Below, piece after piece: positions 1-64,000 of a DNA stretch of 64,000 bases. A model generated the notes under the pieces. The model saw only the letters and a list, made by a program, of their open reading frames with translations. It searched no databases and was not told the DNA's origin. This DNA is from Nanobdellota archaeon. Its GTDB lineage: Archaea; Nanobdellota; Nanobdellia; Pacearchaeales; GW2011-AR1. The translations under genes were made by a program, and so were the position numbers. How positions within the stretch are numbered: position 1 is the stretch's first letter; the number at the start of each line of letters is the position of its first letter. The stretch lies in assembly GCA_038045425.1 (NCBI GenBank), contig JBBSYD010000032.1, positions 36,417-100,416 on the forward strand. Reading direction: 5' to 3'.

Positions 1-401
1 TTAGTTTTGTATGCTTCTTCAAGAATTTCTTTTATAAATTCATAATATTTCGTGTTTGTAACATCCTTGAATTTGACAATTTTGATAAGTTTTTTCTTTT
101 CTTCAGGCAATTTTTCTACAATTTCTTTTATTTCTTTTTCTTTTTCGTCTCCTTTTCTTAGAGCGACTTTCCATGCTCTTGTTTTGTTATATTTATCTAG
201 AACCTCTAAATTTATGGCTTGAAGTCTGTCTCCAATCACTACAATAATATCTTCTTTTGTATTTTCTAATGCCCAAAGAATATATTTTTCTATATTTTCT
301 TTTGTAAAATATTTATTTCCTAAGCTAATTCCTATCCAGATATTGAATTTTTTGGATTCGACTTCTTCCTTTGTGCAACCCAAGTAGTTTATGATTTTCA
401 T
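1..401 (-). CDS. cyclodipeptide synthase (CDPS)-like protein, N-terminal 133 aa only; the C-terminus lies beyond the window start
   Basis: Reverse-strand ORF starts at ATG 399-401 (MKIINYLGC...) and runs off position 1. The motif IWIGISLGNKYFTKEN matches the AlbC catalytic region ALIGISAGNSYFSQKN (G-x-S catalytic Ser, then N). LWA...DIIVVIGD parallels AlbC LQWA...DVVYVD. Confidence 0.55.
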   Translation of the reverse strand, partial: MKIINYLGCTKEEVESKKFNIWIGISLGNKYFTKENIEKYILWALENTKEDIIVVIGDRLQAINLEVLDKYNKTRAWKVALRKGDEKEKEIKEIVEKLPEEKKKLIKIVKFKDVTNTKYYEFIKEILEEAYKT

Positions 402-475
402 AGAGATATTATAAATTAAGAGGTTATAATATTTGCGGAGGATAAGTTTATTAGTTAATTAAAACTCTTGGAATT

Positions 476-697
476 ATGGAATTTAGTAAATGGGCAGTTG
501 TGGCTGAACTATTTTCGGGAATATGCTTTATGGTTTCGGCATTGTTTTTAAGTGGAATGACTGGGGCAGTCATTGGAACGGATTTTCAACAGAATAGAAC
601 ATATGGATTAGCGTTTTTAGTTTTGGCAGTGTCCGCGGCTTCTTTATTTATTCTCTTTAAAAGAAAGACAAGCAAAGATATTAAAACGTGGAATTAA
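476..697 (+). CDS. small membrane protein, 2 predicted TM helices
   Basis: ORF with two hydrophobic stretches. Confidence 0.4.
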   Translation: MEFSKWAVVAELFSGICFMVSALFLSGMTGAVIGTDFQQNRTYGLAFLVLAVSAASLFILFKRKTSKDIKTWN

Positions 698-707
698 TCT
701 GTTATAA

Positions 708-1613
708 ATGACTATTGGTGATTGGATATTAATATTTTTAGTTGTTGTTTGCTTGGCAGTTTCTGGATTTTTATTTTATTCTCAGATTAGTGCTAAAACT
801 ATAGAGTATAAGCAATTTGTTTCTAATGTTACTGTTAACATGACAAATAGTAGTATTCAATTTTATCCTAATATGAGATTCTCGTCTAGTGATTTAACGT
901 ATAGTCTTGATTCTGGATGTAATGAAAATAGAAAAAAGTCTGCGATTGATGCTATGAAATTATTGGAAAGTGAAATTCCAGTGACGTTTACTCTTGGGAC
1001 TGAAAATCCAGAGATTATTATTGAATGTAGTTCAGAAGAACCTGAAATTGCTGAAAAGAATCATGTAATTGCAGGAGCGGCTAAACCTAATAATATAATA
1101 AATGCAACTAAGTTTTTTGTTATAGAAAATTCTAATATTTCTTTGTATAAGGATGAAAGTTGTGATAGGCCATTGGTGGCATTGCATGAAATGTTACATG
1201 CATTTGGTTTTGACCACAATAGTAATGAAAATAGTATAATGTATCCTATAACTAGTTGTGAAGAGGAAATTGATTTGGATATTATTAATGAGTTGAAAAG
1301 ATTGTATTCGTATGCGAGTTTGCCTGATGTTGTTATTGAAAAAGTTGTTGCTAATAGTTCTGGAAGATATATTAATTTTGAGATAGAAATAGGAAATCAG
1401 GGATTGATTGATGCGAAAAATGTTCAGTTGGACATTGTGTCTTCTGGAGAGAGCGCGAAAGTTTATGAGTTAGAAGATATTGAAGTTGGAAGGAAAAAAA
1501 TACTTTCTGTTCAGAATATTAAAGTTAAAGATGCTGAAAATGTTGAATTTAGAATAATTATGAACGAAGGGGATTTGAATATGGCAGATAATACTGCTAA
1601 ATTATATTCATAA
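708..1613 (+). CDS. membrane-anchored zinc metalloprotease, metzincin-like
   Basis: N-terminal TM helix. HEMLHAFGFDH fits the extended HExxHxxGxxH zinc-binding motif and is followed by SIMYP (Met-turn). Confidence 0.7.
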   Translation: MTIGDWILIFLVVVCLAVSGFLFYSQISAKTIEYKQFVSNVTVNMTNSSIQFYPNMRFSSSDLTYSLDSGCNENRKKSAIDAMKLLESEIPVTFTLGTENPEIIIECSSEEPEIAEKNHVIAGAAKPNNIINATKFFVIENSNISLYKDESCDRPLVALHEMLHAFGFDHNSNENSIMYPITSCEEEIDLDIINELKRLYSYASLPDVVIEKVVANSSGRYINFEIEIGNQGLIDAKNVQLDIVSSGESAKVYELEDIEVGRKKILSVQNIKVKDAENVEFRIIMNEGDLNMADNTAKLYS

Positions 1614-1623
1614 GTTTATCAAA

Positions 1624-1812
1624 AGCACGATGTGCTACCTCGACTTTTAAGTCATGGTTTGTAACAAGCACTCGTGCCATCAAGGACTTCATGTCCTTGA
1701 CTGCCATCGAGAATTTCAATTCTCGAGGTTTGGATGCCAAGAAAACCTTTGGTTTTCTGGCATAGAGAAATCTAAGAAGATTTTCTATGCTCGCGAACGT
1801 TATAACGTTCGT
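1624..1812. other. array of about 7 consecutive perfect hairpins; candidate structured ncRNA or palindrome array
   Basis: gcacgatgtgc; gcactcgtgc; caaggacttcatgtccttg; tcgagaatttcaattctcga; gccaagaaaacctttggttttctggc; catagagaaatctaagaagattttctatg; cgaacgttataacgttcg. Locally raised GC. Overlapped by a minus-strand ORF that is unlikely to be coding. Confidence 0.35.
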
Positions 1813-1832
1813 GACATATAAAAGTTTAAAAA

Positions 1833-2228
1833 GTGGTTTTATTTTGGAGGTGTGTGGCAAGGGCAGATACACGATTAGCATATTATCATTCTTTAGCAGC
1901 AATTCAAAGAGGATTTAAGTCGGATGAGGACAGAAGAGAATTTGTTGCTGAATATCCGGTTATTGCAGGAGAGATATTTTATTATTTAAATGATAGAACC
2001 TTAGGTAAAATGGTTGCTAGAACTTATGCTACGCATCCACGGGCTGAAATGCGGGAGCTTGCAAAGGTTACGAAATTGGTTTTTATGGAAAGAGATAGAA
2101 TTAAGGCTATGAAAGAATCTAGCTTGAGTGTTAGTTTAAATATGAATAGTGTTCCATTGCTTTCTCTTCAAGAAGAGGGAATTGAATTGAGTGAGGAAGA
2201 GAAATTGGATCGAAGAGTTAAGTATTAA
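1833..2228 (+). CDS. hypothetical protein; start uncertain
   Basis: 131-aa ORF flanked on both sides by hairpin arrays. Confidence 0.4.
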   Translation: MVLFWRCVARADTRLAYYHSLAAIQRGFKSDEDRREFVAEYPVIAGEIFYYLNDRTLGKMVARTYATHPRAEMRELAKVTKLVFMERDRIKAMKESSLSVSLNMNSVPLLSLQEEGIELSEEEKLDRRVKY

Positions 2229-2328
2229 ATTATATTTTTTTAATGTGAATTATAACTTGGAAATTATTATTAAATAAAATAGGGATTATTATCTAAGAAG
2301 AGACATTTGTTTAATTGCAAAAGTTTTG

Positions 2329-2510
2329 AGAGAGCAAGCTTTAAACATCAAGAACAAAGTTCTTGAGTGCCTCAAGAAGTTTAATAAACTTCTTTCAGCA
2401 TCGAGGATTTTTGATCCTCGTGGCTTAAAACTTCTACAGGAAGTTTTAAACTTCAAAATCTTTTAGATTTTGAGGTCTAAAGCTTGCAGGGAGCAAGCTT
2501 TAAATATCTC
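2329..2510. other. second array of about 6 perfect hairpins, plus a 20-nt direct repeat (gagagcaagctttaaacatc / gggagcaagctttaaatatc)
   Basis: caagaacaaagttcttg; gaagtttaataaacttc; cgaggatttttgatcctcg; ggaagttttaaacttc; caaaatcttttagattttg; aaagcttgcagggagcaagcttt. Confidence 0.35.
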
Positions 2511-2535
2511 TTTAATCTTGATGATTTGAAAGAAG

Positions 2536-3039
2536 ATGCCAGAAAAAGATGTATTAATAAAAGAGAAGCTTGAGCATGTCGGTTTGTTCGACTATGGAGA
2601 GTTTTATGCTTATGCGTATAATTGGTTTAAGAATGAAAACTATAGTATAGTTGAAAATAAATATACTGAAAAAGCAGGAGGAAGTTCGAGAGATATAGAG
2701 TTTGAATGGACTGCTGGAAGTAAATTAAGTGATTACTTCAAATCTGAAATAAATTTCAAGATTGTAGTTGATGGAATGAGCGATGTAGAAGTCGAGATTG
2801 ATGGAAAGAAGAAGAAGATGAACAAGGGAAGAGTTAGAATGGAGTTCAAGGGAGTTTTGCATAGAGATATTGCTGGAAAGTATGAAAGTACTGGATTTTA
2901 CATGTTTTTAAGAGGAATTTATAATAAATATGTTATTCCTAATAGAGTTGACGTAATGGAAGACAAAGTTAAGGATGATACTCGTGACTTTAAAGAGAAA
3001 TTGAAGGCATTTCTCGAAATGAGTGGAAAGAGAAGTTAA
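2536..3039 (+). CDS. hypothetical protein
   Basis: 167-aa ORF with no recognisable motif. Confidence 0.45.
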   Translation: MPEKDVLIKEKLEHVGLFDYGEFYAYAYNWFKNENYSIVENKYTEKAGGSSRDIEFEWTAGSKLSDYFKSEINFKIVVDGMSDVEVEIDGKKKKMNKGRVRMEFKGVLHRDIAGKYESTGFYMFLRGIYNKYVIPNRVDVMEDKVKDDTRDFKEKLKAFLEMSGKRS

Positions 3040-3115
3040 TTTTTTACATAATATCTATCGTCGACAAATATCTAACCATACAAATATTTATAAAATAAAA
3101 CTATATGTGAATTGT

Positions 3116-4477
3116 ATGAAAAAGATTTTAATTTTAAGTTTAGTGTTATTACTTCTTATAAGTGGAGTTAGCGGATATACTATTTCCAAAGAAATGAAGT
3201 CGGAGGTTATTTTGGCAGAGGTTGGAAATCCAGTTGTTTTTGATTTGACTATTAATGGAGGTGCAGGAGATGATTTTGCAGAGGTTTATTCGTTATTAGG
3301 ATTAAGATTTGATCCTCAGGCAACATTTAATCTTCCTGGAAGTATTACTAAAGAAGTTAAGGCATATGCTGGAAAGGATTATTTGAATCATCCTGGAAAT
3401 TATATTGTAGATTACTATGTTAGAGGTTCTTTGGGGCAGGTAATGGATAGTTTGTCATTTAGAGTTGTTTCTTTGAAGGATGCAATTGCAATAATTCCTA
3501 GCAATTTAGGATATGATGATACTATTATAGAATTAAGCGTACAAAATACTCAAAATGCTTATATGAATGACGTAGTGTTGACTTTTGATTCTGAATTTGG
3601 TGTTTCTCAACAGAAGCTTAGTTTGGAACCATTCGGGAAAGCTAATGTAAGTATCCCTGTGGATGCAAGTAAATCTAAGAAATTATCTGCTGGAAGATAT
3701 ATTATTACTGCTTCTATTGCAATGGAAGATGCAAAAGTTAAGGTTGAAGGTGTTGTTAATTATCTTGAGAAAGAAGGAACTTCTATAGTTACTGAAAAAG
3801 ATGGATTTATCATTAGAACAACTAAGATAACTAAGAAAAATGAGGGAAATGTTCCTGTGCAAGATAAAATTGAAATAAGTAAAGACGTATTGTCTAGATT
3901 GTTTACTACTTTTTCCGATTCTTCCGATAAATCTGAAAGAAGCGGATTAGGAGTTAATTATATTTGGACTAAGCCATTGCAACCAGGAGAGTCTTGGGTT
4001 GTTTCTAGCACAACTAATTATACCTTGCCATTCTTCCTATTGCTTTTGATAGTTGTTGTAGCAGTATTGGTAAATCTCTATTCTAAGACTAATGTTGTTG
4101 TAAGTAAGCAAGTTTCATATGTTAAAACTAGAGGAGGAGAATTTGCTTTGAAAGTTAGAATTGGAGTTAAAGCAAGAAGTCATGTTGATAGAATACAGGT
4201 TATTGATAGATTGCCTGGAATGACTAAATTGTATGAGAAGTTTGGAATAAAGCCAGACAAGATTGATCCTATGACTAGAAGAATATTCTGGAATGTGTCT
4301 AGATTGCAAGCGGGAGAAGAAAGAGTGTTCTCTTATATTATTTATTCAACTGTTAATGTAGTTGGAAGATTTGAATTGCCTGCTACAACTGCAATATATG
4401 AAAAGGATGGAAAGACACATGAAGTTTTATCCAATAGAGCATTCTTTATGAGTGAGATGAGTTCGCAGGAAGAATAA
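3116..4477 (+). CDS. secreted or cell-surface protein with signal peptide and C-terminal TM anchor
   Basis: ATG at 3116 gives MKKILILSLVLLLLISGVSG (signal-like). A hydrophobic helix LPFFLLLLIVVVAVLVNLY lies near residue 330, followed by a further domain. Confidence 0.5.
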   Translation: MKKILILSLVLLLLISGVSGYTISKEMKSEVILAEVGNPVVFDLTINGGAGDDFAEVYSLLGLRFDPQATFNLPGSITKEVKAYAGKDYLNHPGNYIVDYYVRGSLGQVMDSLSFRVVSLKDAIAIIPSNLGYDDTIIELSVQNTQNAYMNDVVLTFDSEFGVSQQKLSLEPFGKANVSIPVDASKSKKLSAGRYIITASIAMEDAKVKVEGVVNYLEKEGTSIVTEKDGFIIRTTKITKKNEGNVPVQDKIEISKDVLSRLFTTFSDSSDKSERSGLGVNYIWTKPLQPGESWVVSSTTNYTLPFFLLLLIVVVAVLVNLYSKTNVVVSKQVSYVKTRGGEFALKVRIGVKARSHVDRIQVIDRLPGMTKLYEKFGIKPDKIDPMTRRIFWNVSRLQAGEERVFSYIIYSTVNVVGRFELPATTAIYEKDGKTHEVLSNRAFFMSEMSSQEE

Positions 4478-4524
4478 GATTTTTATTTCGGAATGTTTAT
4501 AAATAATATTAGTCTTTAGATTAT

Positions 4525-4728
4525 ATGCAAAATGCTGAGTCTAATTATGATTTCTATATGAGCGAGGATCTTAGTTCTTATAGTGGGGAATGGGTGGCGA
4601 TATCAAATAATAAGATAATCTCTCATGGGAAAGATGTGAGAATGGTTGCAAAAGAGGCAATGATTGTTTGCGGGAATAAGAAGTTTTTACTCTCGAAGAT
4701 TCCTTCAAATGAGACATTGATATTTTAA
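4525..4728 (+). CDS. small DUF5678-like protein, partner of the retropepsin-like protease
   Basis: 67 aa containing GEWVAISNNKIISHG. The stop is immediately followed by the protease gene. Confidence 0.45.
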   Translation: MQNAESNYDFYMSEDLSSYSGEWVAISNNKIISHGKDVRMVAKEAMIVCGNKKFLLSKIPSNETLIF

Positions 4729-4730
4729 AA

Positions 4731-5165
4731 ATGACTTTAACTTATAGGTATAAGGAAGTGTATAGAACTAATAATATTCAAACTAGGACTCCTTCCATCC
4801 CTATGACTTTGTCTGGAAAGGGGATTAAATTTGAATTTACAGTCCTTATTGATTCTGGAGCAGATATTTCGGCAATTCCAAAACAGGTGGCTGAATTATT
4901 AGGATTGGATTTATCTGGGAAAAAAGAAGAAACATTCGGAATTGGAGGTTCTGCTTCTGCAGTTTCATCTAATATTCGTATAGATTTTGGAAAAGTTCAT
5001 GAAAAATATTCTGTGGATTTACCAGTTAAAGTAATTTTATCAGATTATGATTTTCCACCATTAATTGGAAGATCTGTATTTTTTGATAAGTTTAGAATAA
5101 CTTTTGATCAAGCTAAGTTTAATATTCATTTGAAAGCTAATACTAACAATAATCTTCTTGGCTAG
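4731..5165 (+). CDS. retropepsin-like aspartic protease
   Basis: LIDSGADISAIP carries the D-S/T-G-A active-site signature and a second GIGG region. Two-gene module with the upstream small ORF. Confidence 0.65.
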   Translation: MTLTYRYKEVYRTNNIQTRTPSIPMTLSGKGIKFEFTVLIDSGADISAIPKQVAELLGLDLSGKKEETFGIGGSASAVSSNIRIDFGKVHEKYSVDLPVKVILSDYDFPPLIGRSVFFDKFRITFDQAKFNIHLKANTNNNLLG

Positions 5166-5287
5166 AATAGTTAATTATATTCGGTAAATCTATTATTTCA
5201 AACAATAACCTTTATATATATATTCCAAAATTGTGAGTTTAAACCCCGCATAGGAAAATATAAATATAGATTATTACTTGTTAATTA

Positions 5288-6094
5288 ATGCATAAAAAGA
5301 GTGAAATAATATTTAGATTAAAAGAGTTAGAAAAGGAATTAGGAAGAAGACCTGTAAAAACAGATAGTCCTTCGCTTTATACCTTGTCAAGAAAATATTT
5401 TGGTACTTGGAATAATATGATGACTGAAGCAGGATATCAATGTAAATTATTTCAAATTCCTGTAACTCCTAAAGAGATTACTTCAGATTTAAGTTATTTT
5501 TTAGGATTAATGTCTACTGATGGGCACATACAAGTAATAAAACAAAGATGGCTGTACCGTGTTATGATGTATACTAGCGAAAAAGAAGAAGTAGAAATGA
5601 TATTAAATATTATTAAAAAGTTGTTTAGTTATACTGCTTCAGTTAGAGCAAGAAAAACAGGATTTTCTAAAAGACCAAATTATGAAATATACATATCTTC
5701 TAAAAAGATTGCATTATTTTTAAATTCGTTAGGAATTCCGATAGGAGCTAAATCCTATAATCTTTTAGTTCCTAAGATGTTCTTTGAGAATAAGCAAGAA
5801 TATTTTTGGGATTATTTAAGGGGAGTCTTTGATGGAGATGGTTCAATTGTTTTTAGTAATAATAATTTTAGCTTTAAAATCTCATCTGGTTCAGTTAGAT
5901 TTCTTGAGGGAATAAATAAGATTCTTATAGAGAAAGGATTTAAGAATTTTAAGATTTCTAAACAAGATGAGTATGTTTGGATTCTAAGAACAAATATAAA
6001 GGAAAATATTAAACAACTATATTCTTGTATTTATAATAATTCTTCGTTTTTTTATCCTCGAAAACAGTTAAAATGGTCTAAGCAGTATATTTAA
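5288..6094 (+). CDS. LAGLIDADG homing endonuclease (double motif) with N-terminal HEAR-like domain
   Basis: LGLMSTDGHI and LRGVFDGDGSI are two LAGLIDADG-type motifs. N-terminal YFGTWNNMMTEAGY resembles the homing-endonuclease-associated repeat. Confidence 0.7.
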   Translation: MHKKSEIIFRLKELEKELGRRPVKTDSPSLYTLSRKYFGTWNNMMTEAGYQCKLFQIPVTPKEITSDLSYFLGLMSTDGHIQVIKQRWLYRVMMYTSEKEEVEMILNIIKKLFSYTASVRARKTGFSKRPNYEIYISSKKIALFLNSLGIPIGAKSYNLLVPKMFFENKQEYFWDYLRGVFDGDGSIVFSNNNFSFKISSGSVRFLEGINKILIEKGFKNFKISKQDEYVWILRTNIKENIKQLYSCIYNNSSFFYPRKQLKWSKQYI

Positions 6095-6111
6095 AAATGT
6101 AAGTTTTTACA

Positions 6112-6271
6112 TAATTACATACCCTCCGTAGCTCAATGGCAGAGCGCCCGGCTGTAGTTAATATAACTAGCACAGACTTTCCATATGGAAACAGGATGAA
6201 GTGCGAACAGAGCATTTTCGTTAGAAAATAGCAGAACCCGGGCTACCCAAGTTCGATTCTCGGCGGGGGGA
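6112..6271 (+). tRNA. tRNA-Tyr (anticodon GTA) with an 89-nt intron after position 37 (intron about 6148..6236)
   Basis: Acceptor ccctccg/cgggggg with C1-G72 (archaeal Tyr identity). U8A9, D-arm gctc-aatggca-gagc, anticodon arm cccgg-ctgtag[intron]c-ccggg, T-arm ccaag-ttcgatt-ctcgg (one mismatch), discriminator A. Confidence 0.7.
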
Positions 6272-6280
6272 TTTTTTACG

Positions 6281-6841
6281 ATGGTTGAAAAAATACTTAC
6301 AACTGAAAAGGAATTGGAACTTGCAGAGTATTATGCACTTAATGGAGGGTTTTCGGAAGAGTATATGAATAGATGCTTGAATAATGCTGAAGATTTGGCA
6401 AAAAAACAGGGGAAAAATATATCTCTGGAATTAAGAAGAATAAGATCTATTTGGGATGAAACTTGTCAAATTCCACAAACTCTAGATATACTGAAAAAAA
6501 TTGCAACACATAGAAAAATTGATATAAATGAAGAAATTAAAAAAGTTGAAGAAAAATTCTGGGGATATTCTTTTAATGATTTACCTGTAATTAAAATTAA
6601 TAAAAAAGAATTTCAAGTTCTTTATGCAATTGCAAGAGATGGAAGAGATAATTTAGAAAGATTAAAAGATTTGTTTGAAGGACAAGTTATTATGAAAATT
6701 CTTGATAAGTTAGAAATGTCGGGATTGATAAAAATAGAATATCGAGACAAAAAGATTTATGGGTTTATGGAAACTACAAAAGGAAATGAATTGTTAGAAA
6801 GTGAAGAATATTCTAAATGGTTTAAGGAATGTGGGGATTAA
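6281..6841 (+). CDS. hypothetical protein, possible C-terminal winged-helix domain
   Basis: 186-aa ORF ending EFQVLYAIARDGRDNLERLKDL...ILDKLEMSGLI. Confidence 0.4.
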   Translation: MVEKILTTEKELELAEYYALNGGFSEEYMNRCLNNAEDLAKKQGKNISLELRRIRSIWDETCQIPQTLDILKKIATHRKIDINEEIKKVEEKFWGYSFNDLPVIKINKKEFQVLYAIARDGRDNLERLKDLFEGQVIMKILDKLEMSGLIKIEYRDKKIYGFMETTKGNELLESEEYSKWFKECGD

Positions 6842-7660
6842 ATGAAGCTTAAAGTAATGCAGTATAATATTTTGCATGGTTTTTATAATCCTCTTCACAA
6901 TAAGGACATGTCTTTTGATTTTGAAGGTGATCGATTAATGGCTGCACAGAAAGCAGTTAAAAAAGAGAATCCTGATGTATTGGTTCTAAATGAGGCATGT
7001 TTTGCTGAAAAAAGTAGATGGAGTATTTTAATGGATTATCCGAAATTGTTTAATTATCCTCATCATTATCATGCTCCTAGCGGTTATGAATGGGGAATTT
7101 CAGTATTATCTCGTTTTCCAATAGTTGAAAGAGAGAACTATAGTCTTCCCAATTGTCCATTTGCTAGAATAACTCTTGACTTGAAAGGCTACAAGTTGGG
7201 ACTAAATGTTTTGCATCCACATCCTACTTTAACTGAAGAGGAAAAAATGAGATTTGTTCAGTCTTCATTAAGAGATATAAAACATCCTTGTTTAGTGGTT
7301 GGAGATTTTAATGCTCTATCAGATGAGGACGACTATAATTTTGATAAACTTTATAGAGGATTTTCTAACTTTGATAAGCATGCTTCAAATACTGTGAAGG
7401 AATTTAAGAAACGATTGCCTATTAGGGCTATACTTGATAAAAGACTAAGAGATACTTTTATTGTTGCTCGTAATCCATGGAATTATACAATTCCGACAGA
7501 CCATTGCTCTAAGAATAAAGATTCTGCTATGAGAATAGATTATATATTTTGTTCAAATGATATTGGAGTGAAAGATGCTTATGTAGTAAAGAATAATTTT
7601 ACTGAAAAAGCTTCGGATCATTATCCTATTGTTGCAGTATTAGATATTAAGAAGAAATAA
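6842..7660 (+). CDS. endonuclease/exonuclease/phosphatase (EEP) family protein
   Basis: Motifs VLVLNEA, VVGDFNALSDED and SDHYPIVAVLDI are characteristic of the EEP fold. Confidence 0.7.
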   Translation: MKLKVMQYNILHGFYNPLHNKDMSFDFEGDRLMAAQKAVKKENPDVLVLNEACFAEKSRWSILMDYPKLFNYPHHYHAPSGYEWGISVLSRFPIVERENYSLPNCPFARITLDLKGYKLGLNVLHPHPTLTEEEKMRFVQSSLRDIKHPCLVVGDFNALSDEDDYNFDKLYRGFSNFDKHASNTVKEFKKRLPIRAILDKRLRDTFIVARNPWNYTIPTDHCSKNKDSAMRIDYIFCSNDIGVKDAYVVKNNFTEKASDHYPIVAVLDIKKK

Positions 7661-7751
7661 AATATTCGATTTATAGATAGGGGGATTTTTTATATAAATA
7701 ATCCCTTGTTTTTTTGGCAATGTTTATTAAGTGAATTAAAGTAAATGCAAT

Positions 7752-7958
7752 ATGAAAAACGATGAATGTATAATATACCTGACAACTAAACGTGGCTCTA
7801 CTCAGATTTACCGCAGAGATAAAAAAGGTTGGACACAAAAAAGTTCAAAAGGCATAGTTCGCAGAATGACTGCAGAACAACTTTTATCTCATTTATTGCC
7901 TCCACTTGCAACTAAGAAAAAAAGTAAAGTAACTATTAAAGTAGAGAGAAAAAAGTAA
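7752..7958 (+). CDS. small basic hypothetical protein
   Basis: 68-aa K/R-rich ORF. Confidence 0.3.
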   Translation: MKNDECIIYLTTKRGSTQIYRRDKKGWTQKSSKGIVRRMTAEQLLSHLLPPLATKKKSKVTIKVERKK

Positions 7959-8267
7959 ACAATCGTTAATTAATTAAAATACAGATTTTAGCAAAATTAA
8001 TCTCCTCTTGGCAAAAGTATTTTTTAGGGTAGTTTTAAATATCCGAGTGTGTTTGAAATAGTATGAAGGACATACCTGGATTGAGTGAAGATGAGCTTTT
8101 GGGAAGAGGAATTAAAGGTAAACCCAAGAAGAAAAGGATTAAGATTATAAAAGACGATGAAGAAATTGTTGTGAGGAAATAATATTTCTAGGAGGGGAAT
8201 TTTAGAAGTAGCGAGTAATACAGCTCTGCTATATATAGCATAATTGCTTGGAAATTATGGACTTAAA

Positions 8268-9695
8268 ATGAACAAATCTAAACTTAATGTTTTTATATTT
8301 TTATTTGCACTAATGGGTATTGCAATTGTGTTATCTATGCAATTTGCTGTTGCGTATAATTCGCCTGCAACTGTAAATCTTGGAACTGCAGGTAATTTTG
8401 TTATATTATCAAAGGCAGGAATAACAACTACTGGAACTACGGCTATTGTTGGAAATTTGGGAGTGAGCCCAATTGATAGTACTGCAATGACTGGATTTGG
8501 TTTGATAGCAGATTCTTCTAATAAATTTTCTACCTCTTCTTTGGTAACTGGAAAGATATATGCATCAGATTATACTTCTCCAACTCCATCTGTTATGACT
8601 AGTGCTGTGAGTGATATGGAAACTGCATACACTAATTCTGCTGGAAGAACTTTACCAGATGCTACTGAATTGGGTGCTGGAGATATTAGTGGAATGACTA
8701 TTGCTCCTGGATTGTATAAGTGGGGAACTGGAGTTCATATTGATAATAGAGGCGTTACTCTTTCTGGAAACTCGAATGATGTTTGGATATTCCAAATATC
8801 CCAGGATTTAACGGTGGATAGTGCTGCAATTATAACTCTAACTGGCGGGGCACAGGCAAGGAATGTATTCTGGCAAGTCGGTGGAGGCACAGGAGTTATT
8901 CTTGGAACAACGTCTGTATTTAATGGTAATATCTTAGCAATAGCTGGAATAGTAATGAATACTGGAGCAACATTAAATGGGAGAGCATTGGCACAAACGG
9001 CAGTCACATTGGATGCCAATATGGTTAGAGTACCTTCAAATTTAGTAGAGGTAATAGTTTCTGATGAGAGAAATAACTCTGAAATAAATAATTCTTCAAA
9101 TTCTACTTCTCGTGAAAATTCGAGTTTAGTTAATGATTCTGTAGTTGTAAATAATCAGGAAAGTAATGGTGGTTCATCTTTAAATGATAATGGAATAGGA
9201 CAAGAATTAAGTCAAAGAATAGAAGAGCTAAGAACTGAATTTAGATATGGAAACTTTACAACTTCTCTGGGAGAGTATTTGAATGTTAGAGAAATTGGCG
9301 CGGGGATAAGAGAGTTAAGGGAAAATAATATTTCTGTTAGGACTAGATTAAATTTAACTAAAGTTGGGAATAATGACTCTAAACTAGAAGTTGAATTAAG
9401 CAATGGAAGAAATGCTGAGATAAAAGTAATGCCTTCTGCTGCATCGGAAATTGCGTTAGCAAGACTTAAATTGAAGGTATGTAATGAAACAAATAATTGT
9501 ACAATTGAATTGAAGGAAGTTGGCAAGGGAAATGATACTAGAGTTGCCTATGAAACTCAGGTTGAAAGACATTATAGGATTTTAGGAATATTTTCAGCAA
9601 AAGCGCAGAACAAGATTCAGATTGATGCAGAAACAGGAGATGTTATTAGCGAGAATAAGCCTTGGTGGGCATTTATAAGTTCAAAGCAAGATTAA
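8268..9695 (+). CDS. secreted DUF3494 (ice-binding-like) family protein with Asn/Ser-rich linker and C-terminal domain
   Basis: Signal/TM at the N-terminus. NLGTAGNFVILSKAGITTTGTTAIVGNLGVSPIDSTAMTGFG matches the DUF3494 consensus (LGTAANFAVLAGS...GDLGVSPG..ITGF). Confidence 0.6.
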   Translation: MNKSKLNVFIFLFALMGIAIVLSMQFAVAYNSPATVNLGTAGNFVILSKAGITTTGTTAIVGNLGVSPIDSTAMTGFGLIADSSNKFSTSSLVTGKIYASDYTSPTPSVMTSAVSDMETAYTNSAGRTLPDATELGAGDISGMTIAPGLYKWGTGVHIDNRGVTLSGNSNDVWIFQISQDLTVDSAAIITLTGGAQARNVFWQVGGGTGVILGTTSVFNGNILAIAGIVMNTGATLNGRALAQTAVTLDANMVRVPSNLVEVIVSDERNNSEINNSSNSTSRENSSLVNDSVVVNNQESNGGSSLNDNGIGQELSQRIEELRTEFRYGNFTTSLGEYLNVREIGAGIRELRENNISVRTRLNLTKVGNNDSKLEVELSNGRNAEIKVMPSAASEIALARLKLKVCNETNNCTIELKEVGKGNDTRVAYETQVERHYRILGIFSAKAQNKIQIDAETGDVISENKPWWAFISSKQD

Positions 9696-10097
9696 AATCT
9701 TAAACCACATTCTAATTCCAACTTTTCCATTTGTTCTGAGGAATTTGCAAATAGGCGAATCATGGGAAATCCTTCTTGATTATCTGAAGTTACGGCTGTG
9801 CCAGCTTGAGCAAGACCATTATCTAAGAAAACGTTGCTTCCAGAAAAAGTATAGTATTTTGTTTCGTCGATTACAGAACCTAAACCTCTTGAAATCGTAG
9901 GAGTTGCAAATAAGTTAATTCTTTGAACCATTGTCTGATATCTTTCAGCAGGTAATTCTTTCAGAACGCCTGAAAGATTTCTAGTATTCGTGATTCCTGT
10001 TGGAGTATAATGCCTTTCTACTAATCCAAGAGCCATGCTCTTTTATCTTTATTTGAGGTTTTTAAATAAATCGGTGAACTAGTTAAGTTTAAGAGAG

Positions 10098-11297
10098 ATG
10101 TGCTTGAATAATATCATGGTAGTATTTGATAAGGGAAGGGCAGTGTTTAAGCATGGGCCTGAAGATTTTATCGTTGAAGAAGTACAATTGGATGGAAAAA
10201 TATCTGAGATTTCTAGTTTGATGTCTGCGTTCGAGAACGCAGTTGTTGATTTTGGTAATTTGAATGTTAATGATAGAAGAGATTTCATTATGTTTGATCT
10301 TGAGAAAATAAATATTGATCATCTTAGCGCGATGAGTGAATTGTCTGAGAAGATTAAAAAACATCCTCATGAGATAGGCTACGGAGGAAGTAAGGATAAG
10401 GTTGCATGGACGTGTCAGAGGATTTCTGTGTTTAATCCTGATATGGAAAAGATAAAAGTATTTTCTCATCCTGGAATAATTCTTAAGAATTTTAGATGGG
10501 GGAAACATAAAATAAAGATTGGAGACTTGAAAGGAAATAGGTTTAGAGTAACTTTAAGAAATTTAGATGGGGCTGCGCTTAAGGTGTTAAGTAGAATAAG
10601 AAATACAGAATATATTCCTAATTTATTTGGAATGCAGAGATTTGGTTCTGTTAGAAATAATAATTTTCAAATAGGAAAATTAATTTTAAAGGGCAAATAT
10701 AAAGAAGCTATTTTTGCCTATCTAACTGGATATGGAGATAAAGAGGGCAAGGAAGTAAGAGATGCAAAGAGAAAATTAAAAGAAGAAAAGAATATTATTT
10801 CTGCAAAGGGTTATTTTCCAAAGGAACTTCATATGGAGCATAGGATAATAGAATATTTAGGTAATAATAAAAATTATTTTCTTGGGGCAATTGGAATGAT
10901 CGGAGAAAAAGTTCTTCTGATTATGTGCCAATCCGTTCAGAGTAGAATATTTAATGAGATTATTGAGAGAGCAATGGAAAGGGGAGTTGCTTCCAATACT
11001 GACTCTCTGGTTATTCCAGGATATGACGTTGGTAATTCGAAGAATAAGTTTGCAGAGATTGAGGAGGAAATTTTGAAAGAAAATGATTTAACTTGGGAGG
11101 ACTTTAGGAATTCGGACATACCTTTTCTAAGCCTAAAGGGGGCGGAGAGAAAAGCATTCCTTAGAGTTAGAGATTTGGAAATAGTTACTGAAGAAGATGA
11201 GATATTTGGGCCTGCAAAGAAAATAGTAATGTCCTTTGTTCTTGATTCTGGAAGCTATGCTACGACTTTCTTGGAATATTTTTTTGAATTGGAATAG
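10098..11297 (+). CDS. truD: tRNA pseudouridine(13) synthase TruD/Pus7
   Basis: PEDFIVEE at the N-terminus and GYGGSKDKVAWTCQRISV (GxKD catalytic Asp motif) are typical of TruD. Confidence 0.7.
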   Translation: MCLNNIMVVFDKGRAVFKHGPEDFIVEEVQLDGKISEISSLMSAFENAVVDFGNLNVNDRRDFIMFDLEKINIDHLSAMSELSEKIKKHPHEIGYGGSKDKVAWTCQRISVFNPDMEKIKVFSHPGIILKNFRWGKHKIKIGDLKGNRFRVTLRNLDGAALKVLSRIRNTEYIPNLFGMQRFGSVRNNNFQIGKLILKGKYKEAIFAYLTGYGDKEGKEVRDAKRKLKEEKNIISAKGYFPKELHMEHRIIEYLGNNKNYFLGAIGMIGEKVLLIMCQSVQSRIFNEIIERAMERGVASNTDSLVIPGYDVGNSKNKFAEIEEEILKENDLTWEDFRNSDIPFLSLKGAERKAFLRVRDLEIVTEEDEIFGPAKKIVMSFVLDSGSYATTFLEYFFELE

Positions 11298-11612
11298 GAA
11301 AAATCTTGATAGGTTACATCAAGTTCATTGATAGATAATCTTAACCTAATAACATATCTTCAACATCAAATCCTTATTCAAATCAAACATTAGATAATAA
11401 TTTTCCAATTGTATTCAAACAGATTATAGAGGATTTGGAAAAACCCTCAAATCCTCTAAGAAGTCCTTTGAAAACCCCATAAAATGTTTTGAAATAGGGG
11501 GTTATTCAAAGTCCTCTATACTATGTATACTAAAATCTAGGTTATTTTTTCATCAAAACCCAAAAATAAGCAAAAGGTAAACACTTAAAAGTCATCTTTC
11601 CCTAGGGGCAAA

Positions 11613-13463
11613 ATGGCGAAGAACGAAAAAAACCCTGTTTTAAAGGAAAATGAAGAAAATCGTCGTGAAAAAGTTTATTTTGATAAAATTCTTAAGATAG
11701 TTGAATCGATTTCGGAAGATGACTTAGCGATTATAAATAAAGTAAAAAATAAAGAATTTGAACCGATAATGGTGCTTAATCTTAAGTTAAAAGCTGAGGA
11801 AGCTGCAAAGCAATCAGAGATAAAAGAATTGATTTCATATCCTATGATTAAAAAGAATTTAGAGTATAACTTGCCGCATCAACAGGAAGGAGCACTTAAG
11901 ATTTTAAGAGATTTGGATGGAAGAGCATTGTTAGCAGATGAAGTAGGTTTAGGAAAAACGATAACTGCGGGAATGGTGTTGAAAGAATGCATTGTTCGAG
12001 GATTTATAAGACGAGCATTGATCCTTACTCCTCCTTCTTTAGTTAATCAGTGGAAGGAAGAGTTGAGTACTAAATTTGAGCTAAATTTTAAAGAAGTAAA
12101 TAATGAAAGGGAATGGGAAAATAGTGAACTCGCGATTGCGTCTATTGATAAAGTTAAAAATTTTAATAACCAAACAAACAAGTTCAAACATTCTGACGCC
12201 CATAATATCTATTGGGATATAATAATAATTGATGAAGCACATAAATTAAAAAATAAAAATACTTTTAGATGGAAATTTGTAGATAAACTTCAAAAGAAAA
12301 GATTACTACTACTTACAGCAACTCCGTTTCAAAATGACTTAATTGAATTGTATAATCTTTTATCTCTTTTAAGAAGAGGACATCTTGGGACTATCAGTGA
12401 GTTTAGAGGAAACTTTTTAGTGAATGGAAATGAAAGACAGCCATTAAATCCTGCGGAATTGAAAAGAAAGCTTTCAGAAGTTATGATAAGGAGAAGACGA
12501 GATGAAGCTAAAGGGATAAGATATATGAAAAGAATTCCAAAGATTCAATCTGTAGAGCTAAGTTGGGCTGAAAAAAGAGCATATGAGGAAGTTTCAGATA
12601 TGTTACTAGTTCATTATCTAGATTTTAATGGAAATCCGATAAATACTTCTTTAGCTATGCATTCTATATTACCTAAGATAACGAGTTCATCTAAGTCTTC
12701 AATTGAATTCTTAGAAAATGTAGGAGCAAATCCAAAGTATCATGAGACTACTAGAAATATTGCTAAAAAAATTGTTGAGCAATTCAAAGGGATGGATAAA
12801 GATACCAAAATAGATAGATTGATAGAATTGGTTAATGAAATAAATAAAAATGAACCTGGGACTAAAATGCTTATCTATACTAAACATCCTATAACTTTGA
12901 AATATATCTCGGAAATATTGAGAAAACAGAAATTTATAATTACTGAATTTAAAGGAGGACTGACTAATAATGAAAAATCTAAGAAAGTTAAGGAATTTAA
13001 GGAGAAAAGTCAAATACTTGTGAGTACTGAAACTGGCGCAGAGGGATTAAACTTTCAATTTTGTCACAACTTGATTAATTACGATCTTCCTTGGAATCCT
13101 ATGGCTGTTGAACAAAGAATAGGTAGACTTGATAGAATAGGACAAAAAAAAGATATCTTTGTGTACAATCTTGCTACCAAGGGAACAATGGAAGAACATG
13201 TTGTTGATTTAATAATAAATAAAATGTGTTGTATTGGGCTGGTTATGGGAGAATTGCCAATTATATTATTTAATATGGGATTAGATTCTAATGGAAAGTA
13301 TGGTTCTAGTAAGTTTGAAGAAAAGATTATGAATGCTTTTCTGAATTCTAAGAATAACTTGGGTAAGTTTGCAGATGAAATTAGTAATGTTGGAAATGAA
13401 ATAAACAAGGGAATAAAAGATTATGAAAAAACTAAGAAATATACTTCGGAGTTGTTGGACTAA
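11613..13463 (+). CDS. SNF2/Swi2 family DNA-dependent ATPase/helicase
   Basis: LPHQQEG, DEVGLGKTI (Walker A), DEAHKLKN, LLLTATPFQNDL and a helicase C-terminal domain (LVSTETGAEGLNFQ, WNPMAVEQRIGRLDRIGQ). Confidence 0.85.
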   Translation: MAKNEKNPVLKENEENRREKVYFDKILKIVESISEDDLAIINKVKNKEFEPIMVLNLKLKAEEAAKQSEIKELISYPMIKKNLEYNLPHQQEGALKILRDLDGRALLADEVGLGKTITAGMVLKECIVRGFIRRALILTPPSLVNQWKEELSTKFELNFKEVNNEREWENSELAIASIDKVKNFNNQTNKFKHSDAHNIYWDIIIIDEAHKLKNKNTFRWKFVDKLQKKRLLLLTATPFQNDLIELYNLLSLLRRGHLGTISEFRGNFLVNGNERQPLNPAELKRKLSEVMIRRRRDEAKGIRYMKRIPKIQSVELSWAEKRAYEEVSDMLLVHYLDFNGNPINTSLAMHSILPKITSSSKSSIEFLENVGANPKYHETTRNIAKKIVEQFKGMDKDTKIDRLIELVNEINKNEPGTKMLIYTKHPITLKYISEILRKQKFIITEFKGGLTNNEKSKKVKEFKEKSQILVSTETGAEGLNFQFCHNLINYDLPWNPMAVEQRIGRLDRIGQKKDIFVYNLATKGTMEEHVVDLIINKMCCIGLVMGELPIILFNMGLDSNGKYGSSKFEEKIMNAFLNSKNNLGKFADEISNVGNEINKGIKDYEKTKKYTSELLD

Positions 13464-14445
13464 AATGAAAGAGTATAATTCTAAAGAGTTTATATTGGAG
13501 TTCTTTAAAGATTGTAAAATTAGTGATAGAAATGGAGTTTTAACTATTGAGGAAGCGCCGAAGGAATTTGAAGAATTTATTGGAAAGAAAGCACCTTATA
13601 GGTTAGTGTTTGATTTTAAGTTACATTCCAAATTTAAAAACTCAGAACTTGTTACTCAAGGAAGTTACTTTTTGATTTCAATAAAAGATTATCTTAGAAA
13701 TAGAGGGCAAACTAGTTTATTAAAGATAAATATTGAACCAGATTTAGAAGAAATTAAATTGAAAGACTTTAAAATTATTGAGATTAATCCTGAAGGATAT
13801 GGATTTTTGTCTGAATTTTCATTTTTGTCTGTTTATCAGTATCTTAATGAGAAGAAACAAGTTATGCATAAATTATTAATTACTGATAATGAATTTTCAG
13901 AATTAGATATGACGAAGTTTAAAATTAACAATGGAAATCCCGAAGAAATTCCTTCCATCGCTTTAGGAAAATCTTATTTTTCAGCTAAAAAAAGATTACA
14001 TTTACAAACAAATAAAGAAATTAAAACAATTAAAAGAGCTTTGAAATTGAAGCTAGAGAAAGAAATTCATAGAGTTAAAGATCATTACTTTAAACAAATT
14101 AAAGAAAAAGATGACGAATTAGAAAGATGCCAGGAGAAAATAAAAATTCTTGAAAGTAAACTTAAGCACACATTTTATGATAGAGATATTCGTATTCTGA
14201 ATAGACTAATTAGGGAATCTGAAGTTAGATTAGAAATGTTAAAGAAAAGAAGTTATAAAGAAAGACTACGTAGTGAGGAGGCGTTTCATATTAATGATGA
14301 AATTGAAAAACATGTTTTGTCTATTAAAAATGTTCTAATTAATACTACCTTGTATTACTATCCTATTTATAGAATATTTGGTGCTAGTAAGGGTAAAAAT
14401 ATTTCGAAAAGATATGATCCTGTGTTTAAGAAATTTATTATCTGA
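13423..14445 (+). CDS. hypothetical coiled-coil protein, overlaps the 3' end of the SNF2 gene
   Basis: 340-aa ORF with a charged coiled-coil C-terminal half. Confidence 0.45.
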   Translation: MKKLRNILRSCWTKMKEYNSKEFILEFFKDCKISDRNGVLTIEEAPKEFEEFIGKKAPYRLVFDFKLHSKFKNSELVTQGSYFLISIKDYLRNRGQTSLLKINIEPDLEEIKLKDFKIIEINPEGYGFLSEFSFLSVYQYLNEKKQVMHKLLITDNEFSELDMTKFKINNGNPEEIPSIALGKSYFSAKKRLHLQTNKEIKTIKRALKLKLEKEIHRVKDHYFKQIKEKDDELERCQEKIKILESKLKHTFYDRDIRILNRLIRESEVRLEMLKKRSYKERLRSEEAFHINDEIEKHVLSIKNVLINTTLYYYPIYRIFGASKGKNISKRYDPVFKKFII

Positions 14446-14540
14446 TAATTATATTGTTATTAATTGCATTTTGAAAATATTATATCTTATTTCTGCTGAA
14501 GATTTCACCCTATAGCAAGACCGCAGGGTATAATGATTAA

Positions 14541-15344
14541 TTACATATTTCTTCTGCGTTCCACTTCTCGCATACAAGCTTGCTTTTTGCTATTGAACAT
14601 ATCATCTATTTTTCCTATTGGATAATTTCCAATGTCCATTCCAAATGAAAGGATTGTATCTGCGATTGCATGTAATTCTTTTTCAAATTCTTCTATTTCT
14701 TCTAGACAAAACATATAATCTGTTGAAACTCCTAATTTTAGATAATGAAAACTTGTTTTATTAGGAAGAATATTTTTCTTTTTATGAAGAAGAAAGTTGT
14801 AGAAAAGGGCTTGACGTTCAAAGCTTTTGTCTTTACTCACACTATTACTTGTTTTGTAATCTAGAATAACGTGGTGTTTGTGAATTTTATCCGTTGCCTG
14901 AAGGTCTATTATTCCTTTTATTCCTATCTTTATATTTTCATTTTCCTTAAGAGGAAAAGTTATTGTTTCTTCAGTTATATGATTTTCGTGTTGGTCAATT
15001 ATGTCTATTCCTTTAATCATAGCATGAATATATTCCATAGGATTTAGGAGATTGCCGTAAATGTCTCCGTGAATATGCAGATTTTGTTTTTCCCATTTTT
15101 TTAGTAAGTGAGAGTATGCTTCGTCTCTATCTAATTCTTTTTTTGCATATTTTTCTAGACATTCGTGAACTATTCCTCCTGAAAGCCCATAGCAAACTGG
15201 AACTGGAGTGTCATCTGGAACTTTGGCAATATATTTTAGATAGAATAACAGAGGACTTTGATAATAGATGTTTAGACTGGAGGGAGATAAATTTAAGGAA
15301 ATTTTACTTTCTCTCTTGGAGGCACCCTCTTTTTCTAATTCCAT
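14541..15344 (-). CDS. PD-(D/E)xK nuclease superfamily protein (RecB/Cas4-like, DUF83-type)
   Basis: N-terminal SPSSLNIYYQSPLLFYLKYI is RecB/Cas4-like. GIIDLQATDK....HHVILDYKTS fits a D...D/ExK core. No clean Cys cluster. Confidence 0.5.
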   Translation of the reverse strand: MELEKEGASKRESKISLNLSPSSLNIYYQSPLLFYLKYIAKVPDDTPVPVCYGLSGGIVHECLEKYAKKELDRDEAYSHLLKKWEKQNLHIHGDIYGNLLNPMEYIHAMIKGIDIIDQHENHITEETITFPLKENENIKIGIKGIIDLQATDKIHKHHVILDYKTSNSVSKDKSFERQALFYNFLLHKKKNILPNKTSFHYLKLGVSTDYMFCLEEIEEFEKELHAIADTILSFGMDIGNYPIGKIDDMFNSKKQACMREVERRRNM

Positions 15345-15595
15345 AGGATTTTGAATAAAATGGGGGTTAAATAGATTTAGATTTATGTCTAGAGGTTAAA
15401 ATAATTTTTGTTGCTTGGTGTTTTTATTTATTTCTTCTTGAGTTTTATTTTCAAGGTCATTTGTTTTTCTTTTAGCTTCAGTGTTTATCTTCTTTAAATG
15501 TTGTGCACTGTCTCTCATGGAATATTTGAGAATAACTAGATTATAAATATGTGTCTTAATATTTCGTGACATGAAAATTATGCTTTGAAATAGAT

Positions 15596-15901
15596 ATGTT
15601 TTTATACAGTAAAATGGGCGGTTTTAGTATGAATAACCGAATAAATTACCTGTCTTCGCTATTACTTGTAGGAGTGAGTAGCTTGATGTTAAGTGGATGT
15701 GTTATCTATAAAATGAGTCCTAAGGAGCAACAGGCAGAATACCAAAGAAAATTAGATGAAACTGATAGTCGTGCAGCTCATAGAAGGGCACAAGATGAAC
15801 AGATGCGAAAACTAGGTATTGTTCCGTATCCAATGAACCCTAATTTTTTGAAAGACATGGAAAGACGAATAAACTTACCTCCTGTTGAGGGAAGTAGATA
15901 A
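15596..15901 (+). CDS. putative lipoprotein
   Basis: LLVGVSSLMLSGCVIYK resembles a lipobox. Confidence 0.35.
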   Translation: MFLYSKMGGFSMNNRINYLSSLLLVGVSSLMLSGCVIYKMSPKEQQAEYQRKLDETDSRAAHRRAQDEQMRKLGIVPYPMNPNFLKDMERRINLPPVEGSR

Positions 15902-15937
15902 AACTCTCTTCTTGAAAAGAATATTTAAATAATATAA

Positions 15938-16195
15938 ATGAGTTATAATTATATGAAAAAGAACGAGGGAATTTGGTTTAAAGCGAAGAATTATGGTTGG
16001 GGATGGTATCCGTGTACTTGGGAAGGATGGTTCGTTATATTGATTTGGGCTATGTTCTTTATTCCAGCAGTTAAAATGATGGATCATGAATGGTTGAAGA
16101 ATTTGATTTTTATATTTATTGCGACAGGAATTCTAATTTTAGTTTGTTGGAAGAAAGGCGAAAAGCCAAGATGGCGTTGGGGAAAATATAGTTAG
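15938..16195 (+). CDS. small membrane protein
   Basis: 85 aa with two hydrophobic helices. Confidence 0.35.
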   Translation: MSYNYMKKNEGIWFKAKNYGWGWYPCTWEGWFVILIWAMFFIPAVKMMDHEWLKNLIFIFIATGILILVCWKKGEKPRWRWGKYS

Positions 16196-16225
16196 ATTTA
16201 AAAATTAAAGTTTTCCTGATTTTTC

Positions 16226-16792
16226 ATGGCAAGTACTGGAATAAGGAAAAATGCAAAGCAAAATCCTAATTGGATGCTCAAGGGGGCAAGAGAGTCTTTA
16301 GGTTTATCTAGGAGCCAAGTTCAGAGAGCAACTGGAGTTAAAATAAAGAATTTACATAATTATGAGTCTCGAGGAGTTGTTCCTTCTCTTGAAACTCAAA
16401 GGAAATTGTGTGCTTTTTATACTGAGCGAGGACAGGTATTATTGCAAGAAGAAGTTTTTCCAGATAGAAATATTTTAGAGGACAGAATTCCTGAAGAAAG
16501 TTTAGTTCCTTTGGAAAAAGTAAATGAAGCTCATCCTGCATTTCAGGTTGAAACTGATCATGTATATGAACATGCAATGTGGGTAGTTGACAGTTTATTG
16601 CCTATGCTAGATGAAAGAAGAAGAAAAGTTATAAGACTAGCATATGGTTTGGAAGATGGAAATGATTATGGTACTGAAGAGATAGCGAGAACTTATTTTG
16701 GTGGAGAAATTACTAGAAGTAGGGTTGGTCAAATTAGAGATAGAGCAATAAAAATTCTGAGTATAAGTGTTACTCCCGATATGCGTTACTAA
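16226..16792 (+). CDS. HTH protein with a sigma-70 region-4-like C-terminal domain
   Basis: RRKVIRLAYGLEDGNDYGTEEIARTYFGGEITRSRVGQIRDRAIKIL matches the sigma-70 r4 pattern. The N-terminus has an XRE-like HTH (LGLSRSQVQRATGV). Confidence 0.5.
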   Translation: MASTGIRKNAKQNPNWMLKGARESLGLSRSQVQRATGVKIKNLHNYESRGVVPSLETQRKLCAFYTERGQVLLQEEVFPDRNILEDRIPEESLVPLEKVNEAHPAFQVETDHVYEHAMWVVDSLLPMLDERRRKVIRLAYGLEDGNDYGTEEIARTYFGGEITRSRVGQIRDRAIKILSISVTPDMRY

Positions 16793-16997
16793 TTCATCCA
16801 AGGCGATTTTTCTTTTATAGTTTCTAGATAAATTGGATTTGGGTTTATGTTTATTGCAAAGAGTGATGAATTCTTTTGGGCGTGTGCTGGAAAAAGGGAT
16901 AAAAACCTGAGTGGAGATGGGGAAAGAAATAAAATTAAGTGGATTATATTCATTTATTTATACAAATGCTTAAAAGTAGAGAATCTGATTAAAGGTT

Positions 16998-17270
16998 ATG
17001 AGTGGAAGAAAATTTCTGGACAAGGAAGCATTTCAAAGATTAGAAACTCAGATTGGTGAGATTCATGATGATATTCTTTTGGGAAGTGGAATGAGTTCTC
17101 CTGCAAGAAAAGAAGTATTGACTGAAGAATTGAGAGGAATTTTTAATAGATATATGTTTATTTCTGGCGAGCATAGCTCTGAAATTTCTCGAGATCAGGT
17201 GGAAGCAGTTAGAGCTAAGTTTTATGAAGCGACTGGTGAAGAGAGACTTCCTTTGTATTCTGGAAATTAG
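16998..17270 (+). CDS. hypothetical protein
   Basis: 90-aa ORF. Confidence 0.3.
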   Translation: MSGRKFLDKEAFQRLETQIGEIHDDILLGSGMSSPARKEVLTEELRGIFNRYMFISGEHSSEISRDQVEAVRAKFYEATGEERLPLYSGN

Positions 17271-17345
17271 GGTAGCAACCTAGTGCAGTAACCACTATGC
17301 CTCTAGAGTTTAGAATACAGTCTGAAACTCTGGGGTTTTAAAAAT

Positions 17346-18110
17346 CTAATTTTCTGCCTTTTCCCATAAATTTTCAAAAATTTCCTTGAAAGTAATTGCA
17401 AAGATTTTATCATTTATAATAAATCCTCTTGGAATGCCAGTAGTTTTAGATGTATGCTGCAAAATTACAAAATTCTTACTAACTGCAAATTCACCCTCAC
17501 TCTCCTTGTTATAATATTTTATTTCAACTCTCCCTGTTTTTTTACGAAGTTTCCCTTCATTCATTGCTCCCTTTGGGAGAATTATTCTTGTATTCACTTT
17601 TTTTGCTACTCTTCTTTTATGTATCTCAGTTATATAAAAATCAGTTAACTGTTCAAAGCTATTTTTAGTTCCGGTTAAAACATCTATACAGTCATTCTTA
17701 TCAATCATAGCCATAGCTTCAAACCAAAGAGATTTTATTCCGTTAATTCCTTCAAAATATTTGTAATTTGTTAAAGCAATATTTTGTTTAGGTAATTTTT
17801 CTAGAGTTTTAATGCTATTATTTATTTTTGATTCTACTAACTCTAGTTCCTCTTTCTTCTTTAAAAACAAAGTACGAACAGTTGAAGGATTATTTGCAAA
17901 ATAAACTCGCGACCCTTTAAAATCTTTGAAACCTATTAAACCCTTAATAAAAAGACTGTTTAAAATATAATAAATCTTGGAGCTAGGAATTTTTAAATTA
18001 TCACATAAGAAACCTGTTTTTGCTTCACCTAATTCAATAAGTTTGACATAAGCTCTAGCTTCATTTTTAGTAAATCCTACTGTTTGCAAGTCGATTAATA
18101 TATCATTCAT
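17346..18110 (-). CDS. TrmB family transcriptional regulator
   Basis: N-terminal LQTVGFTKNEARAYVKLIELGEAKTGFLCDNLKIPSSKIYYILNSLFIKGLI is a TrmB-type wHTH. Confidence 0.65.
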   Translation of the reverse strand: MNDILIDLQTVGFTKNEARAYVKLIELGEAKTGFLCDNLKIPSSKIYYILNSLFIKGLIGFKDFKGSRVYFANNPSTVRTLFLKKKEELELVESKINNSIKTLEKLPKQNIALTNYKYFEGINGIKSLWFEAMAMIDKNDCIDVLTGTKNSFEQLTDFYITEIHKRRVAKKVNTRIILPKGAMNEGKLRKKTGRVEIKYYNKESEGEFAVSKNFVILQHTSKTTGIPRGFIINDKIFAITFKEIFENLWEKAEN

Positions 18111-18166
18111 ACTACTTCTAAGGAGGAGTAGTTAATATTTAAATTTATGTTTTATGGCAGAAAATA

Positions 18167-19232
18167 ATGGAGAACACAAATAAACCGAGTAAGATTGTAG
18201 ATATAATCTGGAATATGAGTCTTGTGTGCCCATGGGATTGCAGTAACTGTTGCGTTGATGCGGTAAATGTAGTTTTTAATCAAAATAGAATAGTTTTAAG
18301 ATCGAATAATCTACAAGAAACTGAACATATATCTCAAAAAAAAAGGACAATCTCCCTTTGATCAGGTAACGAACCTCAGACAGTCGCGTGGAGAAGAACT
18401 CTCTTTTGAAGATAAATTACGAATATTGGAAAATTTAGAGGGTTTTGATGTTCGAATAAATTTTTCAGGAGGAGACCCCCTGGTAGTAAAAGAGAATATG
18501 AGGATAATCCGAAGGGCAACACAATATTTTGGAAAGGATAATCTTTCAATAAGCACAACTGGATATGGGCTATCATTTTATGATCCTAGTTCTATTATTC
18601 CTTTTGTTGGAAGAGTAAAAACTACTTTTGATGCTCCTTCAGATGTTGAAGTACCATATAGACCTAATGGATATAATAAATCTAATTTGGTACAGGGAAA
18701 AAGGTATGCACGAGCAGGAGCATATGTTGTTGTAGAAATTCCAATATCTAGATTTAATCATAATCCGAATTTGATTGAAAATATGTATTCTGAATTACAT
18801 GAAGCCGGTATCAGTGAAGCATATATTATGAAATCATTTCCAGTAGGAAGATGGGTTAAAGGATCTAATCAAATACTGGCTGATAATGAGTATACCAAAG
18901 CAATTGAGATATATAGAAGGCTAGAAAAGAAGTTTGTGAGTCCTAAATTATCCATTCAATATGCGTTGCAAGACGAATTAGTAAGTACATCGTTAGAAAA
19001 ATATATTTATAGAGGTTCTTTCGGAATAACCCCTAAAGGTCTTTTACTTACGAATGCTTGGGCCTTGAAAAATTGTGGTGATCCTTTAGGCGATGAGTTT
19101 GTCTTAGGAGATATGAGGTCAAATCGATTAGAAGAAATTCTCAAATCTCAAAGAGCAAGGGATAGTCTAACAGAACAACGAATTAGGCTAGGTCAAAATC
19201 AAGTAATAAAAAGAGAATTCTTAATAGTCTAA
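18167..19232 (+). pseudogene. radical SAM protein split by a frameshift in an A9 homopolymer (18336..18344)
   Basis: Frame 2 encodes CPWDCSNCC (CxxxCxxC) and ends at 18361. Frame 0 is open from 18300 and continues ...FSGGDPLVV (GGE/DP motif) to 19232. A 1-nt indel in the A9 run would fuse the two frames. Confidence 0.6.
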
Positions 19233-19342
19233 TTTAGTGCATAAATCACAATTATTTTTCAAGTTTTAATTCTCTCTGCTTTTTTATTTATTCGCAATAT
19301 TTTAATAGAAATTTATTAAATGCAATAGTTTTGTCACAGAGA

Positions 19343-20212
19343 TTAATTTGCCCAGGGAGATTTTTCTTTTATAGTTTCTAGATAAATTGAATTTGGAGGA
19401 TGTTGATTGCAAAGCTGAGTAAATTGTGATTTGATTTCTTGATTGGAATGAACTGAAGATTTTGCATTGGTAAATTGAATGAAACAATCAGGATTCTTTA
19501 GAGCTTGCCTGCCGAGCATTATTCCTTTTATGTTCTTTCTGTTTTCTGGAGAGATAAATTGGATTAGCTTATTTAGGTCTTGAGGTGAAGTTATGCCTCC
19601 GTTAAGGACTAGAGGGAGGTTGTATGAGGCAATTTCATTGAGAAGAGAATAATTGTATTCGCTTCTTGAGGATTCTTGGGCGTGTTTGAAATGAATTGTT
19701 ATATTTGTTAGATTGGGATGAATTTGATGAAGATTTTCTAATTCGCTTAGAATCGTAAAGATTTTTCTCTGTTTTACTTCTAGAGCATTTAATCCTAATC
19801 TTAGTTTTATTCCTATTTTGAATTTGTTTTGTTTGAGAAGAGTTGTAAGCAAAGAGATTACTTTTGTTGAACGTTTGATTAGAGCTGGGCCTTGGCCTAT
19901 GTTTATTAAATTATTTGATGGACAGGAACAATTTAATTGAATTCCGTAGATATTATCTTTTTCAGGATGCTCTTTTAATTCTTGTTCTAGTTTTTCTAGA
20001 AATTTTGAACACTCTGTCTCTTTGGAAGTGGCTATTTGAATCCATTGTCTTTGATTTGGAATAGGATAAGTATCAACTTCGTTCCAGGTATTTTTCCGTT
20101 TTATTAAATTTGTTAGACTTAACATTCCTGTGTATGAATCAGTGGCATTTTGACAGAGAGCACGAAATGCCCAGCAAGTTACATTTTCCATTGATGCGAG
20201 GTGGAGTTCCAT
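19343..20212 (-). CDS. dus: tRNA-dihydrouridine synthase (Dus family)
   Basis: LASMENVTCWAFRALC...TGML, GIQLNCSCPSNNL...GPALI and LNGGITSPQD align with Dus motifs (MAGVTD, GxDxNxGCP, NGGI). Confidence 0.8.
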   Translation of the reverse strand: MELHLASMENVTCWAFRALCQNATDSYTGMLSLTNLIKRKNTWNEVDTYPIPNQRQWIQIATSKETECSKFLEKLEQELKEHPEKDNIYGIQLNCSCPSNNLINIGQGPALIKRSTKVISLLTTLLKQNKFKIGIKLRLGLNALEVKQRKIFTILSELENLHQIHPNLTNITIHFKHAQESSRSEYNYSLLNEIASYNLPLVLNGGITSPQDLNKLIQFISPENRKNIKGIMLGRQALKNPDCFIQFTNAKSSVHSNQEIKSQFTQLCNQHPPNSIYLETIKEKSPWAN

Positions 20213-20317
20213 AAGAATAGAAATTAATTAGTGTATATATCCCTTTCTAGATAAGTAATAAATTCAAAGGAAATGTTTAAATAGTATATTAATCAATAGT
20301 TAATATATGTTAACTAA

Positions 20318-20917
20318 ATGGAAATATACCTATATAAGATGAAATCAGAATTAAGTGAAGCACAGAAAATTATCCTTAGACTATTCAGAGAACCGTTGAT
20401 TAGATATAATAGTAGAAATATAAGTCAAGAAGTGGGAATAAGTCATGCTGGAGCATTTAAGATATTAAAGAAATTAGCAGATAAGGATATTGTTAATCCT
20501 GAAAGAATAGGAAGAGCTGTTGTTTATACATTGAATAAGGAAAATCCTCTTTCTTTTAGGGAAGTTGAGATGGCATTGACCATTGAAGCTCAAGAACATA
20601 GAATCTGGCTTGAAGAATTTAAAAGTCTTGAAAATAAATCAGAATTTATTATTTTATTTGGTTCTATATTAGTAAATGAAAAAAATGCAAGAGATATAGA
20701 TTTGTTGGTTGTTGCAAATGAAGATAAGTTTAAGGAAATAAAGGATATTCTTAATGAGAGGAATAAAATACTTAACAAAAAAATACATCTTATTCTTCAA
20801 GAGCAGAAAGATTTTATGTTGGACTTAAACAATAAAAAAGGAGTTATTTGGGGTGCTATTAAGAAAGGCATTGTTTTATTTGGACAAGAGAAAATAAGTA
20901 AGATGGTGATAAAATGA
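20318..20917 (+). CDS. HTH plus nucleotidyltransferase-domain protein
   Basis: N-terminal wHTH. ILFGSILVNEKNARDIDLLVV is a nucleotidyltransferase (G[SG]...D.D) motif. Confidence 0.5.
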   Translation: MEIYLYKMKSELSEAQKIILRLFREPLIRYNSRNISQEVGISHAGAFKILKKLADKDIVNPERIGRAVVYTLNKENPLSFREVEMALTIEAQEHRIWLEEFKSLENKSEFIILFGSILVNEKNARDIDLLVVANEDKFKEIKDILNERNKILNKKIHLILQEQKDFMLDLNNKKGVIWGAIKKGIVLFGQEKISKMVIK

Positions 20918-20937
20918 GTCATTGCAAAAATTAAATC

Positions 20938-20977
20938 TGTCCAGTTTGAGCGAATTTTACCATTGCCTTTTCTAGGA
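20938..20977. repeat. 40-bp perfect direct repeat, copy 1 (tgtccagtttgagcgaattttaccattgccttttctagga)
   Basis: Identical to 21428..21467. Contains the TTG start of ORF 20963. Confidence 0.8.
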
Positions 20978-21373
20978 GTAGTTATAGAGAATTTTGATAA
21001 TCGTTTTATCCTTCCGCAAAATTACCTGCAAAAAGATTTAAATATTCTTGGGAAGCAAAGAATTATGGCAAAGTTATTTTTAACACATGTAGTTTTATCT
21101 GCTCCTGCTGGAACATACTGGACTGATGTTAAGTTTTTAACCCAAGAAGAAGGAAAACCAGGATATCATGTTGGAAGAGAATTAAATGAAACAATTCCTG
21201 AAGAGGAAGTTAGAAAGACTGAAGGAGGAAGAGTTTGGAGATTAGTGGCACCAGTAGAATTAGGTGATAATCAGAATGTATGGTTAGCTCCTAATGAAGA
21301 TAGATATTATGTTTCTGAAAAGGCACCTACTCTTAGATTTGGAGATGAAAAACCTATTCTTGCATTAAGTTAA
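20963..21373 (+). CDS. hypothetical protein, bracketed by the 40-bp direct repeats
   Basis: 136-aa ORF starting at TTG inside repeat copy 1. Confidence 0.4.
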   Translation: MPFLGVVIENFDNRFILPQNYLQKDLNILGKQRIMAKLFLTHVVLSAPAGTYWTDVKFLTQEEGKPGYHVGRELNETIPEEEVRKTEGGRVWRLVAPVELGDNQNVWLAPNEDRYYVSEKAPTLRFGDEKPILALS

Positions 21374-21427
21374 TAACCTTCCAATCGTATTTAATTCATT
21401 TATATTTTAGAAACAAATAATTAAACT

Positions 21428-21467
21428 TGTCCAGTTTGAGCGAATTTTACCATTGCCTTTTCTAGGA
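21428..21467. repeat. 40-bp perfect direct repeat, copy 2
   Basis: Identical to 20938..20977. Overlaps the 3' end of a 53-aa minus-strand ORF (about 21431..21592, MASTAPGAKKKRIDYNVDGAIFDNF...). Confidence 0.8.
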
Positions 21468-21704
21468 CAACTTGAGGGGCGTAGCCCATATTACTACATT
21501 TTTTCATGAAGTTATCAAATATTGCTCCATCGACATTGTAGTCAATTCTTTTTTTCTTTGCGCCAGGTGCTGTTGATGCCATAGATGATTGAGTTAAATT
21601 GGGTATTTAAATATGAGGTTATCTCCTTGAATTAAGTAATTTGAATATGATGCCCTTGAAAAGTTGTAGCTTAATTTTAAATATTTTAGGATATAATCTA
21701 ATTA

Positions 21705-21995
21705 ATGACATTAAATAAAAAAGATAGAAGGCATAGTGGACGAGTGACTCCATTATTAAATAAGGGAATTAAAAAGGAACTTTTGATTGAAGAAGGATTG
21801 GAACCGCAGGATTATTGGGATGACTGGAAAGATTATCGTGATGGTTTTAGAGGAGATAAAGACAGAAAGATGATTAGAAATGAAAATGCTCGTTGGACGA
21901 AATATTTTGACGTTAAAAGATGGAATAAAAAATTGAAAGGATTAATCTCTCGAAGAAGAGTAAGAAAGTTGAAAATAAAGTTTCAAAACCCTTAA
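21705..21995 (+). CDS. hypothetical basic protein
   Basis: 96-aa ORF. Confidence 0.35.
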   Translation: MTLNKKDRRHSGRVTPLLNKGIKKELLIEEGLEPQDYWDDWKDYRDGFRGDKDRKMIRNENARWTKYFDVKRWNKKLKGLISRRRVRKLKIKFQNP

Positions 21996-22019
21996 AAACT
22001 AGGAGAATATAGTAAAAAT

Positions 22020-22310
22020 ATGAGTGAAGAGATAAATAAAATAAAGCAAAAGATAGTTCCAGTGCTTAGAGCACACAAAGTTAGCAAGGCAGGGATTTTT
22101 GGTAGCTATGCAAGAGGAGAACAAAAAAAGAAGAGTGATGTAGATATTTTAGTTGAGATACCTGATGATAGAAGTCTTTTTGGAGTGATTGAATTAAAAA
22201 TCGCACTTGAAAAAGCGTTAAGAAGAAAAGTAGATTTAGTTGAATATGAATTAATAAGAAAAGAGCTCCGAAAAAATATACTCCATGATGAGATACCTGT
22301 GGAACTATGA
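22020..22310 (+). CDS. nucleotidyltransferase (MNT-type antitoxin)
   Basis: GIFGSYARGEQKKKSDVDILVE. A 4-bp overlap with the downstream HepT gene indicates an operon. Confidence 0.7.
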   Translation: MSEEINKIKQKIVPVLRAHKVSKAGIFGSYARGEQKKKSDVDILVEIPDDRSLFGVIELKIALEKALRRKVDLVEYELIRKELRKNILHDEIPVEL

Positions 22311-22642
22311 AAAGAGATTATAGATTATATGTTGATGACATTAGGGCTTGCATTTTGACTATTGAAGATTATTTAAAAGATATTTCAGAAAATGATTTTA
22401 AAAACAATATTGAAAAGCAAGATGCTGTAATTAGAAGAATTGAAATAATTGGAGAAGCAAGTAGAAATATTCCTCGTGCATTAAAGGAAGTAAATCGAGA
22501 TATTCCTTGGGAGATACTTGCTAATTTTAGAAATTATATTGCACATTCGTACTTTGAAACAAGTTTAGATAGGATATGGAAAATTGCAAAGTATGATATT
22601 CCTAAGTTAAAATTGCTATTTAGAAAAATAAGATTAGTCTAG
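22307..22642 (+). CDS. HepT/DUF86 family toxin (HEPN)
   Basis: FRNYIAHSY carries the R-x4-HxY HEPN motif. Confidence 0.7.
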   Translation: MKRDYRLYVDDIRACILTIEDYLKDISENDFKNNIEKQDAVIRRIEIIGEASRNIPRALKEVNRDIPWEILANFRNYIAHSYFETSLDRIWKIAKYDIPKLKLLFRKIRLV

Positions 22643-22687
22643 TCTCCTAATAAATAGTTATTTATACTCTAAATAATATCTGTAATT

Positions 22688-22825
22688 ATGAGTAAGCCAA
22701 AAAATAAGTGTATACAATGTGGAAAGACTATCGAAGGAGATATTAGGTGCAATTCTTGCAAGACAAGGAATAAGCATGCTTCGCCTAATCAGATGAGAAG
22801 GACTTTTAAAGGGAAGAAGATTTAG
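22688..22825 (+). CDS. small zinc-ribbon protein (45 aa)
   Basis: MSKPKNKCIQCGKTIEGDIRCNSCKTRNKH has CxxC...CxxC. Below the ORF-track cutoff. Confidence 0.3.
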   Translation: MSKPKNKCIQCGKTIEGDIRCNSCKTRNKHASPNQMRRTFKGKKI

Positions 22826-22835
22826 AGAATATTTC

Positions 22836-23873
22836 TTATTTCTTTCTTATATTTATATCTAAATGAGGATAGGGTATTTCTATCTTATTCTTATTGAGTG
22901 CATTGTAAATCTTAGTGTTTGCTTCGTCTATTGAGGGCCATCTGTCATCGTAATGACTTACAAAGAAATATAATTTAAAGTTGAGTGAAGATTCTGCCAT
23001 TTCTATAAATCTAACAACTGGTTCTGGAGATTTACAGACTTTAGAAATTGAGGAAACTTCTCTAAGAATTAGTTTCTTTACTTTTTCTATATTTGAACCA
23101 TAGGCTACTGAAAATGGAATTACTACTCTAGATTTTGGTTCTGGAAGAGAAACGTTTTGAATCTTACTTTCTGCAAGTTTAGTGTTTGGAATTATTATTA
23201 ATTCGTTATCGAATGTTCTGATTTTAGTGCTACGAAAACCTACGGATTCTATGACTCCTTTTGTATCTGCATCTATGTATACTAGGTCTCCTACCCTGAC
23301 TGTTTTATCTAGAATCATAGATACTCCTGAAAAGATATTACTGAGAATTGGTTGAAGAGCTAGTGCAATTGCTAAACCTGCGATGCCTAACCCGGCTAAG
23401 AACGGACCTACTTGAACTCCCCAGAAGTCTAAAATATATAGAATTGAGATAACAATTAAAGCTATTTTGAGAGTATTTTGGATTATGGAAACTAATCCGT
23501 CATCTATCTGAGTCTTTGTTTTAGTTATGAATTTTTTAGTTGCGTTGAATATAATTATGTCAAGTACTAAGAATAGTACATAAGCTAAGTTTAGTATTAT
23601 TAATGTTGAAATAGATTTTGACAATATTAAAGATAAAGGGTCTGAGAGAACAAGTTGTTCTAGAGAGATTCTAAGACTTATGAAAAATAACCAAAAGGTA
23701 AGGGGCCAACGAGATTTATTTATTAATAAATCGTCAAGATTAGTTTTTGTTTTTGATGCTGCTTTTTGGGCTATTAAAAAGAAGATAAATAGGGCAAATC
23801 TGAATATTAATAATGTTCCAACTAAAACTGCTAACGCCCGGAGATATTGATTTGAAATAAATTCTTCTAACAT
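22836..23873 (-). CDS. mechanosensitive ion channel, MscS family
   Basis: TM helices followed by GDLVYIDADTKGVIESVGFRSTKIRTFDNELIIIPN (MscS beta domain). Start set to the internal Met (MLEEF...) to avoid overlap with the plus-strand gene. Confidence 0.7.
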   Translation of the reverse strand: MLEEFISNQYLRALAVLVGTLLIFRFALFIFFLIAQKAASKTKTNLDDLLINKSRWPLTFWLFFISLRISLEQLVLSDPLSLILSKSISTLIILNLAYVLFLVLDIIIFNATKKFITKTKTQIDDGLVSIIQNTLKIALIVISILYILDFWGVQVGPFLAGLGIAGLAIALALQPILSNIFSGVSMILDKTVRVGDLVYIDADTKGVIESVGFRSTKIRTFDNELIIIPNTKLAESKIQNVSLPEPKSRVVIPFSVAYGSNIEKVKKLILREVSSISKVCKSPEPVVRFIEMAESSLNFKLYFFVSHYDDRWPSIDEANTKIYNALNKNKIEIPYPHLDINIRKK

Positions 23874-23948
23874 GAAGTTATATGTCTTTAGTGAGCTTAA
23901 AAGCTTTTTGAAAGTAAAGTCTAAAAAGGGGGGTTTACTGATAACTGG

Positions 23949-24260
23949 ATGATAACTGTAACCACTATGGATATACCTGGAAAGAAGATTACTAAGACTT
24001 TGGGAATTGTAAAAGGGAATACTGTAAGAACTAGGTGGATAGGAAGTAATATTGTTGCTGGATTGAGAACTCTTATTGGAGGAGAAATACCTGAATATTC
24101 TGATTTGCTTATTCACGCAAGAGAACAGGCACAGGAAAGGATGGAAGCTGAAGCAAAGAAGATGGGTGCTGATGCAGTTGTGAATGTTAGATTTACTATA
24201 TCTGAAGTTCTGGCAAGTGTTATAGAGATTTTGGCGTATGGGACTGCGGTTAAGTTCTAG
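23949..24260 (+). CDS. YbjQ/DUF74 (UPF0145) family protein
   Basis: MITVTTMDIPGKKITKTLGIVKGNTV...GADAVVNVRF is the typical YbjQ pattern. Confidence 0.6.
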   Translation: MITVTTMDIPGKKITKTLGIVKGNTVRTRWIGSNIVAGLRTLIGGEIPEYSDLLIHAREQAQERMEAEAKKMGADAVVNVRFTISEVLASVIEILAYGTAVKF

Positions 24261-24299
24261 GATATAAATATTTAAGAATATAAGTTTATCAAGAATTTT

Positions 24300-24689
24300 A
24301 TGAAAGTTTTGTTGGCAGTAAATTATAGTCCTGCAACTGGGGCTTTAAGGGATATGATTAATTTAAATAAAGATACTCCAATTATTTATCCTGCGAGAGA
24401 ATATGATTCTAAATTAATGTATAGAGTTTTGAGAGAACATTCTCCATCAAGAGTTTTAATGGATATTAATTATGGATTACCTGGAAAGGTTAATATTTTT
24501 CCTGTAAGAAACACGGCTAAATTGATGAAACTAATTGGATTAGATATACAAACACAATTACTTGGAATAGGCGAAACAGTTGAGCTTGTTAATTTAGTTA
24601 ATGGAATAGGGATTCCTACAATAAGCAAAAGTATAGAATCCGCTAAAAAAATGTCTGCTTTTTTGAAAGGCGTGATGTTGGTTGTTTAA
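24300..24689 (+). CDS. hypothetical protein
   Basis: 129-aa ORF. Confidence 0.4.
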   Translation: MKVLLAVNYSPATGALRDMINLNKDTPIIYPAREYDSKLMYRVLREHSPSRVLMDINYGLPGKVNIFPVRNTAKLMKLIGLDIQTQLLGIGETVELVNLVNGIGIPTISKSIESAKKMSAFLKGVMLVV

Positions 24690-24694
24690 AGTCC

Positions 24695-25165
24695 TTAATC
24701 CAAATTAACAAATTCTGATTTCATTTGTTTTAATGAAGTTAGAGATGTGGTTTTTGAGAATTTGAATCTTTGAATCCAACCTTTTACGACTGCATAATAT
24801 TCATCTATATCTTTCGTTCTTAATTTCACGAGGAGTTCATAGTCTCCAGTGCAAACATCAATACTTTCAACTTTTGGATCTTTTGCAAGTTCCTTGGCTA
24901 CTGTTTCAGGATTTCCATAGCTGTCTATTGAAACGTTAATGAAAACATATGTGCAGTGTCCTTCTCCAATTTTTTTGTAATCGAAAACTGCCTTATAGGT
25001 TTTTATGGCTCCTTCATTTTCCATTCTCTTAATGTTGTAATGAATTGTGGTTGAAGGTTCTTTGAGCTTCTTAGCGACTTGAGAAATTAATGGAGTACAA
25101 TATCCTTCTTTGAATAGTTCTATCAGTCTTGGTTCAATATCTTTCATAATTCGTATAATATTCAA
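24695..25165 (-). CDS. Lrp/AsnC family transcriptional regulator
   Basis: N-terminal HTH_AsnC (RLIELFKEGYCTPLISQVAKKLKEPSTTIHYNIKRMENEG) followed by a RAM domain. Confidence 0.7.
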   Translation of the reverse strand: MNIIRIMKDIEPRLIELFKEGYCTPLISQVAKKLKEPSTTIHYNIKRMENEGAIKTYKAVFDYKKIGEGHCTYVFINVSIDSYGNPETVAKELAKDPKVESIDVCTGDYELLVKLRTKDIDEYYAVVKGWIQRFKFSKTTSLTSLKQMKSEFVNLD

Positions 25166-25240
25166 CTATTTATATACTTTTTGGTGTTTATTCGTATATT
25201 CTACGATTATAACTATATAGGTAATTTTACTTGGAAATGT

Positions 25241-26266
25241 ATGGAAAATGAAATTAATGACTTGAGAATAAAGATAGATAGCATTGACTCTAAGCTTGTT
25301 AATCTTTTGGATGAAAGATTAGAGATCGCTGTTGCCATCGGAGAAATAAAGAAGAAGATGAAACTTGGAGTGGAACAAAATGGTAGAGAGGATAGAGTAC
25401 TTGAAAGAGCAATGACTGCCAAGCATCCTGAATCAATGGTTTCTATTTTTCAAAATATAATGGATTCATCTAAAGTTGAGCAGGCAAAAATGGCAAAGGC
25501 TGAAAATTTTGATATGAATTTGAATGTTGGCGTAATGGGTTTTGGAATGTTTGGGCAATTTCTTGCTAGAAATATAAAATCAAGATGTAACGTTGAAGTT
25601 TGGGATATTGTTGACAAATCTAGAGAAGCTAAAGAATTGGGTGTTAAATTTGTATCATTTGAAAAGATTGCTAAAAATAAAATTGTAATTCTTGCCATGC
25701 CTATGGAATCTGTTGAGGAAATTTTGGATAAACTAAAGAATAAGCTAGAAAAAGGTACATTGGTTATGGATATTTGTTCTTTGAAGGGGTTTGTTTGTAA
25801 ATTAATGAAAGAAAAATTACCTTCTTCTGTGGATGTTTTGGGTACACATCCCCTATTCGGACCTCAGTCTGCTAAATTTGGGATAAGCGGAGCAAAAATT
25901 GTTCTTTGCCCTGTGAAAATTGGAGAGGAAAGACTTTCAAAAGTTAAAGAATTTTGTGAATCTCTCGGGCTTAATGTATTTTTGGCTTCTCCTGAAGAAC
26001 ATGATAAACAAATGGCTGCATCACAAGCGTTGACTCACTTTGTTGGCCAGGCAATAAATCAGAGTGGAATTAAAAGAGTAGAATGGTCTACAAAAACATT
26101 TGATAGTCTTATGAATATTGCAGATATAATTAGGAAGGATTCTCCAGAAATGGTTCGGAATATTCAAACATTGAATCCATTTGCAAAAGATATGAGAAGA
26201 AAATTCATTGATGAAGTTAAAAAAATTGAGACAGAATTAAATTGTTTAGAAGAAAAACATGAGTAA
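25241..26266 (+). CDS. tyrA: bifunctional chorismate mutase / prephenate dehydrogenase (TyrA)
   Basis: AroQ-type CM (LRIKIDSIDSKLVNLLDERLEIAVAIGEIK) followed by an NAD-binding VGVMGFGMFGQ and LGTHPLFGP (prephenate dehydrogenase). Confidence 0.75.
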   Translation: MENEINDLRIKIDSIDSKLVNLLDERLEIAVAIGEIKKKMKLGVEQNGREDRVLERAMTAKHPESMVSIFQNIMDSSKVEQAKMAKAENFDMNLNVGVMGFGMFGQFLARNIKSRCNVEVWDIVDKSREAKELGVKFVSFEKIAKNKIVILAMPMESVEEILDKLKNKLEKGTLVMDICSLKGFVCKLMKEKLPSSVDVLGTHPLFGPQSAKFGISGAKIVLCPVKIGEERLSKVKEFCESLGLNVFLASPEEHDKQMAASQALTHFVGQAINQSGIKRVEWSTKTFDSLMNIADIIRKDSPEMVRNIQTLNPFAKDMRRKFIDEVKKIETELNCLEEKHE

Positions 26267-26739
26267 AAGATTGACAAAAATAGTATATTTGAAAATAATT
26301 GATGAGCCTGAAGTTAGTAAAATAGAAGGAGATAAACGAGGATATTCTGATGGAAAAGGATTGGAAAATCAAGTTGTGAAAGGTAATATCTGCAAACATA
26401 TTGAAATTCTTCCCTATGTTCATGGATTTTGCCCGTTCTGTGATTTGAGAGTAGAATAATAGAAATTACTCAAACAAAAGGTTTAAAAACAATTTATAGC
26501 TTCGAGAAATAACTAAATAACCTTTTAAAAAGATGGCAAAAGACACCAAAAAAAGGAAAGAAGAAGCAGAAGAGTCTGAAGAAGACTTAGATGTATCTTC
26601 CGACAGCTTTAAGGACCTTGAAGAAGACCTCGAAGAAGAAGAGTCTGAAGACGAAGGCTGGTAACGCCTAGTTAAATTTTTATTTTTTAATTAGTTTAGT
26701 AGTTTTAACTTTAGTTTGGAGTTGTTAAAATTATATTAG

Positions 26740-27048
26740 TTAGATGTTTGGATAGTTAGTTATAATTTTAGTTATTTCTGATTGTGGAAGAAGTGCTATT
26801 TCTAATCCTTCAACGCTCCAACCATTGGGAGCGGATTCTCTACTTAGAACTTCTTGAGGATTTACTTTATTTCCAGTTGTTGCATCAAATAGTTGCCTAT
26901 CCGTTCCAATTACTAATAATCGTTCATTGCCTGAAAAATTTTCGTAGTTATAAACTCTAATTGCTCTTCCCGGCCTACATAAACGTTCATTAGCTAAAAC
27001 TTCGCTAAATCCTTCAGGTCCTTTATAAAATGGAGGAGGTTCATACAT
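26740..27048 (-). CDS. hypothetical protein
   Basis: 102-aa ORF. Confidence 0.4.
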   Translation of the reverse strand: MYEPPPFYKGPEGFSEVLANERLCRPGRAIRVYNYENFSGNERLLVIGTDRQLFDATTGNKVNPQEVLSRESAPNGWSVEGLEIALLPQSEITKIITNYPNI

Positions 27049-27353
27049 GGAGAATTTATTTAATATAGGTATTTAAGAACTTATATTGCGATTCTTAGTA
27101 TAAAAAACATAAAGAGCGAGATATAATTGGAAGTTATTATCTGATGTTTGATTGAGATAGTTTAATGTGTTAATAATATTTTATTGCGGGAGCATAGGTA
27201 TTATTGAGTTGGATTTTGTATTGAATTGTTATAATTGTGTTAACTTGGATTTATTGTTTAATTTGATTAAATCTAATTATACTCAATTAGGTAATTATGT
27301 TCTGGATAGTTTAGTATAATTATGTTTAAAAGTTGAAATGCAAGAAGAAATGA

Positions 27354-28940
27354 ATGGTTGGAGAGACTGGACTTTCGGATAATGTGAATAGAACTTTGGG
27401 AAAAGATGCACAGAGAAATAATATCGCGGCTGCGAGAATTGTAGCAGATATTGTAAAGACAACACTTGGACCAAAGGGAATGGATAAAATGCTTGTTGAT
27501 GGTAATGGAAATATAATTGTAACTAATGATGGAGTTACTATATTAGAAGAATTGGATATTGAACATCCTGCCGCAAAAATGATGGTTGATATTGCAAAGA
27601 CTCAAGAGCTTGAAGTTGGAGATGGGACTACTACTGCGGCATTATTGGCTGGAAAATTGCTTGAAAATGCAGAATATTTGTTGGATAAGAAGGTTCACCC
27701 TACAATTATTGTTAAAGGATATAAGAAAGCAAGTGAACAAGCAATTAATTTTCTTAAACAATTGGCAAGTAAAGTGGATGATGATAATATTTTGAGACAA
27801 ATTGCTATGACTGCTATGACTGGAAAGGGAGCAGAAGGACATAAGGAAATTCTTGCAGATATTATTGTAAATGCTGTTAAAACTGTATCAAACGGAAATG
27901 AAGTTTATATTGGTGATATTAATATAGAAAAGAGAAAGGGAGAAAGTATAAGTGAAACTGAATTAATTAGAGGAATTGTTATAGGGAAGGAGAGAGCGAA
28001 TATAGAAATGCCTTTAAGAGTTGATAATGCTAAGGTGTTATTGGTTGATTTTCCAATTGAATTGAAGAATCCTGAAACTGAAGCTAAGATTTCTGTTTCA
28101 AGTCCTGAACAACTTGAGATGTTTATTAGAGCAGAGGAAAATTATATTAGAGATTTAGTGGATAAGATTGTTTTGTCTGGGGCGAGTGTAGTATTTTGTC
28201 AAAAGGGGATTGATGATGTTGCTCAGTATTATCTTGCTCAGGCAGGAATATTTGCTTGCAGAAGAGTAACAAGAACTCAGATGGAAAGATTGGCAAGGGC
28301 TACTTCGGCAAAGATAATCTCGAATGTAAATGACGTTAATTTAACTATTTTAGGAGGAGCAGAGAAAGTTGAAGAGATAAAACAAGGAGATGAGTCTTTT
28401 ATTTATATTAAGGGATGTAAAAATCCTAAGGCAGTTACTATTGTTGTTAGAGCAGGAAGTAATCATGTTATGGATGAATTGGAAAGAGCATTGAATGATG
28501 GAATTGGAGATGTGGTGTCTGCGGTTAAATCTGATGCGGTTGTTGCAGGTGGGGGAGCAATTGAAATGGAATTGTCTAGGGCGTTACAAATATATGCCAA
28601 AAGTATTGGAGGAAAAGAGCAATTGGCAATTGAAGCATTTGCGAAATCTCTTGAAAGCATTCCTGAAACCTTAGCAGAGAATGCTGGGCTTGACCCTTTG
28701 GAAATTTTATCATATATGAGAAAACAACATGAAGCTGGAAATGCAAGAGCTGGATTGAATTTGTTTACTGAAAAAGTTGAAGATACTTTTATAGCTGGAA
28801 TTATTGAACCAGTTAAGGTAAAGAGCCAGGCAATAATGTCTGCGAGCGAAGTTGCTACAATGATTTTGAGAATTGATGACGTTCTTGTTAGAAAACCTGA
28901 ACATGCTAAGCAATTGAAAGAATATGATGAAGATGATTAA
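27354..28940 (+). CDS. ths: thermosome subunit (group II chaperonin)
   Basis: [31 protein letters not shown]...[22 protein letters not shown] and a GGGA nucleotide-binding region. Confidence 0.9.
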
Positions 28941-29017
28941 ATTTAGGGTGTGTATGACAAAAGTATTATTTCTAAGTACACAATAAACCATATAAACACG
29001 CAACACATTCAAAATCC

Positions 29018-30802
29018 ATGGAAAATAAGGAAAGGAGGTATGAGGAACTCATTCAAGAAGCAAAGAACTTTCTCAAATCCAATAGAAAGCATATAGGAGA
29101 ATCAATTCGTACTGGAGAAAGAGTAGTAGTAATCAAGTTCACAACTATCTCAGAATACTCCCCAGATTTAGCAGAAGCAATACTAGAAACCCCAGAACCA
29201 GTAATAATTCTTCTTGAACAAGCAATGGACGAACTTGGATTCATCAAAGACCTAAGAGTAAGATTCTCAGAACTTCCAAAAACTGCTAAAACTAAAGTCA
29301 GAGAAATAAGAGCAAAACATCTTGACCAATTGATAGAGGTAGAAGGAATTGTTCGTCAGATATCTGAAGTTAGACCACAAGTAATTAATGCTAGGTTTGA
29401 GTGCCCAACTTGTGGAGCAATTCTTTCAGTTCGCCAAAGGGATAGAAAATTCGTAAAACCTTCTAAATGTAGTTGTGGTTGTAAATATGATTTTAAATTA
29501 CTATCGAAAGAAATGGTAGATACTCAATATATTGTAGTTGAAGAATCGCCAGATTTGTTAGAATCTGAAAAACAATCTACTGAAATTAATGTTTTACTAA
29601 AAGAGGATTTGGTAGACCCAAAAATGCAGAAATATATAATTCCTGGTAACAAAATTAAAATAATAGGGATAATAAAAGATATTCAGACTCCATTAAAAGT
29701 TGGTTCGAAAACAATCTCCAAAAAGAAGTTTATGATAGAGGCAAATAATATTTTTTCTCTGGAAGAAACGTTTGAATGTCTTCCTCTCAGTGAAGAAGAT
29801 ACTAAGGAAATAAAAGAATTATCCACTGATCCTAACTTATTCAAAAAGCTTGTCGAAAGTATATCTCCCAGCGTATATGGAAAAGAAGAAATAAAAGAAA
29901 CTATTCTTTTGCAGTTATTCGGAGGTGTTGAAAATAAAAAATCTGGTTTAGAATTAGTAAGGGGTGAAATTAATGTTTTACTTGCTGGAGCTTCGGGAGT
30001 TGCAAAAACAACAATTCTTAAATTTGCTTCTTCAATAGCTCCTAAAGGGAAATATTTTCAATGTAGAAGATCTAATGGAAACATTTCTGCAAAAACGATA
30101 AAATATTTTGGTGAATCAAGTTTAGAACCAGGAATAATTGTTCTTTCAAATAATGGAATACTTTGTTTGGATGAAATAGAGGATATTAGTAAGAAGGATC
30201 AAGAATCAATTTATAATATACTGAAGGATCAATCTGTTGAGATACCTAAGGTAGGAACTAAAATTGATTTAAAAATAAATATTGGATTACTTGTAGCAAT
30301 AAGCCCGAAAAAAAGATTTTATAACTGCGTGCCATTTACGGATCAAATTAATATTTCTAAAGATTTACTAAATATGTTTGATATAGTTTTTATAATCCAT
30401 GATGAACCTAATGAACATAATGATGGAGAAATTGCATCTCGTGTTCTTCAAGAGCATAAACAAGAAGTAAATGCTGAGTCTATACCTCAAAAACTATTAA
30501 GAAAATATATATTTTATGCTAGACAAAAGATTAAACCTGTACGAACGGACATTGCAATTAAAGAAATTACCAAATTTTATTCTGAATTAAGACAGAGTAA
30601 CTCTAAATTTTCAGATGTGTATATTAATGTTAGAAATCCAGAGAGTATAATGAGATTAGCTGAGGCACACGCAAGAATGCGACTTTCCAATCAGGTAGAT
30701 TTAGTTGACGCCAGAAAAGCAATAGAATTGTTTACCGCATCTTTAAAAAGTCAAGGTGGGTTAGATCCTGATTCTGCGCTTGAAAAATATCCTGAAAATT
30801 AA
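29018..30802 (+). CDS. mcm: MCM-like AAA+ replicative helicase homolog (divergent, 594 aa)
   Basis: N-terminal C4 zinc finger (CPTCG...CSCGC) and OB region. Walker A GASGVAKTT, Walker B CLDEIED. NMFDIVFII sits where MCM has SRFDLIF, so the arginine-finger R is absent. Confidence 0.65.
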   Translation: MENKERRYEELIQEAKNFLKSNRKHIGESIRTGERVVVIKFTTISEYSPDLAEAILETPEPVIILLEQAMDELGFIKDLRVRFSELPKTAKTKVREIRAKHLDQLIEVEGIVRQISEVRPQVINARFECPTCGAILSVRQRDRKFVKPSKCSCGCKYDFKLLSKEMVDTQYIVVEESPDLLESEKQSTEINVLLKEDLVDPKMQKYIIPGNKIKIIGIIKDIQTPLKVGSKTISKKKFMIEANNIFSLEETFECLPLSEEDTKEIKELSTDPNLFKKLVESISPSVYGKEEIKETILLQLFGGVENKKSGLELVRGEINVLLAGASGVAKTTILKFASSIAPKGKYFQCRRSNGNISAKTIKYFGESSLEPGIIVLSNNGILCLDEIEDISKKDQESIYNILKDQSVEIPKVGTKIDLKINIGLLVAISPKKRFYNCVPFTDQINISKDLLNMFDIVFIIHDEPNEHNDGEIASRVLQEHKQEVNAESIPQKLLRKYIFYARQKIKPVRTDIAIKEITKFYSELRQSNSKFSDVYINVRNPESIMRLAEAHARMRLSNQVDLVDARKAIELFTASLKSQGGLDPDSALEKYPEN

Positions 30803-32208
30803 AATCTTCGTCCGCCGCCTCTAGAACCACCAAAGCTTCTGTTTCCACCAAAACTTCTGCCTCTTGATGAACTTTCTCCACCTCTACTTGAATATCCTCT
30901 GCCTCCACCTCTGCTATCTCTACCGAAACTTTTTCCTCCTGAACTTCCACCTGAACGTCTTTCTCCTCCGCCATATCCTCCGCTTCGAGGTCTGTCGCCT
31001 CCGAATCTTCTTCCTCCTGAACTTGGACGGCCGAATCTTCTCCCATATCCTCCATGCCCGCTGGATTCTTGATCGTCTCTTCTAAAATTAACAAATATCT
31101 TCTCCATGTCTGTTGGCATCTCTACTTTATCGATTTTTATTTCTGGGTCTCTTAGAACATCTCTGAAATTATCATAGTCTCTTACTGAAACGATGTTAAT
31201 AGCAATTCCATCTTCTCCTGCTCTTGCAGTTCTTCCTATTCTGTGAATGTAATCTTTACTGGATGAAGGTAAGTCATAATTGTATACGTGAGAGACGTTT
31301 TTAATGTCTAATCCTCTGGCTGCAACATCGGTACAAACTAAAACTGAGATTCTTTCTGCTTTGAATTTTTCCATAACATAGTTTCTCTTTGATTGACTTA
31401 ACCCGCCGTGAATTGGAATAGCATCAATTCCTTGTTTTTGTAAATTATTTGCTACAAAGTCCGTATTTCTTTGGGTGTTACAGAAAATCATAATCAATCC
31501 GGGATGTTCTTTCTTTAATAGATGAACTAAAAGAGAAAATTTCTCATCTTGAGGAACATCGTAATAGACTTGCTTTAATTTAGTAGGATCTACATATTGC
31601 TCGATTGCTATATATGTTGGAGAGTTCATATATTTCTTTACAAGATGTTCAATGTCTGGAGAAATTGTTGCAGAGAATAACATTGTTTGTCTTTGTTCTG
31701 GACATAATTTGATAATTTTTGTTACGTCATATATGAATCCCATATCGAGCATTCTGTCTGCTTCATCGAGAACAAGAGTTTTTACATGTCTTAAATCTAA
31801 AGTTCTTCTTTCTAGATGGTCAAGAATTCTTCCAGGAGTGCCAACAACTATGTCTGCATCCTGTAGATCATTAATTTGAGGATTTATTCCTGCTCCACCA
31901 TAAATTGCAACTACAAATAATTTTTTATGCTTTGCGAACTTGTGAATTGAATCTGCTACCTGTTCTGCTAATTCTCTTGTTGGGGTGAGAACAAGTGCTT
32001 GAATTCCTTTTCCTCTTTCGGCTTTATCAATTATACTTGCTCCGAATGCTAATGTCTTTCCAGAACCTGTTGCTGAACCTGCAATTATGTCTTTACCCTG
32101 CATCGCTAGTGGAATTGCTTTCTCTTGAATTTCTCGTGGGCCTTCAAAACCTTGATTTTTCAAAGTCAGAGAGAGCTCATCGCTTAGTCCTAATTTCTTA
32201 AATACCAT
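30799..32208 (-). CDS. DEAD-box ATP-dependent RNA helicase with C-terminal RG/G-rich tail
   Basis: Q motif (EIQEKAIP), AGSATGSGKT, DEAD, SAT, HRIGRTAR. C-terminal roughly 90 aa are Gly/Arg-rich. Confidence 0.85.
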   Translation of the reverse strand: MVFKKLGLSDELSLTLKNQGFEGPREIQEKAIPLAMQGKDIIAGSATGSGKTLAFGASIIDKAERGKGIQALVLTPTRELAEQVADSIHKFAKHKKLFVVAIYGGAGINPQINDLQDADIVVGTPGRILDHLERRTLDLRHVKTLVLDEADRMLDMGFIYDVTKIIKLCPEQRQTMLFSATISPDIEHLVKKYMNSPTYIAIEQYVDPTKLKQVYYDVPQDEKFSLLVHLLKKEHPGLIMIFCNTQRNTDFVANNLQKQGIDAIPIHGGLSQSKRNYVMEKFKAERISVLVCTDVAARGLDIKNVSHVYNYDLPSSSKDYIHRIGRTARAGEDGIAINIVSVRDYDNFRDVLRDPEIKIDKVEMPTDMEKIFVNFRRDDQESSGHGGYGRRFGRPSSGGRRFGGDRPRSGGYGGGERRSGGSSGGKSFGRDSRGGGRGYSSRGGESSSRGRSFGGNRSFGGSRGGGRRF

Positions 32209-32381
32209 TGTACTTGTTTTATACGCTATACTTTATTACGAAGAAATAGTGCAATTAAATTGCCTGTTCTTCAAACACATTATATGTATTAATATTATAT
32301 AGATAAAAAGGAGGCTTTTAAAGCTATGCCTTTGAAAATTTAAAAAGTTAGATTTATAATCTTAGTCAAAAAGATATTTTT

Positions 32382-32864
32382 ATGAGTCTGAAAGAAAATA
32401 AGATTAAAAAAGGAAAAGAAAGTTTAGTAGATACTCTCGGAAATATAACTTATCCCCTGATAGTTGGAGGGATTATAGATTATGCTTCAGGTTTAAGAGG
32501 GTTTGGAATTCTTGCTTCTAGGTCTTATGCTACACTGATTAACGTCCCCGCTGGCGCCCCGTATGGAAAATGGAGAAATTTAATATTTAAAGTTACTAAA
32601 ACAACTGATGAAAGTAGCAGAATAAGACAATCTTTAACAGATTTACTTGCGTTTAACAGCTTTCAAGTTCCATTGTATTCAACAGTAATTGCTGTAGGTA
32701 GTTTGATATCTGAAGGAAGTATAAATTGGGAAAAAGTTAAACATGGTGCAGAATATTTAGCAATTACCTCTCCAGTTATTGCTCCGACTATGGGTTTGTA
32801 TATGGATTGGTTAAGAAAAACCTTTAAATTAAAATCTGCACCAGAAAAGGCTAATGTAAGTTAG
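32382..32864 (+). CDS. hypothetical membrane protein
   Basis: 160-aa ORF with hydrophobic segments. Confidence 0.4.
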   Translation: MSLKENKIKKGKESLVDTLGNITYPLIVGGIIDYASGLRGFGILASRSYATLINVPAGAPYGKWRNLIFKVTKTTDESSRIRQSLTDLLAFNSFQVPLYSTVIAVGSLISEGSINWEKVKHGAEYLAITSPVIAPTMGLYMDWLRKTFKLKSAPEKANVS

Positions 32865-32989
32865 ATAAACTTTTATTGAAACTGGCTTTGTCCGATAAGT
32901 AGGTTCTGTCCGAATAGTCAATAAAACTACCCTAGAGGACACAAGGGCGATTAAACCCTTATGAACCCGACTAGGCTACCCGAATATGA

Positions 32990-33193
32990 TTATTTTAGGC
33001 TCTGTAACAGATTTTTAAGATAAGTATATCTCTCAGAACGAGTATTCTTAATAGCTTCATATATACTTTTTGTGTAAGTCTTTCCTTCCAAATTATTATA
33101 GACATAAGTTTCTAATTTCTTCAATAATCTTATTTCTTTTTGTACACTTCTAGCTATTTTCATTATTTTCTTTTTAGCTTCCTTAGTCATCAT
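32990..33193 (-). CDS. small hypothetical protein (transposon cargo)
   Basis: 67-aa basic ORF. Confidence 0.3.
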   Translation of the reverse strand: MMTKEAKKKIMKIARSVQKEIRLLKKLETYVYNNLEGKTYTKSIYEAIKNTRSERYTYLKNLLQSLK

Positions 33194-33420
33194 ATAAAAT
33201 CAATTAGATTTAACTTTAAATTACCTTCCAACCTCTAGGAAGTGGTTAAATTAAAAAGTATATTTCTTACTCTAATAATGTTTATATAATTAGTATACTA
33301 ATTAACATAGGCAGTATGGTATGATGGGCGATATGCTTAATGCCCCCGAAAGGGATTCAACCGCCGAGGTTGCTGAAAGCTCAGACCCCATTAGAGCTGC
33401 CAAATTAGGATTTTTATAAT

Positions 33421-34965
33421 GTGGCAAGTTCAACATTAGGATTTAAGGTGGATGAAGAGAGATTAATAGTTTCTAACTTAAAAAAGTCATTTACTATTAT
33501 TTCAGAATATTCTAACCCAAAACAAAGAATTTTATCTAGACTGGAAATTAAAAAAGAAAGCAAAAAAGTTATTGTAAACTTCTACGCTACGGGCAAATGC
33601 TTGATTCAAGGTAGTGACGGAGAATTATTTGATTCCATTAAGAAGAGTATATTAGATGGTGGATTGGTCGAAATAAAAAATGAAAAACAACAAAAGTTTA
33701 TAGCAGAATTGAATGAAAATGATTTTTATAAAGAAAAAGAATTTATTGTTGGTTTTGACGAAGCAGGCATAGGAGAAACTATTGGTTCTGCAGTTTTCGC
33801 AGCAGTTATACTGCCTAGAGAAATTTTACATATATTTTCAGATTTAAGAAAAGATATTAAGTCTCTTTCTCCTTCTGAATTAAATTATTATTGTGAATTA
33901 ATAAAAAAGAAAGGCATTCGCTATGAGTATATAACTACTTCACCATATGAAGTCTGTAATTCAGGAATTACTAAAAATAGATTAATGGACAGAAAATATG
34001 TTGAATTAATAAGGAAGCTTGCACCGAATCTTAATAAAAATTATATTTTAATGTTAGATGATTATGGTGTAAGGGAAGATATAAGGGAATATTTGAAAAA
34101 CTTAGATAAACAAGGTATTACGTCTATATGCCGAGATAAACTAGACGAATATATAACTGCTTGTAAATTAGCTTCAATTATTGCAAGACATGTAAGATAT
34201 TCTGAAGTTCAAATGCTAGAGAAAAATAATCGTATTTTAATTGAAGGAAAAGAGATAAGTTTTGGAAAAGGAGGAAATGGAGAAGAAACCACTAACTGGC
34301 TTAAACAATTTAGGACTTTGTACCCGACACAAGACTTCCCAGATTTCATTAAAAAAGCATGGAGCAATGTGGTAGAAATAGAAAAGTCCATGCCTAGACA
34401 GGTAATTCCATTATCATTTACTTGCGATGGTTGTAAAAAGTCTTTAAAACGTATATTTGCATATCACACAAAAGATGAAGATAGCCTAAGATTCTATTGC
34501 TCTTTGTGTTATAAGCTATTAGAGAAAAACCTACTAAAAACAAGGGGGTTTCCATATATATTAGCTGATACAAATTCTCTAATAATCGGTACAATAAGCC
34601 ATGACCTTCGATGTTTAACATCTATTTTTGAAGGTTCGAAATTACTTATTCCCTATAAGATTATAGACGAAATCGATACAATAGGAAAAGGCAAGAAATT
34701 AGGAGCACATAAAGAATTGGAAAGATTGAAAGTTCTTGAAACAGAAGGAAAGATAAAACTTCATCATTGTGACTTTGAAGTCACCCACCCATTTGATGCA
34801 GATAAAAAGCTTTACGATTTAATAGCCAAAAATAATAGTTGTGCTCTTATTACTGCTGATAAAAATCTAGCTATTGCAGCTCAAACCAATGATTCTTTTG
34901 TTTTTCATCTTATAAATTATATCCCTGAATCTAAAATAGAATCTGATTCTACGAAATTGAATTAA
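33421..34965 (+). CDS. RNase HIII-like (TBP-like N-domain plus RNase H catalytic domain) fused to a zinc ribbon and a C-terminal PIN domain
   Basis: VIVNFYATGKCLIQGSD resembles the RNase HIII N-domain (ITAYKSGKVLFQG). GFDEAGIGETIGSAVFAAVIL, DIKSLS and CKLASIIARHVR parallel the RNase HII/HIII motifs (DEVG/DEAG, DSK, AASIIAR). CDGCKK...CSLC forms a zinc ribbon. The C-terminal PIN has acidic residues in LADTNSLI, IIDEID and ITADKNLA. Confidence 0.6.
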   Translation: MASSTLGFKVDEERLIVSNLKKSFTIISEYSNPKQRILSRLEIKKESKKVIVNFYATGKCLIQGSDGELFDSIKKSILDGGLVEIKNEKQQKFIAELNENDFYKEKEFIVGFDEAGIGETIGSAVFAAVILPREILHIFSDLRKDIKSLSPSELNYYCELIKKKGIRYEYITTSPYEVCNSGITKNRLMDRKYVELIRKLAPNLNKNYILMLDDYGVREDIREYLKNLDKQGITSICRDKLDEYITACKLASIIARHVRYSEVQMLEKNNRILIEGKEISFGKGGNGEETTNWLKQFRTLYPTQDFPDFIKKAWSNVVEIEKSMPRQVIPLSFTCDGCKKSLKRIFAYHTKDEDSLRFYCSLCYKLLEKNLLKTRGFPYILADTNSLIIGTISHDLRCLTSIFEGSKLLIPYKIIDEIDTIGKGKKLGAHKELERLKVLETEGKIKLHHCDFEVTHPFDADKKLYDLIAKNNSCALITADKNLAIAAQTNDSFVFHLINYIPESKIESDSTKLN

Positions 34966-34967
34966 TG

Positions 34968-37631
34968 TTATAAATTTGAGCTATAAGGTAAAGATTTTAT
35001 ATAATTCTCCATAAATTCCCAATCTGGATTACCTTTTTTGTCTTTTGGTAGTTTAATCTTCATTTTTTTCAGTTGAGAATTAACTATTGCTCTGCCATAG
35101 GAGAATTTATCTTTCATTTCAAAGTTGAATATTGTAATTAGGAACATAGCCACATCTTTTGTAATCTTATTGTCTTTTGTTCTTATAATATTAATCTTAT
35201 TTCCTGTGAAAAATGGTTCTTCTTGGTAAAATGCTCTAACTCCCTCTGCTCCGATTGTTATGCAATCCCCAATTTCAGGTATTTCCTCATCATGTAAAAT
35301 CTTACCAGCATAACCATTATTAAATGCACTACGAGTAATGTAATTAACTCCTCCCATAGAAAACTCTACGTTTACTTTATGAACAGGTGTTCCCAAAGTA
35401 ACATCAAAAATATCATTTACATTAAACTCTTTCCAGTTGTCGGTATTTATCTTTTTGTTTTCGTTCTTTTCAGAATAAATCTTATTCTCATTCAGAATCT
35501 CCATAAAAGTTAATTCGTCAATATTTTTGTCTAAGATATCAAGTTTTAATTTTATCTTGAATATAATGTAGTCTTTTATACTCTTTGTAAAAAGATTAGA
35601 TTCAAGATATGTATAATCTGTCTTGCTGTGTGCCTGAATAATCCACTCATCTCTTTGATTTATTTTAGTTTTAACGAGATGAAAACCATCACTAAATTTA
35701 TCTGGATTATTTAATTCCTCTAAAAGTTTCTTCCTTATATTTGCCCATTTATCCAAGGCGTCAGTTCTACCTCTATTTTTAGATAAAACCAAACCATCAT
35801 CTTCTAAATTATAAAAGACTATTTCTTTATTATTGTGCGGTTTATTTGTTTCAAAAACAGCTATTGCAGTGTGAGTTGTGGCGTTTGGTCTAAACAAGTC
35901 TTTTGGCATATTAATAACACATTTTAAGGTATGCTTTGATAAAATTCTCTCTCTGGTGTCCTCGTCTTGCATATAAGTTGAAAGAGGAGCAATAATCACA
36001 CCAAACCTACTAACTTTGTCTAATAAATTTTCTAAGAATTGGATTTCTTTTTTAGTTGGATTATCTTTATTATCTTCTCCCCCATAAGGCGGATTTATGA
36101 AACCTATTGTCGGAGATATTCCATCTTTTTTAAGATTACCTAAGATTTCATTTGCTTCTTTTGAAAATGAATCTACGTTGAATATCATGGATTTACCATC
36201 TCCTCTAAAAAGCATATTAGATATTGAAAGAGCATACATGGTAGAGCTTTTCTCAAATCCGATTAACTGGTGTTGTTTTATATTTTTAATTAATTCCGCT
36301 TTGTTTCTTATGTTTGATTGATTAATTTCTAAGATTATTTTATTCATAGCAGATATTAAAAATGCTCCAGTTCCACAGCACGTATCAAGTATTACATCAT
36401 TATTCTTTATTTCCACTAGTTCTGTAAATAGTTTAGTTATATGACTTGGTGTTAAAACTATTCCATTTTTCACATTGCTTATTCCTGCATATCTCAAAAA
36501 TTCTTCATAAAATTTACCTAAGATATCATAATTTGTTTCTTTAGAGAATAAGGGAATAACATTTTTATCCAATTCTTCTAAAATTTCTTTTAAGATGTCT
36601 GTATTGTTTAGGTCTTGGTCTGTCTTGATAAAGGATAGTTCATTTGTTAAAACTTCTATTTTGTCCTTTGGTATCTTCTCATCTTTTAATATTTGAGTTA
36701 TTGTAGTTGGAATATTATTTATTATAGTCTTAGGATTCCAACCAATATATCCATCTTTAAAGTCGTTCTTATCTCCTCTGGTAAATAAACAAATCATTAA
36801 ACCGCTAAGTAAAACAGGTCTTTTTTGAGAATCTAAAGAACGAAGTTTATTGTTTATCTTCTTTGAAGATTCAGATACTTCTCTAATCAATCTTTCCATA
36901 TCTACATTTTCAAAAAATGAGAGGTATTCTTCTTCGTTCAATATTTCTTTAGTTTCTATATCTTTTATCTCGTTCTTATTTATAATAAAAGTAGAAATAA
37001 GATGGCTATACAAATCAAGGATATTACCAGATACGGCTATCCCAACAATCTTCCAATTCTTCAAATACTTTCTAGTTGTTTCAGGTAAGCTACTAACATA
37101 AGTATCTGTAAAGAAAGACAGATAATGTTTTATTCCATCTATTGCATAATTTTCAGGGTCGTTTCCTTCTTTAGACTGATGTTGCTTAATTGTATCTTTA
37201 TTTTCAAGCAAAATTATTAATTTGTTTGCTTCATTGATATATAACAAATCTGGCTCTCCACGATTTCCAGTTTTTCTTTTACTTGCTTTATCTAAAATAG
37301 ATTGAATGACTTTATTATCTGTTTTTTTAATATCCCAAGAGTTCTTATATTTTTTATTATCTTTTATAAAATTATATAAAAATATATCTTTCTTCGCTTC
37401 ATTTTTTCTTTCGTTACTCATGTCTTTTCCTCCAAGAATTTCTCTATAAGCTTTTCCACTTTGTCCGATTTGTTTATTGAGTTTTCTTCGCAGAAGTCGT
37501 TGAATCTTTTGAGAGTTTCTGGAGCTAGAGTTACACTTAAATGCCCCTTTTTCACCTCTCCTCTCCTCATAGCTTAATGATAAGTTATTACTTTTTATAT
37601 CTTGCGTATCCATATTATTAATGTTACTCAT
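34968..37631 (-). CDS. Type IIG restriction-modification enzyme (single chain: PD-(D/E)xK endonuclease, gamma-class N6-adenine methyltransferase and target-recognition domain)
   Basis: N-terminal GEPDLLYI...LIILLENKD is a PD-ExK motif. VLDTCCGTGAFLISA is MTase motif I and GFINPPYGG is motif IV (NPPY). The C-terminal roughly 230 aa are HsdS-like TRD. Size and domain order resemble MmeI. Confidence 0.7.
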   Translation of the reverse strand: MSNINNMDTQDIKSNNLSLSYEERRGEKGAFKCNSSSRNSQKIQRLLRRKLNKQIGQSGKAYREILGGKDMSNERKNEAKKDIFLYNFIKDNKKYKNSWDIKKTDNKVIQSILDKASKRKTGNRGEPDLLYINEANKLIILLENKDTIKQHQSKEGNDPENYAIDGIKHYLSFFTDTYVSSLPETTRKYLKNWKIVGIAVSGNILDLYSHLISTFIINKNEIKDIETKEILNEEEYLSFFENVDMERLIREVSESSKKINNKLRSLDSQKRPVLLSGLMICLFTRGDKNDFKDGYIGWNPKTIINNIPTTITQILKDEKIPKDKIEVLTNELSFIKTDQDLNNTDILKEILEELDKNVIPLFSKETNYDILGKFYEEFLRYAGISNVKNGIVLTPSHITKLFTELVEIKNNDVILDTCCGTGAFLISAMNKIILEINQSNIRNKAELIKNIKQHQLIGFEKSSTMYALSISNMLFRGDGKSMIFNVDSFSKEANEILGNLKKDGISPTIGFINPPYGGEDNKDNPTKKEIQFLENLLDKVSRFGVIIAPLSTYMQDEDTRERILSKHTLKCVINMPKDLFRPNATTHTAIAVFETNKPHNNKEIVFYNLEDDGLVLSKNRGRTDALDKWANIRKKLLEELNNPDKFSDGFHLVKTKINQRDEWIIQAHSKTDYTYLESNLFTKSIKDYIIFKIKLKLDILDKNIDELTFMEILNENKIYSEKNENKKINTDNWKEFNVNDIFDVTLGTPVHKVNVEFSMGGVNYITRSAFNNGYAGKILHDEEIPEIGDCITIGAEGVRAFYQEEPFFTGNKINIIRTKDNKITKDVAMFLITIFNFEMKDKFSYGRAIVNSQLKKMKIKLPKDKKGNPDWEFMENYIKSLPYSSNL

Positions 37632-37654
37632 GTTATTTATAGTATTAATATTAT

Positions 37655-38887
37655 TTATATCTTTGCTTCCATCTCAACAATAAAGTCAGGTTTAATTCCT
37701 CTACAAAACATTTCCATAATTACACAGCAGATATTATGGCAAATTACTTTACATAAAACCTCATTTACTTGAGCGTTCCATTTCTTAGAACGAACAGAAT
37801 CGCCAAACTTAGATTTTATCATATACACCGAGGTCTCCGCGTTTGACCTCTGGTGATATGATTGTAAAAATTCCTCATTGTGTAAAGCAAAATAATGATA
37901 AAGTCTTTTCCAGATTCCACCTTTTCGACTTGGAGTAGAATTTATCTTAAATGGAATAAATGCCTTAGTTCCACTATTTTCTATTAACTCTAAATTATCC
38001 CTTGATAAGTAGGCTTTATCCGCACTTAATTCTTGCATATCAAAGAACTCTTTAGCTGTTTGATATAATTGTTTAAGCTGTGGGCAGTCATTATCAAATT
38101 CAGAAGTTATCTTAACGCTGGTAATTCCATTTGTAATTGTTCCAGTAATGAAATGACATTTAACCCATTTTCTTGAACTTATGGCTTTTCCATGCTTGAA
38201 TGAATACCATCTTTGAAAATTAGAAGTTCCAAATCCCGTGCTGTCTATGGCAAATTTCCTATCAATCTCTTTTAGAGGCAAGGCAGTGATTGTTACTAAT
38301 TGGCTAAGTAAATCGGTTAATTCTTCTTTATTGAAATAATCTGACATAGAACTTCTTGGTGTGATACTTTCTATGAAGTTACTTGATTTTGCCTGTTCCA
38401 TATCTGACGTGAATCTTCTACTTGAAAAAGTGGAATAAACTTTGAAAATCATAGAATAAATAGTATCTCTCAAAGAATTTTTAGGTTTACCAAAAGTATA
38501 AGGTCTCTCTTGTATTTTGCTTGTTAAGTCTGCTAGGAGCTTCATAAACAACTCTTTCTCTTTCGTTTGAGCTAGATTATAGTTATGCCAATCTTGAGCG
38601 TAGGTGACCTTCTTAGTAGCGGTTATAGTCACATTACCTTGCTTGTCTACTTCGTGAGTTACTATAAACTCAACTGCCCAAATATGTTTACACTTACATC
38701 CTCTCTCTTTATGGTCTTTGCAATTACATGAAGTATTATCTCCTCTGCTCTTAACAAAGTAAAATCCTGCTCCAGACTGGCTTGGAACTTTCCATCTACC
38801 TTTTTCATCTTGAACTATTCTTGAAGTCTGAGCTATTACTAAGCCTCTTTGTTTTCTTACTTCGATTGGATTATATTGTGTTTCCAT
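37655..38887 (-). CDS. DDE transposase (IS4/IS5-like DDE_Tnp_1) with N-terminal SWIM zinc finger
   Basis: CNCKDHKERGCKCKHIW is a SWIM finger (CxCx(n)CxH). The DDE candidates are AIDSTGF, LSADKAY and RSNAETSVYMIKSKFG. Confidence 0.7.
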   Translation of the reverse strand: METQYNPIEVRKQRGLVIAQTSRIVQDEKGRWKVPSQSGAGFYFVKSRGDNTSCNCKDHKERGCKCKHIWAVEFIVTHEVDKQGNVTITATKKVTYAQDWHNYNLAQTKEKELFMKLLADLTSKIQERPYTFGKPKNSLRDTIYSMIFKVYSTFSSRRFTSDMEQAKSSNFIESITPRSSMSDYFNKEELTDLLSQLVTITALPLKEIDRKFAIDSTGFGTSNFQRWYSFKHGKAISSRKWVKCHFITGTITNGITSVKITSEFDNDCPQLKQLYQTAKEFFDMQELSADKAYLSRDNLELIENSGTKAFIPFKINSTPSRKGGIWKRLYHYFALHNEEFLQSYHQRSNAETSVYMIKSKFGDSVRSKKWNAQVNEVLCKVICHNICCVIMEMFCRGIKPDFIVEMEAKI

Positions 38888-38999
38888 GTTATATTTAGAT
38901 ACCTAATCTATATAAATCTTTCGGTATCTAAAATCTTACTTGGAAGTAGATAAATTAGACACCTAAAAGTTTATAAATCGTAGATACCTAAAATAATTA

Positions 39000-39167
39000 A
39001 TGAAGTTGCAAAAGCAGGTGAGTCGAGTATACAAAGGAGAAGAATACGAGAAATTTTGGATAGTTATACCTTCTAAGCTTGTAAAACTACTTGAATGGAA
39101 GACTGGACAAGATTTAGAGGGCGATGTGAAAGATGGGAAGCTCATAGTTGAAAAGAAGAAAAAATAA
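39000..39167 (+). CDS. AbrB/MazE-like swapped-hairpin small protein (55 aa)
   Basis: VYKGEEYEKFWIVIPSKLVKLLEWKTGQDLEGDVKDGKLIVEK has an SpoVT/AbrB-like pattern. Below the ORF-track cutoff. Confidence 0.4.
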   Translation: MKLQKQVSRVYKGEEYEKFWIVIPSKLVKLLEWKTGQDLEGDVKDGKLIVEKKKK

Positions 39168-39257
39168 GGAGATAAAAATTTAGGTGATGAAAAATAAATA
39201 TTTATTCGGTTAATTCTTAATAAAAATATATTTAAACTGCTGTATCAATCAAATTAA

Positions 39258-39599
39258 ATGAAAGAAGTTGAATTAAGACAAATTATAAAAAATAGAATAA
39301 ATTTTAGAGAAGTAAATGCTAATGTAATGTATAATGGATTTGATATGTCTGGATATAATAATAGTGGTTTTTCTAATTTAGAGATATTAGCTAAGTTTCA
39401 AGATTTAATGAATTTAAATTGTGGAACTGAAAATAGGACTCCAAATCTTCACTTACCTATATTTTGGAAAGGTAGCGGACAGATTATCAAATTAGATAAT
39501 TCTGGAAAATTTGAAGTAATAGAAGAGCTTAATGGAGAAACAACGGAAGACATTATATTCAAAATACTTAAACTGCAAAATACTGCACTTCTTGATTAA
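39258..39599 (+). CDS. hypothetical protein; last gene inside the transposon
   Basis: 113-aa ORF ending 2 bp before the right subterminal repeat. Confidence 0.4.
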   Translation: MKEVELRQIIKNRINFREVNANVMYNGFDMSGYNNSGFSNLEILAKFQDLMNLNCGTENRTPNLHLPIFWKGSGQIIKLDNSGKFEVIEELNGETTEDIIFKILKLQNTALLD

Positions 39600-39720
39600 A
39601 TTTCTGTCCGATAAGTCTTACTTTTTAGCTACTATTCGGACAAAGCCATTGAAACTGCTAGATTTAAAAACCCTGAAAACAATAAGTAAATGTATAAATA
39701 ATTAGGTTTAACTTTTTATT

Positions 39721-41358
39721 ATGATGAATAAATTTAACAAAGGCAAAAGAGGATTTGAACATAAACGAGAGAGACGCGAGTTTAGTATGGATGACTCTCC
39801 TAGACAGGCTAGTGGTAAAGTTACAATAAAAGAGCTTGTTGAAAATCCAGCTATGGCTAAAAGTACAAATCAGATTACTGCTGTGATTAATAGTGTTACT
39901 CAAACTACTGGGCCTTCATTGTTCTCGGTAAGTGATGGAACTGGAACTTTAGTTGTGAAAGCATTTGAAGGAGCAGGAGTTAGAGCATATCCTAATATTG
40001 AAGAAGATGATTGTGTTGAGATTCTATTGACTGTTAAGGAATATCAGGGAATGTTGGAAGGGGATGCAATGAGAATGACTAAGTTAAGTCCTGAAGTTTC
40101 TGAAAAAGTTAAGAAAGCGATTTCCGATATGCAAAGGGCACAGGCACAGGCAAAAGAAATTCCATTTTTAATTAAGAGTAAGGTATTGGATAAATTGAAA
40201 GAAAGTTTTATGAAAGCTGCTACTGAAATTAGATTAGCCATATTTACCAATAGACCAATAATTGTTAGACATCATAATGATGCGGATGGATATTCTTCTG
40301 GATATTCAGTTGAAAGTGCAATATTGCCTTTGTTGATGAAGCAACATGGTGGTTCTACTAAAGCATTGAGAACACACTATAATAGAGCACCAAGTAATAC
40401 TCCATTTTATGACATTGAAGATTCAATTAAAGATTCTAGTCATTCTTTAACTGGACAGGCTAATTTTTCTGAGAAGATTCCATTGGTAGTAATCGTGGAT
40501 ACTGGAAGTTCAGAAGAAAGTTTATTGGGAATTCAACAGGGAAAGATTCATGGAACTGATTTTATTGTTGTTGACCATCACTTTTCTGAGAAAGATGTAA
40601 TAAGTAAAGAAGTACTTGTTCATATTAATCCATTTTTAGTTGGGGAAGATGGAGGAAAGTATTCTGCAGGAATGTTGTGTTCTGAACTTGCTAGATTCAT
40701 TAATCCTGAGGCTTCTGTTGATCATATTCCTGCACTTGCTGGACTTGCAGATATGATTGATAATCCTGAAATTCTTGAGCAGTATATGAAGATTGCTGAA
40801 AATAAGGGGTATAGCAAGCAGTTGATGCATGATATTTCTGCGGTTATTGATTTTGTTTCCACTAAGTTAAGATTTATGGAAGCAAGAGAATATGTGGGAG
40901 TTATGTTTGGAAATCCTATTGCACAGCAGAAGAAATTAGTTAGTTTGCTTGGACCGTATGTTAGAAATTTGGAAAATAAATCGTTGGAAATTGCTAAATC
41001 GGTAGTTAGAAAGGAAGATATTGGGGGAAAGGTTGTTCAGTTCTTGTATATTGAAGAATCATTCTCAAGAGGAGTTTATCCTAAACCTGGAAGAGCTAAT
41101 GGAATGTTGCATGATTTTACATGCAAGGAAGGAAATAAGAAAGTTATTAGCCTAGGAATATTGGGAGATGCAATAACTATGAGAGCAAGTGAAGAATCTA
41201 AGTTTTCAGTTCATGATTTAATTAAGCATTTGCATAAAAGTTTACCTGGAGCATTTGTAGAAGGTGGGGGACATCATCTTGCTGGAGCAATAAGATTTGT
41301 TCCGTCGCAGAGAGAGAATGTTTTGAATGCTATTAGAACTTTTGTTAAAGCTAATTAG
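39721..41358 (+). CDS. RecJ/GAN(Cdc45)-like DHH phosphoesterase with N-terminal OB fold
   Basis: OB-like N-terminus, then DHH motifs IIVRHHNDADGYSSG, VIVDTGSS and IVVDHH, and the DHHA1 GGGH motif. Confidence 0.7.
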   Translation: MMNKFNKGKRGFEHKRERREFSMDDSPRQASGKVTIKELVENPAMAKSTNQITAVINSVTQTTGPSLFSVSDGTGTLVVKAFEGAGVRAYPNIEEDDCVEILLTVKEYQGMLEGDAMRMTKLSPEVSEKVKKAISDMQRAQAQAKEIPFLIKSKVLDKLKESFMKAATEIRLAIFTNRPIIVRHHNDADGYSSGYSVESAILPLLMKQHGGSTKALRTHYNRAPSNTPFYDIEDSIKDSSHSLTGQANFSEKIPLVVIVDTGSSEESLLGIQQGKIHGTDFIVVDHHFSEKDVISKEVLVHINPFLVGEDGGKYSAGMLCSELARFINPEASVDHIPALAGLADMIDNPEILEQYMKIAENKGYSKQLMHDISAVIDFVSTKLRFMEAREYVGVMFGNPIAQQKKLVSLLGPYVRNLENKSLEIAKSVVRKEDIGGKVVQFLYIEESFSRGVYPKPGRANGMLHDFTCKEGNKKVISLGILGDAITMRASEESKFSVHDLIKHLHKSLPGAFVEGGGHHLAGAIRFVPSQRENVLNAIRTFVKAN

Positions 41359-41540
41359 GGGAATTAAACCTAAGGTTTAGGATACATACTTTCCTGTCTT
41401 CGTGAATGTCGGAAGAAAATTGTGAAAACTTTTGCTAAAAAATAATTTAAATCAGAATTTTAGGTAAATCTATATTTATTATATATGTCCAATAATTGGA
41501 TAACCATAATCATTAAATAATCTTTTTTTGAGTAATTTTC

Positions 41541-41957
41541 ATGAATAATATAGAGTTAGTATTACTTCGACATGAAGATGAATATTTGATAAATATTTTT
41601 GTTTTGAGGGTTATTGGAGAGGGAGATAAAATAAAACAAAAGGTTCTTTATGTTGAGTCTAATCCAGTTGGAGCACCTCAAATTTTTCCAATTTGTTGGA
41701 TGAATATGAATTTTGATTCTTCTTGGAATCATTTTTATCAAAAAGATGGAAAAGTGGTCGATTATAAAATGACTCGTGAAGATGCAGTCACTCATGCAGA
41801 AAAAATGATTAGAGATAGTGCTGCTAATTATATCCAAAAAAGGTCAGGAGAATTTGGAAAGATTACATTAGTTGACAATTTATCTCATCCTTCTGGTGGA
41901 GAAACCAATTTCAATCATAGATTCTGGTATACACCTGTTTGGTTCCCTGAAATTTAA
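41541..41957 (+). CDS. hypothetical protein
   Basis: 138-aa ORF. Confidence 0.4.
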   Translation: MNNIELVLLRHEDEYLINIFVLRVIGEGDKIKQKVLYVESNPVGAPQIFPICWMNMNFDSSWNHFYQKDGKVVDYKMTREDAVTHAEKMIRDSAANYIQKRSGEFGKITLVDNLSHPSGGETNFNHRFWYTPVWFPEI

Positions 41958-42233
41958 AGGCTTTAAACTCCATAGTTCACTGCCTCTTTTTTGAACTTAA
42001 AACGCCATAAACCTAAAATGGAGTTGATAGTAGAGGAGCTAAATAATTCTTACTGATAATCTAGTGATTAGATTTAATTTATTTTTACATTTAAATCAAA
42101 ATCCATTTAGAGCATTCAATGAATATTAATTAAATATTCTATTGATGAATTATATAATTAGGGAGGATTCATATAAATTAAATATATCCTTATTTATAAT
42201 CTTATTTTTAAACTGCAGGAGATTTAATTTTCA

Positions 42234-42584
42234 ATGATAAAAAAATTATTAGATTATTTGAGTGGACTTTTAGTTTTGGGAGAAGGATTTAGAGCGCCGG
42301 AGATATCAGGCATTCCTCTCGAAGAAATAAGGAAATATGATTTAAGTCAGTTAAATTTAGTTTTACCAAATTTGATTAATGATTTTAGAGGACAACCATT
42401 TATTGAGAGCGAATTGATGTATCCTAAGTTAGCTTTGGCATTGAGTCGATATGAAGATCTTACTTCTGGAATGTATGTTCAAATAAATAGCAAAACTAGA
42501 AAGATAGAATGGCCCACTCCAGAAGAATTAACGATTCTGGATAGACTGAAAAGTAAACTTGAAGATAAACTGAATGGTAACTAA
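42234..42584 (+). CDS. hypothetical protein
   Basis: 116-aa ORF. Confidence 0.4.
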   Translation: MIKKLLDYLSGLLVLGEGFRAPEISGIPLEEIRKYDLSQLNLVLPNLINDFRGQPFIESELMYPKLALALSRYEDLTSGMYVQINSKTRKIEWPTPEELTILDRLKSKLEDKLNGN

Positions 42585-42633
42585 AACTGCGAGGAAGGAA
42601 GTTTTAAATAGACTTTTTAATCTTGAAAGTTAA

Positions 42634-42748
42634 GCGCTAGTAGTTTAGTGGTAAAACGGCTCGTTGCCAACTCTAGGAGTCTAAAGAACTACAATTGTTT
42701 AGACTAGGTAAAAACGAGCAGTCTCGAGTCCGATTCTCGACTTGCGCA
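42634..42748 (+). tRNA. tRNA-Gly (anticodon GCC) with an intron of about 44 nt at or next to the anticodon loop
   Basis: Acceptor gcgctag/cttgcgc (one U-U mismatch), D-arm gttt-agtggta-aaac, anticodon stem gctcg/cgagc separated by about 44 nt, loop ttgccaa, T-arm tcgag-tccgatt-ctcga, discriminator A. Confidence 0.6.
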
Positions 42749-43290
42749 TAAAATTAATTATTGATTTATTAACAATAGAGATTCTATAAATTCAAAACAT
42801 TTTTCTACTGCTACAATACTAAGTGCGATAAATAATCCAAAGGATAAATTTTTGTCTAATCCTCTTATGCCTACTAGATAAGTTAAACCAAAGATTAGTA
42901 TTAATGAAATTAAAAATACCCATAATTTAGCCTCAACTTTAGTTATCTTCATTAAAGGTTAAATAATTTGATTATTATAAGCTTTTGTTTACTAGAATAA
43001 AAAATTATAAATCGCTAAGATTATTATAATTATCATCATTAAAATTCCTAGTTTTTTAAGAAATTGAACAAACTCTCTATCTTCTAGTATAATCCCTTCT
43101 TTATATGAATAAGAACGTTCATATCTCTCTTTTTCTTTGCGTCTTATTTTTTCTGATTTTTTTTGTTTTCTTTTATCTATCTTGATCATTCGCATATAAT
43201 CATTAGCTCCGTAATCGTTGCCCATATATTTCTGAATCCCATTATTTATTTAAATCTGTCTTTTTATAAATAAATTAAGCTAGAGAATAC

Positions 43291-43533
43291 TTATTCTATA
43301 TTCACACGAATTTTAATACCTTCTGCTGATTTTACATAATAGGTTCCTTTATTATGCTTCTTTCCAGTTGATTTTTCTATTTCTTTTTTTGTCCATTTAA
43401 TACTCGGGCTTTCTTCAGGATAAAACATAACTAAAAGTCGGTCTATAAAATCTATGTTTGTAATTCTTTTAACTTTCATTCCTAGATGAATTAAACCATC
43501 TTCGCCAACAAAGCAACCATTATACTCAGCCAT
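43291..43533 (-). CDS. hypothetical protein
   Basis: 80-aa ORF. Confidence 0.3.
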   Translation of the reverse strand: MAEYNGCFVGEDGLIHLGMKVKRITNIDFIDRLLVMFYPEESPSIKWTKKEIEKSTGKKHNKGTYYVKSAEGIKIRVNIE

Positions 43534-44299
43534 AATAATGTACTTTTTAGTAACTTATATTACTTTCTATATTTATAAAAAGATAGTAGGAATAATTAAA
43601 AACAATGCATTCTCTTAAGATATGTGACTTTTCAGTTTTTTATTAATAAAATTCAAAGAACCATTGAAATTCTGTGTATCATTAAAGATAATCGCTCTCA
43701 TTTTTAAAGGAGGGAGAGATATCCAGTAAAGGAACACCTCTCCCTGTTATTCTATTAAGATTTATAGGATAAACTTATATATAAATATTTGTTTGGAAAG
43801 ATAATGTGCACTAATCTTGTTACTAATACTACTGCTATTTGACATTTTTGTTAAATTGATTTGCAATCATTAAAACCATAAAACAGGTATAAAAAATGAT
43901 TAAATCCTATTTGTTGCTCTTAAATACTTTCTTGCATTTTCCTCAAAATTGTCTCCAAATAGTTTTCTGAATATTTCATTAGTCGCTTTCAATTGAGATT
44001 CTATTAGTATCCTTTGTTGTTCAAACAAGGACTTATCTAAAAGAAGTTTTTCGGCATAAAGTTTCACAAACTCTGAATCTGATATCTCTAAAGTCATGAT
44101 TTATCTAAGAGGAGTTTGTATTTATAACTTTCTAACAAGTCGGGGAGAATGTTTATTAATATGATAAATTATTTGGATACTTAGGAAGATAGTTGCGTAT
44201 TTCTTCTAAGATAAAGAGAATTTGAGCCACAGTAAGCTGAGGAATATTTACTCAAAATGTAATGAATGGGTTTATAAACCGCCTAAAAAGAAAAATTAT

Positions 44300-44668
44300 A
44301 TGACTAAAGCATTACTTGGATTGCATACGAAAGCTATTGCGGTACTTACGGAGGCGTGTCTGCAAAGGAAGGGATATGAAACAGAACAGGTTAAAACTCC
44401 TGTGGAAATGTCAGCGAGAGCAAGAACTGGAGAATATAGTTTGCATATTATGGATTTGAACTTGGGAGTTTCTGGTGCCACAGATATAACTCCTGGAAGA
44501 GAAGTTTATGATTTAGTTAGAGATAGAGTTGGAAGAGGAGAAGCATTATTTTTGGGAATTTCTGGAAGCGTTGAAACTGTAGAATTAGCAGAAAGAGAAA
44601 GAATTCCGGCAATATTAAATACTAACTTATTTAGATGGATAGCTCAATTGCCAATTGTTAAAGCTTAA
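44300..44668 (+). CDS. possible receiver-like (CheY-like) domain protein
   Basis: An Asp in HIMDLNL sits where the receiver phospho-acceptor would be. Weak call. Confidence 0.3.
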   Translation: MTKALLGLHTKAIAVLTEACLQRKGYETEQVKTPVEMSARARTGEYSLHIMDLNLGVSGATDITPGREVYDLVRDRVGRGEALFLGISGSVETVELAERERIPAILNTNLFRWIAQLPIVKA

Positions 44669-44689
44669 AAACTTAAATTTCTGTTTGAA

Positions 44690-44938
44690 TTGATGGGAAG
44701 AAGAAAAACGTTTTTGAAAATACCTGAAGTGGCTGTTATTAAATGCCCTAGTTGTGGAGCTAAGAGTAAAAGAAAAGTGCCTTTGGATGCTTCGCCACAA
44801 TATTTTGATTGTGATAAATGTTCTGCTCACATTCGGACGCCAATTACGGGATGTTGTATAATTTGTGCTTTTACGAATAAAAAATGTGTGCCTAGTTTGA
44901 AAATGGAAGCAATGGCTAAGGGTTTAGAATTAAGGTGA
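44690..44938 (+). CDS. small Cys-rich zinc-finger protein
   Basis: CPSCG...CDKC...GCCIICAF. Confidence 0.4.
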   Translation: MMGRRKTFLKIPEVAVIKCPSCGAKSKRKVPLDASPQYFDCDKCSAHIRTPITGCCIICAFTNKKCVPSLKMEAMAKGLELR

Positions 44939-45514
44939 TGGACCTACTCCTCTGAGTCCTTTGAAATAGAGAGATGCTTCTGGAGTATCAATACCTAGGT
45001 GTGCTAACATCGCATCGAAATCTAATTTTCCGTTTTCAAATAATATAATTTCGGCTTTTCTTTTTAGTTTTTCGTCTAATCTGCCATAATTTTCCTCTAA
45101 ATTCGATAGAGAAAATCTAATAATTCTATGTGCTAGAGAAATGTATTCTTTTGCTCTCATAAAATATGAACCTGGAACGGGTTTAGATAATTCTTCTGTT
45201 ATAGTCCCTACGGTTGCAAGAGTTTCTATACCTTGAACTCTGGAATCTAGAAATCTCTCAGCTATTTCTACTTGTCTTATGGAATTGACTTTTCTAGGGA
45301 AATTATTTCTTAAAATATTAAGATAATAGCGAGTGTTATCCAGTCTTTCTTCTTCAGTAGATAAGGTTTCTAGTTCTCGGCCCAAGATTCTAGCATTTGA
45401 TAGCCAGGAAGAATAATCTTGTTTGCTTGACAAGGGATTTAATTTACTTGCAAGCCTTGCTCTGGTGTTCAATACTATTTGAAAAAAATGTGAATGGGGG
45501 GTGGAGGTTGCCAT
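44930..45514 (-). CDS. hypothetical protein
   Basis: 194-aa ORF. Confidence 0.4.
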   Translation of the reverse strand: MATSTPHSHFFQIVLNTRARLASKLNPLSSKQDYSSWLSNARILGRELETLSTEEERLDNTRYYLNILRNNFPRKVNSIRQVEIAERFLDSRVQGIETLATVGTITEELSKPVPGSYFMRAKEYISLAHRIIRFSLSNLEENYGRLDEKLKRKAEIILFENGKLDFDAMLAHLGIDTPEASLYFKGLRGVGPSP

Positions 45515-45565
45515 GTGTTTTTAGAAAAGGGCAAGGTTTAAAAGATTATTGTTTCAAGAGATTTT

Positions 45566-45796
45566 ATGGGTTTAATTAAGGTTGCTTTTAATTTTGATGA
45601 ACAATCTTTAGCAGAATTAGAAAAAATTAGACTAAGATATGGTTTGAAAACAGTGGAAGAAGCAATAATTACTTCTTTGAGCGTATATCGTCGAGTTATT
45701 AAAGAATATTTACAAGGATATGAAGAATTAGCTGTGAGAAATCCAAAAACGGGTGAAGAAAGAACATTTACGCCTGAGGCTATACTTTGGGGATAA
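45566..45796 (+). CDS. small hypothetical protein, possibly ribbon-helix-helix
   Basis: 76 aa, MGLIKVAFNFDEQSLAELEKIRLRYGL. Confidence 0.4.
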   Translation: MGLIKVAFNFDEQSLAELEKIRLRYGLKTVEEAIITSLSVYRRVIKEYLQGYEELAVRNPKTGEERTFTPEAILWG

Positions 45797-45864
45797 ATTA
45801 GAGCAATAGTTTCTAGAGATCTGGGCAGAAATGTTTATAAGACTAAAAATAAGCAGATAATTAT

Positions 45865-45935
45865 GGCCCATTAGGCTAATGGTAGACCGGTTCGTTTACA
45901 CCGAACATGCGGAGGTCCGATTCCTCCATGGGCCA
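45865..45935 (+). tRNA. tRNA-Val (anticodon TAC)
   Basis: Acceptor ggcccat/atgggcc (perfect), anticodon arm gttcg-tttacac-cgaac, T-arm ggagg-tccgatt-cctcc, discriminator A. The D-stem is imperfect. Confidence 0.65.
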
Positions 45936-45938
45936 CTT

Positions 45939-46517
45939 TTATTTTTTATAATTGCCTGGAAATATAAAATAGGCTGCAGTTCCATCATTTTTTAGGAAAG
46001 GAACTTTATATCCTTCTGCGTCTCTTTCAACTCTATCCTTTAATGGGAAAGGGAATTCAAAAGGTCTCCTGGGTAAATTACTTTCTGCAAGAGAATCAAG
46101 ATTAAATATTTGACCTACTCCAGTTTTAATAGTTTTCATCCTGAATAAATCTCCTTGTTTTTCATATTTGAATTCTACAAACAAATGAGATTCTGGTGAA
46201 ATGTCTATACCTAACCAATAAACTTGCCCTCGCTTATCCGGTCTTTTTATATCCATAGATAATTCCATTCCAGAAACAATGCCTCGATCATAATCAACTA
46301 CCAAGCAAGTCTTATTTGTTAATATTGGTTGGGCATTTCTTTCTTCAGACTGTCTTTTTAGAAAATTATGAGTAAAGATCCATCTATGTTCAACATCGCT
46401 AAATAGAAGAATGTCTAAACGCGCTTCTCCCTGTGGAAGACTTATCTTGTATTCTCTTGGAATTTTTCTTCTCATGTTATTTTCAGAATTAGGCTTCTGA
46501 GGTTGCCATCGCCTCAA
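45939..46517 (-). CDS. hypothetical protein, sole ORF between tRNA-Val and its partial downstream duplicate
   Basis: 192-aa ORF with no recognisable integrase motifs. Confidence 0.45.
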   Translation of the reverse strand: MRRWQPQKPNSENNMRRKIPREYKISLPQGEARLDILLFSDVEHRWIFTHNFLKRQSEERNAQPILTNKTCLVVDYDRGIVSGMELSMDIKRPDKRGQVYWLGIDISPESHLFVEFKYEKQGDLFRMKTIKTGVGQIFNLDSLAESNLPRRPFEFPFPLKDRVERDAEGYKVPFLKNDGTAAYFIFPGNYKK

Positions 46518-46604
46518 AAATCTATAAATTAGTTCATTTTAAAACCTTTCGAATTTTATCCTCTTGTAGATTACAGAACAAGTATACCCTTTTAGTTAGA
46601 GTCA

Positions 46605-46655
46605 TTTACACCGAATGGTCGGGAGTTCGATTCCTCCATGGGCCACTTTTATTTT
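46605..46655 (+). repeat. att-like partial duplicate of the tRNA-Val(TAC) 3' half plus 3' flank
   Basis: tttacaccgaa and cgattcctccatgggccacttttatttt are identical to 45895..45905 and 45918..45945. The middle 12 nt differ. Confidence 0.65.
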
Positions 46656-46696
46656 GTTTTAGTTCAATTTATAAATTGCCAAAGGAAGGTAGTATT

Positions 46697-47584
46697 ATGA
46701 AATTAAATAAAATTATTTCGATATTAGATGAAGAATTTGATGTTGATGAAGTTAATGATGATTGGCATTGGCTTTTTGATGAGATGTTTCTCGAGAAATC
46801 TCTTGGGACGTTTAGAAAGCCTGGGAAAAATACTGGGCTGATGATTGCTAATTCTGACGAGGTTAATAAAATATATACTGCGTTCTCTCCGAGCAGATTT
46901 GTTCTTGAAGAAATAAGAATGCGCGGAATTGTAAATGTTCTTCTTGTGGTAAAACATCCATTTGATTGGGATGGAAGAAGGAATGGGCCGGGATTCTTAT
47001 TTTTTAAGGATGTGGATTATAAATTAATGGAAGGAATGGGAATATCAATATATTCTTTGCATACTCCTCTGGATAAAGATAGAAATGATAAGGTTGTGTC
47101 TACGGCTTATGGATTTGCAAAGAAAATAAAGCTAAAGGTTGAAGAAGAATTTGGAGTTGATGCGAGTAATCCTGATTTGAAAATAGGTTTAATTGGAAAA
47201 GTGCCTGAAAAGAATATTCTTGACTTTGTAGAGAGAATAAATGGAATTTTGGATTATAAAGTTAAATTGAATAAAGTAAATAATGAAGTTGGAAAAGTTG
47301 CAATTGTAACTGGGGGAGGATTTGTTCCAGAAATTGTGGAGCAAGCTAAGGAGAGAGGAGTTAATACTTATATTACTGGGGTAATTACTCCGAATGCTTC
47401 TGAATATGACAAACAAACTTACAAAGAAAAATTTTCTAAGATAAAAAAGCTAGGATTAAACATAATTGGATGTTCTCATTATTTGACTGAAAAATGGGCG
47501 ATGGAATATTCGATACCTTACTTTTCAGATATCTGTAAATCCGAATTTATTGAGGATAAAGAAGCCTGGAACCTTCTTGAATAA
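46697..47584 (+). CDS. Nif3-like dinuclear metal centre protein (DUF34)
   Basis: VAIVTGGGFVPEIVEQAKERGVNTYITGV and LGLNIIGCSHYLTEKWAMEY match the Nif3 C-terminal pattern. Confidence 0.65.
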   Translation: MKLNKIISILDEEFDVDEVNDDWHWLFDEMFLEKSLGTFRKPGKNTGLMIANSDEVNKIYTAFSPSRFVLEEIRMRGIVNVLLVVKHPFDWDGRRNGPGFLFFKDVDYKLMEGMGISIYSLHTPLDKDRNDKVVSTAYGFAKKIKLKVEEEFGVDASNPDLKIGLIGKVPEKNILDFVERINGILDYKVKLNKVNNEVGKVAIVTGGGFVPEIVEQAKERGVNTYITGVITPNASEYDKQTYKEKFSKIKKLGLNIIGCSHYLTEKWAMEYSIPYFSDICKSEFIEDKEAWNLLE

Positions 47585-47893
47585 ATTGTGGACGGAATTA
47601 GTATAAGGAAATCTAGCTTAATAGCTTCAATGCATATCTTCAATATTGAATGAATATTCCTAACCTGTGTTGCCTGGAAGCACATGGTAAATTATATTCA
47701 ATTGTGACAAGGAATAAAAGATTTCGTTAATATCTTTAATTATGAATAAACAGACTTTAAGTCTAAGTGAAGGGAGTACTATTTGTTCTGAAGCCATTAA
47801 CATTGAAAGAGGTGTTGATGGGTTTATTCCGATGGGTTGGTTTTAATAACAAATAACTATTTCCTAGGTGACTACGCTTTCAAAATTATGTAG

Positions 47894-48829
47894 TCACCCA
47901 ATAATCTTTTTGAGGGCTTTATATTCTCGGATAAATAATTTTATTGTTGGTTTAAGATCTTGCCTTTTTTGATATGCTTGTAAGGATTCATAATATTCAC
48001 TTCTATTTTTTAAATCAATGTTCATTGGAGGCAGATTGTGTTTAATTAGAATGTTATTTAGAAGAATTCTTCCGACTCGTCCATTTCCATCTACAAATGG
48101 GTGAATATTCTCAAATTGGTCATGAACTACTGCTGCCAAAATTAGTGCAGGATAGCTATTTCTATTCTTTTCATACCATACAACTAGCTCTTTTAATAAA
48201 AACACAACTCTAAACTGCGGGGCTCCCTCGTGTAATATTTCCCCTAAACTATTTGCAACTACTACTTCCTCTCCAGGTTTTCTAAATTGCCCAGCAAACT
48301 TTTTAGAATTCTTAAAAACAGTTCTATGAATTTCTTTAATTAATTCAAGTGAAATATGCTCTTTAGTTTTTCTAATATGTTTTATAGCTTCATTTACTCC
48401 ATATGCTTCGGCAATGTCATTTTTTGGTTTGTCGGGCCATTTATCATGTTCAAGAACTCCCTTAACTTCAACGCTATTTAGTTCACTTCCTTCAATAGCA
48501 TTAGTATTGTATGTAAACAACTCGGAAAAAGTCTGCCATTGCTCTTCCGATAGATGATTTATGCTAATAGGTATACTTTTCTCAATTTTTTTTACAAAAT
48601 CGATATCTTTGATAGACAGTTCAAATTTTAAGGGATCTTTGATGATATTATACTTTCTAATATCTTCAATAATTAGAACTTCTGCTTTAGCTTTTCTTTC
48701 TTCCAATAATTTTTCATCTAAGTCAGCTCCAAGAAACTTTCTTATTTTATGGACTTTGCTTCCTTCTCTAAATGAATGAGATAAATAATATTTTATCTTC
48801 TTTCCCAATTTTCTTTTCTCTAAATGCAT
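47894..48829 (-). CDS. Fic/DOC family protein
   Basis: HPFVDGNGRVGR is the canonical Fic motif HPFx[DE]GNGR. Confidence 0.8.
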   Translation of the reverse strand: MHLEKRKLGKKIKYYLSHSFREGSKVHKIRKFLGADLDEKLLEERKAKAEVLIIEDIRKYNIIKDPLKFELSIKDIDFVKKIEKSIPISINHLSEEQWQTFSELFTYNTNAIEGSELNSVEVKGVLEHDKWPDKPKNDIAEAYGVNEAIKHIRKTKEHISLELIKEIHRTVFKNSKKFAGQFRKPGEEVVVANSLGEILHEGAPQFRVVFLLKELVVWYEKNRNSYPALILAAVVHDQFENIHPFVDGNGRVGRILLNNILIKHNLPPMNIDLKNRSEYYESLQAYQKRQDLKPTIKLFIREYKALKKIIG

Positions 48830-48985
48830 ACTAATATAATGGGTGACTACATATATAAATGCTTCTAATTAAATGTCTACAAAGAGGATTATGCCTGGGG
48901 AAAAGGGTATTATGCCTCGACCGAGCACACTACTTGTTTTTGCCTAAAGGATAGCTTTAAAGAGTGATTTTTTGTACCTTATTGG

Positions 48986-50287
48986 ATGATGACTAAGTTC
49001 AAAGCGTTGGGATTATCGGATGGAATGATTGAGGCTATTCGGGGAGCTCATTTTACAGAGCCGAGCGAGATACAGGAGAAAACTATTCCTCTTGTTCTTT
49101 CTGGGAAAGATGTTATTGGTAAATCTGCTACTGGCTCGGGGAAAACTCTTGCATTTGGTGCTGGAATTATTGAGAAAGTGCAGAGATATCATGGAATTCA
49201 GGCATTGATATTAACTCCTACTAGAGAATTGGCTGAGCAGATTACTCAAACATTAAAAAAGTTTTCAGGATATAAGGGATTGAATATTGATGAGGTTTAT
49301 GGAGGAGTTTCCATGGGTCCACAAATATCTAAGTTGAGATATGCTGAAATTGTTGTGGGAACGCCAGGAAGAATTCTAGACCATCTGGAAAGAAGAACGC
49401 TGAGATTGAATCAAGTGAAGTATTTAGTATTAGATGAAGCAGATAGAATGTTAGACATGGGATTCATAAAAGATGTTGAAAAAATTATTCAAATGTGCCC
49501 TGTTGAAAGACAGACTTTACTTTTTTCTGCAACTATTTCTGATGATATTGAGCATATCTCTAAAAAGTATATGATTAATCCGGTTAAGATAACTGTTGGA
49601 GACCAGGTCGATCCTGCTCAGTTATATCAAAAGTATTATGATGTTCCTCAGGAAATGAAGTTTTCTCTTCTTGCTTATTTATTGAGATTGGAAAGAAAGG
49701 GAGTAGTAATGGTATTTTGTAATACCAGAAGAAATGTAGACCATGTGACTAGAGCGTTATATCAGAATGGAATTAATGCCCTTGCAATTCACGGAGGATT
49801 AAGCCAAAATAGAAGAAATGAAACTATGGAAGCATTTCATTCTAGAAAAGCATTGATTCTTGTTTGTACTGATGTGGCTGCAAGAGGATTGGATATAAAA
49901 GATGTTTCACATGTTTATAATTTTGATTTGCCGAATAGTGGGACAGATTATATTCACAGAATAGGAAGAACTGCAAGAGCGGGAAAGAATGGAATTGCAA
50001 TAAGTTTTGTAGGAAGTGGAGAACATGGGGAATTTAGAAATATTTCAAGAGATAAGAATTTAGAAATTGAAAAAGTTATGGTTCCTGAAAATATTCATGT
50101 TCTTCCTCATGTGATAAGTGCACCTTCAAGAGGAACAATGGGAAGAGGAAGAAGGGGAGGAGGAAGACCAGTGAGAGGGCATTATGGGGGAAATAGAAAC
50201 TTCCAAAGTGAAGCACAAAAGTATGGACGAGCGAAGAAAAGAACGGATGGGCCGCATAGACGTAAGAAGAATAAGAGAAGATATTGA
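48986..50287 (+). CDS. DEAD-box ATP-dependent RNA helicase with C-terminal RG-rich tail (paralog of 30799..32208)
   Basis: Q motif, GKSATGSGKT, DEAD, SAT, HRIGRTAR. Strong overall similarity to the other DEAD-box gene. Confidence 0.85.
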   Translation: MMTKFKALGLSDGMIEAIRGAHFTEPSEIQEKTIPLVLSGKDVIGKSATGSGKTLAFGAGIIEKVQRYHGIQALILTPTRELAEQITQTLKKFSGYKGLNIDEVYGGVSMGPQISKLRYAEIVVGTPGRILDHLERRTLRLNQVKYLVLDEADRMLDMGFIKDVEKIIQMCPVERQTLLFSATISDDIEHISKKYMINPVKITVGDQVDPAQLYQKYYDVPQEMKFSLLAYLLRLERKGVVMVFCNTRRNVDHVTRALYQNGINALAIHGGLSQNRRNETMEAFHSRKALILVCTDVAARGLDIKDVSHVYNFDLPNSGTDYIHRIGRTARAGKNGIAISFVGSGEHGEFRNISRDKNLEIEKVMVPENIHVLPHVISAPSRGTMGRGRRGGGRPVRGHYGGNRNFQSEAQKYGRAKKRTDGPHRRKKNKRRY

Positions 50288-50291
50288 TTTG
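50236..50291. repeat. 56-bp direct repeat, copy 1 (3' end of the DEAD-box helicase gene plus 4 bp)
   Basis: gaaaagaacggatgggccgcatagacgtaagaagaataagagaagatattgatttg recurs at 53724..53779 with 2 mismatches. Confidence 0.8.
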
Positions 50292-50351
50292 ATGCTACTT
50301 AAGAATACAATCTACCAAAGGGAAATATTAATTTAATAAGGATTTCTAAAT

Positions 50352-50876
50352 TTAGGATTTTCGTGCTCGCTGAACATAAAGAGAATATATTTTATTCTCA
50401 ATTGTTGCAAGTTCCTCGACTCTTTTTAAAAATTCACCAGGATTACAATTAAATCCTACTCGAAGACAAGGAGGTTTTATATCAAATTGTGCCGCTTCAT
50501 CGTATAATCCCGCATTCATCTGCCTTGAATTATGCCAAGATAAAGGAATCGATGTTCTAAAACCGCTTCTGTGGGCGTTATCGATAATCTTCATTAATTT
50601 AGAATCCTTAGCAACCCCTAACAATTCATCAGGAAGAGGATTTAATATATCTGCAATTATTATTCCTTGATTCCCAACAAATGAAAAATAACTTCCTCCA
50701 GATAGTAGCTTGCCTCTCAATTTTAATTGATAATTATCAGATGTGGCCGCGCTTAAAAGAAGGGGTTTACATAATTTAGTGAATCTTTTTGTTCCATCAT
50801 ATACTTCTTGGTCTAAACTATCAAGTTTTTCTCTATCGATTAATGCTAGGAATTTTTGAGGGGTAATATTTCTCAT
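50352..50876 (-). CDS. hypothetical protein
   Basis: 174-aa ORF. Confidence 0.4.
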   Translation of the reverse strand: MRNITPQKFLALIDREKLDSLDQEVYDGTKRFTKLCKPLLLSAATSDNYQLKLRGKLLSGGSYFSFVGNQGIIIADILNPLPDELLGVAKDSKLMKIIDNAHRSGFRTSIPLSWHNSRQMNAGLYDEAAQFDIKPPCLRVGFNCNPGEFLKRVEELATIENKIYSLYVQRARKS

Positions 50877-50970
50877 TGTTTATTTTAAAATAGGGACTAT
50901 AAAAAGATATATGCATTTATATTCTAATTAGATAATTAGTAGTTCTTGTGTCCACATCGAAAGACTTGTG

Positions 50971-51032
50971 AAGCTCCCCACAGCAAGCTTTTGCCTGAGG
51001 GCAAATCCGTCTGCAGACGGAGTGGGGCATCA
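50971..51032. other. GC-rich multi-hairpin element; a second copy of the 14-nt core ccccacagcaagct lies at 51141..51154
   Basis: Outer stem cccca/tgggg. Inner hairpins ttgcc-tgag-ggcaa and ccgtc-tgca-gacgg. The second site also forms a cccca...tgggg stem-loop. Confidence 0.35.
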
Positions 51033-51175
51033 AAAGAATAAAACCTTGTTAGCTTATGCAACAACTTAACTTCATCATACATCAGATAATTATTTCTCTT
51101 AAATTATTTTATTTCTAAATTCTATCCCTGCTTTGCTTTATCCCCACAGCAAGCTATGGGGTATTACGGATAATA

Positions 51176-51541
51176 ATGTCATTACAAATCAAAAGCATTG
51201 AAGATTTAAAAGAAAGATTAAAAACAGATTCTGGAAAAGTTTTACTAAGAGCAATAAATGATGCTGAATTAGAATATTTATTAACGAGTGGTTCGGAAAA
51301 TTTCACTTTTAACAAAGGTACAAATTATGAGATAGGTTATGAGAATTTTATAGGAAATATGGTTGCTAGAGAGGTTAGAAGAAGAAGAAGTGGAACTATA
51401 ATATTAATCCCATTAACTGAATATTCTTCCCATTTTGAAGAAAGAACTTGGCCAGTTTGTAAAGAAACTTTTAGAGGCCAAGTAGAGGTGTTTAATTTAG
51501 AAGACAGAGGGGAAATAGAGCTTAAAGAGTATTTAGGTTAG
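51176..51541 (+). CDS. hypothetical protein
   Basis: 121-aa ORF. Confidence 0.4.
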   Translation: MSLQIKSIEDLKERLKTDSGKVLLRAINDAELEYLLTSGSENFTFNKGTNYEIGYENFIGNMVAREVRRRRSGTIILIPLTEYSSHFEERTWPVCKETFRGQVEVFNLEDRGEIELKEYLG

Positions 51542-51573
51542 GATGTATAGATGAAGTTCATAAAATGTAGATT

Positions 51574-51954
51574 TTATTTTTTAAGAATTTTATATTTAAC
51601 TCCAAAGGGTTTCTTACTATCTATCTGAAATAGGTTAAGCTGAGCGTCACATAATAATTTTCTAGGGTTATGGGAAAAATCTTCAAAAAAACCCATAGGT
51701 TCTTTTTTAACCCACTGCTCTATAATTCCATAATAAACTACCTCAAATTTCTTTCCAAATTTTTCATCAGGTAATCCATCCTTATCTTCATCAATAATTT
51801 CAAATAGTTCTACTTCGAAGAATTCAGAGTCAGTTGTTCCTCGGTCTTTTCCTATTAAATCAATATTTACTTTGTCTAGAAAATCTTTTGTTTTAGGCAA
51901 AACTCTAAAATTTACAGAATACCCTTTATATTTTATAATTTTTTCTTCATTCAT
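51574..51954 (-). CDS. hypothetical protein
   Basis: 126-aa ORF. Confidence 0.4.
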   Translation of the reverse strand: MNEEKIIKYKGYSVNFRVLPKTKDFLDKVNIDLIGKDRGTTDSEFFEVELFEIIDEDKDGLPDEKFGKKFEVVYYGIIEQWVKKEPMGFFEDFSHNPRKLLCDAQLNLFQIDSKKPFGVKYKILKK

Positions 51955-52357
51955 TAAATAAACAATAGTTATAGGTTAATATATTTACCTCTTAAATCAT
52001 AGAAAATATGAACTGACCTGTTCGTAAATATTCTATCATTTTTTTCTATTGGGCTGAATTTGGTCTGAGCGTTTAACACTTTTGACCAAAACAAAATCGT
52101 GATTTATTGTGGCGTTTATACAAGGTACTTAAATAGTTAAGAGTAGTTTAAGATCGTGAGAATCGACCTATATAATCACAAAGAAAGATATCTAAATTGG
52201 AAGAATAATGTTAAATCTATAGAGAATGCAACAAAATAAAATGGTGGAGTGACGTCCTAAAGTGATATAAAATAATAAAGACCTACCTTTTGAATTCTCT
52301 ACCTTGCGATGGAAGTTTAAGTTAAAAAGCCCAATTTATAATTGAGGTTGTTCTTAT

Positions 52358-52423
52358 AAAGTGCTACAAAAAATGTATCACTTAGAAAGTAAAGTGCTAC
52401 AAAAAATGTATCACTTAGAAAGG
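52358..52423. repeat. tandem duplication, 2 x 33 bp (aaagtgctacaaaaaatgtatcacttagaaagt)
   Basis: Two adjacent near-identical units immediately upstream of the likely ATG (52433) of the AAA+ gene. Confidence 0.75.
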
Positions 52424-52432
52424 TTTAAAAAC

Positions 52433-53719
52433 ATGAAAGATTACCCTAAAAATATGAAAAAAGAAGAATTAGACTTTGTCTTATTTGAGCAACAGAAAGA
52501 TTTTGAGGAAGAAGAACCACTTGTAGAAAGAGAACTCACGAAAAAAGCATTGGAATTAATCAATTTGAAACTACCTATAATTGTAACTGGAGTAAGAAGA
52601 TGTGGTAAGTCTTCCTTATTGAAGATAATTAAGAATAAATTATCTCTGAAAAATAAGGAATATTTATATATAAATTTTAACGATGAACGATTTATAGGAT
52701 TTTCTACAGAAAACTTTCAGATAATAACTGACTTTATAGTTGAACAAAAATATAAAGAAAAGTGTTTTCTATTCTTAGATGAGATTCAAGAAGTATCTGG
52801 ATGGGAAAAGTGGATTGACCGAATAAAATCAAAATATCCTATTTTTATTACTGGTTCAAATTCTAGATTATTGAGTAAAGAAATATCTACTATTTTGACT
52901 GGTAGATCGCTAAGCATTGGTCTTACTCCATTTAATTTTACGGAGTTCTTATTATCGAAAAATTTTAACCTAAAAGATTGGAAAATTGATAAGCAAAAGC
53001 AAATTTCTATTCTAACAGAATTTAAAGAGTACTTTGAGATTGGAGGATTCCCAAAAAGAATTTTATCTGGACAAAATATAATCTTGAAAGAGTTATATGA
53101 CCAAATTATTTATAGAGATATTATAAATCGATTTCCAAAAAGCAATGCTAAATCTATAAAAGAAATTTCAGTATACTTATTGTCAAATCCTTCTTCTTTG
53201 ATAAGTGTAAGAAATATGTCTAAAATAACAGGCGTAAAGAACCTCTTAACAGCGAAAGCAATTATAGATTCTTTTGAGAATGCATTTTTATTCTTCTTTA
53301 TCAATAAATTTGATTATTCGGTAAAAAAACAAACACAAAATCCTCGAAAAGCTTACTGTGTTGATAATGGATTTATCGCCTCGCTAGGATTTAGAATGTC
53401 TGATGATAAAGGTAAACTTCTTGAAAATTTAGTAGCTATAGAACTTAAAAGAAGAGAGAAAGAGATATTTTACTATTCAGATAAAAATGAATGTGACTTC
53501 TTAATACGAGAAAATAATAAGATAACTCAAGCAATTCAGGTTTGTTATGATGTAAACGAACAAAACAAAGAAAGAGAATTTAAAGGGTTGGTTGATGCAA
53601 TGAACAAATTTGATTTAAAAGAAGGAATAATTCTAACATACACTCAACAAGAAGAATTAGACTTTGAAGGTAAAAAAATTAAAATGATTCCTGTCTGGAA
53701 GTGGTTACTTATAAAATGA
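52433..53719 (+). CDS. AAA+ superfamily ATPase with C-terminal DUF4143-type domain
   Basis: GVRRCGKSSL (Walker A) and LFLDEIQEV (Walker B), with the usual archaeal ATPase/DUF4143 architecture. Confidence 0.65.
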   Translation: MKDYPKNMKKEELDFVLFEQQKDFEEEEPLVERELTKKALELINLKLPIIVTGVRRCGKSSLLKIIKNKLSLKNKEYLYINFNDERFIGFSTENFQIITDFIVEQKYKEKCFLFLDEIQEVSGWEKWIDRIKSKYPIFITGSNSRLLSKEISTILTGRSLSIGLTPFNFTEFLLSKNFNLKDWKIDKQKQISILTEFKEYFEIGGFPKRILSGQNIILKELYDQIIYRDIINRFPKSNAKSIKEISVYLLSNPSSLISVRNMSKITGVKNLLTAKAIIDSFENAFLFFFINKFDYSVKKQTQNPRKAYCVDNGFIASLGFRMSDDKGKLLENLVAIELKRREKEIFYYSDKNECDFLIRENNKITQAIQVCYDVNEQNKEREFKGLVDAMNKFDLKEGIILTYTQQEELDFEGKKIKMIPVWKWLLIK

Positions 53720-53723
53720 CTAG

Positions 53724-53779
53724 GAAAAGAACGGATGGACCACATAGACGTAAGAAGAATAAGAGAAGATATTGATTTG
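53724..53779. repeat. 56-bp direct repeat, copy 2
   Basis: 54 of 56 identical to 50236..50291. Would encode MTRKRTDGPHRRKKNKRRY if translated. Confidence 0.8.
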
Positions 53780-53979
53780 TTCTTGGTCTGAGCGTTTTCT
53801 TATTTCACGATGACAAAGTTTTTTAGAATTCGGGCGTTGAACTTTCAAGTATCTTAATTCTAACTTTAACAATCGTTCCAGGTTTAAGACTTTTTTCTAT
53901 TAACTTGGATATGACTATAATTGCCTGATTTCCGTGTTTCGCTATTTTCTTAATTAAATTGAATTGTTTATTATTCATT

Positions 53980-54951
53980 TTATGTATTTCCAATTACTTG
54001 TAAAATTATATCTCTTTCTCTTGGTCCACTAGTCTCTATGACAAATACGCTCTGATATTTTCCTAGTTGAAGAAATCCGTTAACTATTGGAATTGCTTGC
54101 GAAGATTCTGAAAATAGACAAATAATGTGCCCTCTTGCATTTTTTGGTTCATCTTTTGGACATTCTGGCCTCAATTCAATATGATCATGTAAGTAATCTT
54201 CTTTATAATTTGCTAATATATCGGCAAACTCGGTAAAATCTTTAATGAGAAGAGGTTCAAATTCATTAATTTTGATTGCTAGAGTGGTATGTTTACTAAA
54301 GATGTTAATCACTCCATTGTTAACTCTATGACTTTCTAAAAAAGAGGCTACTTCTCTAGTTATGTCAATTAATTCAAATTCTTTTTGAGTTTTTATTTTT
54401 AAGATTGTTGAAAATATTCTAAACTCTTCTTTCTTATTATTCTGATCTAAATATTTTTGTAATATTATTTTAAACCAATAGGTGTACTCTTCAGGAGATT
54501 GAGAGATATCTTTTTCAACCTCATCTAAGGAAATCCATTTGTAATCCTCTGCTTCTATTGGATTTAATGAAGGATTACAGTCTGAATATCCGATAAATAC
54601 ATGATCAATCTCATTTTCAGTTAAGCCGTTAGAAAAGTTATGATAATATCTAAAATTAAATATCTCATTTAATTTACAATTTAATCCCATTTCTTCAAAT
54701 AATCTCTTTTCAGCGGCCTCTTTTAAGACTTGTTCTTGTTTGGGATGTCCGCAACAAGCATTAGTCCATAAAGATCCAGAATGATACTTACTTCTATTTC
54801 TCTTTTGTAAGAGCATTTCATTTTTTAAATTGAAAATTAATACAGAGAATGCTCTATGAAGCAGACCATTTTTGTGAACCTTCATCTTTTGCTCATATCC
54901 AATTACTTCGTCTAAGTCGTTAACTAAGACTATTTCATTTTCCCCAGACAT
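53980..54951 (-). CDS. idi: fusion of isopentenyl-diphosphate delta-isomerase type 1 (Nudix) and a YjbQ/UPF0047 domain
   Basis: N-terminal half: HRAFSVLIFN...LLQKRNRSKYHSGSLWTNACCGHP, where WTNxCCxHP is the IDI-1 signature. C-terminal 150 aa: HTTLAIKINEFEPL...HIELRPE...NARGHI...IPIVNGFLQLGKYQSVFVIE follows the YjbQ pattern. Confidence 0.65.
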   Translation of the reverse strand: MSGENEIVLVNDLDEVIGYEQKMKVHKNGLLHRAFSVLIFNLKNEMLLQKRNRSKYHSGSLWTNACCGHPKQEQVLKEAAEKRLFEEMGLNCKLNEIFNFRYYHNFSNGLTENEIDHVFIGYSDCNPSLNPIEAEDYKWISLDEVEKDISQSPEEYTYWFKIILQKYLDQNNKKEEFRIFSTILKIKTQKEFELIDITREVASFLESHRVNNGVINIFSKHTTLAIKINEFEPLLIKDFTEFADILANYKEDYLHDHIELRPECPKDEPKNARGHIICLFSESSQAIPIVNGFLQLGKYQSVFVIETSGPRERDIILQVIGNT

Positions 54952-56011
54952 ATCCGTATTCCTCCCTTAGGTTTACATAAAATTTATTACTATTGAAAAA
55001 TGTCTTTATCATAAACTCCAGTATTGCTCTCTCTGCGCTTGGTCGTATGTTAGATAATAGTTTAATCATCTTATTTCTAAGAAAATTAGAATTTTGTCTT
55101 GCACTATCAAAGCATCTATTCTTGATCATTACTCCCAAGAGCATTTCTTTTTCTTCATTTGAAATCTTCCTATTAGTATATTTTTCTAATGCTATAAATC
55201 TAGAAAGTTCTAGTATTGGAAGTGTTATTGTCCCTTTCTCCAAGTCTCTAAATTGGTCCTTGTAATCTTTGTCCGGATGTTTGGCTATTTCTTTATTCAA
55301 GCAAAAGTCTCCAGCATCATTTATTATTTGTGCACCAGTACCAAAATTCTCGCCTATCTCTCTAAATAATTTAACTTCTTCAACTCCTGCTTCCGCCATT
55401 ATGGCACCCATTGCAAAAGAAGATCCGTAAAACTTACCAGTAATAAGAAGAGTTCTTCTGAAATAATTTTCTATTGCTTTCTGCTTACCATTAATTATAT
55501 CATTATTTTCTATGTTCAATTCATTCAATTCGAAAGCCTGACCTATCTGAATGGCCATATTTGAATCACTAATTTCCTTTAATAGACTTAATTTGATATT
55601 TTCACTAAAGTTTGTTTCAATTATAAGTCTATGAGCTATTTCTCTGGCTACGTGACTAGCTATATGACAAAGTTTTGCTTGCTTTTCGTTTTCAACTTCT
55701 TTCTTATTGTCTAAATGCCAATTTTGATAATAAGAAGCAATATTATAGAACTCTCCTGCAGCGATTGCTTTAAGATGATCTAAAGATATCTCTTTTGTTC
55801 CGCATATTTTAAGAATTGTCAGCACAACTATGTCTCTAAGTCTTCCCCCATTTTGAGCTCTTTTTCTTCTAGCCCCATATAGTTTTTGCATAAACTCTAC
55901 TGTTTCATTGTCTAGTTCTCCGAATATCGGATTTATCGCTAAATCCATTACTTGAGATACTCTCTTTGTAATATCAAGCTTTTCTTCTTCGTATTTTTTT
56001 CTTTGTTCCAT
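54935..56011 (-). CDS. polyprenyl synthetase (trans-isoprenyl diphosphate synthase)-like protein, divergent
   Basis: Helical fold with a second Asp-rich region IINDAGDF. The first DDxxD is degenerate. Start set at MEQRKK (56011) to avoid overlap with the tRNA. Confidence 0.45.
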   Translation of the reverse strand: MEQRKKYEEEKLDITKRVSQVMDLAINPIFGELDNETVEFMQKLYGARRKRAQNGGRLRDIVVLTILKICGTKEISLDHLKAIAAGEFYNIASYYQNWHLDNKKEVENEKQAKLCHIASHVAREIAHRLIIETNFSENIKLSLLKEISDSNMAIQIGQAFELNELNIENNDIINGKQKAIENYFRRTLLITGKFYGSSFAMGAIMAEAGVEEVKLFREIGENFGTGAQIINDAGDFCLNKEIAKHPDKDYKDQFRDLEKGTITLPILELSRFIALEKYTNRKISNEEKEMLLGVMIKNRCFDSARQNSNFLRNKMIKLLSNIRPSAERAILEFMIKTFFNSNKFYVNLREEYGYVWGK

Positions 56012-56023
56012 TTTGATTATTGG

Positions 56024-56096
56024 TAGCAGGTGTTGGAATTGAACCAAACATTTCCAGGATGTAATCCTGGCGGGCTAACCATTACCCCAACCTGCC
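56024..56096 (-). tRNA. tRNA, predicted Val (anticodon TAC), with encoded CCA at 56021..56023
   Basis: Reverse complement reads ggcaggt-tg-gggt-aatggtta-gccc-g-ccagg-attacat-cctgg-aaatg-tttgg-ttcaatt-ccaac-acctgct-a-cca. This gives G1-U72 wobble and one T-stem mismatch. Confidence 0.55.
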
Positions 56097-56196
56097 TATT
56101 TTGATACTATTATATAGTGATAATTATATATAATATGTTTGATTGATATTTGTTATAAAACGCAAGATTTATAAGTATTATTGCTTATAATTCTGT

Positions 56197-57141
56197 ATGC
56201 TAGACTTAAAAGATAAGAAACTGCTATACGAACTAGGGTTAAATGCTAGAATGACTAATAAGGCCCTTGCGAAGAAGATAGCCCTTAGTGAATCTTCTAC
56301 ATTAGGCAGAATAAATAATCTTATCAGACAAGAAATCCTTCTCGGAACACAAACTATAATTGATAACTCTAAACTAGGGTATGAGGGATATAGGATTTAT
56401 TTCAAGTTTTCTTCAACAACTACTCAAGAGGAAGCTAAAATTTTCAATTGGCTGAAGATAAATAAAACTGTATCAGTACTGGCAAAATGTTCTGGTGCAA
56501 TTGATGGAGCTATAATATGCTGGACAAAAGAGAAGGGGGAATTTGAAGAGTTTGTTAATAATTTCAAAGGACATTTTAGGTCTAACTTGGAAGATTTAGA
56601 TATTTCAGTATATTGCGGAACATATCATTTCAGTAGAGATTACCTTTTAGACAGTAAGGCAAAGACTAGAGAAATAATTAAGATTGGTAACAATGGGGTT
56701 GCTAAATATGATGAATTAGATGAAAAAATATTAAGATCCATTTTTGCAGATGCCAGAAAGAGTGTTTTGGAAATCTCTGAAGAGTTAAAACAACCTCCAA
56801 GAACTGTAGCTTTTAGAATAAAACAATTGGAAAAGAAGAAAGTAATTGCAGGATACACTATAAATCTCAATGCTGAAGGAATAGGTTATGAATATTACAA
56901 GCTAAATATTGTTCTTAGTAAAAATATAATTAATAGTGATCTATTAGAATTTGCCATTCATCATAAGAATACAATTTATCTAGACAAAACAATTGGAAAG
57001 TATGATCTAGAGTTAAATGTAGAATTAAAAAGTAAATTAGAACTAAATAATCTAATAAATGAGATAAAGGATAAATTTGGTGGAGTTAAGGAAATGTCTT
57101 GGTTTCAAGTCGAACGATATTTGAAAATAAACTATCTATAA
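56197..57141 (+). CDS. Lrp/AsnC-type regulator with two tandem HTH_AsnC modules
   Basis: Two HTH_AsnC-like segments (KKLLYELGLNARMTNKALAKKIALSESST and DEKILRSIFADARKSVLEISEELKQPPRTVAFRIKQLEKK), each followed by a RAM-like region. Confidence 0.55.
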   Translation: MLDLKDKKLLYELGLNARMTNKALAKKIALSESSTLGRINNLIRQEILLGTQTIIDNSKLGYEGYRIYFKFSSTTTQEEAKIFNWLKINKTVSVLAKCSGAIDGAIICWTKEKGEFEEFVNNFKGHFRSNLEDLDISVYCGTYHFSRDYLLDSKAKTREIIKIGNNGVAKYDELDEKILRSIFADARKSVLEISEELKQPPRTVAFRIKQLEKKKVIAGYTINLNAEGIGYEYYKLNIVLSKNIINSDLLEFAIHHKNTIYLDKTIGKYDLELNVELKSKLELNNLINEIKDKFGGVKEMSWFQVERYLKINYL

Positions 57142-57260
57142 CTAAAAACCAATCTCCTTAAACTATACAAATCCCTCAAAAACACGCTATTTTTCACCCC
57201 TAACTGTATCACTTTTGATATGTTCTTGGTTCGGGCATTTAAACCTAAACCATTTTTAAT

Positions 57261-57794
57261 TTACATCAACTCTTTCTTTAGAACTTTATGTGCGGCATTT
57301 ATCCTTTGAAAACATTCGTGATCGCCATTGGGCATGTCGGGATGATATTTCTTGGCTAGGAGTTTGTAATTCTTGGTGATTACTTCGAAGTCCATTTCAT
57401 CTGGCTTGACACAAAGAGTTACTCTTGCTTCTTTTCTTTGTTCATGGAGATCATCATCTTCGGTGAATTCGCGTACAAAATCGTCTGTAAGTATTTCTTT
57501 AGAAATAAGTCGTTCAACTTCAATTCTTAGAACTTTTTCAATTATTGAAAGGTTTTCAACAAATTTAGACCTGAGTCCATAGCTATATTTTAGATTTCTG
57601 CCTTCGAAATACCAAGAGACTGTAGCAGGATGCTTTTTTTGTGCAACTATTTGCCTAGGAATATCTATGCTATGCCTTTCAACTCCCAATTTTTTTAATA
57701 TTCCTACAATGCTATTCTCAATCTGAGTAGCTCGTCTATTGAATGAATCTCTTATAGTTGGGGGCGCAATTTCATGACCTTTAATCAATACCAT
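57261..57794 (-). CDS. J-domain protein (C-terminal J domain, no zinc-finger or G/F region)
   Basis: DFEVITKNYKLLAKKYHPDMPNGDHECFQRINAAHKVL contains the HPD motif. Confidence 0.6.
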   Translation of the reverse strand: MVLIKGHEIAPPTIRDSFNRRATQIENSIVGILKKLGVERHSIDIPRQIVAQKKHPATVSWYFEGRNLKYSYGLRSKFVENLSIIEKVLRIEVERLISKEILTDDFVREFTEDDDLHEQRKEARVTLCVKPDEMDFEVITKNYKLLAKKYHPDMPNGDHECFQRINAAHKVLKKELM

Positions 57795-57897
57795 ATTAAG
57801 GTAAGTAAAAAAGTCATTTATAAAGCTAAGTCTTGGTAAAAAATGATTTGAATTATCAATGCAATTGTTTATAAGGCATCTTTTAAAAACAATTATT

Positions 57898-58323
57898 ATG
57901 GAAGAAGTAAAAAAAATTACTGAACAAGAATATATTGAACAATTGCAGAGATTGCAAGCAGAATTTGAGAATTTTAGAAAGAGAACTGAATCAGAAAAAA
58001 GAGAATCTTCAAATAATTCAAATGCAAATTTGATACTACAATTATTGGAAGTCCTTGATAATTTTGACCTTGCAGTTAAGCATTCTGCTGACCCTGGAGT
58101 AAAATTAGTGTATGCACAATTTTACAAGATATTAGAAAGACAGGGAGTGAAGCCAGTTGTTGCAGTAGGGAAGTTTAATCCTAAATTCCATGAAGCAATA
58201 ATCAAGGAAGAAGGAGATACCTATGGAACTATTCTACAAGAAATAAAGAAAGGATATATGCTAAATGATAAGCTTATAAGAGCTTCAAAGGTGAAGATTA
58301 CAGTATTAAAGGAGAACAAATAA
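57898..58323 (+). CDS. grpE: GrpE nucleotide exchange factor
   Basis: LQAEFENFRKRTESEK plus a C-terminal beta domain. Its stop overlaps the dnaK start. Confidence 0.8.
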   Translation: MEEVKKITEQEYIEQLQRLQAEFENFRKRTESEKRESSNNSNANLILQLLEVLDNFDLAVKHSADPGVKLVYAQFYKILERQGVKPVVAVGKFNPKFHEAIIKEEGDTYGTILQEIKKGYMLNDKLIRASKVKITVLKENK

Positions 58324-60083
58324 TGAGCAAAATAATTGGAATTGATTTGGGCACGACGTTTTCAGCGGTTAGTGTCATGGAGGGCGGAAAGCCAAAAATA
58401 ATTCCAGATGCAGAGGGAAAGAATACTATGCCTAGCGTAGTTTCAATAAATGGAAATGAGATTGTAGTTGGAGAGTTGGCTAAAAGAGGAGCAGTAGCAA
58501 ATCCGAAAAGTACTATCAGAAGTATTAAAAGAAAAATGGGGACTAAAGATAAAGTCAGTGTTGGACACAAAGAGTTCTCTCCAGAAGAAATATCCGCTAT
58601 GATTCTACAAAAACTGAAGAGAGATGCTGAAGTTTATTTAGGTCAAGAAATAAAAGATGCTGTAATAACAGTCCCTGCTTATTTTGGAGATGCACAGAGA
58701 AATGCGACAAAAGATGCAGGAGTCATTGCAGGACTTAATGTAAAAAGAATTATCAATGAACCTACTGCTGCGGCACTTGCTTATGGTTTAGACAGAGAAG
58801 ATGATCAAACTATATTAGTATTTGATTTCGGAGGAGGAACTTTTGACGTTTCTATTCTAGAACTTGGTGGAGGAGTATTTGAGGTAAAGTCAACAAGTGG
58901 AGATAATTATCTTGGCGGAGATGATATAGATGATTTAATAATTGAATATTTGGCTTCAGAATTCCAAAAGACTAATAATATTGATTTGAGAACTGATTTA
59001 GTTGCTATGCAAGTTCTTAGAAATGCGGCAGAAGTGGCAAAGATTGAACTTAGTAGTTCTCAAGAAACTAAAATAACTCTTCCTTATATTTGCACAGATG
59101 CTTCAGGACCAAAGCATTTAGATTTATCAATGACTAGAGCAACTCTTGAAACTATTTGTGAGCCAATATTTGAAAGACTTAAGGGACCAACAAAACAAGC
59201 ACTTAAAGATTCAAAGCTTGCTAAGATTGACAAAGTTATTTTAGTTGGAGGAAGTACAAGAATACCTAAAGTTAGAAGTATTGTTCAAGAAATTACGGGT
59301 TTAGTACCTGACACATCAATTAATCCTGATGAAGCTGTTTCTTTGGGTGCGGCTATTCAAGGAGGAATTATAAGCGGAGATATAAAAGATATATTATTAC
59401 TGGACGTTACTCCACTTACTTTGGGAATTGAAGTTATGGGAGGATTGCGTGCATCTTTGATTGAAAGAAATACTACTATTCCTACTAAGAAGAGTCAGGT
59501 ATTTACCACAACTATGGACAATCAGCAATCGGTTAATATTCATGTATTGCAAGGTGAAAGAGAAATGGCTGATGATAATATTTCATTGGGTATGTTTGAT
59601 TTACATGGAATTTTACCTGCACCTAGAAGTGTTCCTCAGATAGAAGTTTCATTTGATATTGACACTAATGGTATTGTAAAAGTTTCTGCAAAAGACCTTG
59701 GAACAGGTATAGAACAAAAAATAATTGTTACTGGTGGCTCTTTGACTGAAATGGAAATAAAGAAAATGGTTAAAGATTCTGAGAAATATAGAGAAGAAGA
59801 CCAAAGAAAAAGAGAGAATATAGAAACTAGACAGGAAGGGGAAGCTATAATTCATGCAACTGAAAAAATGATTGCTATGTATAAAGATAAAGTAGATGCT
59901 GACACTATAAACACAATCACAAGAGAAATTGAAGAACTAAAGGTATTGGTTAGGGATAATAATTCAAAAGCAATTAGAATAAAGATACAAAGTCTAGAAA
60001 AAGTTTCGCAAGAAATAGGAATAAAAATATATCAACAGAATGCTGCTGAAGCTGCGAAAAATAAGAAAGTTATTAGTCTTTAG
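58323..60083 (+). CDS. dnaK: molecular chaperone DnaK (Hsp70)
   Basis: [49 protein letters not shown] and [13 protein letters not shown]. Confidence 0.95.
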
Positions 60084-60144
60084 TTAGATTTTCTTGTTTG
60101 AGTGTACAACTTTTTCTGAAATTCGTTGGCTCATGACATAATTA

Positions 60145-60188
60145 CAGAGAATTCTGATAATCGTATCATCCTTTCGCAGAATTCTCTG
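60145..60188. terminator. 12-bp perfect inverted repeat (cagagaattctg ... cagaattctctg) with a 20-nt spacer, downstream of dnaK
   Basis: Perfect reverse-complement pair; candidate terminator or regulatory hairpin. Confidence 0.3.
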
Positions 60189-60328
60189 GACAGGGAACTC
60201 TGTACAAAACATGATACAACCAACAGAATTCCATGTATCTCTATATATTAATTATTTTTTATTGGTTTAAATAAATTTATATTCTAATTAGATAATAATT
60301 ATAAACTGACTGGATTTGCATTTAATGG

Positions 60329-60400
60329 GGCTTCATAGTCTAGTGGTAGGACAAATCTTTCACGTGGATTGGGCAGGGGTTCAATTCCCCTTGGGGCCAT
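60329..60400 (+). tRNA. tRNA-Val (anticodon CAC)
   Basis: Acceptor ggcttca/tggggcc (two G-U pairs), anticodon arm aatct-ttcacgt-ggatt, T-arm agggg-ttcaatt-cccct, discriminator A. The D-stem is short. Confidence 0.55.
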
Positions 60401-60470
60401 TTTAGATTAAAACTGGACGTATCAGGAAAAGAGATAATTGATAAGTTTATAGAATTAGTTTATTCAATTT

Positions 60471-60938
60471 TCAAAAAAGAGATCTTAGATTTCCTAAATA
60501 TACCTTATTTTCTTTAGGATTTCTTAAGTCTTCTGTAGGCGCCCAAGTAGCAAATTCTTTCTGATTTAAATTAAATGGTCCTGGAGAAATATTACAGAAA
60601 ATTGAATCTGGTTCTAATGCAAAACATGAATGCCAAATTCCTCCATTAACTAAGTGATAGTTTGTTCTTTCCCTACTTAATATAAATTTTTCATGAAGCT
60701 TTCCTTGTTTATCAAATGTGACTAGTGCAATACTTCCCCTTATGGGCATCCAAACTTCTTCAGCTTGATGTCTGTGTGGTTGTACATAACTTGCTGGTTG
60801 AATAGCATTATATAGTATCTGAAATCCTTTATAATTTTTATCTGTTAGAGGCATCGCAACTCTTCCTCTTTGTGCGGTTCTTGATTTTTCAACTAATGCA
60901 TCTAAATCATTGTTACTTATGTCTAACTGGTTTTTCAT
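60471..60938 (-). CDS. cupin-fold protein (WbuC-like)
   Basis: HRHQAEEVWMPIRGSIALVTFDKQGK is a cupin metal-site pattern. Sole ORF between tRNA-Val(CAC) and its partial duplicate. Confidence 0.45.
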   Translation of the reverse strand: MKNQLDISNNDLDALVEKSRTAQRGRVAMPLTDKNYKGFQILYNAIQPASYVQPHRHQAEEVWMPIRGSIALVTFDKQGKLHEKFILSRERTNYHLVNGGIWHSCFALEPDSIFCNISPGPFNLNQKEFATWAPTEDLRNPKENKVYLGNLRSLF

Positions 60939-61080
60939 ATAAATTGCTACTAAGAGGGGTTTTTAAATTCTTGCTTTTGTTACTTCTTAATAGTTATAAA
61001 GATAAGTTGTATAAAAATTAGATAAATGCAAGTTAGGAAACAATAAAGAGTATAAAAAAAGATTGAAAACTAATTCATAC

Positions 61081-61120
61081 TTTCACGTGAGGAAGGCAAG
61101 TATCTCCCTTGGGGCCATTT
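61081..61120 (+). repeat. att-like partial duplicate of the tRNA-Val(CAC) 3' half plus flank
   Basis: tttcacgtg (same as 60358..60366) and cccttggggccattt (same as 60388..60402) separated by a divergent 16-nt middle. Confidence 0.6.
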
Positions 61121-61364
61121 ATTCTCTTTTTGACCTTAGAGGTCCAAGGTTAGGAATTATAATTTCTCCAGTTATATGGCTCCTATCTTTTCCAACATAA
61201 ATTCTATTGCCCTCTGCAGATTGAGATACTAAAGCAGAATAATTTTCTAGTGCTCTTCGAATTACTTCCGTTCTAGAAGCCGCGCCAGTTGCTTCCAAGA
61301 GTTCAGCTAAACGGGATTCATCAACGCCAGGTAACTCTAAATTAAATCGATATTTTTTGGGCAT
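61119..61364 (-). CDS. ribbon-helix-helix (CopG/Arc-like) DNA-binding protein
   Basis: RFNLELPGVDESRLAELLEATGAASRTEVIRRALENY has the RHH pattern. The stop abuts the att-like repeat. Confidence 0.5.
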   Translation of the reverse strand: MPKKYRFNLELPGVDESRLAELLEATGAASRTEVIRRALENYSALVSQSAEGNRIYVGKDRSHITGEIIIPNLGPLRSKRE

Positions 61365-61444
61365 AAAAATTCAATTAGGAAGGTGTTTTTAAATGTTCCG
61401 AGTTAAAAGGGAAGATTTATTTAGTATTATCTGAAAGATGAATT

Positions 61445-62086
61445 ATGGATGAAGTATTTTTTCAGGAATTGCGAAAGAAAGTAAAACCTTATTTTATCGA
61501 GGGAGGAAGTCATGCGTTTGATCATGTTGAGAGAGTTTACAATCTTGCATTGAAGTTAGCTAATACTGAGAAAAATGTGGATTTAGATGTGCTTAAGGCG
61601 GCAGTTTTACTTCATGATGTTGCTAGACAAAAAGAAGATAAAAAAGAATGCGAATGCCATGCGGAAGAAGGTGCGAAGATGGCTGAAAAAATTTTGAATG
61701 AGATGAATTTTCAAGAAGATAAAATAAAAAAAGCTTCTTATGCCATTTATGTGCATAGACATAGTAAAGGAATGAAGGCAGAAACGAAGGAAGCTGAAAT
61801 TCTTCAGGATGCAGATAGACTTGATGCACTTGGAGCGATTACAATTGGAAGAATGTTTTCTAGTGGAGGAGAATTAAATCGTCCGTTGTATAATCCTAGT
61901 GTTCCTCTTGGAGATAAATCTGCTAAGTTTGAGACTTCTACTCTTCATGGATTTTATACTAAGATATTCAAGATAAAACCTGAGTGTTTTAATACTGATG
62001 AGGCAAAGAAAATTGCTAAGGGGAGATATAAGTTTGTTGAGGAATTTGTGGATAGATTTTTGAAAGAGTGGAATGGAGAATTATAA
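61445..62086 (+). CDS. HD-domain phosphohydrolase
   Basis: HAFDHVERV...LLHDVAR...DADRLDALG carries the H..HD..D metal-binding residues. Confidence 0.7.
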   Translation: MDEVFFQELRKKVKPYFIEGGSHAFDHVERVYNLALKLANTEKNVDLDVLKAAVLLHDVARQKEDKKECECHAEEGAKMAEKILNEMNFQEDKIKKASYAIYVHRHSKGMKAETKEAEILQDADRLDALGAITIGRMFSSGGELNRPLYNPSVPLGDKSAKFETSTLHGFYTKIFKIKPECFNTDEAKKIAKGRYKFVEEFVDRFLKEWNGEL

Positions 62087-62129
62087 TTAATATTTTTCTA
62101 AAAAATGCGGGCTTCGAAAGGTTTAAAAA

Positions 62130-62540
62130 TTGTTTCAGATGAAGATTTTTAAATGGAAGTCGCTCAGAGCGAGTTCTAAGAAGATTAAAATGACTACCAC
62201 TTCACATATAATTTCAAGCGAAAGAGAATTATTAGCTCTTAAAGGAGATTTTACAGAGTCTGTTAAGGTTACATTTCCTGATGAATCTAGTCCTCCTTTT
62301 TTGAGTGGATGGTATGTTTTTGAGAGATTGCCTGATAATAATTTATTTGTTAGAAAACGCCAAGATAATGGACTAATAGAAATAATAAGTTGTAGAACAA
62401 GATATTTACAATTTGATAGAAATCTGGGAATATTGCCTAATAATCTTTATTATGCCTATAGTCCTATGGGATTAAGAAGCGAGACAGAATATGCCTTAAT
62501 GAAAAAAAGATTAGAAACAATTGGTGAGTGGCGAGAATAA
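62130..62540 (+). CDS. hypothetical protein
   Basis: 136-aa ORF; start uncertain. Confidence 0.35.
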   Translation: MFQMKIFKWKSLRASSKKIKMTTTSHIISSERELLALKGDFTESVKVTFPDESSPPFLSGWYVFERLPDNNLFVRKRQDNGLIEIISCRTRYLQFDRNLGILPNNLYYAYSPMGLRSETEYALMKKRLETIGEWRE

Positions 62541-62878
62541 TATTTTTAATTGAGAATTATGATATTTAAAAAATGTGATATTTCTGATTTGGATGTTTAA
62601 CTGAAAAGTTATCAAACTAGAACTGGAAGATATTGGGCTAAAGAATTAAACTCGTAGGGAACTAAAGATTCTAGTCCTTTGAAAACGAGTTTTTTGTTTA
62701 GATTAGAAATGCCTTCTCTTACTCCTACTCCTGCGATAGACAAAGGGACAACGATTAATGAAGGGGAATAAATAAGAAAGTCTTTGACTTCTTGGAGAAG
62801 GTTAGATTTTTGAGAGTAGGAAATATCTGTATCCATGGATGTTTGATTGATTTTGATTTTTTAAGTTTTATTATGCTG

Positions 62879-63424
62879 TTAAATAGCTAATCCTCTAAGG
62901 AGATAACCGACTCCGAATGCTAAACTTGCTGCAATTCCTCCAATTATTAGCGTTTCCAATGCTGAATGAATTGGATGTTTCTTTACAACTTCTCCTCTAA
63001 TCCACCCTACAAATAAAAATGCAAAAACAGTTAAGATTATCGAATACTTAAATTGATTTGGAAGCAAAGAGGGATAAATTAACGCAAGAAGAAAAGAGAT
63101 AAGCGGAATTAAGCCTATTAACATAAATGAAATAAATGTTGCTAATCCTGTTTTTAGGGGATGTTTGAATTCTGGTTCGTTAGTATCAACTTTATGTAAT
63201 TCGATATGAGACTTATTGGATAAATAATTTGAGACAGCCATAGAAAATCCATCTCCAAAAAGATTTGCAAAACCTAAGATTATAACTATTCCTGGATTGA
63301 GGGATGCTCCGATTGCTCCCGCAACAACTGCAAAGGTAGTAACTGAACCATCAACTCCTCCGTAGACAAATTCTGGAAGATATTTTCTATAGACTCCTGC
63401 GTTTATTCCCCCTTCTGAAGACAT
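62879..63424 (-). CDS. VIT1/CCC1 family (vacuolar iron transporter-like) membrane protein
   Basis: VYGGVDGSVTTFAVVAGAIGA plus multiple TM helices. Confidence 0.65.
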   Translation of the reverse strand: MSSEGGINAGVYRKYLPEFVYGGVDGSVTTFAVVAGAIGASLNPGIVIILGFANLFGDGFSMAVSNYLSNKSHIELHKVDTNEPEFKHPLKTGLATFISFMLIGLIPLISFLLALIYPSLLPNQFKYSIILTVFAFLFVGWIRGEVVKKHPIHSALETLIIGGIAASLAFGVGYLLRGLAI

Positions 63425-63506
63425 AGAAAGAGTAAGGTGATTTGGTATATAAATCTTGCATCAAGTTCCTGGGCATAGTCATATTTAAAAATGAAGATTT
63501 CTGAAA

Positions 63507-63902
63507 ATGAAAATGAGTAGATTTGATGAACTTAAAAAAGACCTTGCTTATTGTTTGATACTTGGAGGAGTTGTTGGTTTGGCTGGATTAACTCGGAAAG
63601 ATTCTCATGCATTTAGTTATAATGGATGTTTGGACAGTATGCCTGGATATGAATGTAGTGTAATAGTTGATAAGAATGGAAGAAAAGTTGAAAGAAAGAT
63701 GATTGCGTTACATAAACTTGAAGATGGAAGAGAGGTTGCTTATGTAACTGCTAATTGGAATTTAGATTCTGGAGCGTGGAATATTCAAACTAATAGAACT
63801 GAGAGAGAAGGAGCAGTAGATAGATGTATTACCCCCGATCTTTGTGATAGAATTTATAGGGAAGCAGTTAGAGCAAAAGAAAAAGCGAATAATATAAAGT
63901 AA
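63507..63902 (+). CDS. hypothetical protein
   Basis: 131-aa ORF with an N-terminal hydrophobic segment. Confidence 0.4.
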   Translation: MKMSRFDELKKDLAYCLILGGVVGLAGLTRKDSHAFSYNGCLDSMPGYECSVIVDKNGRKVERKMIALHKLEDGREVAYVTANWNLDSGAWNIQTNRTEREGAVDRCITPDLCDRIYREAVRAKEKANNIK

Positions 63903-64000
63903 TCTTGATTAAAATTTTAAGGAGGTTAACATGGAAAATATAGGAATATTTGCTTTGATAGTATTGGTTTTTGCTTCGATTAAAATTATTACGATTTTAA

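Follow-up and report, generated by a model that had tools for sequence, protein, structure and literature searches.

Bacterial RNase HIII/H3 proteins (rnhC; 2d0a, 4py5, 3vn5) consist of an N-terminal TBP-like domain followed by a type-2 RNase H domain, carry a YxTGxLxIQG-type motif in the N-domain and a G-x-G-(E/D) element after the DE catalytic pair, and lack the junction tyrosine. All these features, including the domain order, recur in the protein analysed here. It differs from RNase HIII/H3 in having an additional zinc ribbon and PIN domain, in scoring higher on the archaeal-type RNase HII model than on the rnhC model, and in the fourth carboxylate, which is Asp in most members of its family and Glu in RNase HIII. 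Moreover, the context of RNase HIII is a housekeeping one, whereas the present gene resides among restriction and mobile-element genes. In comparison with archaeal RNase HII (T. kodakarensis 1io2, P. horikoshii 1uax), GRGP is replaced by G-x-G-E, the junction tyrosine is lost, domains are added at both the N- and C-terminus, and the score falls short of the model's cut-off (58 versus 123 bits). PIN proteins of the PINA, MJ1533, TTHA0540, Fcf1, Nob1 and SMG6 type, which play roles in rRNA processing or Holliday-junction metabolism, combine their PIN domain with different partners (ATPase, KH or TRAM).

The gene encodes a 514-amino acid protein initiated from GTG (33421..34965, + strand) in a Nanobdellota archaeon; the whole 64-kb stretch of DNA analysed is referred to as the window. 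The identical NCBI entry is listed as 'hypothetical protein AABX11_02765 [Nanoarchaeota archaeon]'. An earlier note on this DNA proposed a fusion of a TBP-like N-domain, an RNase H domain, a zinc ribbon and a PIN domain, and both the profile matches and the AlphaFold model (pLDDT 83) bear out this layout. All motifs quoted in the note were found in the ORF and map to conserved columns in the alignment of 46 members, which was used for residue conservation (a 9-member alignment was used in the search for related loci). The TBP-like N-domain, a candidate RNA/DNA-hybrid binder, comprises residues 1–85 (33421..33675), the type-2 RNase H catalytic domain residues 99–323 (33715..34389), the four-cysteine zinc ribbon residues 333–365 (34417..34515), and the PIN nuclease domain residues 378–498 (34552..34914), all on the + strand. 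The Pfam match to the RnlA N-domain is sub-threshold. The zinc-ribbon cysteines C335, C338, C360 and C363 are conserved in 46, 46, 44 and 46 of the 46 members, respectively; the ribbon forms beta-strands in the AlphaFold model, and Zn-ribbon Pfam matches are scattered among the members. Both active sites, DEDD and the acidic site of the PIN domain, are intact, and their catalytic residues are conserved, being kept in 38–45 of 46 diverged relatives. As for the suggested novelty of the RNase H-PIN fusion, its description and biology are new, while the bare detection of the domain pair is not, as the JGI automatic annotation already names the two-domain composition 'ribonuclease HII/rRNA-processing protein FCF1'. 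The present analysis also corrects the start-codon annotations of several database entries.

The RNase H core was matched by the Pfam profile RNase_HII (PF01351) over residues 110–317 (E=1.8e-14; 54.5 bits versus the gathering cut-off of 25.8), as were all 46 family members. The catalytic motifs are DEAG (D113, E114), DIKSLS (D145, K147), LDDYG (D213) and KLDEY (D242). Of the four catalytic carboxylates, D113, E114 and D213 are each conserved in 45 of the 46 members and D242 in 38, and a further seven have Glu in place of the last one; the query, with Asp at this position, thus does not have the DEDE site of RNase HIII. The TBP-like substrate-binding domain at the N-terminus is an RNase HIII feature, and its motif VNFYATGKCLIQG could be aligned to YYYKTGSLLIQG of Aquifex RNase H3. 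The DE pair is followed by G116-x-G118-E119, in which E119 (present in 45/46 members) matches the RNase H3 Glu84 element; Glu84 of Ta-RNase H3 reads two 2'-OH groups (PMC4132731). In the members, the GxG motif takes the form G-(K/T/A/I)-G-E and not GRG, and the column corresponding to the junction tyrosine of RNase H2 (GSGY) is occupied by A, P, L, S or G, with Tyr in none of the 46. Both equivalog models gave scores below their cut-offs: 57.9 bits versus 123.3 for RNase HII (TIGR00729; 217 bits for a canonical RNase HII control) and 46.1 bits versus 161.2 for RNase HIII (TIGR00716, rnhC; 30–69 bits for the relatives). Hence, the designation "RNase HIII-like" given in the earlier note holds for the TBP-like N-domain, the G-x-G-E element and the missing junction tyrosine, but does not extend to either equivalog, HIII or HII. 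The core carries RNase H3-type substrate determinants, which make up its candidate specificity. By score, this type-2 RNase H core is nearer to the archaeal-type RNase HII model, yet it is combined with a TBP-like domain and H3-type determinants. Such a combination is relevant to the question of how RNase HIII arose.

The C-terminal domain gave a score just under the cut-off for Pfam PIN_4 (PF13638; residues 382–489; 20.7 bits versus 21.9), and only 9 of 46 members matched this profile at E<=0.01. The PIN fold comes with four conserved acidic residues, D383 (in LADTN), E417 (in IIDEID), D461 and D480 (in ITADKN), found in 44, 42, 42 and 42 of the 46 members; D461 was missing from the list in the earlier note. 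The PIN superfamily includes FEN-type 5' nucleases, and RNase HIII acts in Okazaki fragment processing in Bacillus. Both facts fit the view that the protein is a housekeeping enzyme of replication and repair, whose H3-like module would remove Okazaki primers or R-loops and whose PIN domain would trim the flap or the RNA, the restriction neighbours being incidental. We regard such a role as unlikely. The closest fold type is VapC/PINA/Fcf1, and neither the helical arch nor the H3TH module of FEN-type enzymes is present.

The location of the gene also speaks against a housekeeping role. A 6.8-kb transposon (32883..39648) carries it as cargo, along with a type IIG restriction enzyme. The earlier reading that the gene sits on a transposon beside a restriction-modification enzyme is substantiated by inverted repeats at the two ends and by a target-site duplication of 7 bp. 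The left repeat, TGGCTTTGTCCGATAAGTAG (20 nt; 32883..32902, + strand), is 90% complementary to positions 39629–39648, where the right repeat CTACTATTCGGACAAAGCCA is located (39629..39648, - strand), and a second, inner copy of the left-repeat core motif occurs at 32907–32918. The motif TGTCCGAWWAGT is present exactly four times in the 64 kb, only at the two transposon ends. The same heptamer, TTGAAAC, directly adjoins the outer end of each inverted repeat, as the left (32876..32882) and the right copy (39649..39655) of the target-site duplication. The element encodes a 410-amino acid IS5-like DDE transposase (37655..38887, - strand; Pfam DDE_Tnp_1, E=6.7e-16), which scored 120 bits with the NCBIfam IS5 family model, below the cut-off of 140. 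The DDE transposase, the inverted repeats and the target-site duplication agree with an IS5-type element. Unusual for IS5 are its length of 6.8 kb, with cargo genes, and a duplication of 7 bp. The cargo restriction-methyltransferase of type IIG has 887 amino acids and a specificity domain (34968..37631, - strand; PADLOC REase_MTase_IIG, E=2.4e-51; Pfam N6_Mtase). Its gene is convergent with the nuclease gene, at a distance of 2 bp, and the two are not co-transcribed. Of the remaining ORFs, one of 67 amino acids (32990..33193, - strand) is divergent from the nuclease gene and has no significant family match, and one of 113 amino acids (39258..39599, + strand) lies near the right end. The same trio of nuclease, IIG homologue and transposase, with similar repeats, was found in a relative's locus (L069), in which the IIG homologue adjoins the nuclease homologue and the transposase is 37% identical to that of the window; no target-site duplication was evident for this element. 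DPANN archaea have tiny genomes, and in these organisms a cargo-carrying transposon moves a restriction enzyme together with a nuclease.

The family is large and patchily distributed over DPANN, Archaeoglobi, Thermococci, Thaumarchaeota, Asgard archaea and more than 12 bacterial phyla. Since many of the sequences come from metagenome bins, the taxonomy given for some of them may be incorrect. Archaeal and bacterial copies show up to 82% identity, and frameshifted or split copies occur (L041, L034, L036). The PIN-bearing form is horizontally mobile. Taken together, the sub-cut-off HII and HIII scores, patchy spread, high cross-domain identity and damaged copies do not resemble a housekeeping gene. 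The window contains no further RNase H2-type gene or canonical rnhB, which could favour a housekeeping function. Viral contigs contained neither the protein nor the leader RNA described below. A metagenome search with a first pattern with a variable gap returned nothing, and a second pattern returned one locus.

Analysis of the gene neighbourhoods, in which genes of the relatives' loci were called by a greedy longest-ORF approximation, supports the earlier suggestion of a defence-associated rather than housekeeping gene. The neighbours of PIN-bearing forms are mostly restriction and mobility families (Methylase_S 8, ResIII 7, N6_Mtase 6, HSDR_N 3, GmrSD 2, Cas1 2), as well as resolvases and transposases, and DpnI and Cas3 are also among them. 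These forms adjoin or lie within type I, IIG, GmrSD and BREX-related restriction operons. Genes for type I M, S or R subunits were found up to three genes away in 8 of 33 PIN-bearing loci versus 0 of 24 PIN-less loci (one-sided hypergeometric p ~0.008). In nine loci (L004, L008, L010, L012, L013, L014, L022, L025, L035), a restriction-system gene precedes the nuclease gene on the same strand with a gap of at most 5 bp or an overlap of 3–10 bp, and the operon overlap speaks against a housekeeping enzyme. In L004 the gene is inserted between hsdM and hsdS, and in Archaeoglobales it separates two genes of a BREX-related system, those for the DUF1156 methyltransferase and the DUF499 ATPase (PMC12839542).

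PIN-less forms have different neighbours, such as SecA, ABC transporters and CoA ligase, in a stable, lineage-conserved housekeeping synteny. This synteny would support the housekeeping view, but it is not shared by the PIN-bearing form. As the PIN-less sister form looks housekeeping, the RNase H module may have an ordinary ancestry. In a neighbour-joining tree, PIN-bearing and PIN-less forms are not cleanly resolved, so a single gain of the zinc ribbon-PIN module is not claimed. Around a third of the PIN-bearing loci (e.g., L026, L030, L031, L007) have no recognisable defence neighbour; in L007, which comes from a closed DPANN genome of 648 kb, genes for aminoacyl-tRNA synthetase, GatB and the proteasome surround it, as expected for a housekeeping enzyme. 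None of the PADLOC-DB v2 defence models matched the query or the distant member P0009 at E<=0.01.

The embedding in type I and BREX-related operons and the position beside Cas3, all of which use ATP-dependent translocases, could also mean that the protein is an accessory factor, not an effector itself, with its RNase H clearing R-loops or transcripts ahead of the translocating HsdR, DUF499 helicase or Cas3. This appears improbable, and more so than the housekeeping role. The gene is found as well beside the non-translocating IIG, GmrSD and DpnI, its position in the operons varies, and the conserved active site of the PIN domain is given no part to play.

In one DPANN subgroup, the gene is predicted to be transcribed with a conserved structured 5' leader. 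A GC-rich candidate leader had been pointed out previously, and conservation as well as covariation confirm it at 33310..33401 (+ strand). The RNA folds into helices P1-P2-P3 with a three-way junction and two hairpins, P4, which has a GNRA cap, and P5. It was found in 8 of 8 DPANN relatives; in their alignment 94.5% of cells are paired and seven pairs show compensatory changes. None of 500 shuffles reached the observed values, and slid controls gave 0–1 covarying pairs. The mean identity of the leader is 81%, versus 62% for the coding DNA. The single-sequence fold is no more stable than that of shuffled sequences (z=-0.45), so energy alone would dismiss the leader, and only the comparative data rescued it. 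Rfam contained no match at E<=1 for the window or at E<=10 for four other loci. The covariance model detected no further copies in 1 Mb of relatives' loci, which indicates that the leader is absent upstream of the bacterial and other archaeal members. A C/D-box sRNA, an H/ACA sRNA, a tRNA-like element and a K-turn were considered for the leader on visual inspection. None of these readings was adopted, as UGAUGG is Watson-Crick paired with covariation in P2 and no consistent D or ACA box was present. The 5' end of the RNA element is preceded, at a distance of ~25 nt, by a TATA-like box, TTTATATAA (33281..33289, + strand), which occurs at an equal distance in all seven aligned relatives and presumably serves as the promoter. 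A putative Shine-Dalgarno-like AGGA (33407..33410, + strand) precedes the GTG start by 10 nt. To our knowledge, few cis-regulatory RNAs are known in archaea; the leader represents a new covariation-supported structured RNA motif from these organisms.

Such a leader, more conserved than the coding sequence and located directly upstream of it like type III antitoxin genes, raises the question of whether the locus is a selfish addiction module. The PIN domain would then act as the toxin and the leader RNA as a cis antitoxin or processing substrate, stabilising the transposon or restriction island and not defending the cell. PIN is the commonest toxin fold (PMC5499597), the gene is found on a transposon and near integrases, and the search for a conserved protein partner, whether one encoded downstream or an antitoxin, was negative. 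However, the leader is present in a single copy without repeats, as opposed to the tandem repeat array of type III systems, and several loci lack a terminator between leader and ORF, the gap being only 10 nt in L065 and L069. Furthermore, the leader is limited to the one DPANN subgroup, with no counterpart upstream of any other member, and a toxin role would leave the conserved intact RNase H3-like module unexplained. Pure addiction seems to us a doubtful explanation, on a par with the housekeeping one. It is also not exclusive of defence, as many such modules abort infection.

The gene is most likely an immunity gene and not a housekeeping RNase H. On balance, we favour the interpretation that its product is a mobile 'two-headed' nuclease of defence islands, in which a probable hybrid-cleaving head is joined to a PIN head. 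The N-domain and the RNase H core would bind RNA/DNA hybrids, such as replication primers or R-loops of the invading DNA, and the core would cut the RNA strand of these hybrids in a manner like RNase H3 or H1 rather than remove single ribonucleotides. The PIN head may cut the adjoining single-stranded RNA, so that both heads together would block priming or expression of the invader. Unleashed on host RNA, the nuclease could serve as a second-line effector of the abortive-infection type, backing the linked restriction system. The probable function of the leader RNA is to regulate expression of the potentially toxic enzyme or to restrain the enzyme.

A bolder and only tentative proposal, which we think may well prove wrong, is that the proteins constitute a new immune-effector family with a link to restriction and BREX-type systems. 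The RNase H3-like module would sense RNA/DNA hybrids of the invader and the PIN domain would destroy RNA. In DPANN, the effector would be governed by a hitherto unknown structured RNA. This RNA, the GNRA-capped three-way junction, exceeds the protein in conservation and would work either as a cis antitoxin or as a switch responding to a ligand or a protein. On the favoured interpretation as well, a hybrid-recognising nuclease of the RNase H type would join the accessory effectors of restriction and BREX-like systems, and RNA/DNA hybrids (primers, R-loops) would be a target or signal in prokaryotic immunity.

Among known defence systems, the RnlA and LsoA (RNase LS) toxins have been described as 'two-headed RNases' (Anantharaman et al. 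2013, PMC3710099). In the present protein the RNase head is PIN and not HEPN, the RNase H2-type domain is complete and active-looking, and no RnlB-like antitoxin gene accompanies it. Among abortive-infection proteins, a type-2 RNase H fold has a precedent in lactococcal AbiI, with its structure-predicted RNase HII-like domain (PMC13064643). TBP-like, zinc-ribbon or PIN domains have not been reported in AbiI, and no defence model in PADLOC, a library expected to include Abi models, matches the present family. With regard to genetic organisation, the family resembles the backup effectors of the PrrC/RloC type (PMC3710099, PMC12839542), as its genes likewise lie between or after hsdM, hsdS and hsdR, or between DUF1156 and DUF499, and are often translationally coupled. 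The PrrC-like coupling to a restriction-modification operon is seen in the relatives, whereas in the window the IIG gene is adjacent but convergent. The folds are unrelated, since the present protein contains neither the ABC ATPase nor HEPN, and its regulatory link to the restriction complex is a putative one.

The nuclease ORF occupies positions 33421..34965 of the plus strand (GTG start, 514 aa) in a stretch of about 31% G+C from a DPANN archaeon, and an identical protein has been deposited as a hypothetical protein from a 'Nanoarchaeota archaeon' metagenome bin. Profile searches recovered Pfam RNase_HII above its gathering score at residues 110-317 (E=1.8e-14), a PIN_4 match slightly under its cut-off at residues 382-489 (20.7 bits vs 21.9), and a weak match to the RnlA toxin N-terminal domain at residues 26-77. 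The AlphaFold model, computed from nine homologues with a mean pLDDT of 83, contains four modules: the TBP-like N-domain (1-85), the type-2 RNase H core (99-323), the zinc ribbon (333-365) and the PIN domain (378-498). An alignment of 46 full-length relatives, 20-71% identical to the query, retains the RNase H carboxylates (D113, E114 and D213 in 45/46 each; D242 in 38/46, with Glu in seven more), the DxK motif (D/N145, K147), the ribbon cysteines (C335, C338 and C363 in 46/46, C360 in 44/46) and the PIN acidic residues (D383 in 44/46; E417, D461 and D480 in 42/46 each). The protein has two intact nuclease sites, and the ORF, its four-domain architecture and the zinc ribbon are as the earlier note had read them.

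The residues around the RNase H site point to the substrate. After the DE pair comes G116-x-G118-E119, whose E119 is kept in 45/46 relatives; its equivalents in the RNase H3-substrate complex are G81, K82, G83 and E84, of which Glu84 reads two consecutive 2'-OH groups, while in RNase H2 the space of Glu84 is occupied by a tyrosine enforcing RNA-DNA junction specificity (PMC4132731). That tyrosine is absent from the query family: the aligned column (archaeal GSGY) holds A, P, L, S or G, and Tyr in 0/46 relatives. As in RNase H3, an N-domain motif is present (VNFYATGKCLIQG, aligning with YYYKTGSLLIQG of the Aquifex enzyme), with the aromatic position Y55 filled by Tyr in 41 members and by Phe in five. 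Because of the G-x-G-E motif, the missing junction tyrosine and the N-domain motif with Y55, the enzyme would be expected to cut hybrids like RNase H3 or H1, without excising single ribonucleotides. The label 'RNase HIII-like' thus holds for these determinants and fails for formal membership, as the query reaches only 46 bits against the rnhC cut-off of 161. It scores 58 bits against the cut-off of 123 for archaeal-type RNase HII, its relatives likewise fall under both cut-offs (a canonical RNase HII control gave 217 bits), and the query formally belongs to neither family.

A word-indexed search returned ten relatives only, and when the family profile was run with HMMER against all 1.84 billion representatives, 107 proteins came back at E<1e-30. 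About fifty of the cluster representatives are full length (480-535 aa) and about thirty-five, of ~300-330 aa, comprise only the N-domain and the RNase H core. The hosts among species-representative genomes, many of which are metagenome bins, include Woese-, Pace- and Undinarchaeota, Archaeoglobus, Geoglobus, Thermococci, Thermoplasmatales, Methanomassiliicoccales, Nitrososphaerales, Nitrosopumilus and Odinarchaeota, as well as many bacterial phyla, including WOR-3, Chloroflexota, Planctomycetota, Acidobacteriota, Dictyoglomota, Thermotogota, Nitrospirota and Thermodesulfatator. In a rough neighbour-joining tree the whole family stands apart from canonical RNase HII, with PIN-bearing and PIN-less forms interleaved. 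This wide spread, identities that can reach 79-82% across 385-459 residues between archaeal and bacterial copies, and frameshifted or split copies at three loci (L041, L034, L036) together form the pattern of a gene that is dispensable and moves horizontally. Among the copies found, one alone comes from a cultured organism, Thermodesulfatator autotrophicus S606 (L041 55-1634, NZ_LSFI01000032); it consists of 174-aa and 340-aa ORFs, split apparently by a frameshift, and has a serine recombinase and a GmrSD restriction gene as neighbours. A 420-aa variant in Dictyoglomaceae (L057, L058, L061; focal genes at ~9760-11023) joins the N-domain and RNase H core to a ~130-aa C-terminal extension with neither zinc ribbon nor PIN, in a conserved, non-defence neighbourhood.

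The literature searched, including the PIN superfamily classification and the TBP-domain and HEPN surveys, describes no RNase H2-type/PIN fusion, as the earlier note had supposed, and no restriction linkage of one; the two enzymatic domains have already been caught by automatic annotation (JGI 'ribonuclease HII/rRNA-processing protein FCF1'). The earlier note had also called RNase HIII rare in archaea; the TBP-domain survey lists just two putative archaeal sequences of it.

The gene in the window is carried by a transposon. The motif TGTCCGAWWAGT occurs in exactly four copies in the 64 kb, at two sites only, which form imperfect 20-nt terminal inverted repeats at 32883-32902 (TGGCTTTGTCCGATAAGTAG) and 39629-39648 (its complement). 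Their outer ends are abutted by the heptamer TTGAAAC (32876-32882 and 39649-39655), a target-site duplication. The repeats and the duplication substantiate the proposed location on a transposon beside a restriction-modification enzyme. Within the 6,766-bp element lie a 67-aa ORF, the nuclease gene with its leader, a type IIG restriction-methyltransferase of 887 aa (PADLOC E=2.4e-51) whose gene is convergent with that of the nuclease, 2 bp away, a DDE transposase of the IS5-like type and a 113-aa ORF. The trio recurs, rearranged, on the metagenome contig L069, where the leader RNA again precedes the nuclease homologue; the IIG enzyme there shares 33% identity with its counterpart in the window (E=4e-108) and the transposase 37% (E=1e-78), and inverted repeats with the similar core TTTGACCGAAAAGT bound the set. 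A family of cargo transposons therefore moves a restriction enzyme together with the nuclease. Between the IIG gene and the transposase of L069 lies a 393-aa ORF (4989-6170, minus strand) whose C-terminus has clustered cysteines (CNYCVYKSIC). In the window, a second short GC-rich patch (32920-32990), immediately interior to the left end of the transposon, holds the hairpin AAGGG-N8-CCCTT followed by a T-run on the minus strand; transcription of the 67-aa ORF may terminate there.

Linkage to restriction systems extends well beyond this element. ORFs were called, approximately, in 58 non-redundant loci, 34 with the zinc ribbon-PIN module and 24 without. Up to three genes away from the PIN-bearing form, the leading Pfam families were Methylase_S and DEAD (8 each), ResIII (7), N6_Mtase and Helicase_C (6 each), SWI2_SNF2 (5), Eco57I (4), HSDR_N and HsdM_N (3 each), and, twice each, Cas1, GmrSD_N, N6_N4_Mtase, DUF4411, resolvases and transposases. 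No restriction family was among the top 25 Pfam families around the PIN-less form, whose neighbours are SecA, ABC-transporter permeases, CoA ligase and kinases in synteny kept within lineages. An independent local search found type I M, S and R genes within three genes of 8/33 PIN-bearing and 0/24 PIN-less copies (one-sided hypergeometric p ~0.008, our own calculation). At nine loci the nuclease gene either starts at most 5 bp behind a same-strand gene of a restriction system or shares 3-10 bp with its end: hsdM (L004, L035), hsdS (L010, L012), a type I methyltransferase or specificity gene of cluster c0 (L025), a type I fragment (L014), or the DUF1156 methyltransferase of a BREX-related system (L008, L013, L022; PMC12839542), with a DUF499 ATPase downstream in L022. 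Other neighbours are GmrSD (L016, L041), DpnI (L003/L005), an N6_N4 methyltransferase (L033), Cas3, Cas6 and Cas1 (L012, L023, L021), SNF2 with HNH (L019), and serine or tyrosine recombinases. Since at least 10 different restriction-type systems are involved, the associations cannot reflect one inherited operon. The neighbourhoods support the suggested defence association. About one third of the loci (e.g., L026, L030, L031, L007) have no defence neighbour, no conserved partner protein was found around the nuclease gene in the loci, the gene was absent from the viral contigs searched, and PADLOC holds no model for the family. On the Pacearchaeota contig L002 (same record as L006), the fusion gene comes after an entire hsdM-hsdS-hsdR cluster of type I and is followed directly, on the same strand, by a type-1 RNase H gene of 131 aa (PF00075; 11703-12098).

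These neighbourhoods bear on what the nuclease does. A housekeeping role in processing primers or R-loops would suit the PIN-less relatives in their lineage-conserved synteny; however, the PIN-bearing copies are mobile, broken in places and located beside restriction genes, and we regard this role as unlikely. A helper that clears R-loops for translocating restriction motors appears more doubtful still. We favour, with some reserve and on computational grounds, an immunity nuclease cutting both hybrid RNA and single-stranded RNA.

The GC-rich leader (33310..33401) alone folds no better than shuffled sequence (z=-0.45) and matches no Rfam family. In the DPANN subgroup, with proteins of 41-71% identity, each of the eight loci has a near-identical element directly 5' of the ORF. 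A TATA-like box is found ~25 nt 5' of the element in 7/7 loci aligned through the promoter region, and also in L069, and the start codon follows the element at a distance of only 10-40 nt; by this placement it must be the 5' leader of the nuclease mRNA. Its mean pairwise identity is 81%, vs 62% for coding DNA, and higher in every pair. In the alignment of these eight related sequences, a five-helix structure, with P1, P2 and P3 stacked and a three-way junction bearing P4 and P5, has 94.5% of its cells paired and compensatory changes in seven pairs, a level reached by 0/500 shuffles (slid controls, 0-1 pairs). Internal loops include invariant GA dinucleotides, and the P4 cap is GAAA, GCAA or GUAA in 7/8 sequences (the loop of L069 is longer), variation such as a true GNRA tetraloop would be predicted to show. 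The structured leader that the earlier note had put forward is thus borne out by covariation, and is a candidate new structured RNA motif. A search of 1 Mb of locus sequence with its covariance model gave no copies besides these eight, and the RNA is therefore specific to the DPANN subgroup and single copy. That the leader serves as an RNA antitoxin in cis, making the locus an addiction module, seems improbable. In the database, P0002, P0006 and P0008 (L065 5578-, L002/L006 ~9923- and L001/L007 ~9917-) are annotated with N-terminal 'extensions' (MPRKGSIAEVAE..., MPPQGIQPLRLL...) that are translated leader RNA, so their start codons were mis-called; the true starts lie at the downstream M(S/A)S.TF motif.

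Elsewhere in the window, the Rfam tRNA model matches 42634-42748 and 6122-6271 (115 and 150 nt), not called by ARAGORN and probably intron-containing tRNA genes, which are common in DPANN archaea. Two tRNA-Val(TAC) genes in opposite orientation, ~10 kb apart (45865-45936, plus; 56021-56096, minus), might mark an inversion or integrated element. A DEAD-box helicase (30799-32208, minus) ends in a ~90-residue tail of GG/RGG/SSRGG repeats, a low-complexity extension unusual for an archaeal helicase. GC skew is strongly positive (0.2-0.37) across most of the window, falling to approximately zero or less in just three stretches (30-38 kb, 42-44 kb, 54-56 kb); minus-strand genes predominate among the ORFs called at 30-38 kb, so the skew there tracks the coding strand.

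[quoted passage not shown] The nuclease might directly attack primers and R-loops of invaders or, alternatively, act as a second-line effector of the abortive-infection type. Precedents exist in PrrC/RloC, in the HEPN and PIN 'backup' nucleases of restriction/BREX loci and in 'two-headed RNases' (PMC3710099, PMC12839542). AbiI provides a further one, an abortive-infection protein with an RNase HII-like fold (PMC13064643). We class the nuclease with the accessory nucleases linked to restriction systems.

Follow-up and report, generated by a model that had tools for sequence, protein, structure and literature searches.

A transposon-borne restriction-modification enzyme with a half-HsdS specificity domain, probably of the BcgI/HaeIV lineage, in a DPANN archaeon

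A long minus-strand reading frame in the window (the whole 64,000-nucleotide stretch of Nanobdellota archaeon DNA that we analysed) was taken by an initial annotation to encode a single-chain, MmeI-like Type IIG restriction-modification (RM) enzyme of 887 residues that travels as transposon cargo. We asked which protein this gene makes, to which family of RM enzymes the protein belongs, and whether the gene is mobile. The gene model comprises three features:

34968..37421, minus strand: RM-S enzyme, preferred 817-aa model with a Met71 start; nuclease, gamma N6A-methyltransferase (MTase) and half-HsdS specificity domain
37422..37631, minus strand: 70-codon upstream extension of the 887-aa ORF, probably untranslated as part of the enzyme
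37418..37570, minus strand: 50-aa ribbon-helix-helix (RHH)-like ORF with a stop overlapping the RM start (ATGA); candidate RM regulator

An ORF scan finds the 887-aa frame at 34968..37631 exactly as claimed. Its length, however, is probably over-extended, and the actual start is most likely Met71 (37421), which gives a protein of 817 aa. In an alignment of 70 sequences, the family consensus begins at Met71, and full-length homologues measure 811-830 aa (query coverage 92%). Neither the homologue search nor this alignment contains a homologue covering the 70-codon extension, which also has no meaningful Pfam match, and DNA conservation with relatives begins at 37412-37432 and is absent upstream of ~37432. 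The Met71 ATG is preceded by a GGAGG box at a distance of 7 nt, the 50-aa ORF in the other frame terminates in an ATGA that overlaps this ATG, and GenBank lists MEK6927332.1 (817 aa) and the product of the 50-aa ORF as two proteins. Because homologues, DNA conservation, the GGAGG box, the ATGA overlap and GenBank all agree, the first 70 codons are probably outside the protein. A cluster look-up matched the 50-aa and 817-aa products, and a contig index gave no exact match to either. The codon-usage log-odds per codon of the two overlapping frames are 0.08 (extension) and -0.08 (RHH), both of which fall between the in-frame mean of 0.50 and the out-of-frame mean of -1.09. The 887- and 884-aa gene calls in ENA and Logan are probably over-extended across the small candidate regulator gene, and the Met71 model corrects them. 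The RM ORF is intact in every population variant examined.

The small upstream gene would be translationally coupled to the RM gene and may regulate it. Its Pfam match to RHH_9 (E=0.024) is below threshold, and NCBI annotates it as a hypothetical protein. Classical C proteins are HTH rather than RHH proteins. Searching a database of 5.8 billion proteins for homologues returned the identical sequence alone; in locus L005, the beginning of an N4/N6 MTase operon is overlapped by a 38%-identical relative.

We then located the catalytic motifs and the specificity module on the 817-aa model:

37194..37259, minus strand: PD-(D/E)XK nuclease motif GEPD...ENK; P57-D58 and E73-N74-K75 (Met71 numbering)
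36360..36386, minus strand: MTase motif I, AdoMet binding; D346-TCC-G350-T-G352-A-F354
36084..36095, minus strand: MTase motif IV, catalytic NPPY, N443-Y446, from the alignment of homologues
34971..35456, minus strand: specificity module, residues 656-817; a single TRD with the conserved tail GNPDWEFMENYIKSLPYSSNL, together half an S subunit

In 887-aa numbering, GEPDLLYI occupies residues 125-132, LLENKD 141-146, DTCCGTGAF 416-424 and NPPY 513-516. The N-terminal PD-ExK motif described at the outset (GEPDLLYI...LLENKD) is borne out: in 70 homologues with 54-83% identity, conservation of P57-D58 and E73-N74-K75 is 90% or higher, and in the AF2 model D58 stands just before a predicted strand (59-63), with E73 and K75 at the end of another (68-75). 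Motif I is present and conserved, with D346, G350, G352 and F354 invariant in the 70-sequence alignment and the motif inside the Pfam N6_Mtase match, but the string first quoted for it, VLDTCCGTGAFL, was wrong; the actual sequence is VILDTCCGTGAFL. The assignment as a gamma-class N6-adenine MTase with an NPPY motif IV also holds. The same alignment shows no variation at N443, P444 and P445 and at least 90% conservation at Y446, motif I comes before motif IV, which is the gamma-class order, and the HsdM-type Pfam model N6_Mtase matches at E=3e-27 (96 bits). When we looked for a lack of HsdM or Type IIG similarity, or for lost catalytic residues, we found strong similarity and both motif I and NPPY retained. 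The PADLOC profile REase_MTase_IIG covers residues 83-695 in 887-aa numbering (E=2e-51). The best-matching PADLOC profiles have about 637 and 341 positions, equal to the lengths of BcgI A (~637 aa) and BcgI B (~341 aa).

The AF2 model is confident overall (pLDDT 83.9), with the N-terminal domain predicted at high confidence. Sequence and profile searches of the PDB matched Type I HsdM proteins only, and BsaXI, BpuSI and MmeI were absent from the profile matches. Among the top 50 Foldseek matches in the PDB, the best are HsdM, followed by BpuSI and the Type IIB enzyme BsaXI. BpuSI (3s1s; E=2e-12, 922 aligned columns) ranks slightly above BsaXI (8w0p/8w2p; E=4e-11), for which TM scores are only ~0.3 because the domains are differently arranged.

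The C-terminal HsdS-like specificity domain was likewise recovered. PADLOC Specificity_II matches residues 733-880 (887-aa numbering) over profile positions 7-153 of 341 (E=7e-19); this match and those to N6_Mtase and REase_MTase_IIG far exceed chance expectation. The 329-aa S subunits of loci L005 and L008 can be aligned, in either half, with the C-terminal ~160 residues (E 1e-19 to 4e-26). At the DNA level, the tail of the gene resembles the L008 S gene twice, in its central and in its C-terminal conserved region. Inspection of ORFs and gene calls revealed no separate S gene within the element that carries the RM gene. The RM cores of relatives are 80-83% identical, yet the window TRD is just 20-32% identical to other TRDs, and the related protein P0002 has a TRD that shares 67% identity with TRD1 of a separate S subunit. 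This comparison points to whole-TRD swaps, by which specificity appears to change in the enzyme's family, and the MmeI-style switchable specificity that had been proposed is not supported.

To which family, then, does the enzyme belong? Its closest relatives, P0005 and P0008, are 82-83% identical over the RM part (~660 aa each), and their genes overlap a downstream 329-aa Methylase_S gene with two TRDs. Type IIB enzymes exist in three forms, BcgI, AloI and HaeIV (PMC4081073; PMC4027205). Since the close relatives have the BcgI A+B layout and the window enzyme has half an S, we assign it to the fused, one-TRD "HaeIV form". We consider it likely that the enzyme is of the BcgI/HaeIV (Type IIB-like) lineage, an HsdM-type A polypeptide fused to half of B, a judgement that covers this placement jointly with the dimer, the cleavage and the transposon-cargo explanation set out below. 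A search found more than 1,400 relatives, and the enzyme is an ordinary member of this large family.

The half-S module also suggests how the enzyme may work. The BcgI protomer is A2B with B at its centre (PMC3592470), and HaeIV is a homodimer that brings two copies of one specificity domain to the symmetric site GAY N5 RTC (PMC4081073; PMC4027205). By analogy, the window enzyme is probably a homodimer whose site is symmetric and bipartite. Specifically, two chains would dimerise via their half-S modules and restore the A2B geometry of the split relatives; since the TRD and tail are homologous to both S halves, they would have inherited the surfaces for A-S contact and for S-S pairing. Going by this homology and the HaeIV literature, the dimer would recognise a symmetric bipartite sequence and methylate one adenine per half-site in an AdoMet-dependent manner. 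Once further protomers have been recruited, the dimer would cut unmodified DNA outside the site at set distances, probably to either side of it.

The alternative that survives best, although we regard it as unlikely, is a monomeric Type IIG/IIS-like enzyme in the style of BpuSI or Eco57I, which would use its one TRD to recognise an asymmetric, uninterrupted short sequence and would cut on one side only, with no half-S dimer. The presence of just one TRD and the strong full-length fold match to BpuSI both accord with it, as single-TRD RM enzymes of the BpuSI type act on asymmetric sites in monomeric form; the majority of Type IIC enzymes likewise bind as monomers (PMC4081073). However, BpuSI is undetectable by sequence, HaeIV is known as a homodimer despite its one TRD (PMC4081073), and the 82-83%-identical relatives are accompanied by two-TRD S subunits of which either half is homologous to the TRD and tail. 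These points favour the homodimer.

A decayed or MTase-only system, in which the nuclease is inactive and an orphan or epigenetic MTase or an addiction-module remnant is left, is improbable. Cleavage is predicted from sequence, and such a protein would suit the names that GenBank and JGI give to the enzyme and to related proteins ('N-6 DNA methylase', 'type I restriction enzyme M protein'); these names are automatic labels set off by the PF02384 domain. Against a loss of function, the nuclease residues are as conserved as described above, the N-terminal domain is confidently modelled, and the ORF is intact in all population variants. We retain a probably active, BcgI/HaeIV-like enzyme as the preferred reading.

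Membership of the MmeI family itself (Type IIL/IIG) is highly improbable. It would mean a monomer that reads a continuous asymmetric site of 6-8 bp through an MmeI-type TRD, cuts on one side ~20/18 nt downstream and modifies one strand. The order of nuclease, gamma MTase and C-terminal specificity domain is common to both kinds of enzyme, and MmeI_Mtase (PF20473) gives a weak match of 16.7 bits here, with precomputed PF20473 matches on some homologues. This score is nevertheless below the Pfam cut-off of 27 and lies beneath the 96-bit N6_Mtase match to the same region. Pfam has separate models for the MmeI N-terminal, helical-spacer, TRD and C-terminal domains, and at E<=0.1 no MmeI-named model besides the sub-threshold MmeI_Mtase was detected. 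MmeI is also missing from the sequence matches and from the top 50 Foldseek matches in the PDB, and the specificity domain is homologous to HsdS/BcgI-B halves. Of the original label, "MmeI-like" is therefore dropped, while the broad class stands: judged by its domains, this is a single-chain combined RM enzyme, Type IIG/IIC in the wide sense.

We next consider the surroundings of the gene, which lies within the following set of features:

32875..32883, no strand: left 9-bp target-site duplication (TSD), ATTGAAACT; an identical 9-mer stands directly outside both termini
32884..32918, plus strand: left terminus; terminal repeat GGCTTTGTCCGATAAGTAG, with a second direct copy of the 12-nt unit TGTCCGAATAGT at 32907-32918
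32990..33193, minus strand: 67-aa ORF inside the element, no assigned function; gene call in ENA and Logan
33421..34965, plus strand: 514-aa co-cargo protein with RNase HII-like and PIN domains and a weak RnlA-like N-terminus; convergent with the RM gene
37655..38887, minus strand: 410-aa transposase; N-terminal SWIM-type CxCxnCxH zinc finger and IS5-type DDE domain
38888..38999, no strand: divergent control region read from sequence; BRE/TATA-like CGAAAGATTTATATAG inside the inverted repeat AGATACC...GGTATCT, with more TAGGTATCTA copies
39000..39167, plus strand: 55-aa SpoVT/AbrB (MazE-like) DNA-binding protein, divergent from the transposase; its PF04014 score of 25.8 bits exceeds the cut-off of 24.7
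39258..39599, plus strand: 113-aa ORF inside the element, no assigned function; weak PRTase-CE match only
39605..39647, minus strand: right terminus; terminal repeat GGCTTTGTCCGAATAGTAG from 39647 down to 39629, with an inward inverted unit at 39605-39616
39648..39656, no strand: right 9-bp TSD, ATTGAAACT; identical 9-mer

The element spans 32884..39647 (6,764 bp) and has IS903-like termini, GGCTTTGTCCGAWWAGT. Its two termini, GGCTTTGTCCGA(TA/AT)AGTAG, agree at 18 of 20 bases, and homologous 47-nt ends occur in L011, L013, L014, L015 and L022. Perfect 9-bp TSDs are present at 9 of the 12 candidate end pairs and at none of 252 shifted-offset controls. Eight sister elements share these ends, perfect 9-bp duplications and the same unit architecture, each with its own cargo. 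The element inserted between alaE and a DHH-family gene. A search of the population for an empty site was negative: all contigs encoding an identical AlaE or DHH protein carry the element. The RM gene is inside the termini and the TSD, and is therefore mobile cargo, as the initial annotation had supposed.

That the RM gene stands by chance beside an ordinary IS of ~1.5 kb is very unlikely: the idea would accord with the unequal divergence between loci (RM core 82% identical, transposase 44%), and we looked for inverted repeats bracketing the transposase alone and found none convincing in the window, L001, L008 or L009, but family-specific termini with a perfect 9-bp TSD lie outside the RM gene, the eight further elements enclose their own cargo between like ends and TSDs, and an element end would not fit between the RM stop codon and the convergent co-cargo gene, which are 2 bp apart. 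The idea of a decayed or domesticated transposase was dropped when the true termini were located further out.

The transposase matches Pfam DDE_Tnp_1 (E=7e-16). Its NCBIfam IS5_2 score of 120 bits is below the cut-off of 140, so it is a divergent IS5-family member, and the D215/D290/E351 triad and the Y-x2-R-x3-E-x6-K signature (Y344, R347, K358) are invariant in the transposase alignment. The layout of the control region recurs in L008 and L011 with different repeat sequences, and AbrB-like copies, 82% and 62% identical, are equally placed in L011 and L083. The 514-aa protein matches Pfam RNase_HII (E=2e-14), with PIN_4 (E=6e-4) and RnlA_toxin (E=1e-3) both under the Pfam cut-offs; it has no PADLOC match and no relatives in other elements. 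No Pfam match was obtained for the 67-aa ORF, and no relatives of the 113-aa ORF were found in other loci.

An MTase or RM system is carried by four of the eight sister elements, or by five of nine complete elements when the window element is counted, and an MTase adjoins in 18 of the 20 large neighbours tested. We rejected the view that transposase and RM system co-diverge as one unit, as the 82% identity of RM cores stands against 44% for transposases; cargo is evidently exchanged between elements. As a tentative and less than even proposal, this family of DDE transposons with SWIM zinc fingers may be a dedicated, previously undescribed vehicle for RM systems in DPANN and other archaea. On this proposal, Type I, IIB/IIG, II and III MTase or RM modules would be interchangeable beside the transposase, AbrB-like and RHH regulators would coordinate transposase and RM expression, and the RM cargo would be an addiction module stabilising the element in very small genomes. 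Established RM biology suggests that the selfish, addictive properties of such systems would help to keep the element in the genome.

The enzyme is of a known kind, a routine and intact member of a very large, largely uncharacterised family between Type I and Type II; more interesting is the family of transposons by which such systems are carried. The window provides a complete RM system as cargo of an autonomous transposon, with clear termini and TSD, in a DPANN archaeon (a groundwater nano-archaeon), and the sister elements with other RM types are direct evidence of how defence genes move among ultra-small archaea. Self-contained RM-S enzymes with one TRD are handy scaffolds for specificity engineering via TRD swaps. 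Type IIB enzymes are already in use for 2b-RAD-type methods.

Comparison with known systems places both the element and its enzyme. IS903B has the termini GGCTTTGTTGAATAAATC and a 9-bp direct repeat (PMC10569121), and like it the window element has termini that begin GGCTTTGT and a 9-bp target duplication; a DDE_Tnp_1-type transposase is shared with IS903/IS5. In contrast to IS903/IS5, elements of the window family are 2.7-6.9 kb long with passenger genes, have multiple subterminal copies of the 12-nt unit and encode a transposase with a SWIM zinc finger; one sub-group also possesses a divergent AbrB-like gene. The family is found mainly in DPANN and other archaea. Furuta et al. (2010) described a Neisseria unit with a Type IIG RM gene and an S homologue, 26-bp inverted repeats and an 8-bp duplication (PMC2853133); unlike this unit, the window element encodes its own transposase.

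For the enzyme, Type I HsdM and HsdS (EcoKI M2S, 2y7c; 5ybb; 2okc) give the best sequence and fold matches to the MTase core. The specificity domain is of the HsdS family as in Type I, and the stoichiometry may be M2S-like. Unlike Type I systems, neither the protein nor the element has an HsdR translocase or helicase: Pfam detects no ResIII or Helicase_C domain in the protein, and no HsdR-sized ORF lies between 32884 and 39647. Instead, the nuclease is supplied by a short PD-(D/E)XK domain fused to the N-terminus of M, and cuts are therefore expected to fall at fixed positions close to the site. The MmeI family differs in both MTase subfamily and TRD type, and changes specificity by contact-residue substitution, whereas the window enzyme's family appears to do so by TRD swapping. 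BcgI and BsaXI have in common with the window enzyme an N-terminal nuclease, an HsdM-like MTase and an HsdS-like module. BcgI is likened to it via gene layout, its RM protein and overlapping two-TRD S gene being the arrangement of the enzyme's closest relatives, and BsaXI (PDB 8W0P/8W2P) is a match at the level of fold, undetectable by sequence. In the window enzyme, however, the S function is fused and halved, and its site is predicted to be symmetric, whereas two-chain Type IIB enzymes usually have asymmetric bipartite sites. Compared by described architecture, HaeIV of Haemophilus aegyptius is alike in combining nuclease, gamma MTase and a single specificity domain in one chain, and from the half-S homology we predict a HaeIV-like homodimer, symmetric bipartite site and two-sided cleavage. 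Unlike HaeIV, the window enzyme belongs to a DPANN archaeon, and its gene is on a transposon.

The restriction-modification (RM) enzyme is encoded on the minus strand, where the 887-aa ORF reported in the initial annotation is present exactly as claimed. The features that bear on its extent are the following:

34968..37631, minus strand, 887-aa version of the RM ORF
34968..37421, minus strand, 817-aa version of the RM ORF, starting at Met71
37418..37570, minus strand, 50-aa ribbon-helix-helix (RHH)-like ORF, in another frame inside the 887-aa ORF, its stop overlapping the RM start (ATGA)

The motifs GEPDLLYI (125-132), LLENKD (141-146), DTCCGTGAF (416-424) and NPPY (513-516, all in 887-aa numbering) are present. 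The ORF and motifs are thus confirmed, but with the start codon corrected to Met71 the enzyme is probably not 887 aa long. Several lines of evidence suggest that the initial 70 codons probably lie outside the enzyme. Full-length homologues are 811-830 aa in size, with 92% of the query covered in the homologue search, and in an alignment of 70 sequences the family consensus M-x3-RKNEAK... begins at Met71. DNA similarity to four related loci sets in at 37412-37432, Met71 being at 37421, and a GGAGG box lies 7 nt 5' of the Met71 ATG, which overlaps the stop of the 50-aa ORF. GenBank also files the two as separate proteins, the 817-aa product MEK6927332.1 ('N-6 DNA methylase', Nanoarchaeota archaeon) and the 50-aa ORF, while the 887-aa and 884-aa versions are the output of other gene callers. 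Codon usage does not tell the extension frame apart from the overlapping frame of the 50-aa ORF. The RM homologue P0008 (annotated 683 aa; loci L008 and L009, 5001-5075) is also over-extended N-terminally, overlapping the transposase stop; its family start, MAVERKNEAK, lies 24 codons downstream of the annotated one and is preceded by GGAAAGGAG.

The 50-aa product looks like an RHH protein, with a sub-threshold Pfam match to RHH_9 (E=0.024). A relative in locus L005 (3261-3371, minus strand), 38% identical, overlaps the start of an unrelated N4/N6 methyltransferase (MTase) operon. The small ORF is a candidate regulator of the RM gene and may be an RM controller of the RHH type.

Domain searches place the RM ORF beyond chance, with matches to N6_Mtase (PF02384, Pfam, E=3e-27), to the PADLOC REase_MTase_IIG profiles (E=2e-51, residues 83-695) and to the PADLOC Specificity_II profile (E=7e-19, residues 733-880), of which only positions 7-153 of 341 are matched. 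We scored motif conservation in Met71 numbering over the 70-sequence alignment, whose homologues are 54-83% identical. In the nuclease motif, conservation of P57-D58 and E73-N74-K75 reaches at least 90%. The motif I residues D346, G350, G352 and F354 are invariant, as are N443, P444 and P445 of motif IV, where conservation of Y446 also reaches at least 90%; with motif I ahead of motif IV, the order is that of the gamma class. This conservation answers the possibility, raised in the initial annotation, that motif I or NPPY would be lost on careful alignment: both are kept. The AlphaFold2 model built from the same alignment is confident (mean pLDDT 83.9, pTM 0.72); in it D58 opens one strand and E73/K75 close the following one, a predicted placement that is as expected for a PD-(D/E)XK core.

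The nuclease and MTase motifs, followed by a C-terminal half-specificity (half-S) module, bear out the description of a single-chain RM enzyme with its own target-recognition domain (TRD). The label 'MmeI-like' fails. MmeI_Mtase scores 16.7 bits against a cut-off of 27, no other MmeI-named Pfam model is reported for the enzyme, and MmeI is not among the best 50 Foldseek matches. Its MTase domain is HsdM-type, and the only solved structures detected via sequence or family profile are Type I HsdM subunits. In the fold comparison HsdM proteins rank first, BpuSI comes next (E=2e-12) and the Type IIB enzyme BsaXI follows (E=4e-11). The decisive evidence for family placement comes from genomic relatives. 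The nearest, P0005 and P0008, come from MAGs of Woesearchaeota and Nanoarchaeia and are proteins of ~660 aa, 82-83% identical over the RM part; behind each comes a 329-aa Methylase_S gene that overlaps it and has two TRDs, which is the A+B layout of BcgI. The C-terminal 160 residues of the window protein match each half of these S proteins (E 1e-19 to 4e-26). At the DNA level, the protein's conserved tail, GNPDWEFMENYIKSLPYSSNL, matches two conserved regions of S, the central and the C-terminal one. The split layout of the relatives, together with the alignment of the C-terminus to each S half, makes the window protein a BcgI-type A subunit with one half of a B subunit joined to it.

Type IIB enzymes have three primary forms. 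BcgI is of the A2B kind; AloI/TstI and HaeIV consist of one chain, with two specificity domains in AloI/TstI and a single one in HaeIV. HaeIV is homodimeric, its site GAY N5 RTC is symmetric, and its cutting is two-sided (PMC4081073; PMC4027205; PMC3592470). With one chain and one specificity domain, the window enzyme has the HaeIV form. At the level of sequence, its catalytic motifs, domain order and half-S module are established. The main rival, a monomer of the type of BpuSI, which stands next after the HsdM proteins in the fold ranking, would have an asymmetric site and one-sided cutting, and we consider it unlikely. In the HaeIV-like dimer that we favor, the half-S modules would pair two chains and so rebuild the A2B geometry of the split relatives. 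Such a dimer would read a symmetric bipartite site, methylate one adenine per half-site and, as other Type IIB enzymes do, recruit further protomers and then cut unmodified DNA outside the site, at fixed distances from it.

RM cores are 80-83% identical, whereas the window TRD is 20-32% identical to other TRDs; in the fused relative P0002, the TRD shares 67% identity with TRD1 from a separate S subunit. These comparisons indicate that specificity change in the BcgI-like lineage is whole-TRD exchange. The annotated 'switchable specificity' is thus right in spirit, but the mechanism is that of Type I/IIB enzymes and not that of MmeI. The enzyme is one more member of a family with more than 1,400 database relatives, and is in GenBank already under a generic name.

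The RM gene had also been described as transposon cargo, and termini at 32884 and 39647 with a perfect 9-bp direct repeat uphold this. The main features are as follows:

32884..39647, transposon, 6,764 bp
33421-34965, plus strand, 514-aa RNase HII-PIN protein, convergent with the RM gene, 2 bp between stops
directly upstream of the RM gene, 410-aa transposase (SWIM-type zinc finger, IS5-type DDE domain)

In transposase orientation, the gene order is 113-aa ORF, AbrB-like gene (PF04014, above the Pfam threshold), transposase, RHH ORF, RM enzyme, RNase HII-PIN protein and 67-aa ORF. The DDE triad and Y-R-E-K signature of the transposase are intact. No inverted repeats were found bracketing the transposase gene by itself. 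When related loci were compared, a conserved 47-nt element emerged beyond the divergent AbrB-like gene, and it led us to a second, inverted copy at 32884. The termini, GGCTTTGTCCGA(TA/AT)AGTAG, match between ends at 18/20 positions, each end holds two copies of the 12-nt unit TGYCCGAWWAGT, and the direct repeat, ATTGAAACT, flanks the element at 32875-32883 and 39648-39656. Since IS903B of the IS5 family has termini GGCTTTGTTGAATAAATC along with a direct repeat of 9 bp (PMC10569121), 32884..39647 is an IS903-like transposon carrying passenger genes. In this population all contigs with identical flanking genes contain the element, so that no empty site was found; the ENA contig Hain_H43_01um_R1_63 is identical to the window.

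The 514-aa co-cargo protein combines RNase HII-like and PIN domains with a weakly RnlA (RNase LS toxin)-like N-terminus. PADLOC gives no hit for it, the sister elements lack it, and it may represent a toxin or defence gene not yet characterised. The AbrB-like/transposase control region (38888-39167; L011 343-632; L008 3650-3780) contains a BRE/TATA-like box, CGAAAnnTTTATATAG, inside an inverted repeat that varies from AGATACC/GGTATCT in the window and L011 to GGTACC/GGTACC in L008, and resembles a promoter whose operator is co-evolving.

Other repeats occur in the window. A 54-nt direct repeat (45892-45945 and 46602-46655, 85% identical) carries the tRNA 3'-end-like sequence TTCGATTCCTCCATGGGCCAC, its first copy overlapping tRNA-Val (45865-45936); the pair may be a duplicated attachment site left by a small integrated element (~0.7 kb). 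A 33-nt unit, TAAAGTGCTACAAAAAATGTATCACTTAGAAAG, is perfectly duplicated in tandem at 52357-52422, and three direct-repeat pairs of 52-56 nt (50236-50291/53724-53779; 20926-20977/21416-21467; 16790-16842/19344-19396) are 89-96% identical and 0.5-3.5 kb apart. A 57-nt inverted match (89%) between 31199-31255, in a DEAD-box helicase gene (30799-32208), and 49945-50001 indicates a paralogous helicase gene ~18.7 kb away.

We scanned 80 loci encoding relatives of the transposase (L011-L090) and found the same termini, with eight more complete elements of 2.7-6.9 kb and perfect 9-bp duplications. Such a duplication is present in 9/12 candidate end pairs versus 0/252 shifted controls, and TGYCCGAWWAGT occurs 109 times in the 80 loci versus 13-30 in shuffled sequence. 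The family is one of SWIM-DDE IS903-like transposons with several 12-nt subterminal repeats and 9-bp target-site duplications. The transposase is either in tandem with or divergent from the cargo. In one geometry the AbrB-like gene separates it from the [-> <- <-] end, from which it faces away, and in the other its stop adjoins that end. All nine complete elements have intergenic insertion sites, mostly with a TTTAWA/TTTATAAA box on one side, ~10-20 nt beyond the duplication, which could reflect a promoter-region target preference or merely AT-rich intergenic DNA.

DNA methyltransferases account for 18/20 large genes directly adjoining the transposase in other loci, an enrichment whose weight is limited by these neighbours having been picked by eye. 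They include BcgI-like IIG enzymes, Type I M and M-S fusions, a Type II double MTase and Type III Mod with Res. Five of the nine complete elements (window, L011, L012, L013 and L055) carry an MTase or RM system. This RM-carrying transposon family is a more noteworthy by-product than the enzyme. No account of this archaeal family was found in the searchable literature, which is not proof of its being undescribed; a known unit in Neisseria joins a Type IIG RM gene to an S homologue, without a transposase of its own (PMC2853133).

Follow-up and report, generated by a model that had tools for sequence, protein, structure and literature searches.

The tRNA-Val(UAC) gene and its partial copy

The locus belongs to an AT-rich groundwater DPANN (Nanoarchaeota) genome that has intron-containing tRNAs and a GAN/RecJ-like gene, and it was analysed as part of a 64-kb stretch of DNA (the window). 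An intact tRNA-Val(UAC) gene (tRNA1) is followed on the same strand by a partial copy of its 3' part, with a single gene between the two. This segment, referred to below as the islet, and its immediate flanks contain the following features.

44930..45796: left flank, with genes for a 194-aa ORFan (minus strand) and for a 76-aa RHH-like protein (plus strand), neither of which is present in the relative L009
45865..45935, plus strand: intact tRNA-Val(UAC), tRNA1, the attL-like end (ARAGORN; Rfam, 58.8 bits)
45892..45945, plus strand: copy 1 of the repeat, from the anticodon stem/loop to the tRNA 3' end, with 10 nt of flank (direct-repeat search)
45918..45945, plus strand: 28-nt perfect block in copy 1 (CGATTCCTCCATGGGCCACTTTTATTTT), a candidate crossover or conversion tract (blastn; unique flank 10-mer)
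45939..46475, minus strand: the only gene of the islet (P0001), for a 178-aa all-beta protein (ORF, homologues, AF2 model)
46476-46530, minus strand: conserved 5' leader of this gene (alignments)
46535..46551, minus strand: predicted BRE/TATA-like promoter of this gene (CGAAAGGTTTTAAAATG, as read on the minus strand; alignments, conserved in L009)
46588..46604, plus strand: possible relic of a tRNA-Val 5' half (CCTTTTAGTTAGAGTCA), with about 11 nt deleted before the anticodon loop (local alignment to the 5' half of the L009 tRNA-Val)
46602..46655, plus strand: copy 2 of the repeat, an attR-like pseudo-tRNA (direct-repeat search, alignments)
46697..47584, plus strand: right flank, a NIF3-family gene outside the islet (Pfam PF01784)

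The cloverleaf of tRNA1 has a minimum free energy of -27.5 kcal/mol (z -2.66 against shuffled sequences) and an unusual T loop, UCCGAUU, and a TATA-like TTTATAA lies about 25-30 nt 5' of the gene. A single strong direct repeat was found, in agreement with the preliminary description, which had reported that the 3' part of the tRNA and 10 nt of its flank recur about 710 bp downstream: positions 45892-45945 and 46602-46655 are identical at 46 of 54 nt (85%), with a spacing of 710 bp. The eight mismatches (repeat positions 3, 15-18, 22, 23 and 26) give the repeat a mosaic structure, in which a perfect 11-nt block from the anticodon loop is followed by a 12-nt middle with seven mismatches and then by a perfect block of 28 nt; when eight mismatches were placed at random, a perfect run of at least 28 nt arose in only 1.4% of cases.

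The 28-nt block spans the T loop, the 3' strand of the acceptor stem and 10 nt beyond the end of the tRNA, and its last 7 nt hold the stop codon and the last codon of the islet gene. As the window contains the flank 10-mer CTTTTATTTT at two places only, both directly 3' of a copy of the tRNA end, the identity reaches into non-tRNA DNA, and the match therefore represents duplicated DNA and not mere tRNA conservation. The downstream-copy score of tRNA1 was 28.5, compared to a maximum of 13 in the shuffles; these tests, together with the unique 10-mer, ruled out chance. An assembly artefact was ruled out because three independently assembled contigs from Hainich groundwater 0.1-um filtrates (L004, L005 and L006) show the identical arrangement.

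Copy 2 was not recognised as a tRNA by ARAGORN or, at E <= 10, by Rfam, and its predicted folding was at the level of shuffled sequences (z +0.35 and +0.39, compared to -2.66 and -2.44 for real tRNAs). Its T stem, GGGAG/CCTCC, carries an A-C mismatch and joins a 5' strand like the AGGAG of the L009 tRNA-Val to the 3' strand CCTCC of tRNA1. The middle of copy 2 (TGGTCGGGAGTT) is likewise closer to the L009 tRNA-Val (TAGTCAGGAGTT) than to tRNA1 (CATGCGGAGGTC). The possible 5'-half relic upstream of copy 2 matches the L009 tRNA-Val with p = 0.027, an uncorrected and marginal value. Another stretch, CTCTTGTAGATTACAG (46562-46577), was also considered as a tRNA 5' relic; this was rejected because the motif that corresponds to it upstream of the gene in the alignment with the relatives L015 and L001 does not adjoin a tRNA-Val there.

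The islet gene and its relatives

The preliminary description had placed one ORF, of 192 aa, between the two copies. It is indeed the only gene there, but 192 aa require an alternative TTG start at 46517, and the ATG at 46475, which gives 178 aa, was preferred on the evidence of the database homologues and of the conserved promoter. Only the stop and the last codon of the gene fall within the repeat, and it has the same full length as homologues located elsewhere. Eight close homologues were found, and the family comprises 147 clusters at 50% identity, nearly all of about 180 aa. Comparison with four relatives gave dN/dS values of 0.16-0.29, at saturated dS values of 0.8-1.5. On these sequence comparisons, the islet gene is real, conserved and under purifying selection.

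The AlphaFold model of the protein, built from a 70-sequence alignment, is all-beta with a pLDDT of 90.6. No match to it was detected in Pfam, PHROG, the PDB sequences, Foldseek-PDB or BFVD, and the protein is not a recognisable recombinase. The GC content is like that of the surroundings, no match to the gene or to the 28-nt core was found among viral contigs, and no viral or plasmid relatives of the gene were detected; the gene is not obviously foreign.

The BRE/TATA-like motif at 46535..46551, which on the alignments would act as the promoter, is conserved in L009 and weaker in L015 and L001, and was read by eye in L007; a promoter-like motif, CGAAAGGTTTTAAAAT, is common to L009 and, more loosely, L007. 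The leader of about 55 nt (GGCGATGGCAACCTCAGAAGCCTAATTCTG...) is shared with L009, L015 and L001 despite the saturation of synonymous sites. This stretch, 46476-46551, may be a regulatory element.

Of approximately 13 distinct loci of the family, about half have a tRNA or 5S gene no more than about 150 bp from the family member. In L014, for instance, the homologue (4001-4510) is found 127 nt downstream of the 5S rRNA gene (3759-3874). The family of about 180 aa is widespread, structurally novel and repeatedly adjacent to stable-RNA genes.

The surroundings of the gene were compared between the window and the relatives. In L008 and L009 (67% identity in the gene), a Zn-ribbon gene that abuts the stop of the islet gene, the islet gene itself on the minus strand and the same conserved intergenic region are followed by a full, functional tRNA-Val(UAC) at the exact position of copy 2. 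Between the Zn-ribbon gene and the stop of the islet gene, the window has about 1 kb more than L009, namely the 194-aa ORFan, the 76-aa RHH-like gene and tRNA1. In the spacer between the Zn-ribbon gene and the islet gene of L009, a search for remains of a left tRNA copy gave no significant match (p 0.4-0.8). In L001 (67%), a decayed tRNA-Val, with the 5' part and the anticodon arm, lies past the stop of the gene at the same offset as tRNA1 (p = 0.0007), and a tRNA-Leu is found upstream of the homologue. In L015 (68%), a tRNA-Val(UAC) whose variable loop (CATGC) is the same as that of tRNA1 is found on the promoter side of the gene, at a distance of 1.25 kb.

L007 carries the closest homologue (73%) in another setting, where a tRNA-Tyr is followed by the gene in sense orientation and then by a copy of the 3' end of the same tRNA-Tyr (20/23). 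As the orthologous tRNA-Tyr in the window has neighbours other than those in L007, the location of the islet gene is not fixed.

An empty site was defined as tRNA1 followed directly by GTTTTAGTTC... and NIF3, with the junction ...GGAGGTCCGATTCCTCCATGGGCCACTTTTATTTT then GTTTTAGTTCAATT, and the junction of a circle formed by the 710-bp segment as ...GGTCGGGAGTTCGATTCCTCCATGGGCCACTTTTATTTT then TTATAATTGCCTGG. Among the NIF3 relatives (L021-L023, 78-84% identity), NIF3 has other neighbours and no adjoining tRNA-Val. Gene order in this group is very fluid, around NIF3 even at 84% identity.

Two further candidates in the neighbourhood were discarded. The 194-aa gene of the left flank is not a diverged duplicate of the islet gene, to which it has no similarity; it is an ORFan. 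A 16-kb island from copy 2 to VIT1, considered from the synteny with L009, was rejected on its content of housekeeping genes, which include DnaK, GrpE, DnaJ, a DEAD helicase and a polyprenyl synthase.

Partial copies at other tRNA genes

For 11 tRNAs, all those present in the sequences analysed, the last 30 nt together with 12 nt of flank were searched for up to 2.5 kb downstream on the same strand, with 44 controls of four kinds, made of upstream searches, opposite-strand searches and queries with the 5' half in either direction. Such a copy of the 3' end was found for five of the 11 (scores 28.5, 15.5, 15.0, 14.0 and 13.0), whereas the controls reached a maximum of 11.5. One of these copies bounds a second islet of the same architecture, 15 kb from the first.

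60329..61120, plus strand: second islet
60329-60399, plus strand: tRNA-Val(CAC)
60471-60938, minus strand: gene for a 155-aa protein with DUF6016
61080-61120: partial copy of tRNA-Val(CAC), with an anticodon-loop block (10/10), a shortened and diverged middle and a 3'-end block (15/15)

An equivalent of the 5'-half relic was not significant at this partial copy (p 0.32). In relatives, islets with one gene and of about 0.6 kb were found at tRNA-Tyr genes, in L007 (1414-2214, 20/23 copy) and in L002 (1145-1821, 17/19). The four clearest islets measure 586-723 bp and hold one gene apiece, and their cargo genes are mutually unrelated, save for two of the 178-aa family, the islet gene and its L007 homologue. 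Relative to the flanking tRNA, these two genes have opposite orientations, and the repeats around them derive from different tRNAs; for both reasons, one cassette with one fixed att site does not fit. When the 3' parts of tRNAs are duplicated around small inserts in one direction and repeatedly, this is the signature of recombination at tRNA genes.

An integrase was searched for in the Pfam annotation of the islet, the window and 17 kb beyond it (about 81 kb of the contig), and none was detected. The tyrosine recombinase of L001, used as a phmmer query, had no match in the window, and the islet ends carry no int(N) or int(C) fragments, the islet gene being complete and not split.

Several genes in the vicinity of the tRNAs were recorded. 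RHH-like small genes border both islets, at 45566-45796 (plus strand), just upstream of tRNA1, and at 61119-61364 (minus strand), where the gene overlaps the end of the partial tRNA-Val(CAC) copy; both encode an N-terminal ribbon-helix-helix and a C-terminal tail, with weak similarity to each other (29% over 41 aa). The stretch 42758-45800, between the intron-containing tRNA at 42634-42748 and tRNA1, looks like accessory DNA: its genes are all small and have no family match (64, 77, 80, 65, 148, 82, 194 and 76 aa), and one of them is the ORFan. Att-like copies of the tRNA at 42634-42748, which could have bounded this ORFan-rich stretch up to tRNA1, were sought and none was found. About 7 kb to the left of the islet, a DDE_Tnp_1 (IS4/IS5-type) transposase gene (around 37940-38890) lies beside a MazE-like gene. 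At the tRNA-Tyr locus of the window, a gene for a LAGLIDADG/HNH-repeat protein (5288-6094) is found immediately upstream of an intron-containing tRNA-Tyr (6122-6271), whose intron is conserved with L007. The Woesearchaeota MAG contig L001, which has an intron-containing tRNA and archaeal-type genes, also carries a gene with sigma-70 regions 2, 3 and 4 (8740-10182), which is either a transferred bacterial gene or a sign of a binning or assembly problem.

Origin of the islet

We give an even chance to the reading in which the region is a recombination (insertion) scar at the 3' part of the tRNA-Val(UAC) gene, with an att-like footprint. A small DNA would have carried one gene with its own promoter and a tRNA-Val-derived sequence, and would have recombined with the chromosomal tRNA-Val within a terminal stretch of ~28 bp that starts at the T loop and reaches 10 nt beyond the tRNA gene. 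The left product would be a working tRNA (attL-like), and the right product a hybrid, non-functional tRNA-like arm (attR-like) that joins a "foreign" stretch from the anticodon to the T loop to the shared 3' block, and that would then be free to decay. Lacking a recombinase, the islet would now either be fixed or be movable only by an enzyme acting in trans or by homologous recombination between the repeats. The repeat with its mosaic structure, the non-functional state of copy 2, the intact and selected gene and the recurrence at other tRNAs are seen in the sequences, whereas we infer that an insertion took place, the position of the crossover and the means of catalysis. A crossover in the 3' block fits because the block is perfect beside a diverged middle and because the T stem of copy 2 is hybrid, as expected for a hybrid site; mosaic identity, rather than uniform decay, also speaks for this reading. 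The insertion scar is favoured because the recurrence is directional and the pattern of conservation fits such a crossover. The similar small size of the four clearest one-gene islets, the unfixed location of the gene and the nearness of family members to tRNA or 5S genes also count in its favour.

Archaeal elements integrated at tRNA genes provide the closest precedent. Partial tRNA genes left by integration are pervasive in archaea (PMC9897764), and PYG1 of Pyrococcus yayanosii measures 21.4 kb and is bounded by 44-bp repeats (PMC9897764, PMC5126054). Like these elements, the islet has an intact tRNA at one end and a non-functional 3' copy in direct repeat, on the same strand, at the other, and its repeat likewise begins within the tRNA and stops shortly beyond it (54 nt in the islet, 44 bp in PYG1). 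The elements, however, measure 9-23 kb and contain an integrase and viral or plasmid genes, whereas the islet has 0.7 kb and one gene, its repeat is a mosaic with a diverged middle, and its cargo is conserved among DPANN MAGs, looks cellular and has no viral or plasmid character.

SSV-type "suicidal" integrases, and pTN3 and pT26-2 of Thermococcales, also have tRNA genes as their targets, where att repeats and fragments of pseudogenes are left behind (PMC7253208, PMC5495485). In the islet, by contrast, there is no int gene, no int(N) or int(C) fragment at the flanks and no tyrosine recombinase detected in 81 kb; nor does an attP lie inside an int ORF, as in SSV-type elements, since the islet gene is complete and shares only its stop and last codon with the repeat. 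Int-pTN3 can recombine related att sites and short homologous segments, and can reactivate integrated relatives in trans (PMC5495485), which is the kind of activity that would be needed to move an islet without integrase.

The preliminary description had seen in the repeat the signature of att-like integration into a tRNA gene. That part stood insofar as the duplication is direct, downstream, flank-including, directional and recurrent; the integrase, the empty site and the viral cargo that would complete such a signature were not found, the cargo is conserved, and L008 and L009 have a full tRNA-Val at the position of copy 2. The statement that no integrase lies between the copies was borne out and extends to about 81 kb of the contig. 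The same search returned no integrase that could act in trans, and no uninterrupted tRNA-Val locus was present among the NIF3 relatives at 78-84% identity; these two results stand against the scar. The region is most likely such a scar, of a kind already known that is here unusually small, integrase-free and recurrent. Partial tRNA copies being the standard footprint of mobile elements, another one alone would be routine, and it is scale and recurrence that differ in this case: recombinase-free one-gene islets of 0.6-0.7 kb, with intact and unrelated cargo, are found at two of the five tRNAs of the window and at two tRNA-Tyr genes of relatives.

An older origin is a live alternative to a simple recent insertion because the relatives show tRNA-Val on both sides of the gene, in differing states of repair. 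Here, two functional tRNA-Val(UAC) paralogues would once have flanked a native gene and decayed differentially, so that the left one was kept in the window, the right one in L009 and neither at the locus in L001. We regard this as a serious possibility, though less probable than the insertion scar. A conversion tract of 28 nt, including the 10 nt of flank, would have passed from left to right, leaving the T and acceptor stems mismatched and killing the right gene, which then suffered a deletion in the D arm; if the flanking pair is old, the perfect 28 nt would need such gene conversion. The full tRNA-Val of L008 and L009 with a homologous intergenic region, which supports positional orthology with copy 2, and the marginal 5'-half relic agree with this history, and on their account copy 2 may be a decayed native gene rather than the arm of an element. 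The decayed tRNA-Val of L001 at the offset of tRNA1 suggests that the flanking pair may predate the lineages compared, whose dS values are saturated. The promoter-side tRNA-Val of L015, the syntenic Zn-ribbon gene and the conservation of the islet gene under selection point in the same direction, and a second intact tRNA-Val(UAC) at 56024-56096 would make the loss of one gene tolerable.

Differential decay leaves the origin of an arrangement of tRNA, one gene and tRNA unexplained, as well as its recurrence at two tRNA-Tyr genes and at tRNA-Val(CAC), where the cargo is unrelated, the spacing is a similar 0.6-0.7 kb and the downstream copy always keeps the 3' end. It also requires conversion tracts with one boundary exactly at the T loop and the other beyond the end of the tRNA, and the lack of a significant left-copy relic in L009 counts against it. 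The islet does resemble tRNA pseudogenes formed by local duplication and gene conversion in its nearby decayed isoacceptor copy, in the one identical tract and in the full tRNA of a relative; it differs from them in that the decay is non-uniform, the 3' end and flank are kept in every case and the pattern is directional across tRNAs.

A broader reading, which takes the insertion scar as one case of many, is speculative and rather improbable at present. DPANN archaea would harbour a class of mini-cassettes, each with a single gene, no integrase and a length of about 0.6-0.7 kb, that are inserted at, and exchanged between, tRNA 3' ends, each bounded by a tRNA and a decayed copy from its anticodon loop to its 3' end, and moved by tRNA-sequence-guided recombination, through an enzyme in trans or tRNA homology. 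This reading rests on a sample of eleven tRNAs. Cassettes without a recombinase that are mobilised in trans are known, among them integron cassettes, Xer-dependent IMEX and pdif modules. These share with the islet a single gene, a size from a few hundred bp to about 1 kb, short bounding sites, the lack of an own recombinase and a varied cargo. The sites of the islet, though, are copies of the 3' end of the target tRNA and neither attC nor dif-like, and the orientation of its cargo is not fixed, so that the likeness is one of analogy only. If the class exists, it would offer these reduced genomes a route of gene flux and be the tRNA-anchored counterpart of the shuffling of integron or pdif cassettes; if the pattern holds genome-wide, tRNA genes would be exchange points for single genes in DPANN archaea, where gene order is remarkably fluid and the means of gene gain are poorly understood.

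It is unlikely that the islet is what remains of a larger virus or plasmid element, once equipped with an integrase and deleted down to one gene between attL and attR. Partial tRNA copies in archaea classically arise through the integration of elements of 9-23 kb (PMC9897764), a gene-dense, streamlined genome favours deletion, and ORFan and RHH genes lie nearby. Random deletion, on the other hand, would not predict four independent islets that all measure 0.59-0.72 kb and hold one intact gene. The cargo also lacks viral or plasmid relatives, its promoter is conserved and looks native, and its neighbours are conserved in relatives.

That copy 2 is itself a functional RNA, be it a second tRNA-Val gene, the 3' half of a split tRNA or part of a tRNA with a giant intron, is scarcely credible even in a DPANN host with intron-containing tRNAs, since the ARAGORN and Rfam results, the folding and a search of the window for an acceptor-type 5' strand (GGYYYRTNAG), whose only fit was that of tRNA1, a gene complete on its own, rule it out; this upholds the preliminary description, in which a second tRNA or split half had already been argued against. 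Split tRNA genes are known from Nanoarchaeum equitans, where Randau et al. reportedly described them in 2005, and copy 2 resembles them as an isolated tRNA 3' portion in a DPANN archaeon. It differs in its broken T stem, in the lack of a cloverleaf, of a complementary leader and of a 5' partner, and in the presence of a complete tRNA gene; moreover, it includes the anticodon, which excludes both a start at position 37/38 and a 3' half of the nanoarchaeal type.

The tRNA-Val genes of the region showed some further peculiarities. Two tRNA-Val(UAC) genes, one tRNA-Val(CAC) gene and two partial copies are concentrated within 15 kb. The second intact tRNA-Val(UAC), at 56024-56096 on the minus strand and 10 kb from tRNA1, is quite different from it and has an encoded CCA and a G1-U72 wobble pair. 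The T loop UCCGAUU is present in two tRNAs of the genome, tRNA1 (45914-45920) and the tRNA at 42634-42748, and places a C at position 55, which elsewhere is near-universally U/pseudouridine, while the crippled copy at 46602-46655 has the canonical UUCGAUU.

What the first reader, a model, noticed from the sequence alone, without database searches (positions are those of the whole stretch)
50236..53779. About 3.5 kb islet flanked by 56-bp direct repeats that duplicate the 3' end of a DEAD-box helicase gene
The last 52 nt of the helicase CDS (encoding ...KRTDGPHRRKKNKRRY) plus 4 nt recur, 54/56 identical, right after the AAA+/DUF4143 ATPase gene. Integration into the 3' end of a gene with reconstitution of the C-terminus is typical of integrative elements. 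The enclosed segment holds four ORFs, a duplicated GC-rich hairpin motif (ccccacagcaagct, twice), a 2 x 33-bp tandem repeat upstream of the ATPase, and an internal 15-bp repeat ttggtctgagcgttt (52060 and 53783) that may mark a nested boundary.
Basis: seen in the sequence. Interest (0 to 1): 0.6.

Follow-up and report, generated by a model that had tools for sequence, protein, structure and literature searches.

The report
Recombinase-less defence islet at helicase end
A 3.5-kb stretch of foreign-looking DNA sits just after a helicase gene of a tiny groundwater archaeon, bracketed by two copies of the gene's last 56 bases; it carries a candidate anti-virus gene but no enzyme that could move it, so it is best read as a stranded or helper-dependent insertion.

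Summary
The 56-nt direct repeat (50236-50291 / 53724-53779, 54/56) brackets four ORFs. The left copy holds the last 52 nt and stop codon of a DEAD-box helicase gene.

The host is a DPANN (Pacearchaeota-like) archaeon from Hainich groundwater. All independent assemblies of this population carry the islet. Six loci carrying three helicase relatives (69-78% identical) carry none of its ORFs and no duplicated helicase end. No near-identical empty site was found.

No recombinase exists in the islet or among the 29 of 30 window ORFs of at least 200 aa that were profile-scanned.

The right-hand gene is an AAA_14+DUF4143 ATPase, PADLOC candidate defence PDC-S01. The 2x33-bp repeat is an operator-like pair conserved upstream of ten related genes. 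In about 10-18% of sampled loci such ATPase genes are tightly bracketed by 35-145-nt repeats, against 2.5-3.6% of control ORFs. The clearest cases copy the end of a neighbouring gene or tRNA.

The 15-mer suggests two nested events: an ATPase-only cassette with a 74-nt repeat, later split by the left module.

Best reading: a remnant, or trans-mobilisable cassette, of Campbell-type integration that delivered a defence gene. It is a new member of a known kind and moderately interesting.

The parts
48986..50287 (+). DEAD-box RNA helicase gene, the target. Its last 52 nt lie in the left repeat.
   Evidence: Pfam DEAD 1.2e-51 and Helicase_C 1.9e-33. Homologues are DPANN helicases.
50236..50291 (.). 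Left 56-nt direct repeat (attL-like), containing the helicase stop codon.
50352..50876 (-). ORF174, an orphan small protein. Not a recombinase.
   Evidence: No convincing family hit: none in Pfam or PHROGs, one sub-threshold NCBIfam hit. Only 3 homologues, found in housekeeping contexts elsewhere. AF2 pLDDT 79, with a weak YbjN/chaperone-like match, E about 0.02.
50916..50936 (+). Promoter-like 21-mer with a TATA box, identical to the sequence upstream of tRNA-Val(CAC).
   Evidence: Only two matches in the window, at 50916 and 60276; 0 shuffles reached two.
50965..51037 (+). GC-rich three-way hairpin (stem CCCCAC/GTGGGG closing two tetraloop hairpins). Putative small RNA.
   Evidence: MFE -26.6 kcal/mol, z -2.25. 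No Rfam family. Seen only in this population.
51142..51161 (+). Second hairpin (CCCCA/TGGGG) presenting the same AGCAAGCT loop, 15 nt upstream of the ORF121 start.
51176..51541 (+). ORF121, an orphan.
   Evidence: No family hit. No tblastn match in any fetched locus.
51574..51954 (-). ORF126, member of a small family of about 125-aa proteins of unknown function.
   Evidence: 54 representatives at E<=1e-3. AF2 pLDDT 95, no PDB match.
52060..52074 (.). Internal copy of the 15-mer that follows the right repeat. Proposed right end of an original 74-nt left repeat, now separated from the 56-mer by the left module.
   Evidence: (D10). The nesting itself is inference.
52357..52422 (+). Two 33-nt units, each holding the imperfect palindrome GTGCTAC-N7-GTATCAC, just upstream of a TTTAAAAA box. 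Operator-like pair of the ATPase gene.
   Evidence: Conserved at the same distance from the ATG in nine aligned DPANN cassettes in different contexts and a tenth seen in L242. Only these two matches in the window.
52454..53719 (+). AAA+ ATPase with a C-terminal DUF4143 (predicted PD-(D/E)XK nuclease) domain; PADLOC candidate defence PDC-S01.
   Evidence: AAA_14 1.9e-33 and DUF4143 1.1e-16. PDC-S01 1.4e-106. 5555 homologues at E<=1e-20.
53724..53779 (.). Right 56-nt direct repeat (attR-like), a non-coding displaced copy of the helicase end.
53783..53797 (.). Outer copy of the 15-mer, 3 nt beyond the right repeat.

Best explanation
**What it is.** The repeats mark a lineage-specific, composite insertion immediately after the stop codon of the helicase gene. 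I read it as what remains of one or two Campbell-type integrations. A circular incoming DNA carrying a copy of the helicase 3' end recombined with the chromosomal gene. That left an intact gene end on one side and a displaced copy on the other.

**What catalysed it (inferred).** Either a tyrosine integrase supplied in trans or since lost, or host homologous or homology-facilitated recombination.

**The cargo.**
- Right module: a self-contained unit made of a double operator, a promoter, and a PDC-S01 ATPase/nuclease gene. This is a candidate single-gene antiviral system.
- Left module: three orphan ORFs plus a promoter-equipped GC-rich small-RNA-like hairpin.

**Order of events (inferred from the 15-mer).** An ATPase-only cassette of about 1.7 kb came first, with a 74-nt repeat (56 + 3 + 15 nt). 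The 1.77-kb left module then split the left repeat.

**Present state.** The islet has no recombinase and no defined termini. It is fixed in its population. It could still be lost, tandemly amplified, or circularised by recombination between the repeats.

**Shown versus inferred.** Shown: the repeats, the gene content, the absence of a recombinase, absence from relatives, and recurrence of the same architecture around related ATPase genes. Inferred: the direction of the event, the enzyme, the two-step order, and the defence function.
For: **The repeat and its setting.**
- The repeat is real, and the left copy keeps the helicase intact.
- Six loci carrying three helicase relatives keep a conserved gene immediately upstream of the helicase: NIF3 in L009-L012, DHH in L007. 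They carry none of the four ORFs and no duplicated helicase end.
- GC and tetranucleotide composition are mildly atypical.
- A second recombinase-less islet lies in the same window. It holds ORF192 and is bracketed by a duplicated tRNA-Val 3' half that starts in the anticodon loop, which is the classic integrase signature.

**Precedent in the literature.** Archaeal integrated elements use 3'-distal regions of protein genes in 14 of 68 cases. Crenarchaeal att sites are 29-69 bp. Sites are re-used to form arrays (PMC6563490).

**The same architecture around related ATPase genes.**
- L095: 123 nt of an upstream gene's 3' end, 86% identical.
- L115: 144 nt of a convergent gene's end, 84%.
- L174: about 93 nt of the enolase end.
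- L086: 3' 44 nt of tRNA-Arg.
- L038: tandem array of ATPase plus gene-end fragment.
- L239/L241: Acinetobacter plasmids.
- Sources.

**Displaced copies.** In L095 and L115 they keep reading frame and stop codon despite 14-16% divergence. This is expected if one copy came from an orthologue in a donor.

**Bracketing by repeats is enriched.**
- 16/91 ATPase genes against 8/222 control ORFs, p = 8e-5.
- After removing tandem paralogues and repeats inside the CDS: 8/83 against 6/239, p = 0.011.

**The cassette core.** Homology between cassettes runs only from operator 1 to the stop codon, as expected for a cargo gene rather than a transposon.

**Cargo exchange elsewhere.** In Acinetobacter plasmids the same slot next to BREX-associated genes (WYL, DUF1819, DUF1788) holds either this ATPase or a Fic gene, so it behaves as an exchangeable hotspot cargo.
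Against: - No integrase is present in the islet or among the 29 window ORFs of at least 200 aa that were profile-scanned. A tblastn with a related archaeon's integrase found nothing in the window.
- The repeat contains no inverted-repeat core of the kind tyrosine recombinases bind.
- No empty site in a near-identical genome and no circular junction were found.
- Downstream synteny is not conserved among relatives, so 'absent in relatives' is weaker than a true empty site.
- Identical ATPase proteins sampled in 20-24 contigs each always sit in one context, so there is no sign of recent movement.
- The enrichment of bracketing repeats is modest, and some control ORFs show repeats too.
Confidence: 0.55

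Rival explanations
1. The ATPase/nuclease gene is itself the engine of a minimal selfish cassette. Its PD-(D/E)XK domain would cut near the end of a target gene. The cassette would then be copied or joined in, with a long, variable duplication of the target end (homing-like or staggered-cut insertion). The operators would autoregulate it.
For: - The cassette often consists of the ATPase gene alone, spanning 1.35-1.9 kb between repeats.
- In four loci the right repeat starts 0-7 nt after the ATPase stop: window, L062, L115, L073.
- Repeat lengths vary from 35 to 145 nt and targets differ between related ATPases.
- DUF4143 is classed as a PD-(D/E)XK fold (PMC3424549).
- The PDC candidates were predicted from genes embedded inside other defence systems (bioRxiv 10.1101/2024.01.29.577857, via PMC12988326). 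That is also what a self-inserting gene would look like.
Against: - The inserted segments have no conserved ends.
- Identical proteins never appear in two contexts.
- There is one copy in the window.
- Most family members (82-90%) have no bracketing repeats.
- Displaced copies look like diverged orthologous gene ends rather than fresh fill-in duplications.
- No nuclease activity has been shown, and the usual catalytic lysine position reads QVC in the alignment.
Confidence: 0.12
2. Homologous or homology-facilitated illegitimate recombination alone produced the structure. A transferred DNA fragment from a related strain carried 'helicase 3' end + cargo'. It was anchored by homology in the helicase gene and joined illegitimately on the other side, duplicating the recipient's gene end. 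No mobile element is involved.
For: - No recombinase and no core-type site.
- Both repeat boundaries are sharp.
- A possible ATTTG microhomology lies at the two junctions of the left module.
- Diverged, frame-preserving displaced copies occur in L095 and L115.
- Hotspot-type cargo exchange occurs between conserved flanks in Acinetobacter.
Against: - It requires the donor to have had the cargo next to the same gene already.
- 56 nt is a short anchor.
- The tRNA-Val islet in the same window has the anticodon-loop boundary typical of integrases.
- This overlaps with the best explanation, which leaves the enzyme open.
Confidence: 0.2
3. The repeat arose by a local duplication or rearrangement unrelated to gene transfer. 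The four ORFs would be old residents of the lineage.
For: - The islet is fixed in all sampled contigs.
- ORF174 homologues sit among housekeeping genes in other DPANN contigs.
- The composition shift is small.
Against: - None of the relatives has these ORFs after the helicase.
- The ATPase's closest relative (74%) lies beside Rep_1 and IS110 genes.
- The same gene-end-duplication architecture recurs around this gene family in unrelated organisms.
- Slippage does not place 3.4 kb between copies.
Confidence: 0.08

Closest known systems
Archaeal integrated mobile elements inserted in the 3'-distal region of protein-coding genes (Krupovic et al. 2019, PMC6563490)
   Same: - Direct repeats, one overlapping the gene's 3' end and stop codon.
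- The repeat length lies in the 29-69-bp range reported for crenarchaeal elements.
- Re-use of one site by successive insertions.
   Different: - Those elements encode a tyrosine integrase or casposase and are usually more than 5 kb. This one has no recombinase and is 3.5 kb, possibly 1.7 kb originally.
- Those sites were verified with empty sites, which I could not find here.
Cis-mobilisable elements (CIMEs) of streptococcal ICEs, and Acinetobacter pdif modules (from my own knowledge, not checked in the library)
   Same: Small cargo modules bounded by recombination sites, with no recombinase of their own, that depend on an enzyme supplied in trans.
   Different: - No related integrase or Xer-type site was identified.
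- No pdif-like site was found in the one Acinetobacter ATPase locus checked, L239.
- The 56-mer has no inverted-repeat core.
- Mobilisation was not shown.
PDC-S01 candidate defence gene of PADLOC (PMC12988326; bioRxiv 10.1101/2024.01.29.577857)
   Same: The ATPase matches the PDC-S01 models at 1.4e-106 and has the AAA_14 + DUF4143 architecture. It lies near a SoFic-like Fic gene.
   Different: - The function is untested for the family.
- I did not find the conserved double operator or the flanking gene-end duplications in the papers I located: 3 with 'DUF4143', 7 with 'PDC-S01', 8 with 'COG1373'.
Mobile endonuclease ORFs in fungal mitochondria that duplicate the C-terminus of the host gene (Allomyces atp6; from memory)
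   Same: Intact hybrid gene end, then nuclease-type ORF, then displaced original gene end.
   Different: There the ORF is a proven homing endonuclease fused in frame. Here the ATPase is a separate gene with its own promoter, and no nuclease activity is known.

Membership tests
Site-specific integrative element (tyrosine-recombinase type) | Direct repeats (att) at both ends, one reconstituting the 3' end of the target gene | tested here: met
   56 nt, 54/56 identical. The left copy holds the helicase's last 52 nt and its stop codon.
Site-specific integrative element (tyrosine-recombinase type) | Element-encoded integrase or recombinase | tested here: not met
   - No recombinase hit for any of the four ORFs in Pfam or NCBIfam, nor for the three small ORFs in PHROGs.
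- AF2 models of ORF174 and ORF126 show no recombinase fold.
- No integrase among the 29 of 30 window ORFs of at least 200 aa that were scanned against Pfam.
- No split SSV-type fragments at the ends.
Site-specific integrative element (tyrosine-recombinase type) | Unoccupied site in related genomes | tested here: inconclusive
   Relatives with a 69-78% identical helicase lack the cargo and the duplication. Their downstream genes differ from each other, and no near-identical genome without the islet was found.
Site-specific integrative element (tyrosine-recombinase type) | Excision, seen as a circular junction or restored site | not testable with these tools
   This needs read-level data. The exact att pattern is absent from viral contigs.
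Site-specific integrative element (tyrosine-recombinase type) | Core site with imperfect inverted repeats around an overlap region | tested here: not met
   No inverted repeat with arms of at least 5 nt and a 3-9-nt spacer in the 74-nt repeat plus flank. The first 56 nt are 73% purine on the + strand.
Transposon / insertion sequence | Transposase gene, terminal inverted repeats, short target-site duplication | tested here: not met
   No transposase in the islet. No inverted repeat pairs its two ends. 56 nt is far beyond known target duplications. Related cassettes have no conserved termini.
PDC-S01 candidate defence system (PADLOC) | Match to the PDC-S01 profile with AAA_14 + DUF4143 architecture | tested here: met
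   PDLC04787 at 1.4e-106 over residues 22-419. Pfam domains confirmed.
PDC-S01 candidate defence system (PADLOC) | Protection against viruses | not testable with these tools
   Validation is described as pending for most PDCs; no PDC-S01 test was found (PMC12988326).
Cis-mobilisable cassette (CIME / dif-module type) | Recombination sites flanking cargo, no recombinase, mobilised in trans | tested here: inconclusive
   The first two features are met. Trans-mobilisation is not testable. Identical ATPase proteins always occur in one context.

The most novel reading that the evidence does not exclude
PDC-S01, reported as the fourth most common candidate 'defence system' of prokaryotes, would in part be a minimal mobile cassette: double operator, promoter, and ATPase-nuclease gene. 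It would insert beside or into the ends of genes and tRNAs with a long (35-145 nt) duplication of the target end. It would do so either through its own nuclease or by hijacking host recombination. The helicase islet would be one such insertion, later expanded by a second one.
Probability: 0.12. Interest if true: 0.8.

Novelty: new member of a known kind. Interest (0 to 1): 0.42.

Why it matters
**For this genome.** Even a roughly 1-Mb-class symbiotic archaeon acquires and keeps accessory defence genes at gene ends without keeping any integration machinery. The window holds three such lineage-specific additions:
- the helicase islet;
- the tRNA-Val islet;
- the Fic gene, which unlike the two islets has no flanking repeats.

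**More generally.** The ATPase family is very abundant and its function is untested. Two things seen here are cheap to test at scale: a conserved double operator upstream of the DPANN cassettes, and a modest but significant tendency to sit between duplicated ends of neighbouring genes. If they hold, they would say how this gene spreads. They would also bear on whether 'embedded in defence loci' reflects defence or self-insertion.

Tried and rejected
- **Cryptic recombinase.** Profile searches of the islet ORFs (Pfam and NCBIfam for all four; PHROGs for the three small ORFs; PADLOC for all four), AF2 models with PDB fold search for ORF174 and ORF126, and tblastn with an integrase from a related aquifer archaeon all found nothing.
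- **Split SSV-type integrase.** Rejected. The ATPase is full length, and ORF174 ends 61 nt from the repeat.
- **Third copy of the repeat or a larger element.** None in the window.
- **Empty site or polymorphism.** All long contigs with the exact helicase or the exact NUDIX neighbour carry the islet. Short Logan contigs stop inside the repeat exactly where a k=31 graph must branch, so they say nothing.
- **Episomal form.** The att pattern and the hairpin pattern are absent from viral contigs.
- **Known RNA family for the GC-rich hairpins.** None.
- **Conserved left module.** Rejected. ORF174 homologues do not travel with ORF121 or ORF126, nor with the ATPase.
- **Repeats flanking the Fic gene.** None.
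- **Xer/pdif sites.** None around an Acinetobacter ATPase.
- **Solved-structure relatives of the ATPase.** None by sequence.
- **Synonymous mismatches as proof of a foreign gene end.** Rejected as proof. Mutation in the coding copy, or two G-to-A changes at third positions by chance (about 0.07), explains them equally.

Full report
**1. Observation**

The region was read directly and scanned for repeats.
- The 56-nt direct repeat at 50236-50291 and 53724-53779 is 54/56 identical. Nothing similar occurs elsewhere in the window, and none is expected by chance.
- The left copy is the last 52 nt of a DEAD-box helicase CDS (48986-50287) plus 4 nt. The right copy begins 4 nt after the stop codon of an ATPase gene.
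- The two mismatches are G-to-A changes at synonymous third positions. This is compatible with a foreign gene end, but also with later mutation (my estimate of chance is about 0.07).
- Separate assemblies from at least five samples carry the same gene order. Three of them (L001-L003) were aligned across the whole islet at 99.9-100% identity. It is not a misassembly.

**2. Organism and setting**

- The window has 31.7% GC and intron-containing tRNA genes.
- The helicase's relatives are Pacearchaeota/Nanoarchaeota MAGs, and the identical contigs come from Hainich aquifer well H43.
- In the helicase relatives (69-78% identical), the conserved gene immediately upstream is NIF3 (L009-L012) or DHH (L007). 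Downstream genes differ in each. None has any of the four ORFs or a second copy of its helicase end.
- In this window a Fic gene, SoFic-like in PADLOC, has also been added between NIF3 and the helicase. It has no flanking repeats.
- The islet is slightly AT-richer (0.293 against 0.317). Its tetranucleotide distance ranks 3rd of 122 windows.

**3. Content**

*The ATPase.*
- It has AAA_14 and DUF4143 domains and matches PADLOC PDC-S01 at 1.4e-106.
- DUF4143 is listed among PD-(D/E)XK folds (PMC3424549).
- PDC-S01 is reported as the fourth most common candidate defence across prokaryotes and as enriched in archaea. DPANN genomes are reported as enriched in SoFic and multiple PDCs. Validation is described as pending for most PDCs, and I found no PDC-S01 test (PMC12988326).

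*The small ORFs.*
- ORF174, ORF121 and ORF126 have no convincing family assignment.
- ORF174 has three homologues, all among housekeeping genes. Its model shows a weak YbjN/chaperone-like fold.
- ORF126 belongs to a small family. Its confident model matches nothing solved.

*Recombinases.* No recombinase is present here or among the 29 of 30 window ORFs of at least 200 aa that were scanned against Pfam. A tblastn with an integrase from a related aquifer archaeon found nothing in the window.

**4. The non-coding features**

*The 2x33 tandem is not a boundary.*
- The pair AAGTGTTACAAAAAWTGTATCACTTT x2 is followed by a TTTAAAAA box about 25 nt before the ATG.
- It is conserved at the same position upstream of ten ATPase genes that are 55-74% identical and lie in different contexts.
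- Homology between these cassettes starts at the first unit and stops at the stop codon.
- I read it as a double operator over the promoter. This is inference.

*The first GC-rich hairpin.*
- It is preceded by a 21-mer identical to the one upstream of tRNA-Val(CAC). It is therefore probably a transcribed small RNA.
- It folds into a three-way junction and matches no Rfam family.

*The second copy of the 14-mer* forms a smaller hairpin presenting the same loop, just upstream of ORF121.

**5. Related loci**

With an alignment of ATPase homologues I fetched 80 genome loci, 80 metagenome loci and 48 viral loci.

*Cases where an ATPase gene sits between long direct repeats that copy the end of a neighbour.*
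- L095: 123 nt of an upstream gene's 3' end.
- L115: 144 nt of a convergent gene's 3' end.
- L174: about 93 nt of the enolase 3' end.
- L086: tRNA-Arg 3' part.
- L052: tRNA-Val 5' half, with a decayed ISL3-like gene inside (my reading of the ORF translations).
- L062: 42/42 nt, intergenic.
- L030 and L034: gene 5' ends.
- L038: tandem array.
- Sources.

*Statistics.*
- In an ad hoc test (1.2 kb upstream against 0.7 kb downstream), 16 of 91 ATPase genes and 8 of 222 control ORFs from the same loci were bracketed, p = 8e-5.
- After removing tandem paralogues and repeats inside the CDS, the counts were 8/83 against 6/239, p = 0.011.
- The enrichment is real but modest, and it is not exclusive to this gene.

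*Displaced copies.* In L095 and L115 they keep frame and stop codon at 84-86% identity. This fits a copy that was a functional orthologous gene end in a donor.

*Acinetobacter plasmids.*
- The first Acinetobacter example I opened shows the pattern again: an HNH gene end, the ATPase, then a 72-76% identical copy of the HNH end.
- The same slot next to BREX-associated genes (WYL, DUF1819, DUF1788) holds a Fic gene in another plasmid.

*Against active transposition.* Identical ATPase proteins seen on 20-24 contigs always have one context.

**6. The 15-mer**

- It lies 3 nt beyond the right repeat and also 379 nt upstream of the ATPase start. In register, 22 of 28 nt match.
- The simplest account has two steps.
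  - First, an ATPase cassette arrived with a 74-nt repeat. The 1723-nt spacing lies in the 1.35-1.9-kb range of ATPase-only cassettes elsewhere.
  - Later, the 1.77-kb left module inserted between the 56-mer and the 15-mer of the left copy.
- This is inference only.

**7. Mechanism**

- The architecture is that of Campbell-type integration.
- Two things speak for integrases: the literature precedent for gene-3'-end targets and att lengths (PMC6563490), and the tRNA-Val islet in the same window.
- Three things leave host homologous or homology-facilitated recombination as a serious alternative: there is no integrase, the repeat has no core-type symmetry, and related cassettes have no fixed ends.
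- A self-mobilising ATPase-nuclease cannot be excluded, but nothing direct supports it.

**8. Verdict**

The 'integrative element' reading is partly supported as a recombinase-less remnant or cassette. The thing itself is a new member of a known kind. The family-wide pattern is a lead worth a systematic test.

Noticed in passing
window 45865-46655: A second recombinase-less islet. The 3' half of tRNA-Val(TAC), from the anticodon loop to 9 nt past the gene end (45892-45945), recurs at 46602-46655 (about 85% identical, imperfect T-stem). The two copies bracket a single orphan gene, ORF192 (45939-46517, minus strand).
   Followed up: partly
window 47894-48829: A Fic-family gene (PADLOC SoFic 8e-34, PDC-S04) lies between NIF3 and the helicase. 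Four relative loci have NIF3 directly next to the helicase, and one has DHH there. No flanking repeats.
   Followed up: partly
window 50916-50936 and 60276-60296: An identical 21-nt TATA-containing promoter-like sequence lies upstream of the GC-rich hairpin and upstream of tRNA-Val(CAC).
   Followed up: partly
window 45865-45936 and 56021-56096: Two tRNA genes are both called Val(TAC) but have very different sequences. One may be foreign or mis-assigned.
   Followed up: no
window 5288-6271: A LAGLIDADG/HNH-repeat homing-endonuclease-like ORF (5288-6094) lies immediately upstream of a 150-nt intron-containing tRNA (6122-6271).
   Followed up: no
window 34968-38887: A large N6-methylase-domain protein (887 aa) sits next to a DDE transposase. 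A PD-(D/E)XK nuclease (14541-15344) and an SNF2 helicase (11613-13463) lie further upstream. These are more accessory or defence-like genes in a small genome.
   Followed up: no
window 41400-45860: About 4.5 kb of small orphan ORFs plus an intron-containing tRNA (42634-42748) lie between the DHH gene and tRNA-Val. In relative L007 the DHH gene directly precedes the helicase. This may be another variable or integrated region.
   Followed up: no
L038 1-6200: An Aenigmarchaeota contig carries an array of three ATPase genes plus an ATPase 3'-end remnant at the contig start. Two of the genes are each followed by an 83-120-nt copy of the same gene-end-like fragment, at a period of about 1.55-1.7 kb. 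The third lies 2.8 kb further on, beyond an unrelated minus-strand ORF. The last 234 nt of the three genes are 91-95% identical.
   Followed up: partly
L239-L241 (Acinetobacter plasmids): A slot between an HNH-endonuclease gene and a DUF4236 gene, next to BREX-associated genes (WYL, DUF1819, DUF1788), holds either the PDC-S01 ATPase (225 plasmids match the query region, which spans the HNH 3' end to IS3; left end points vary) or a Fic gene with a small ORF.
   Followed up: partly
L173 (contig with the closest ATPase relative, 74%): The ATPase lies beside a Rep_1 rolling-circle replication gene, an IS110 transposase and an Mrr-helicase fusion. This looks like an integrated plasmid or mobile island.
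   Followed up: no
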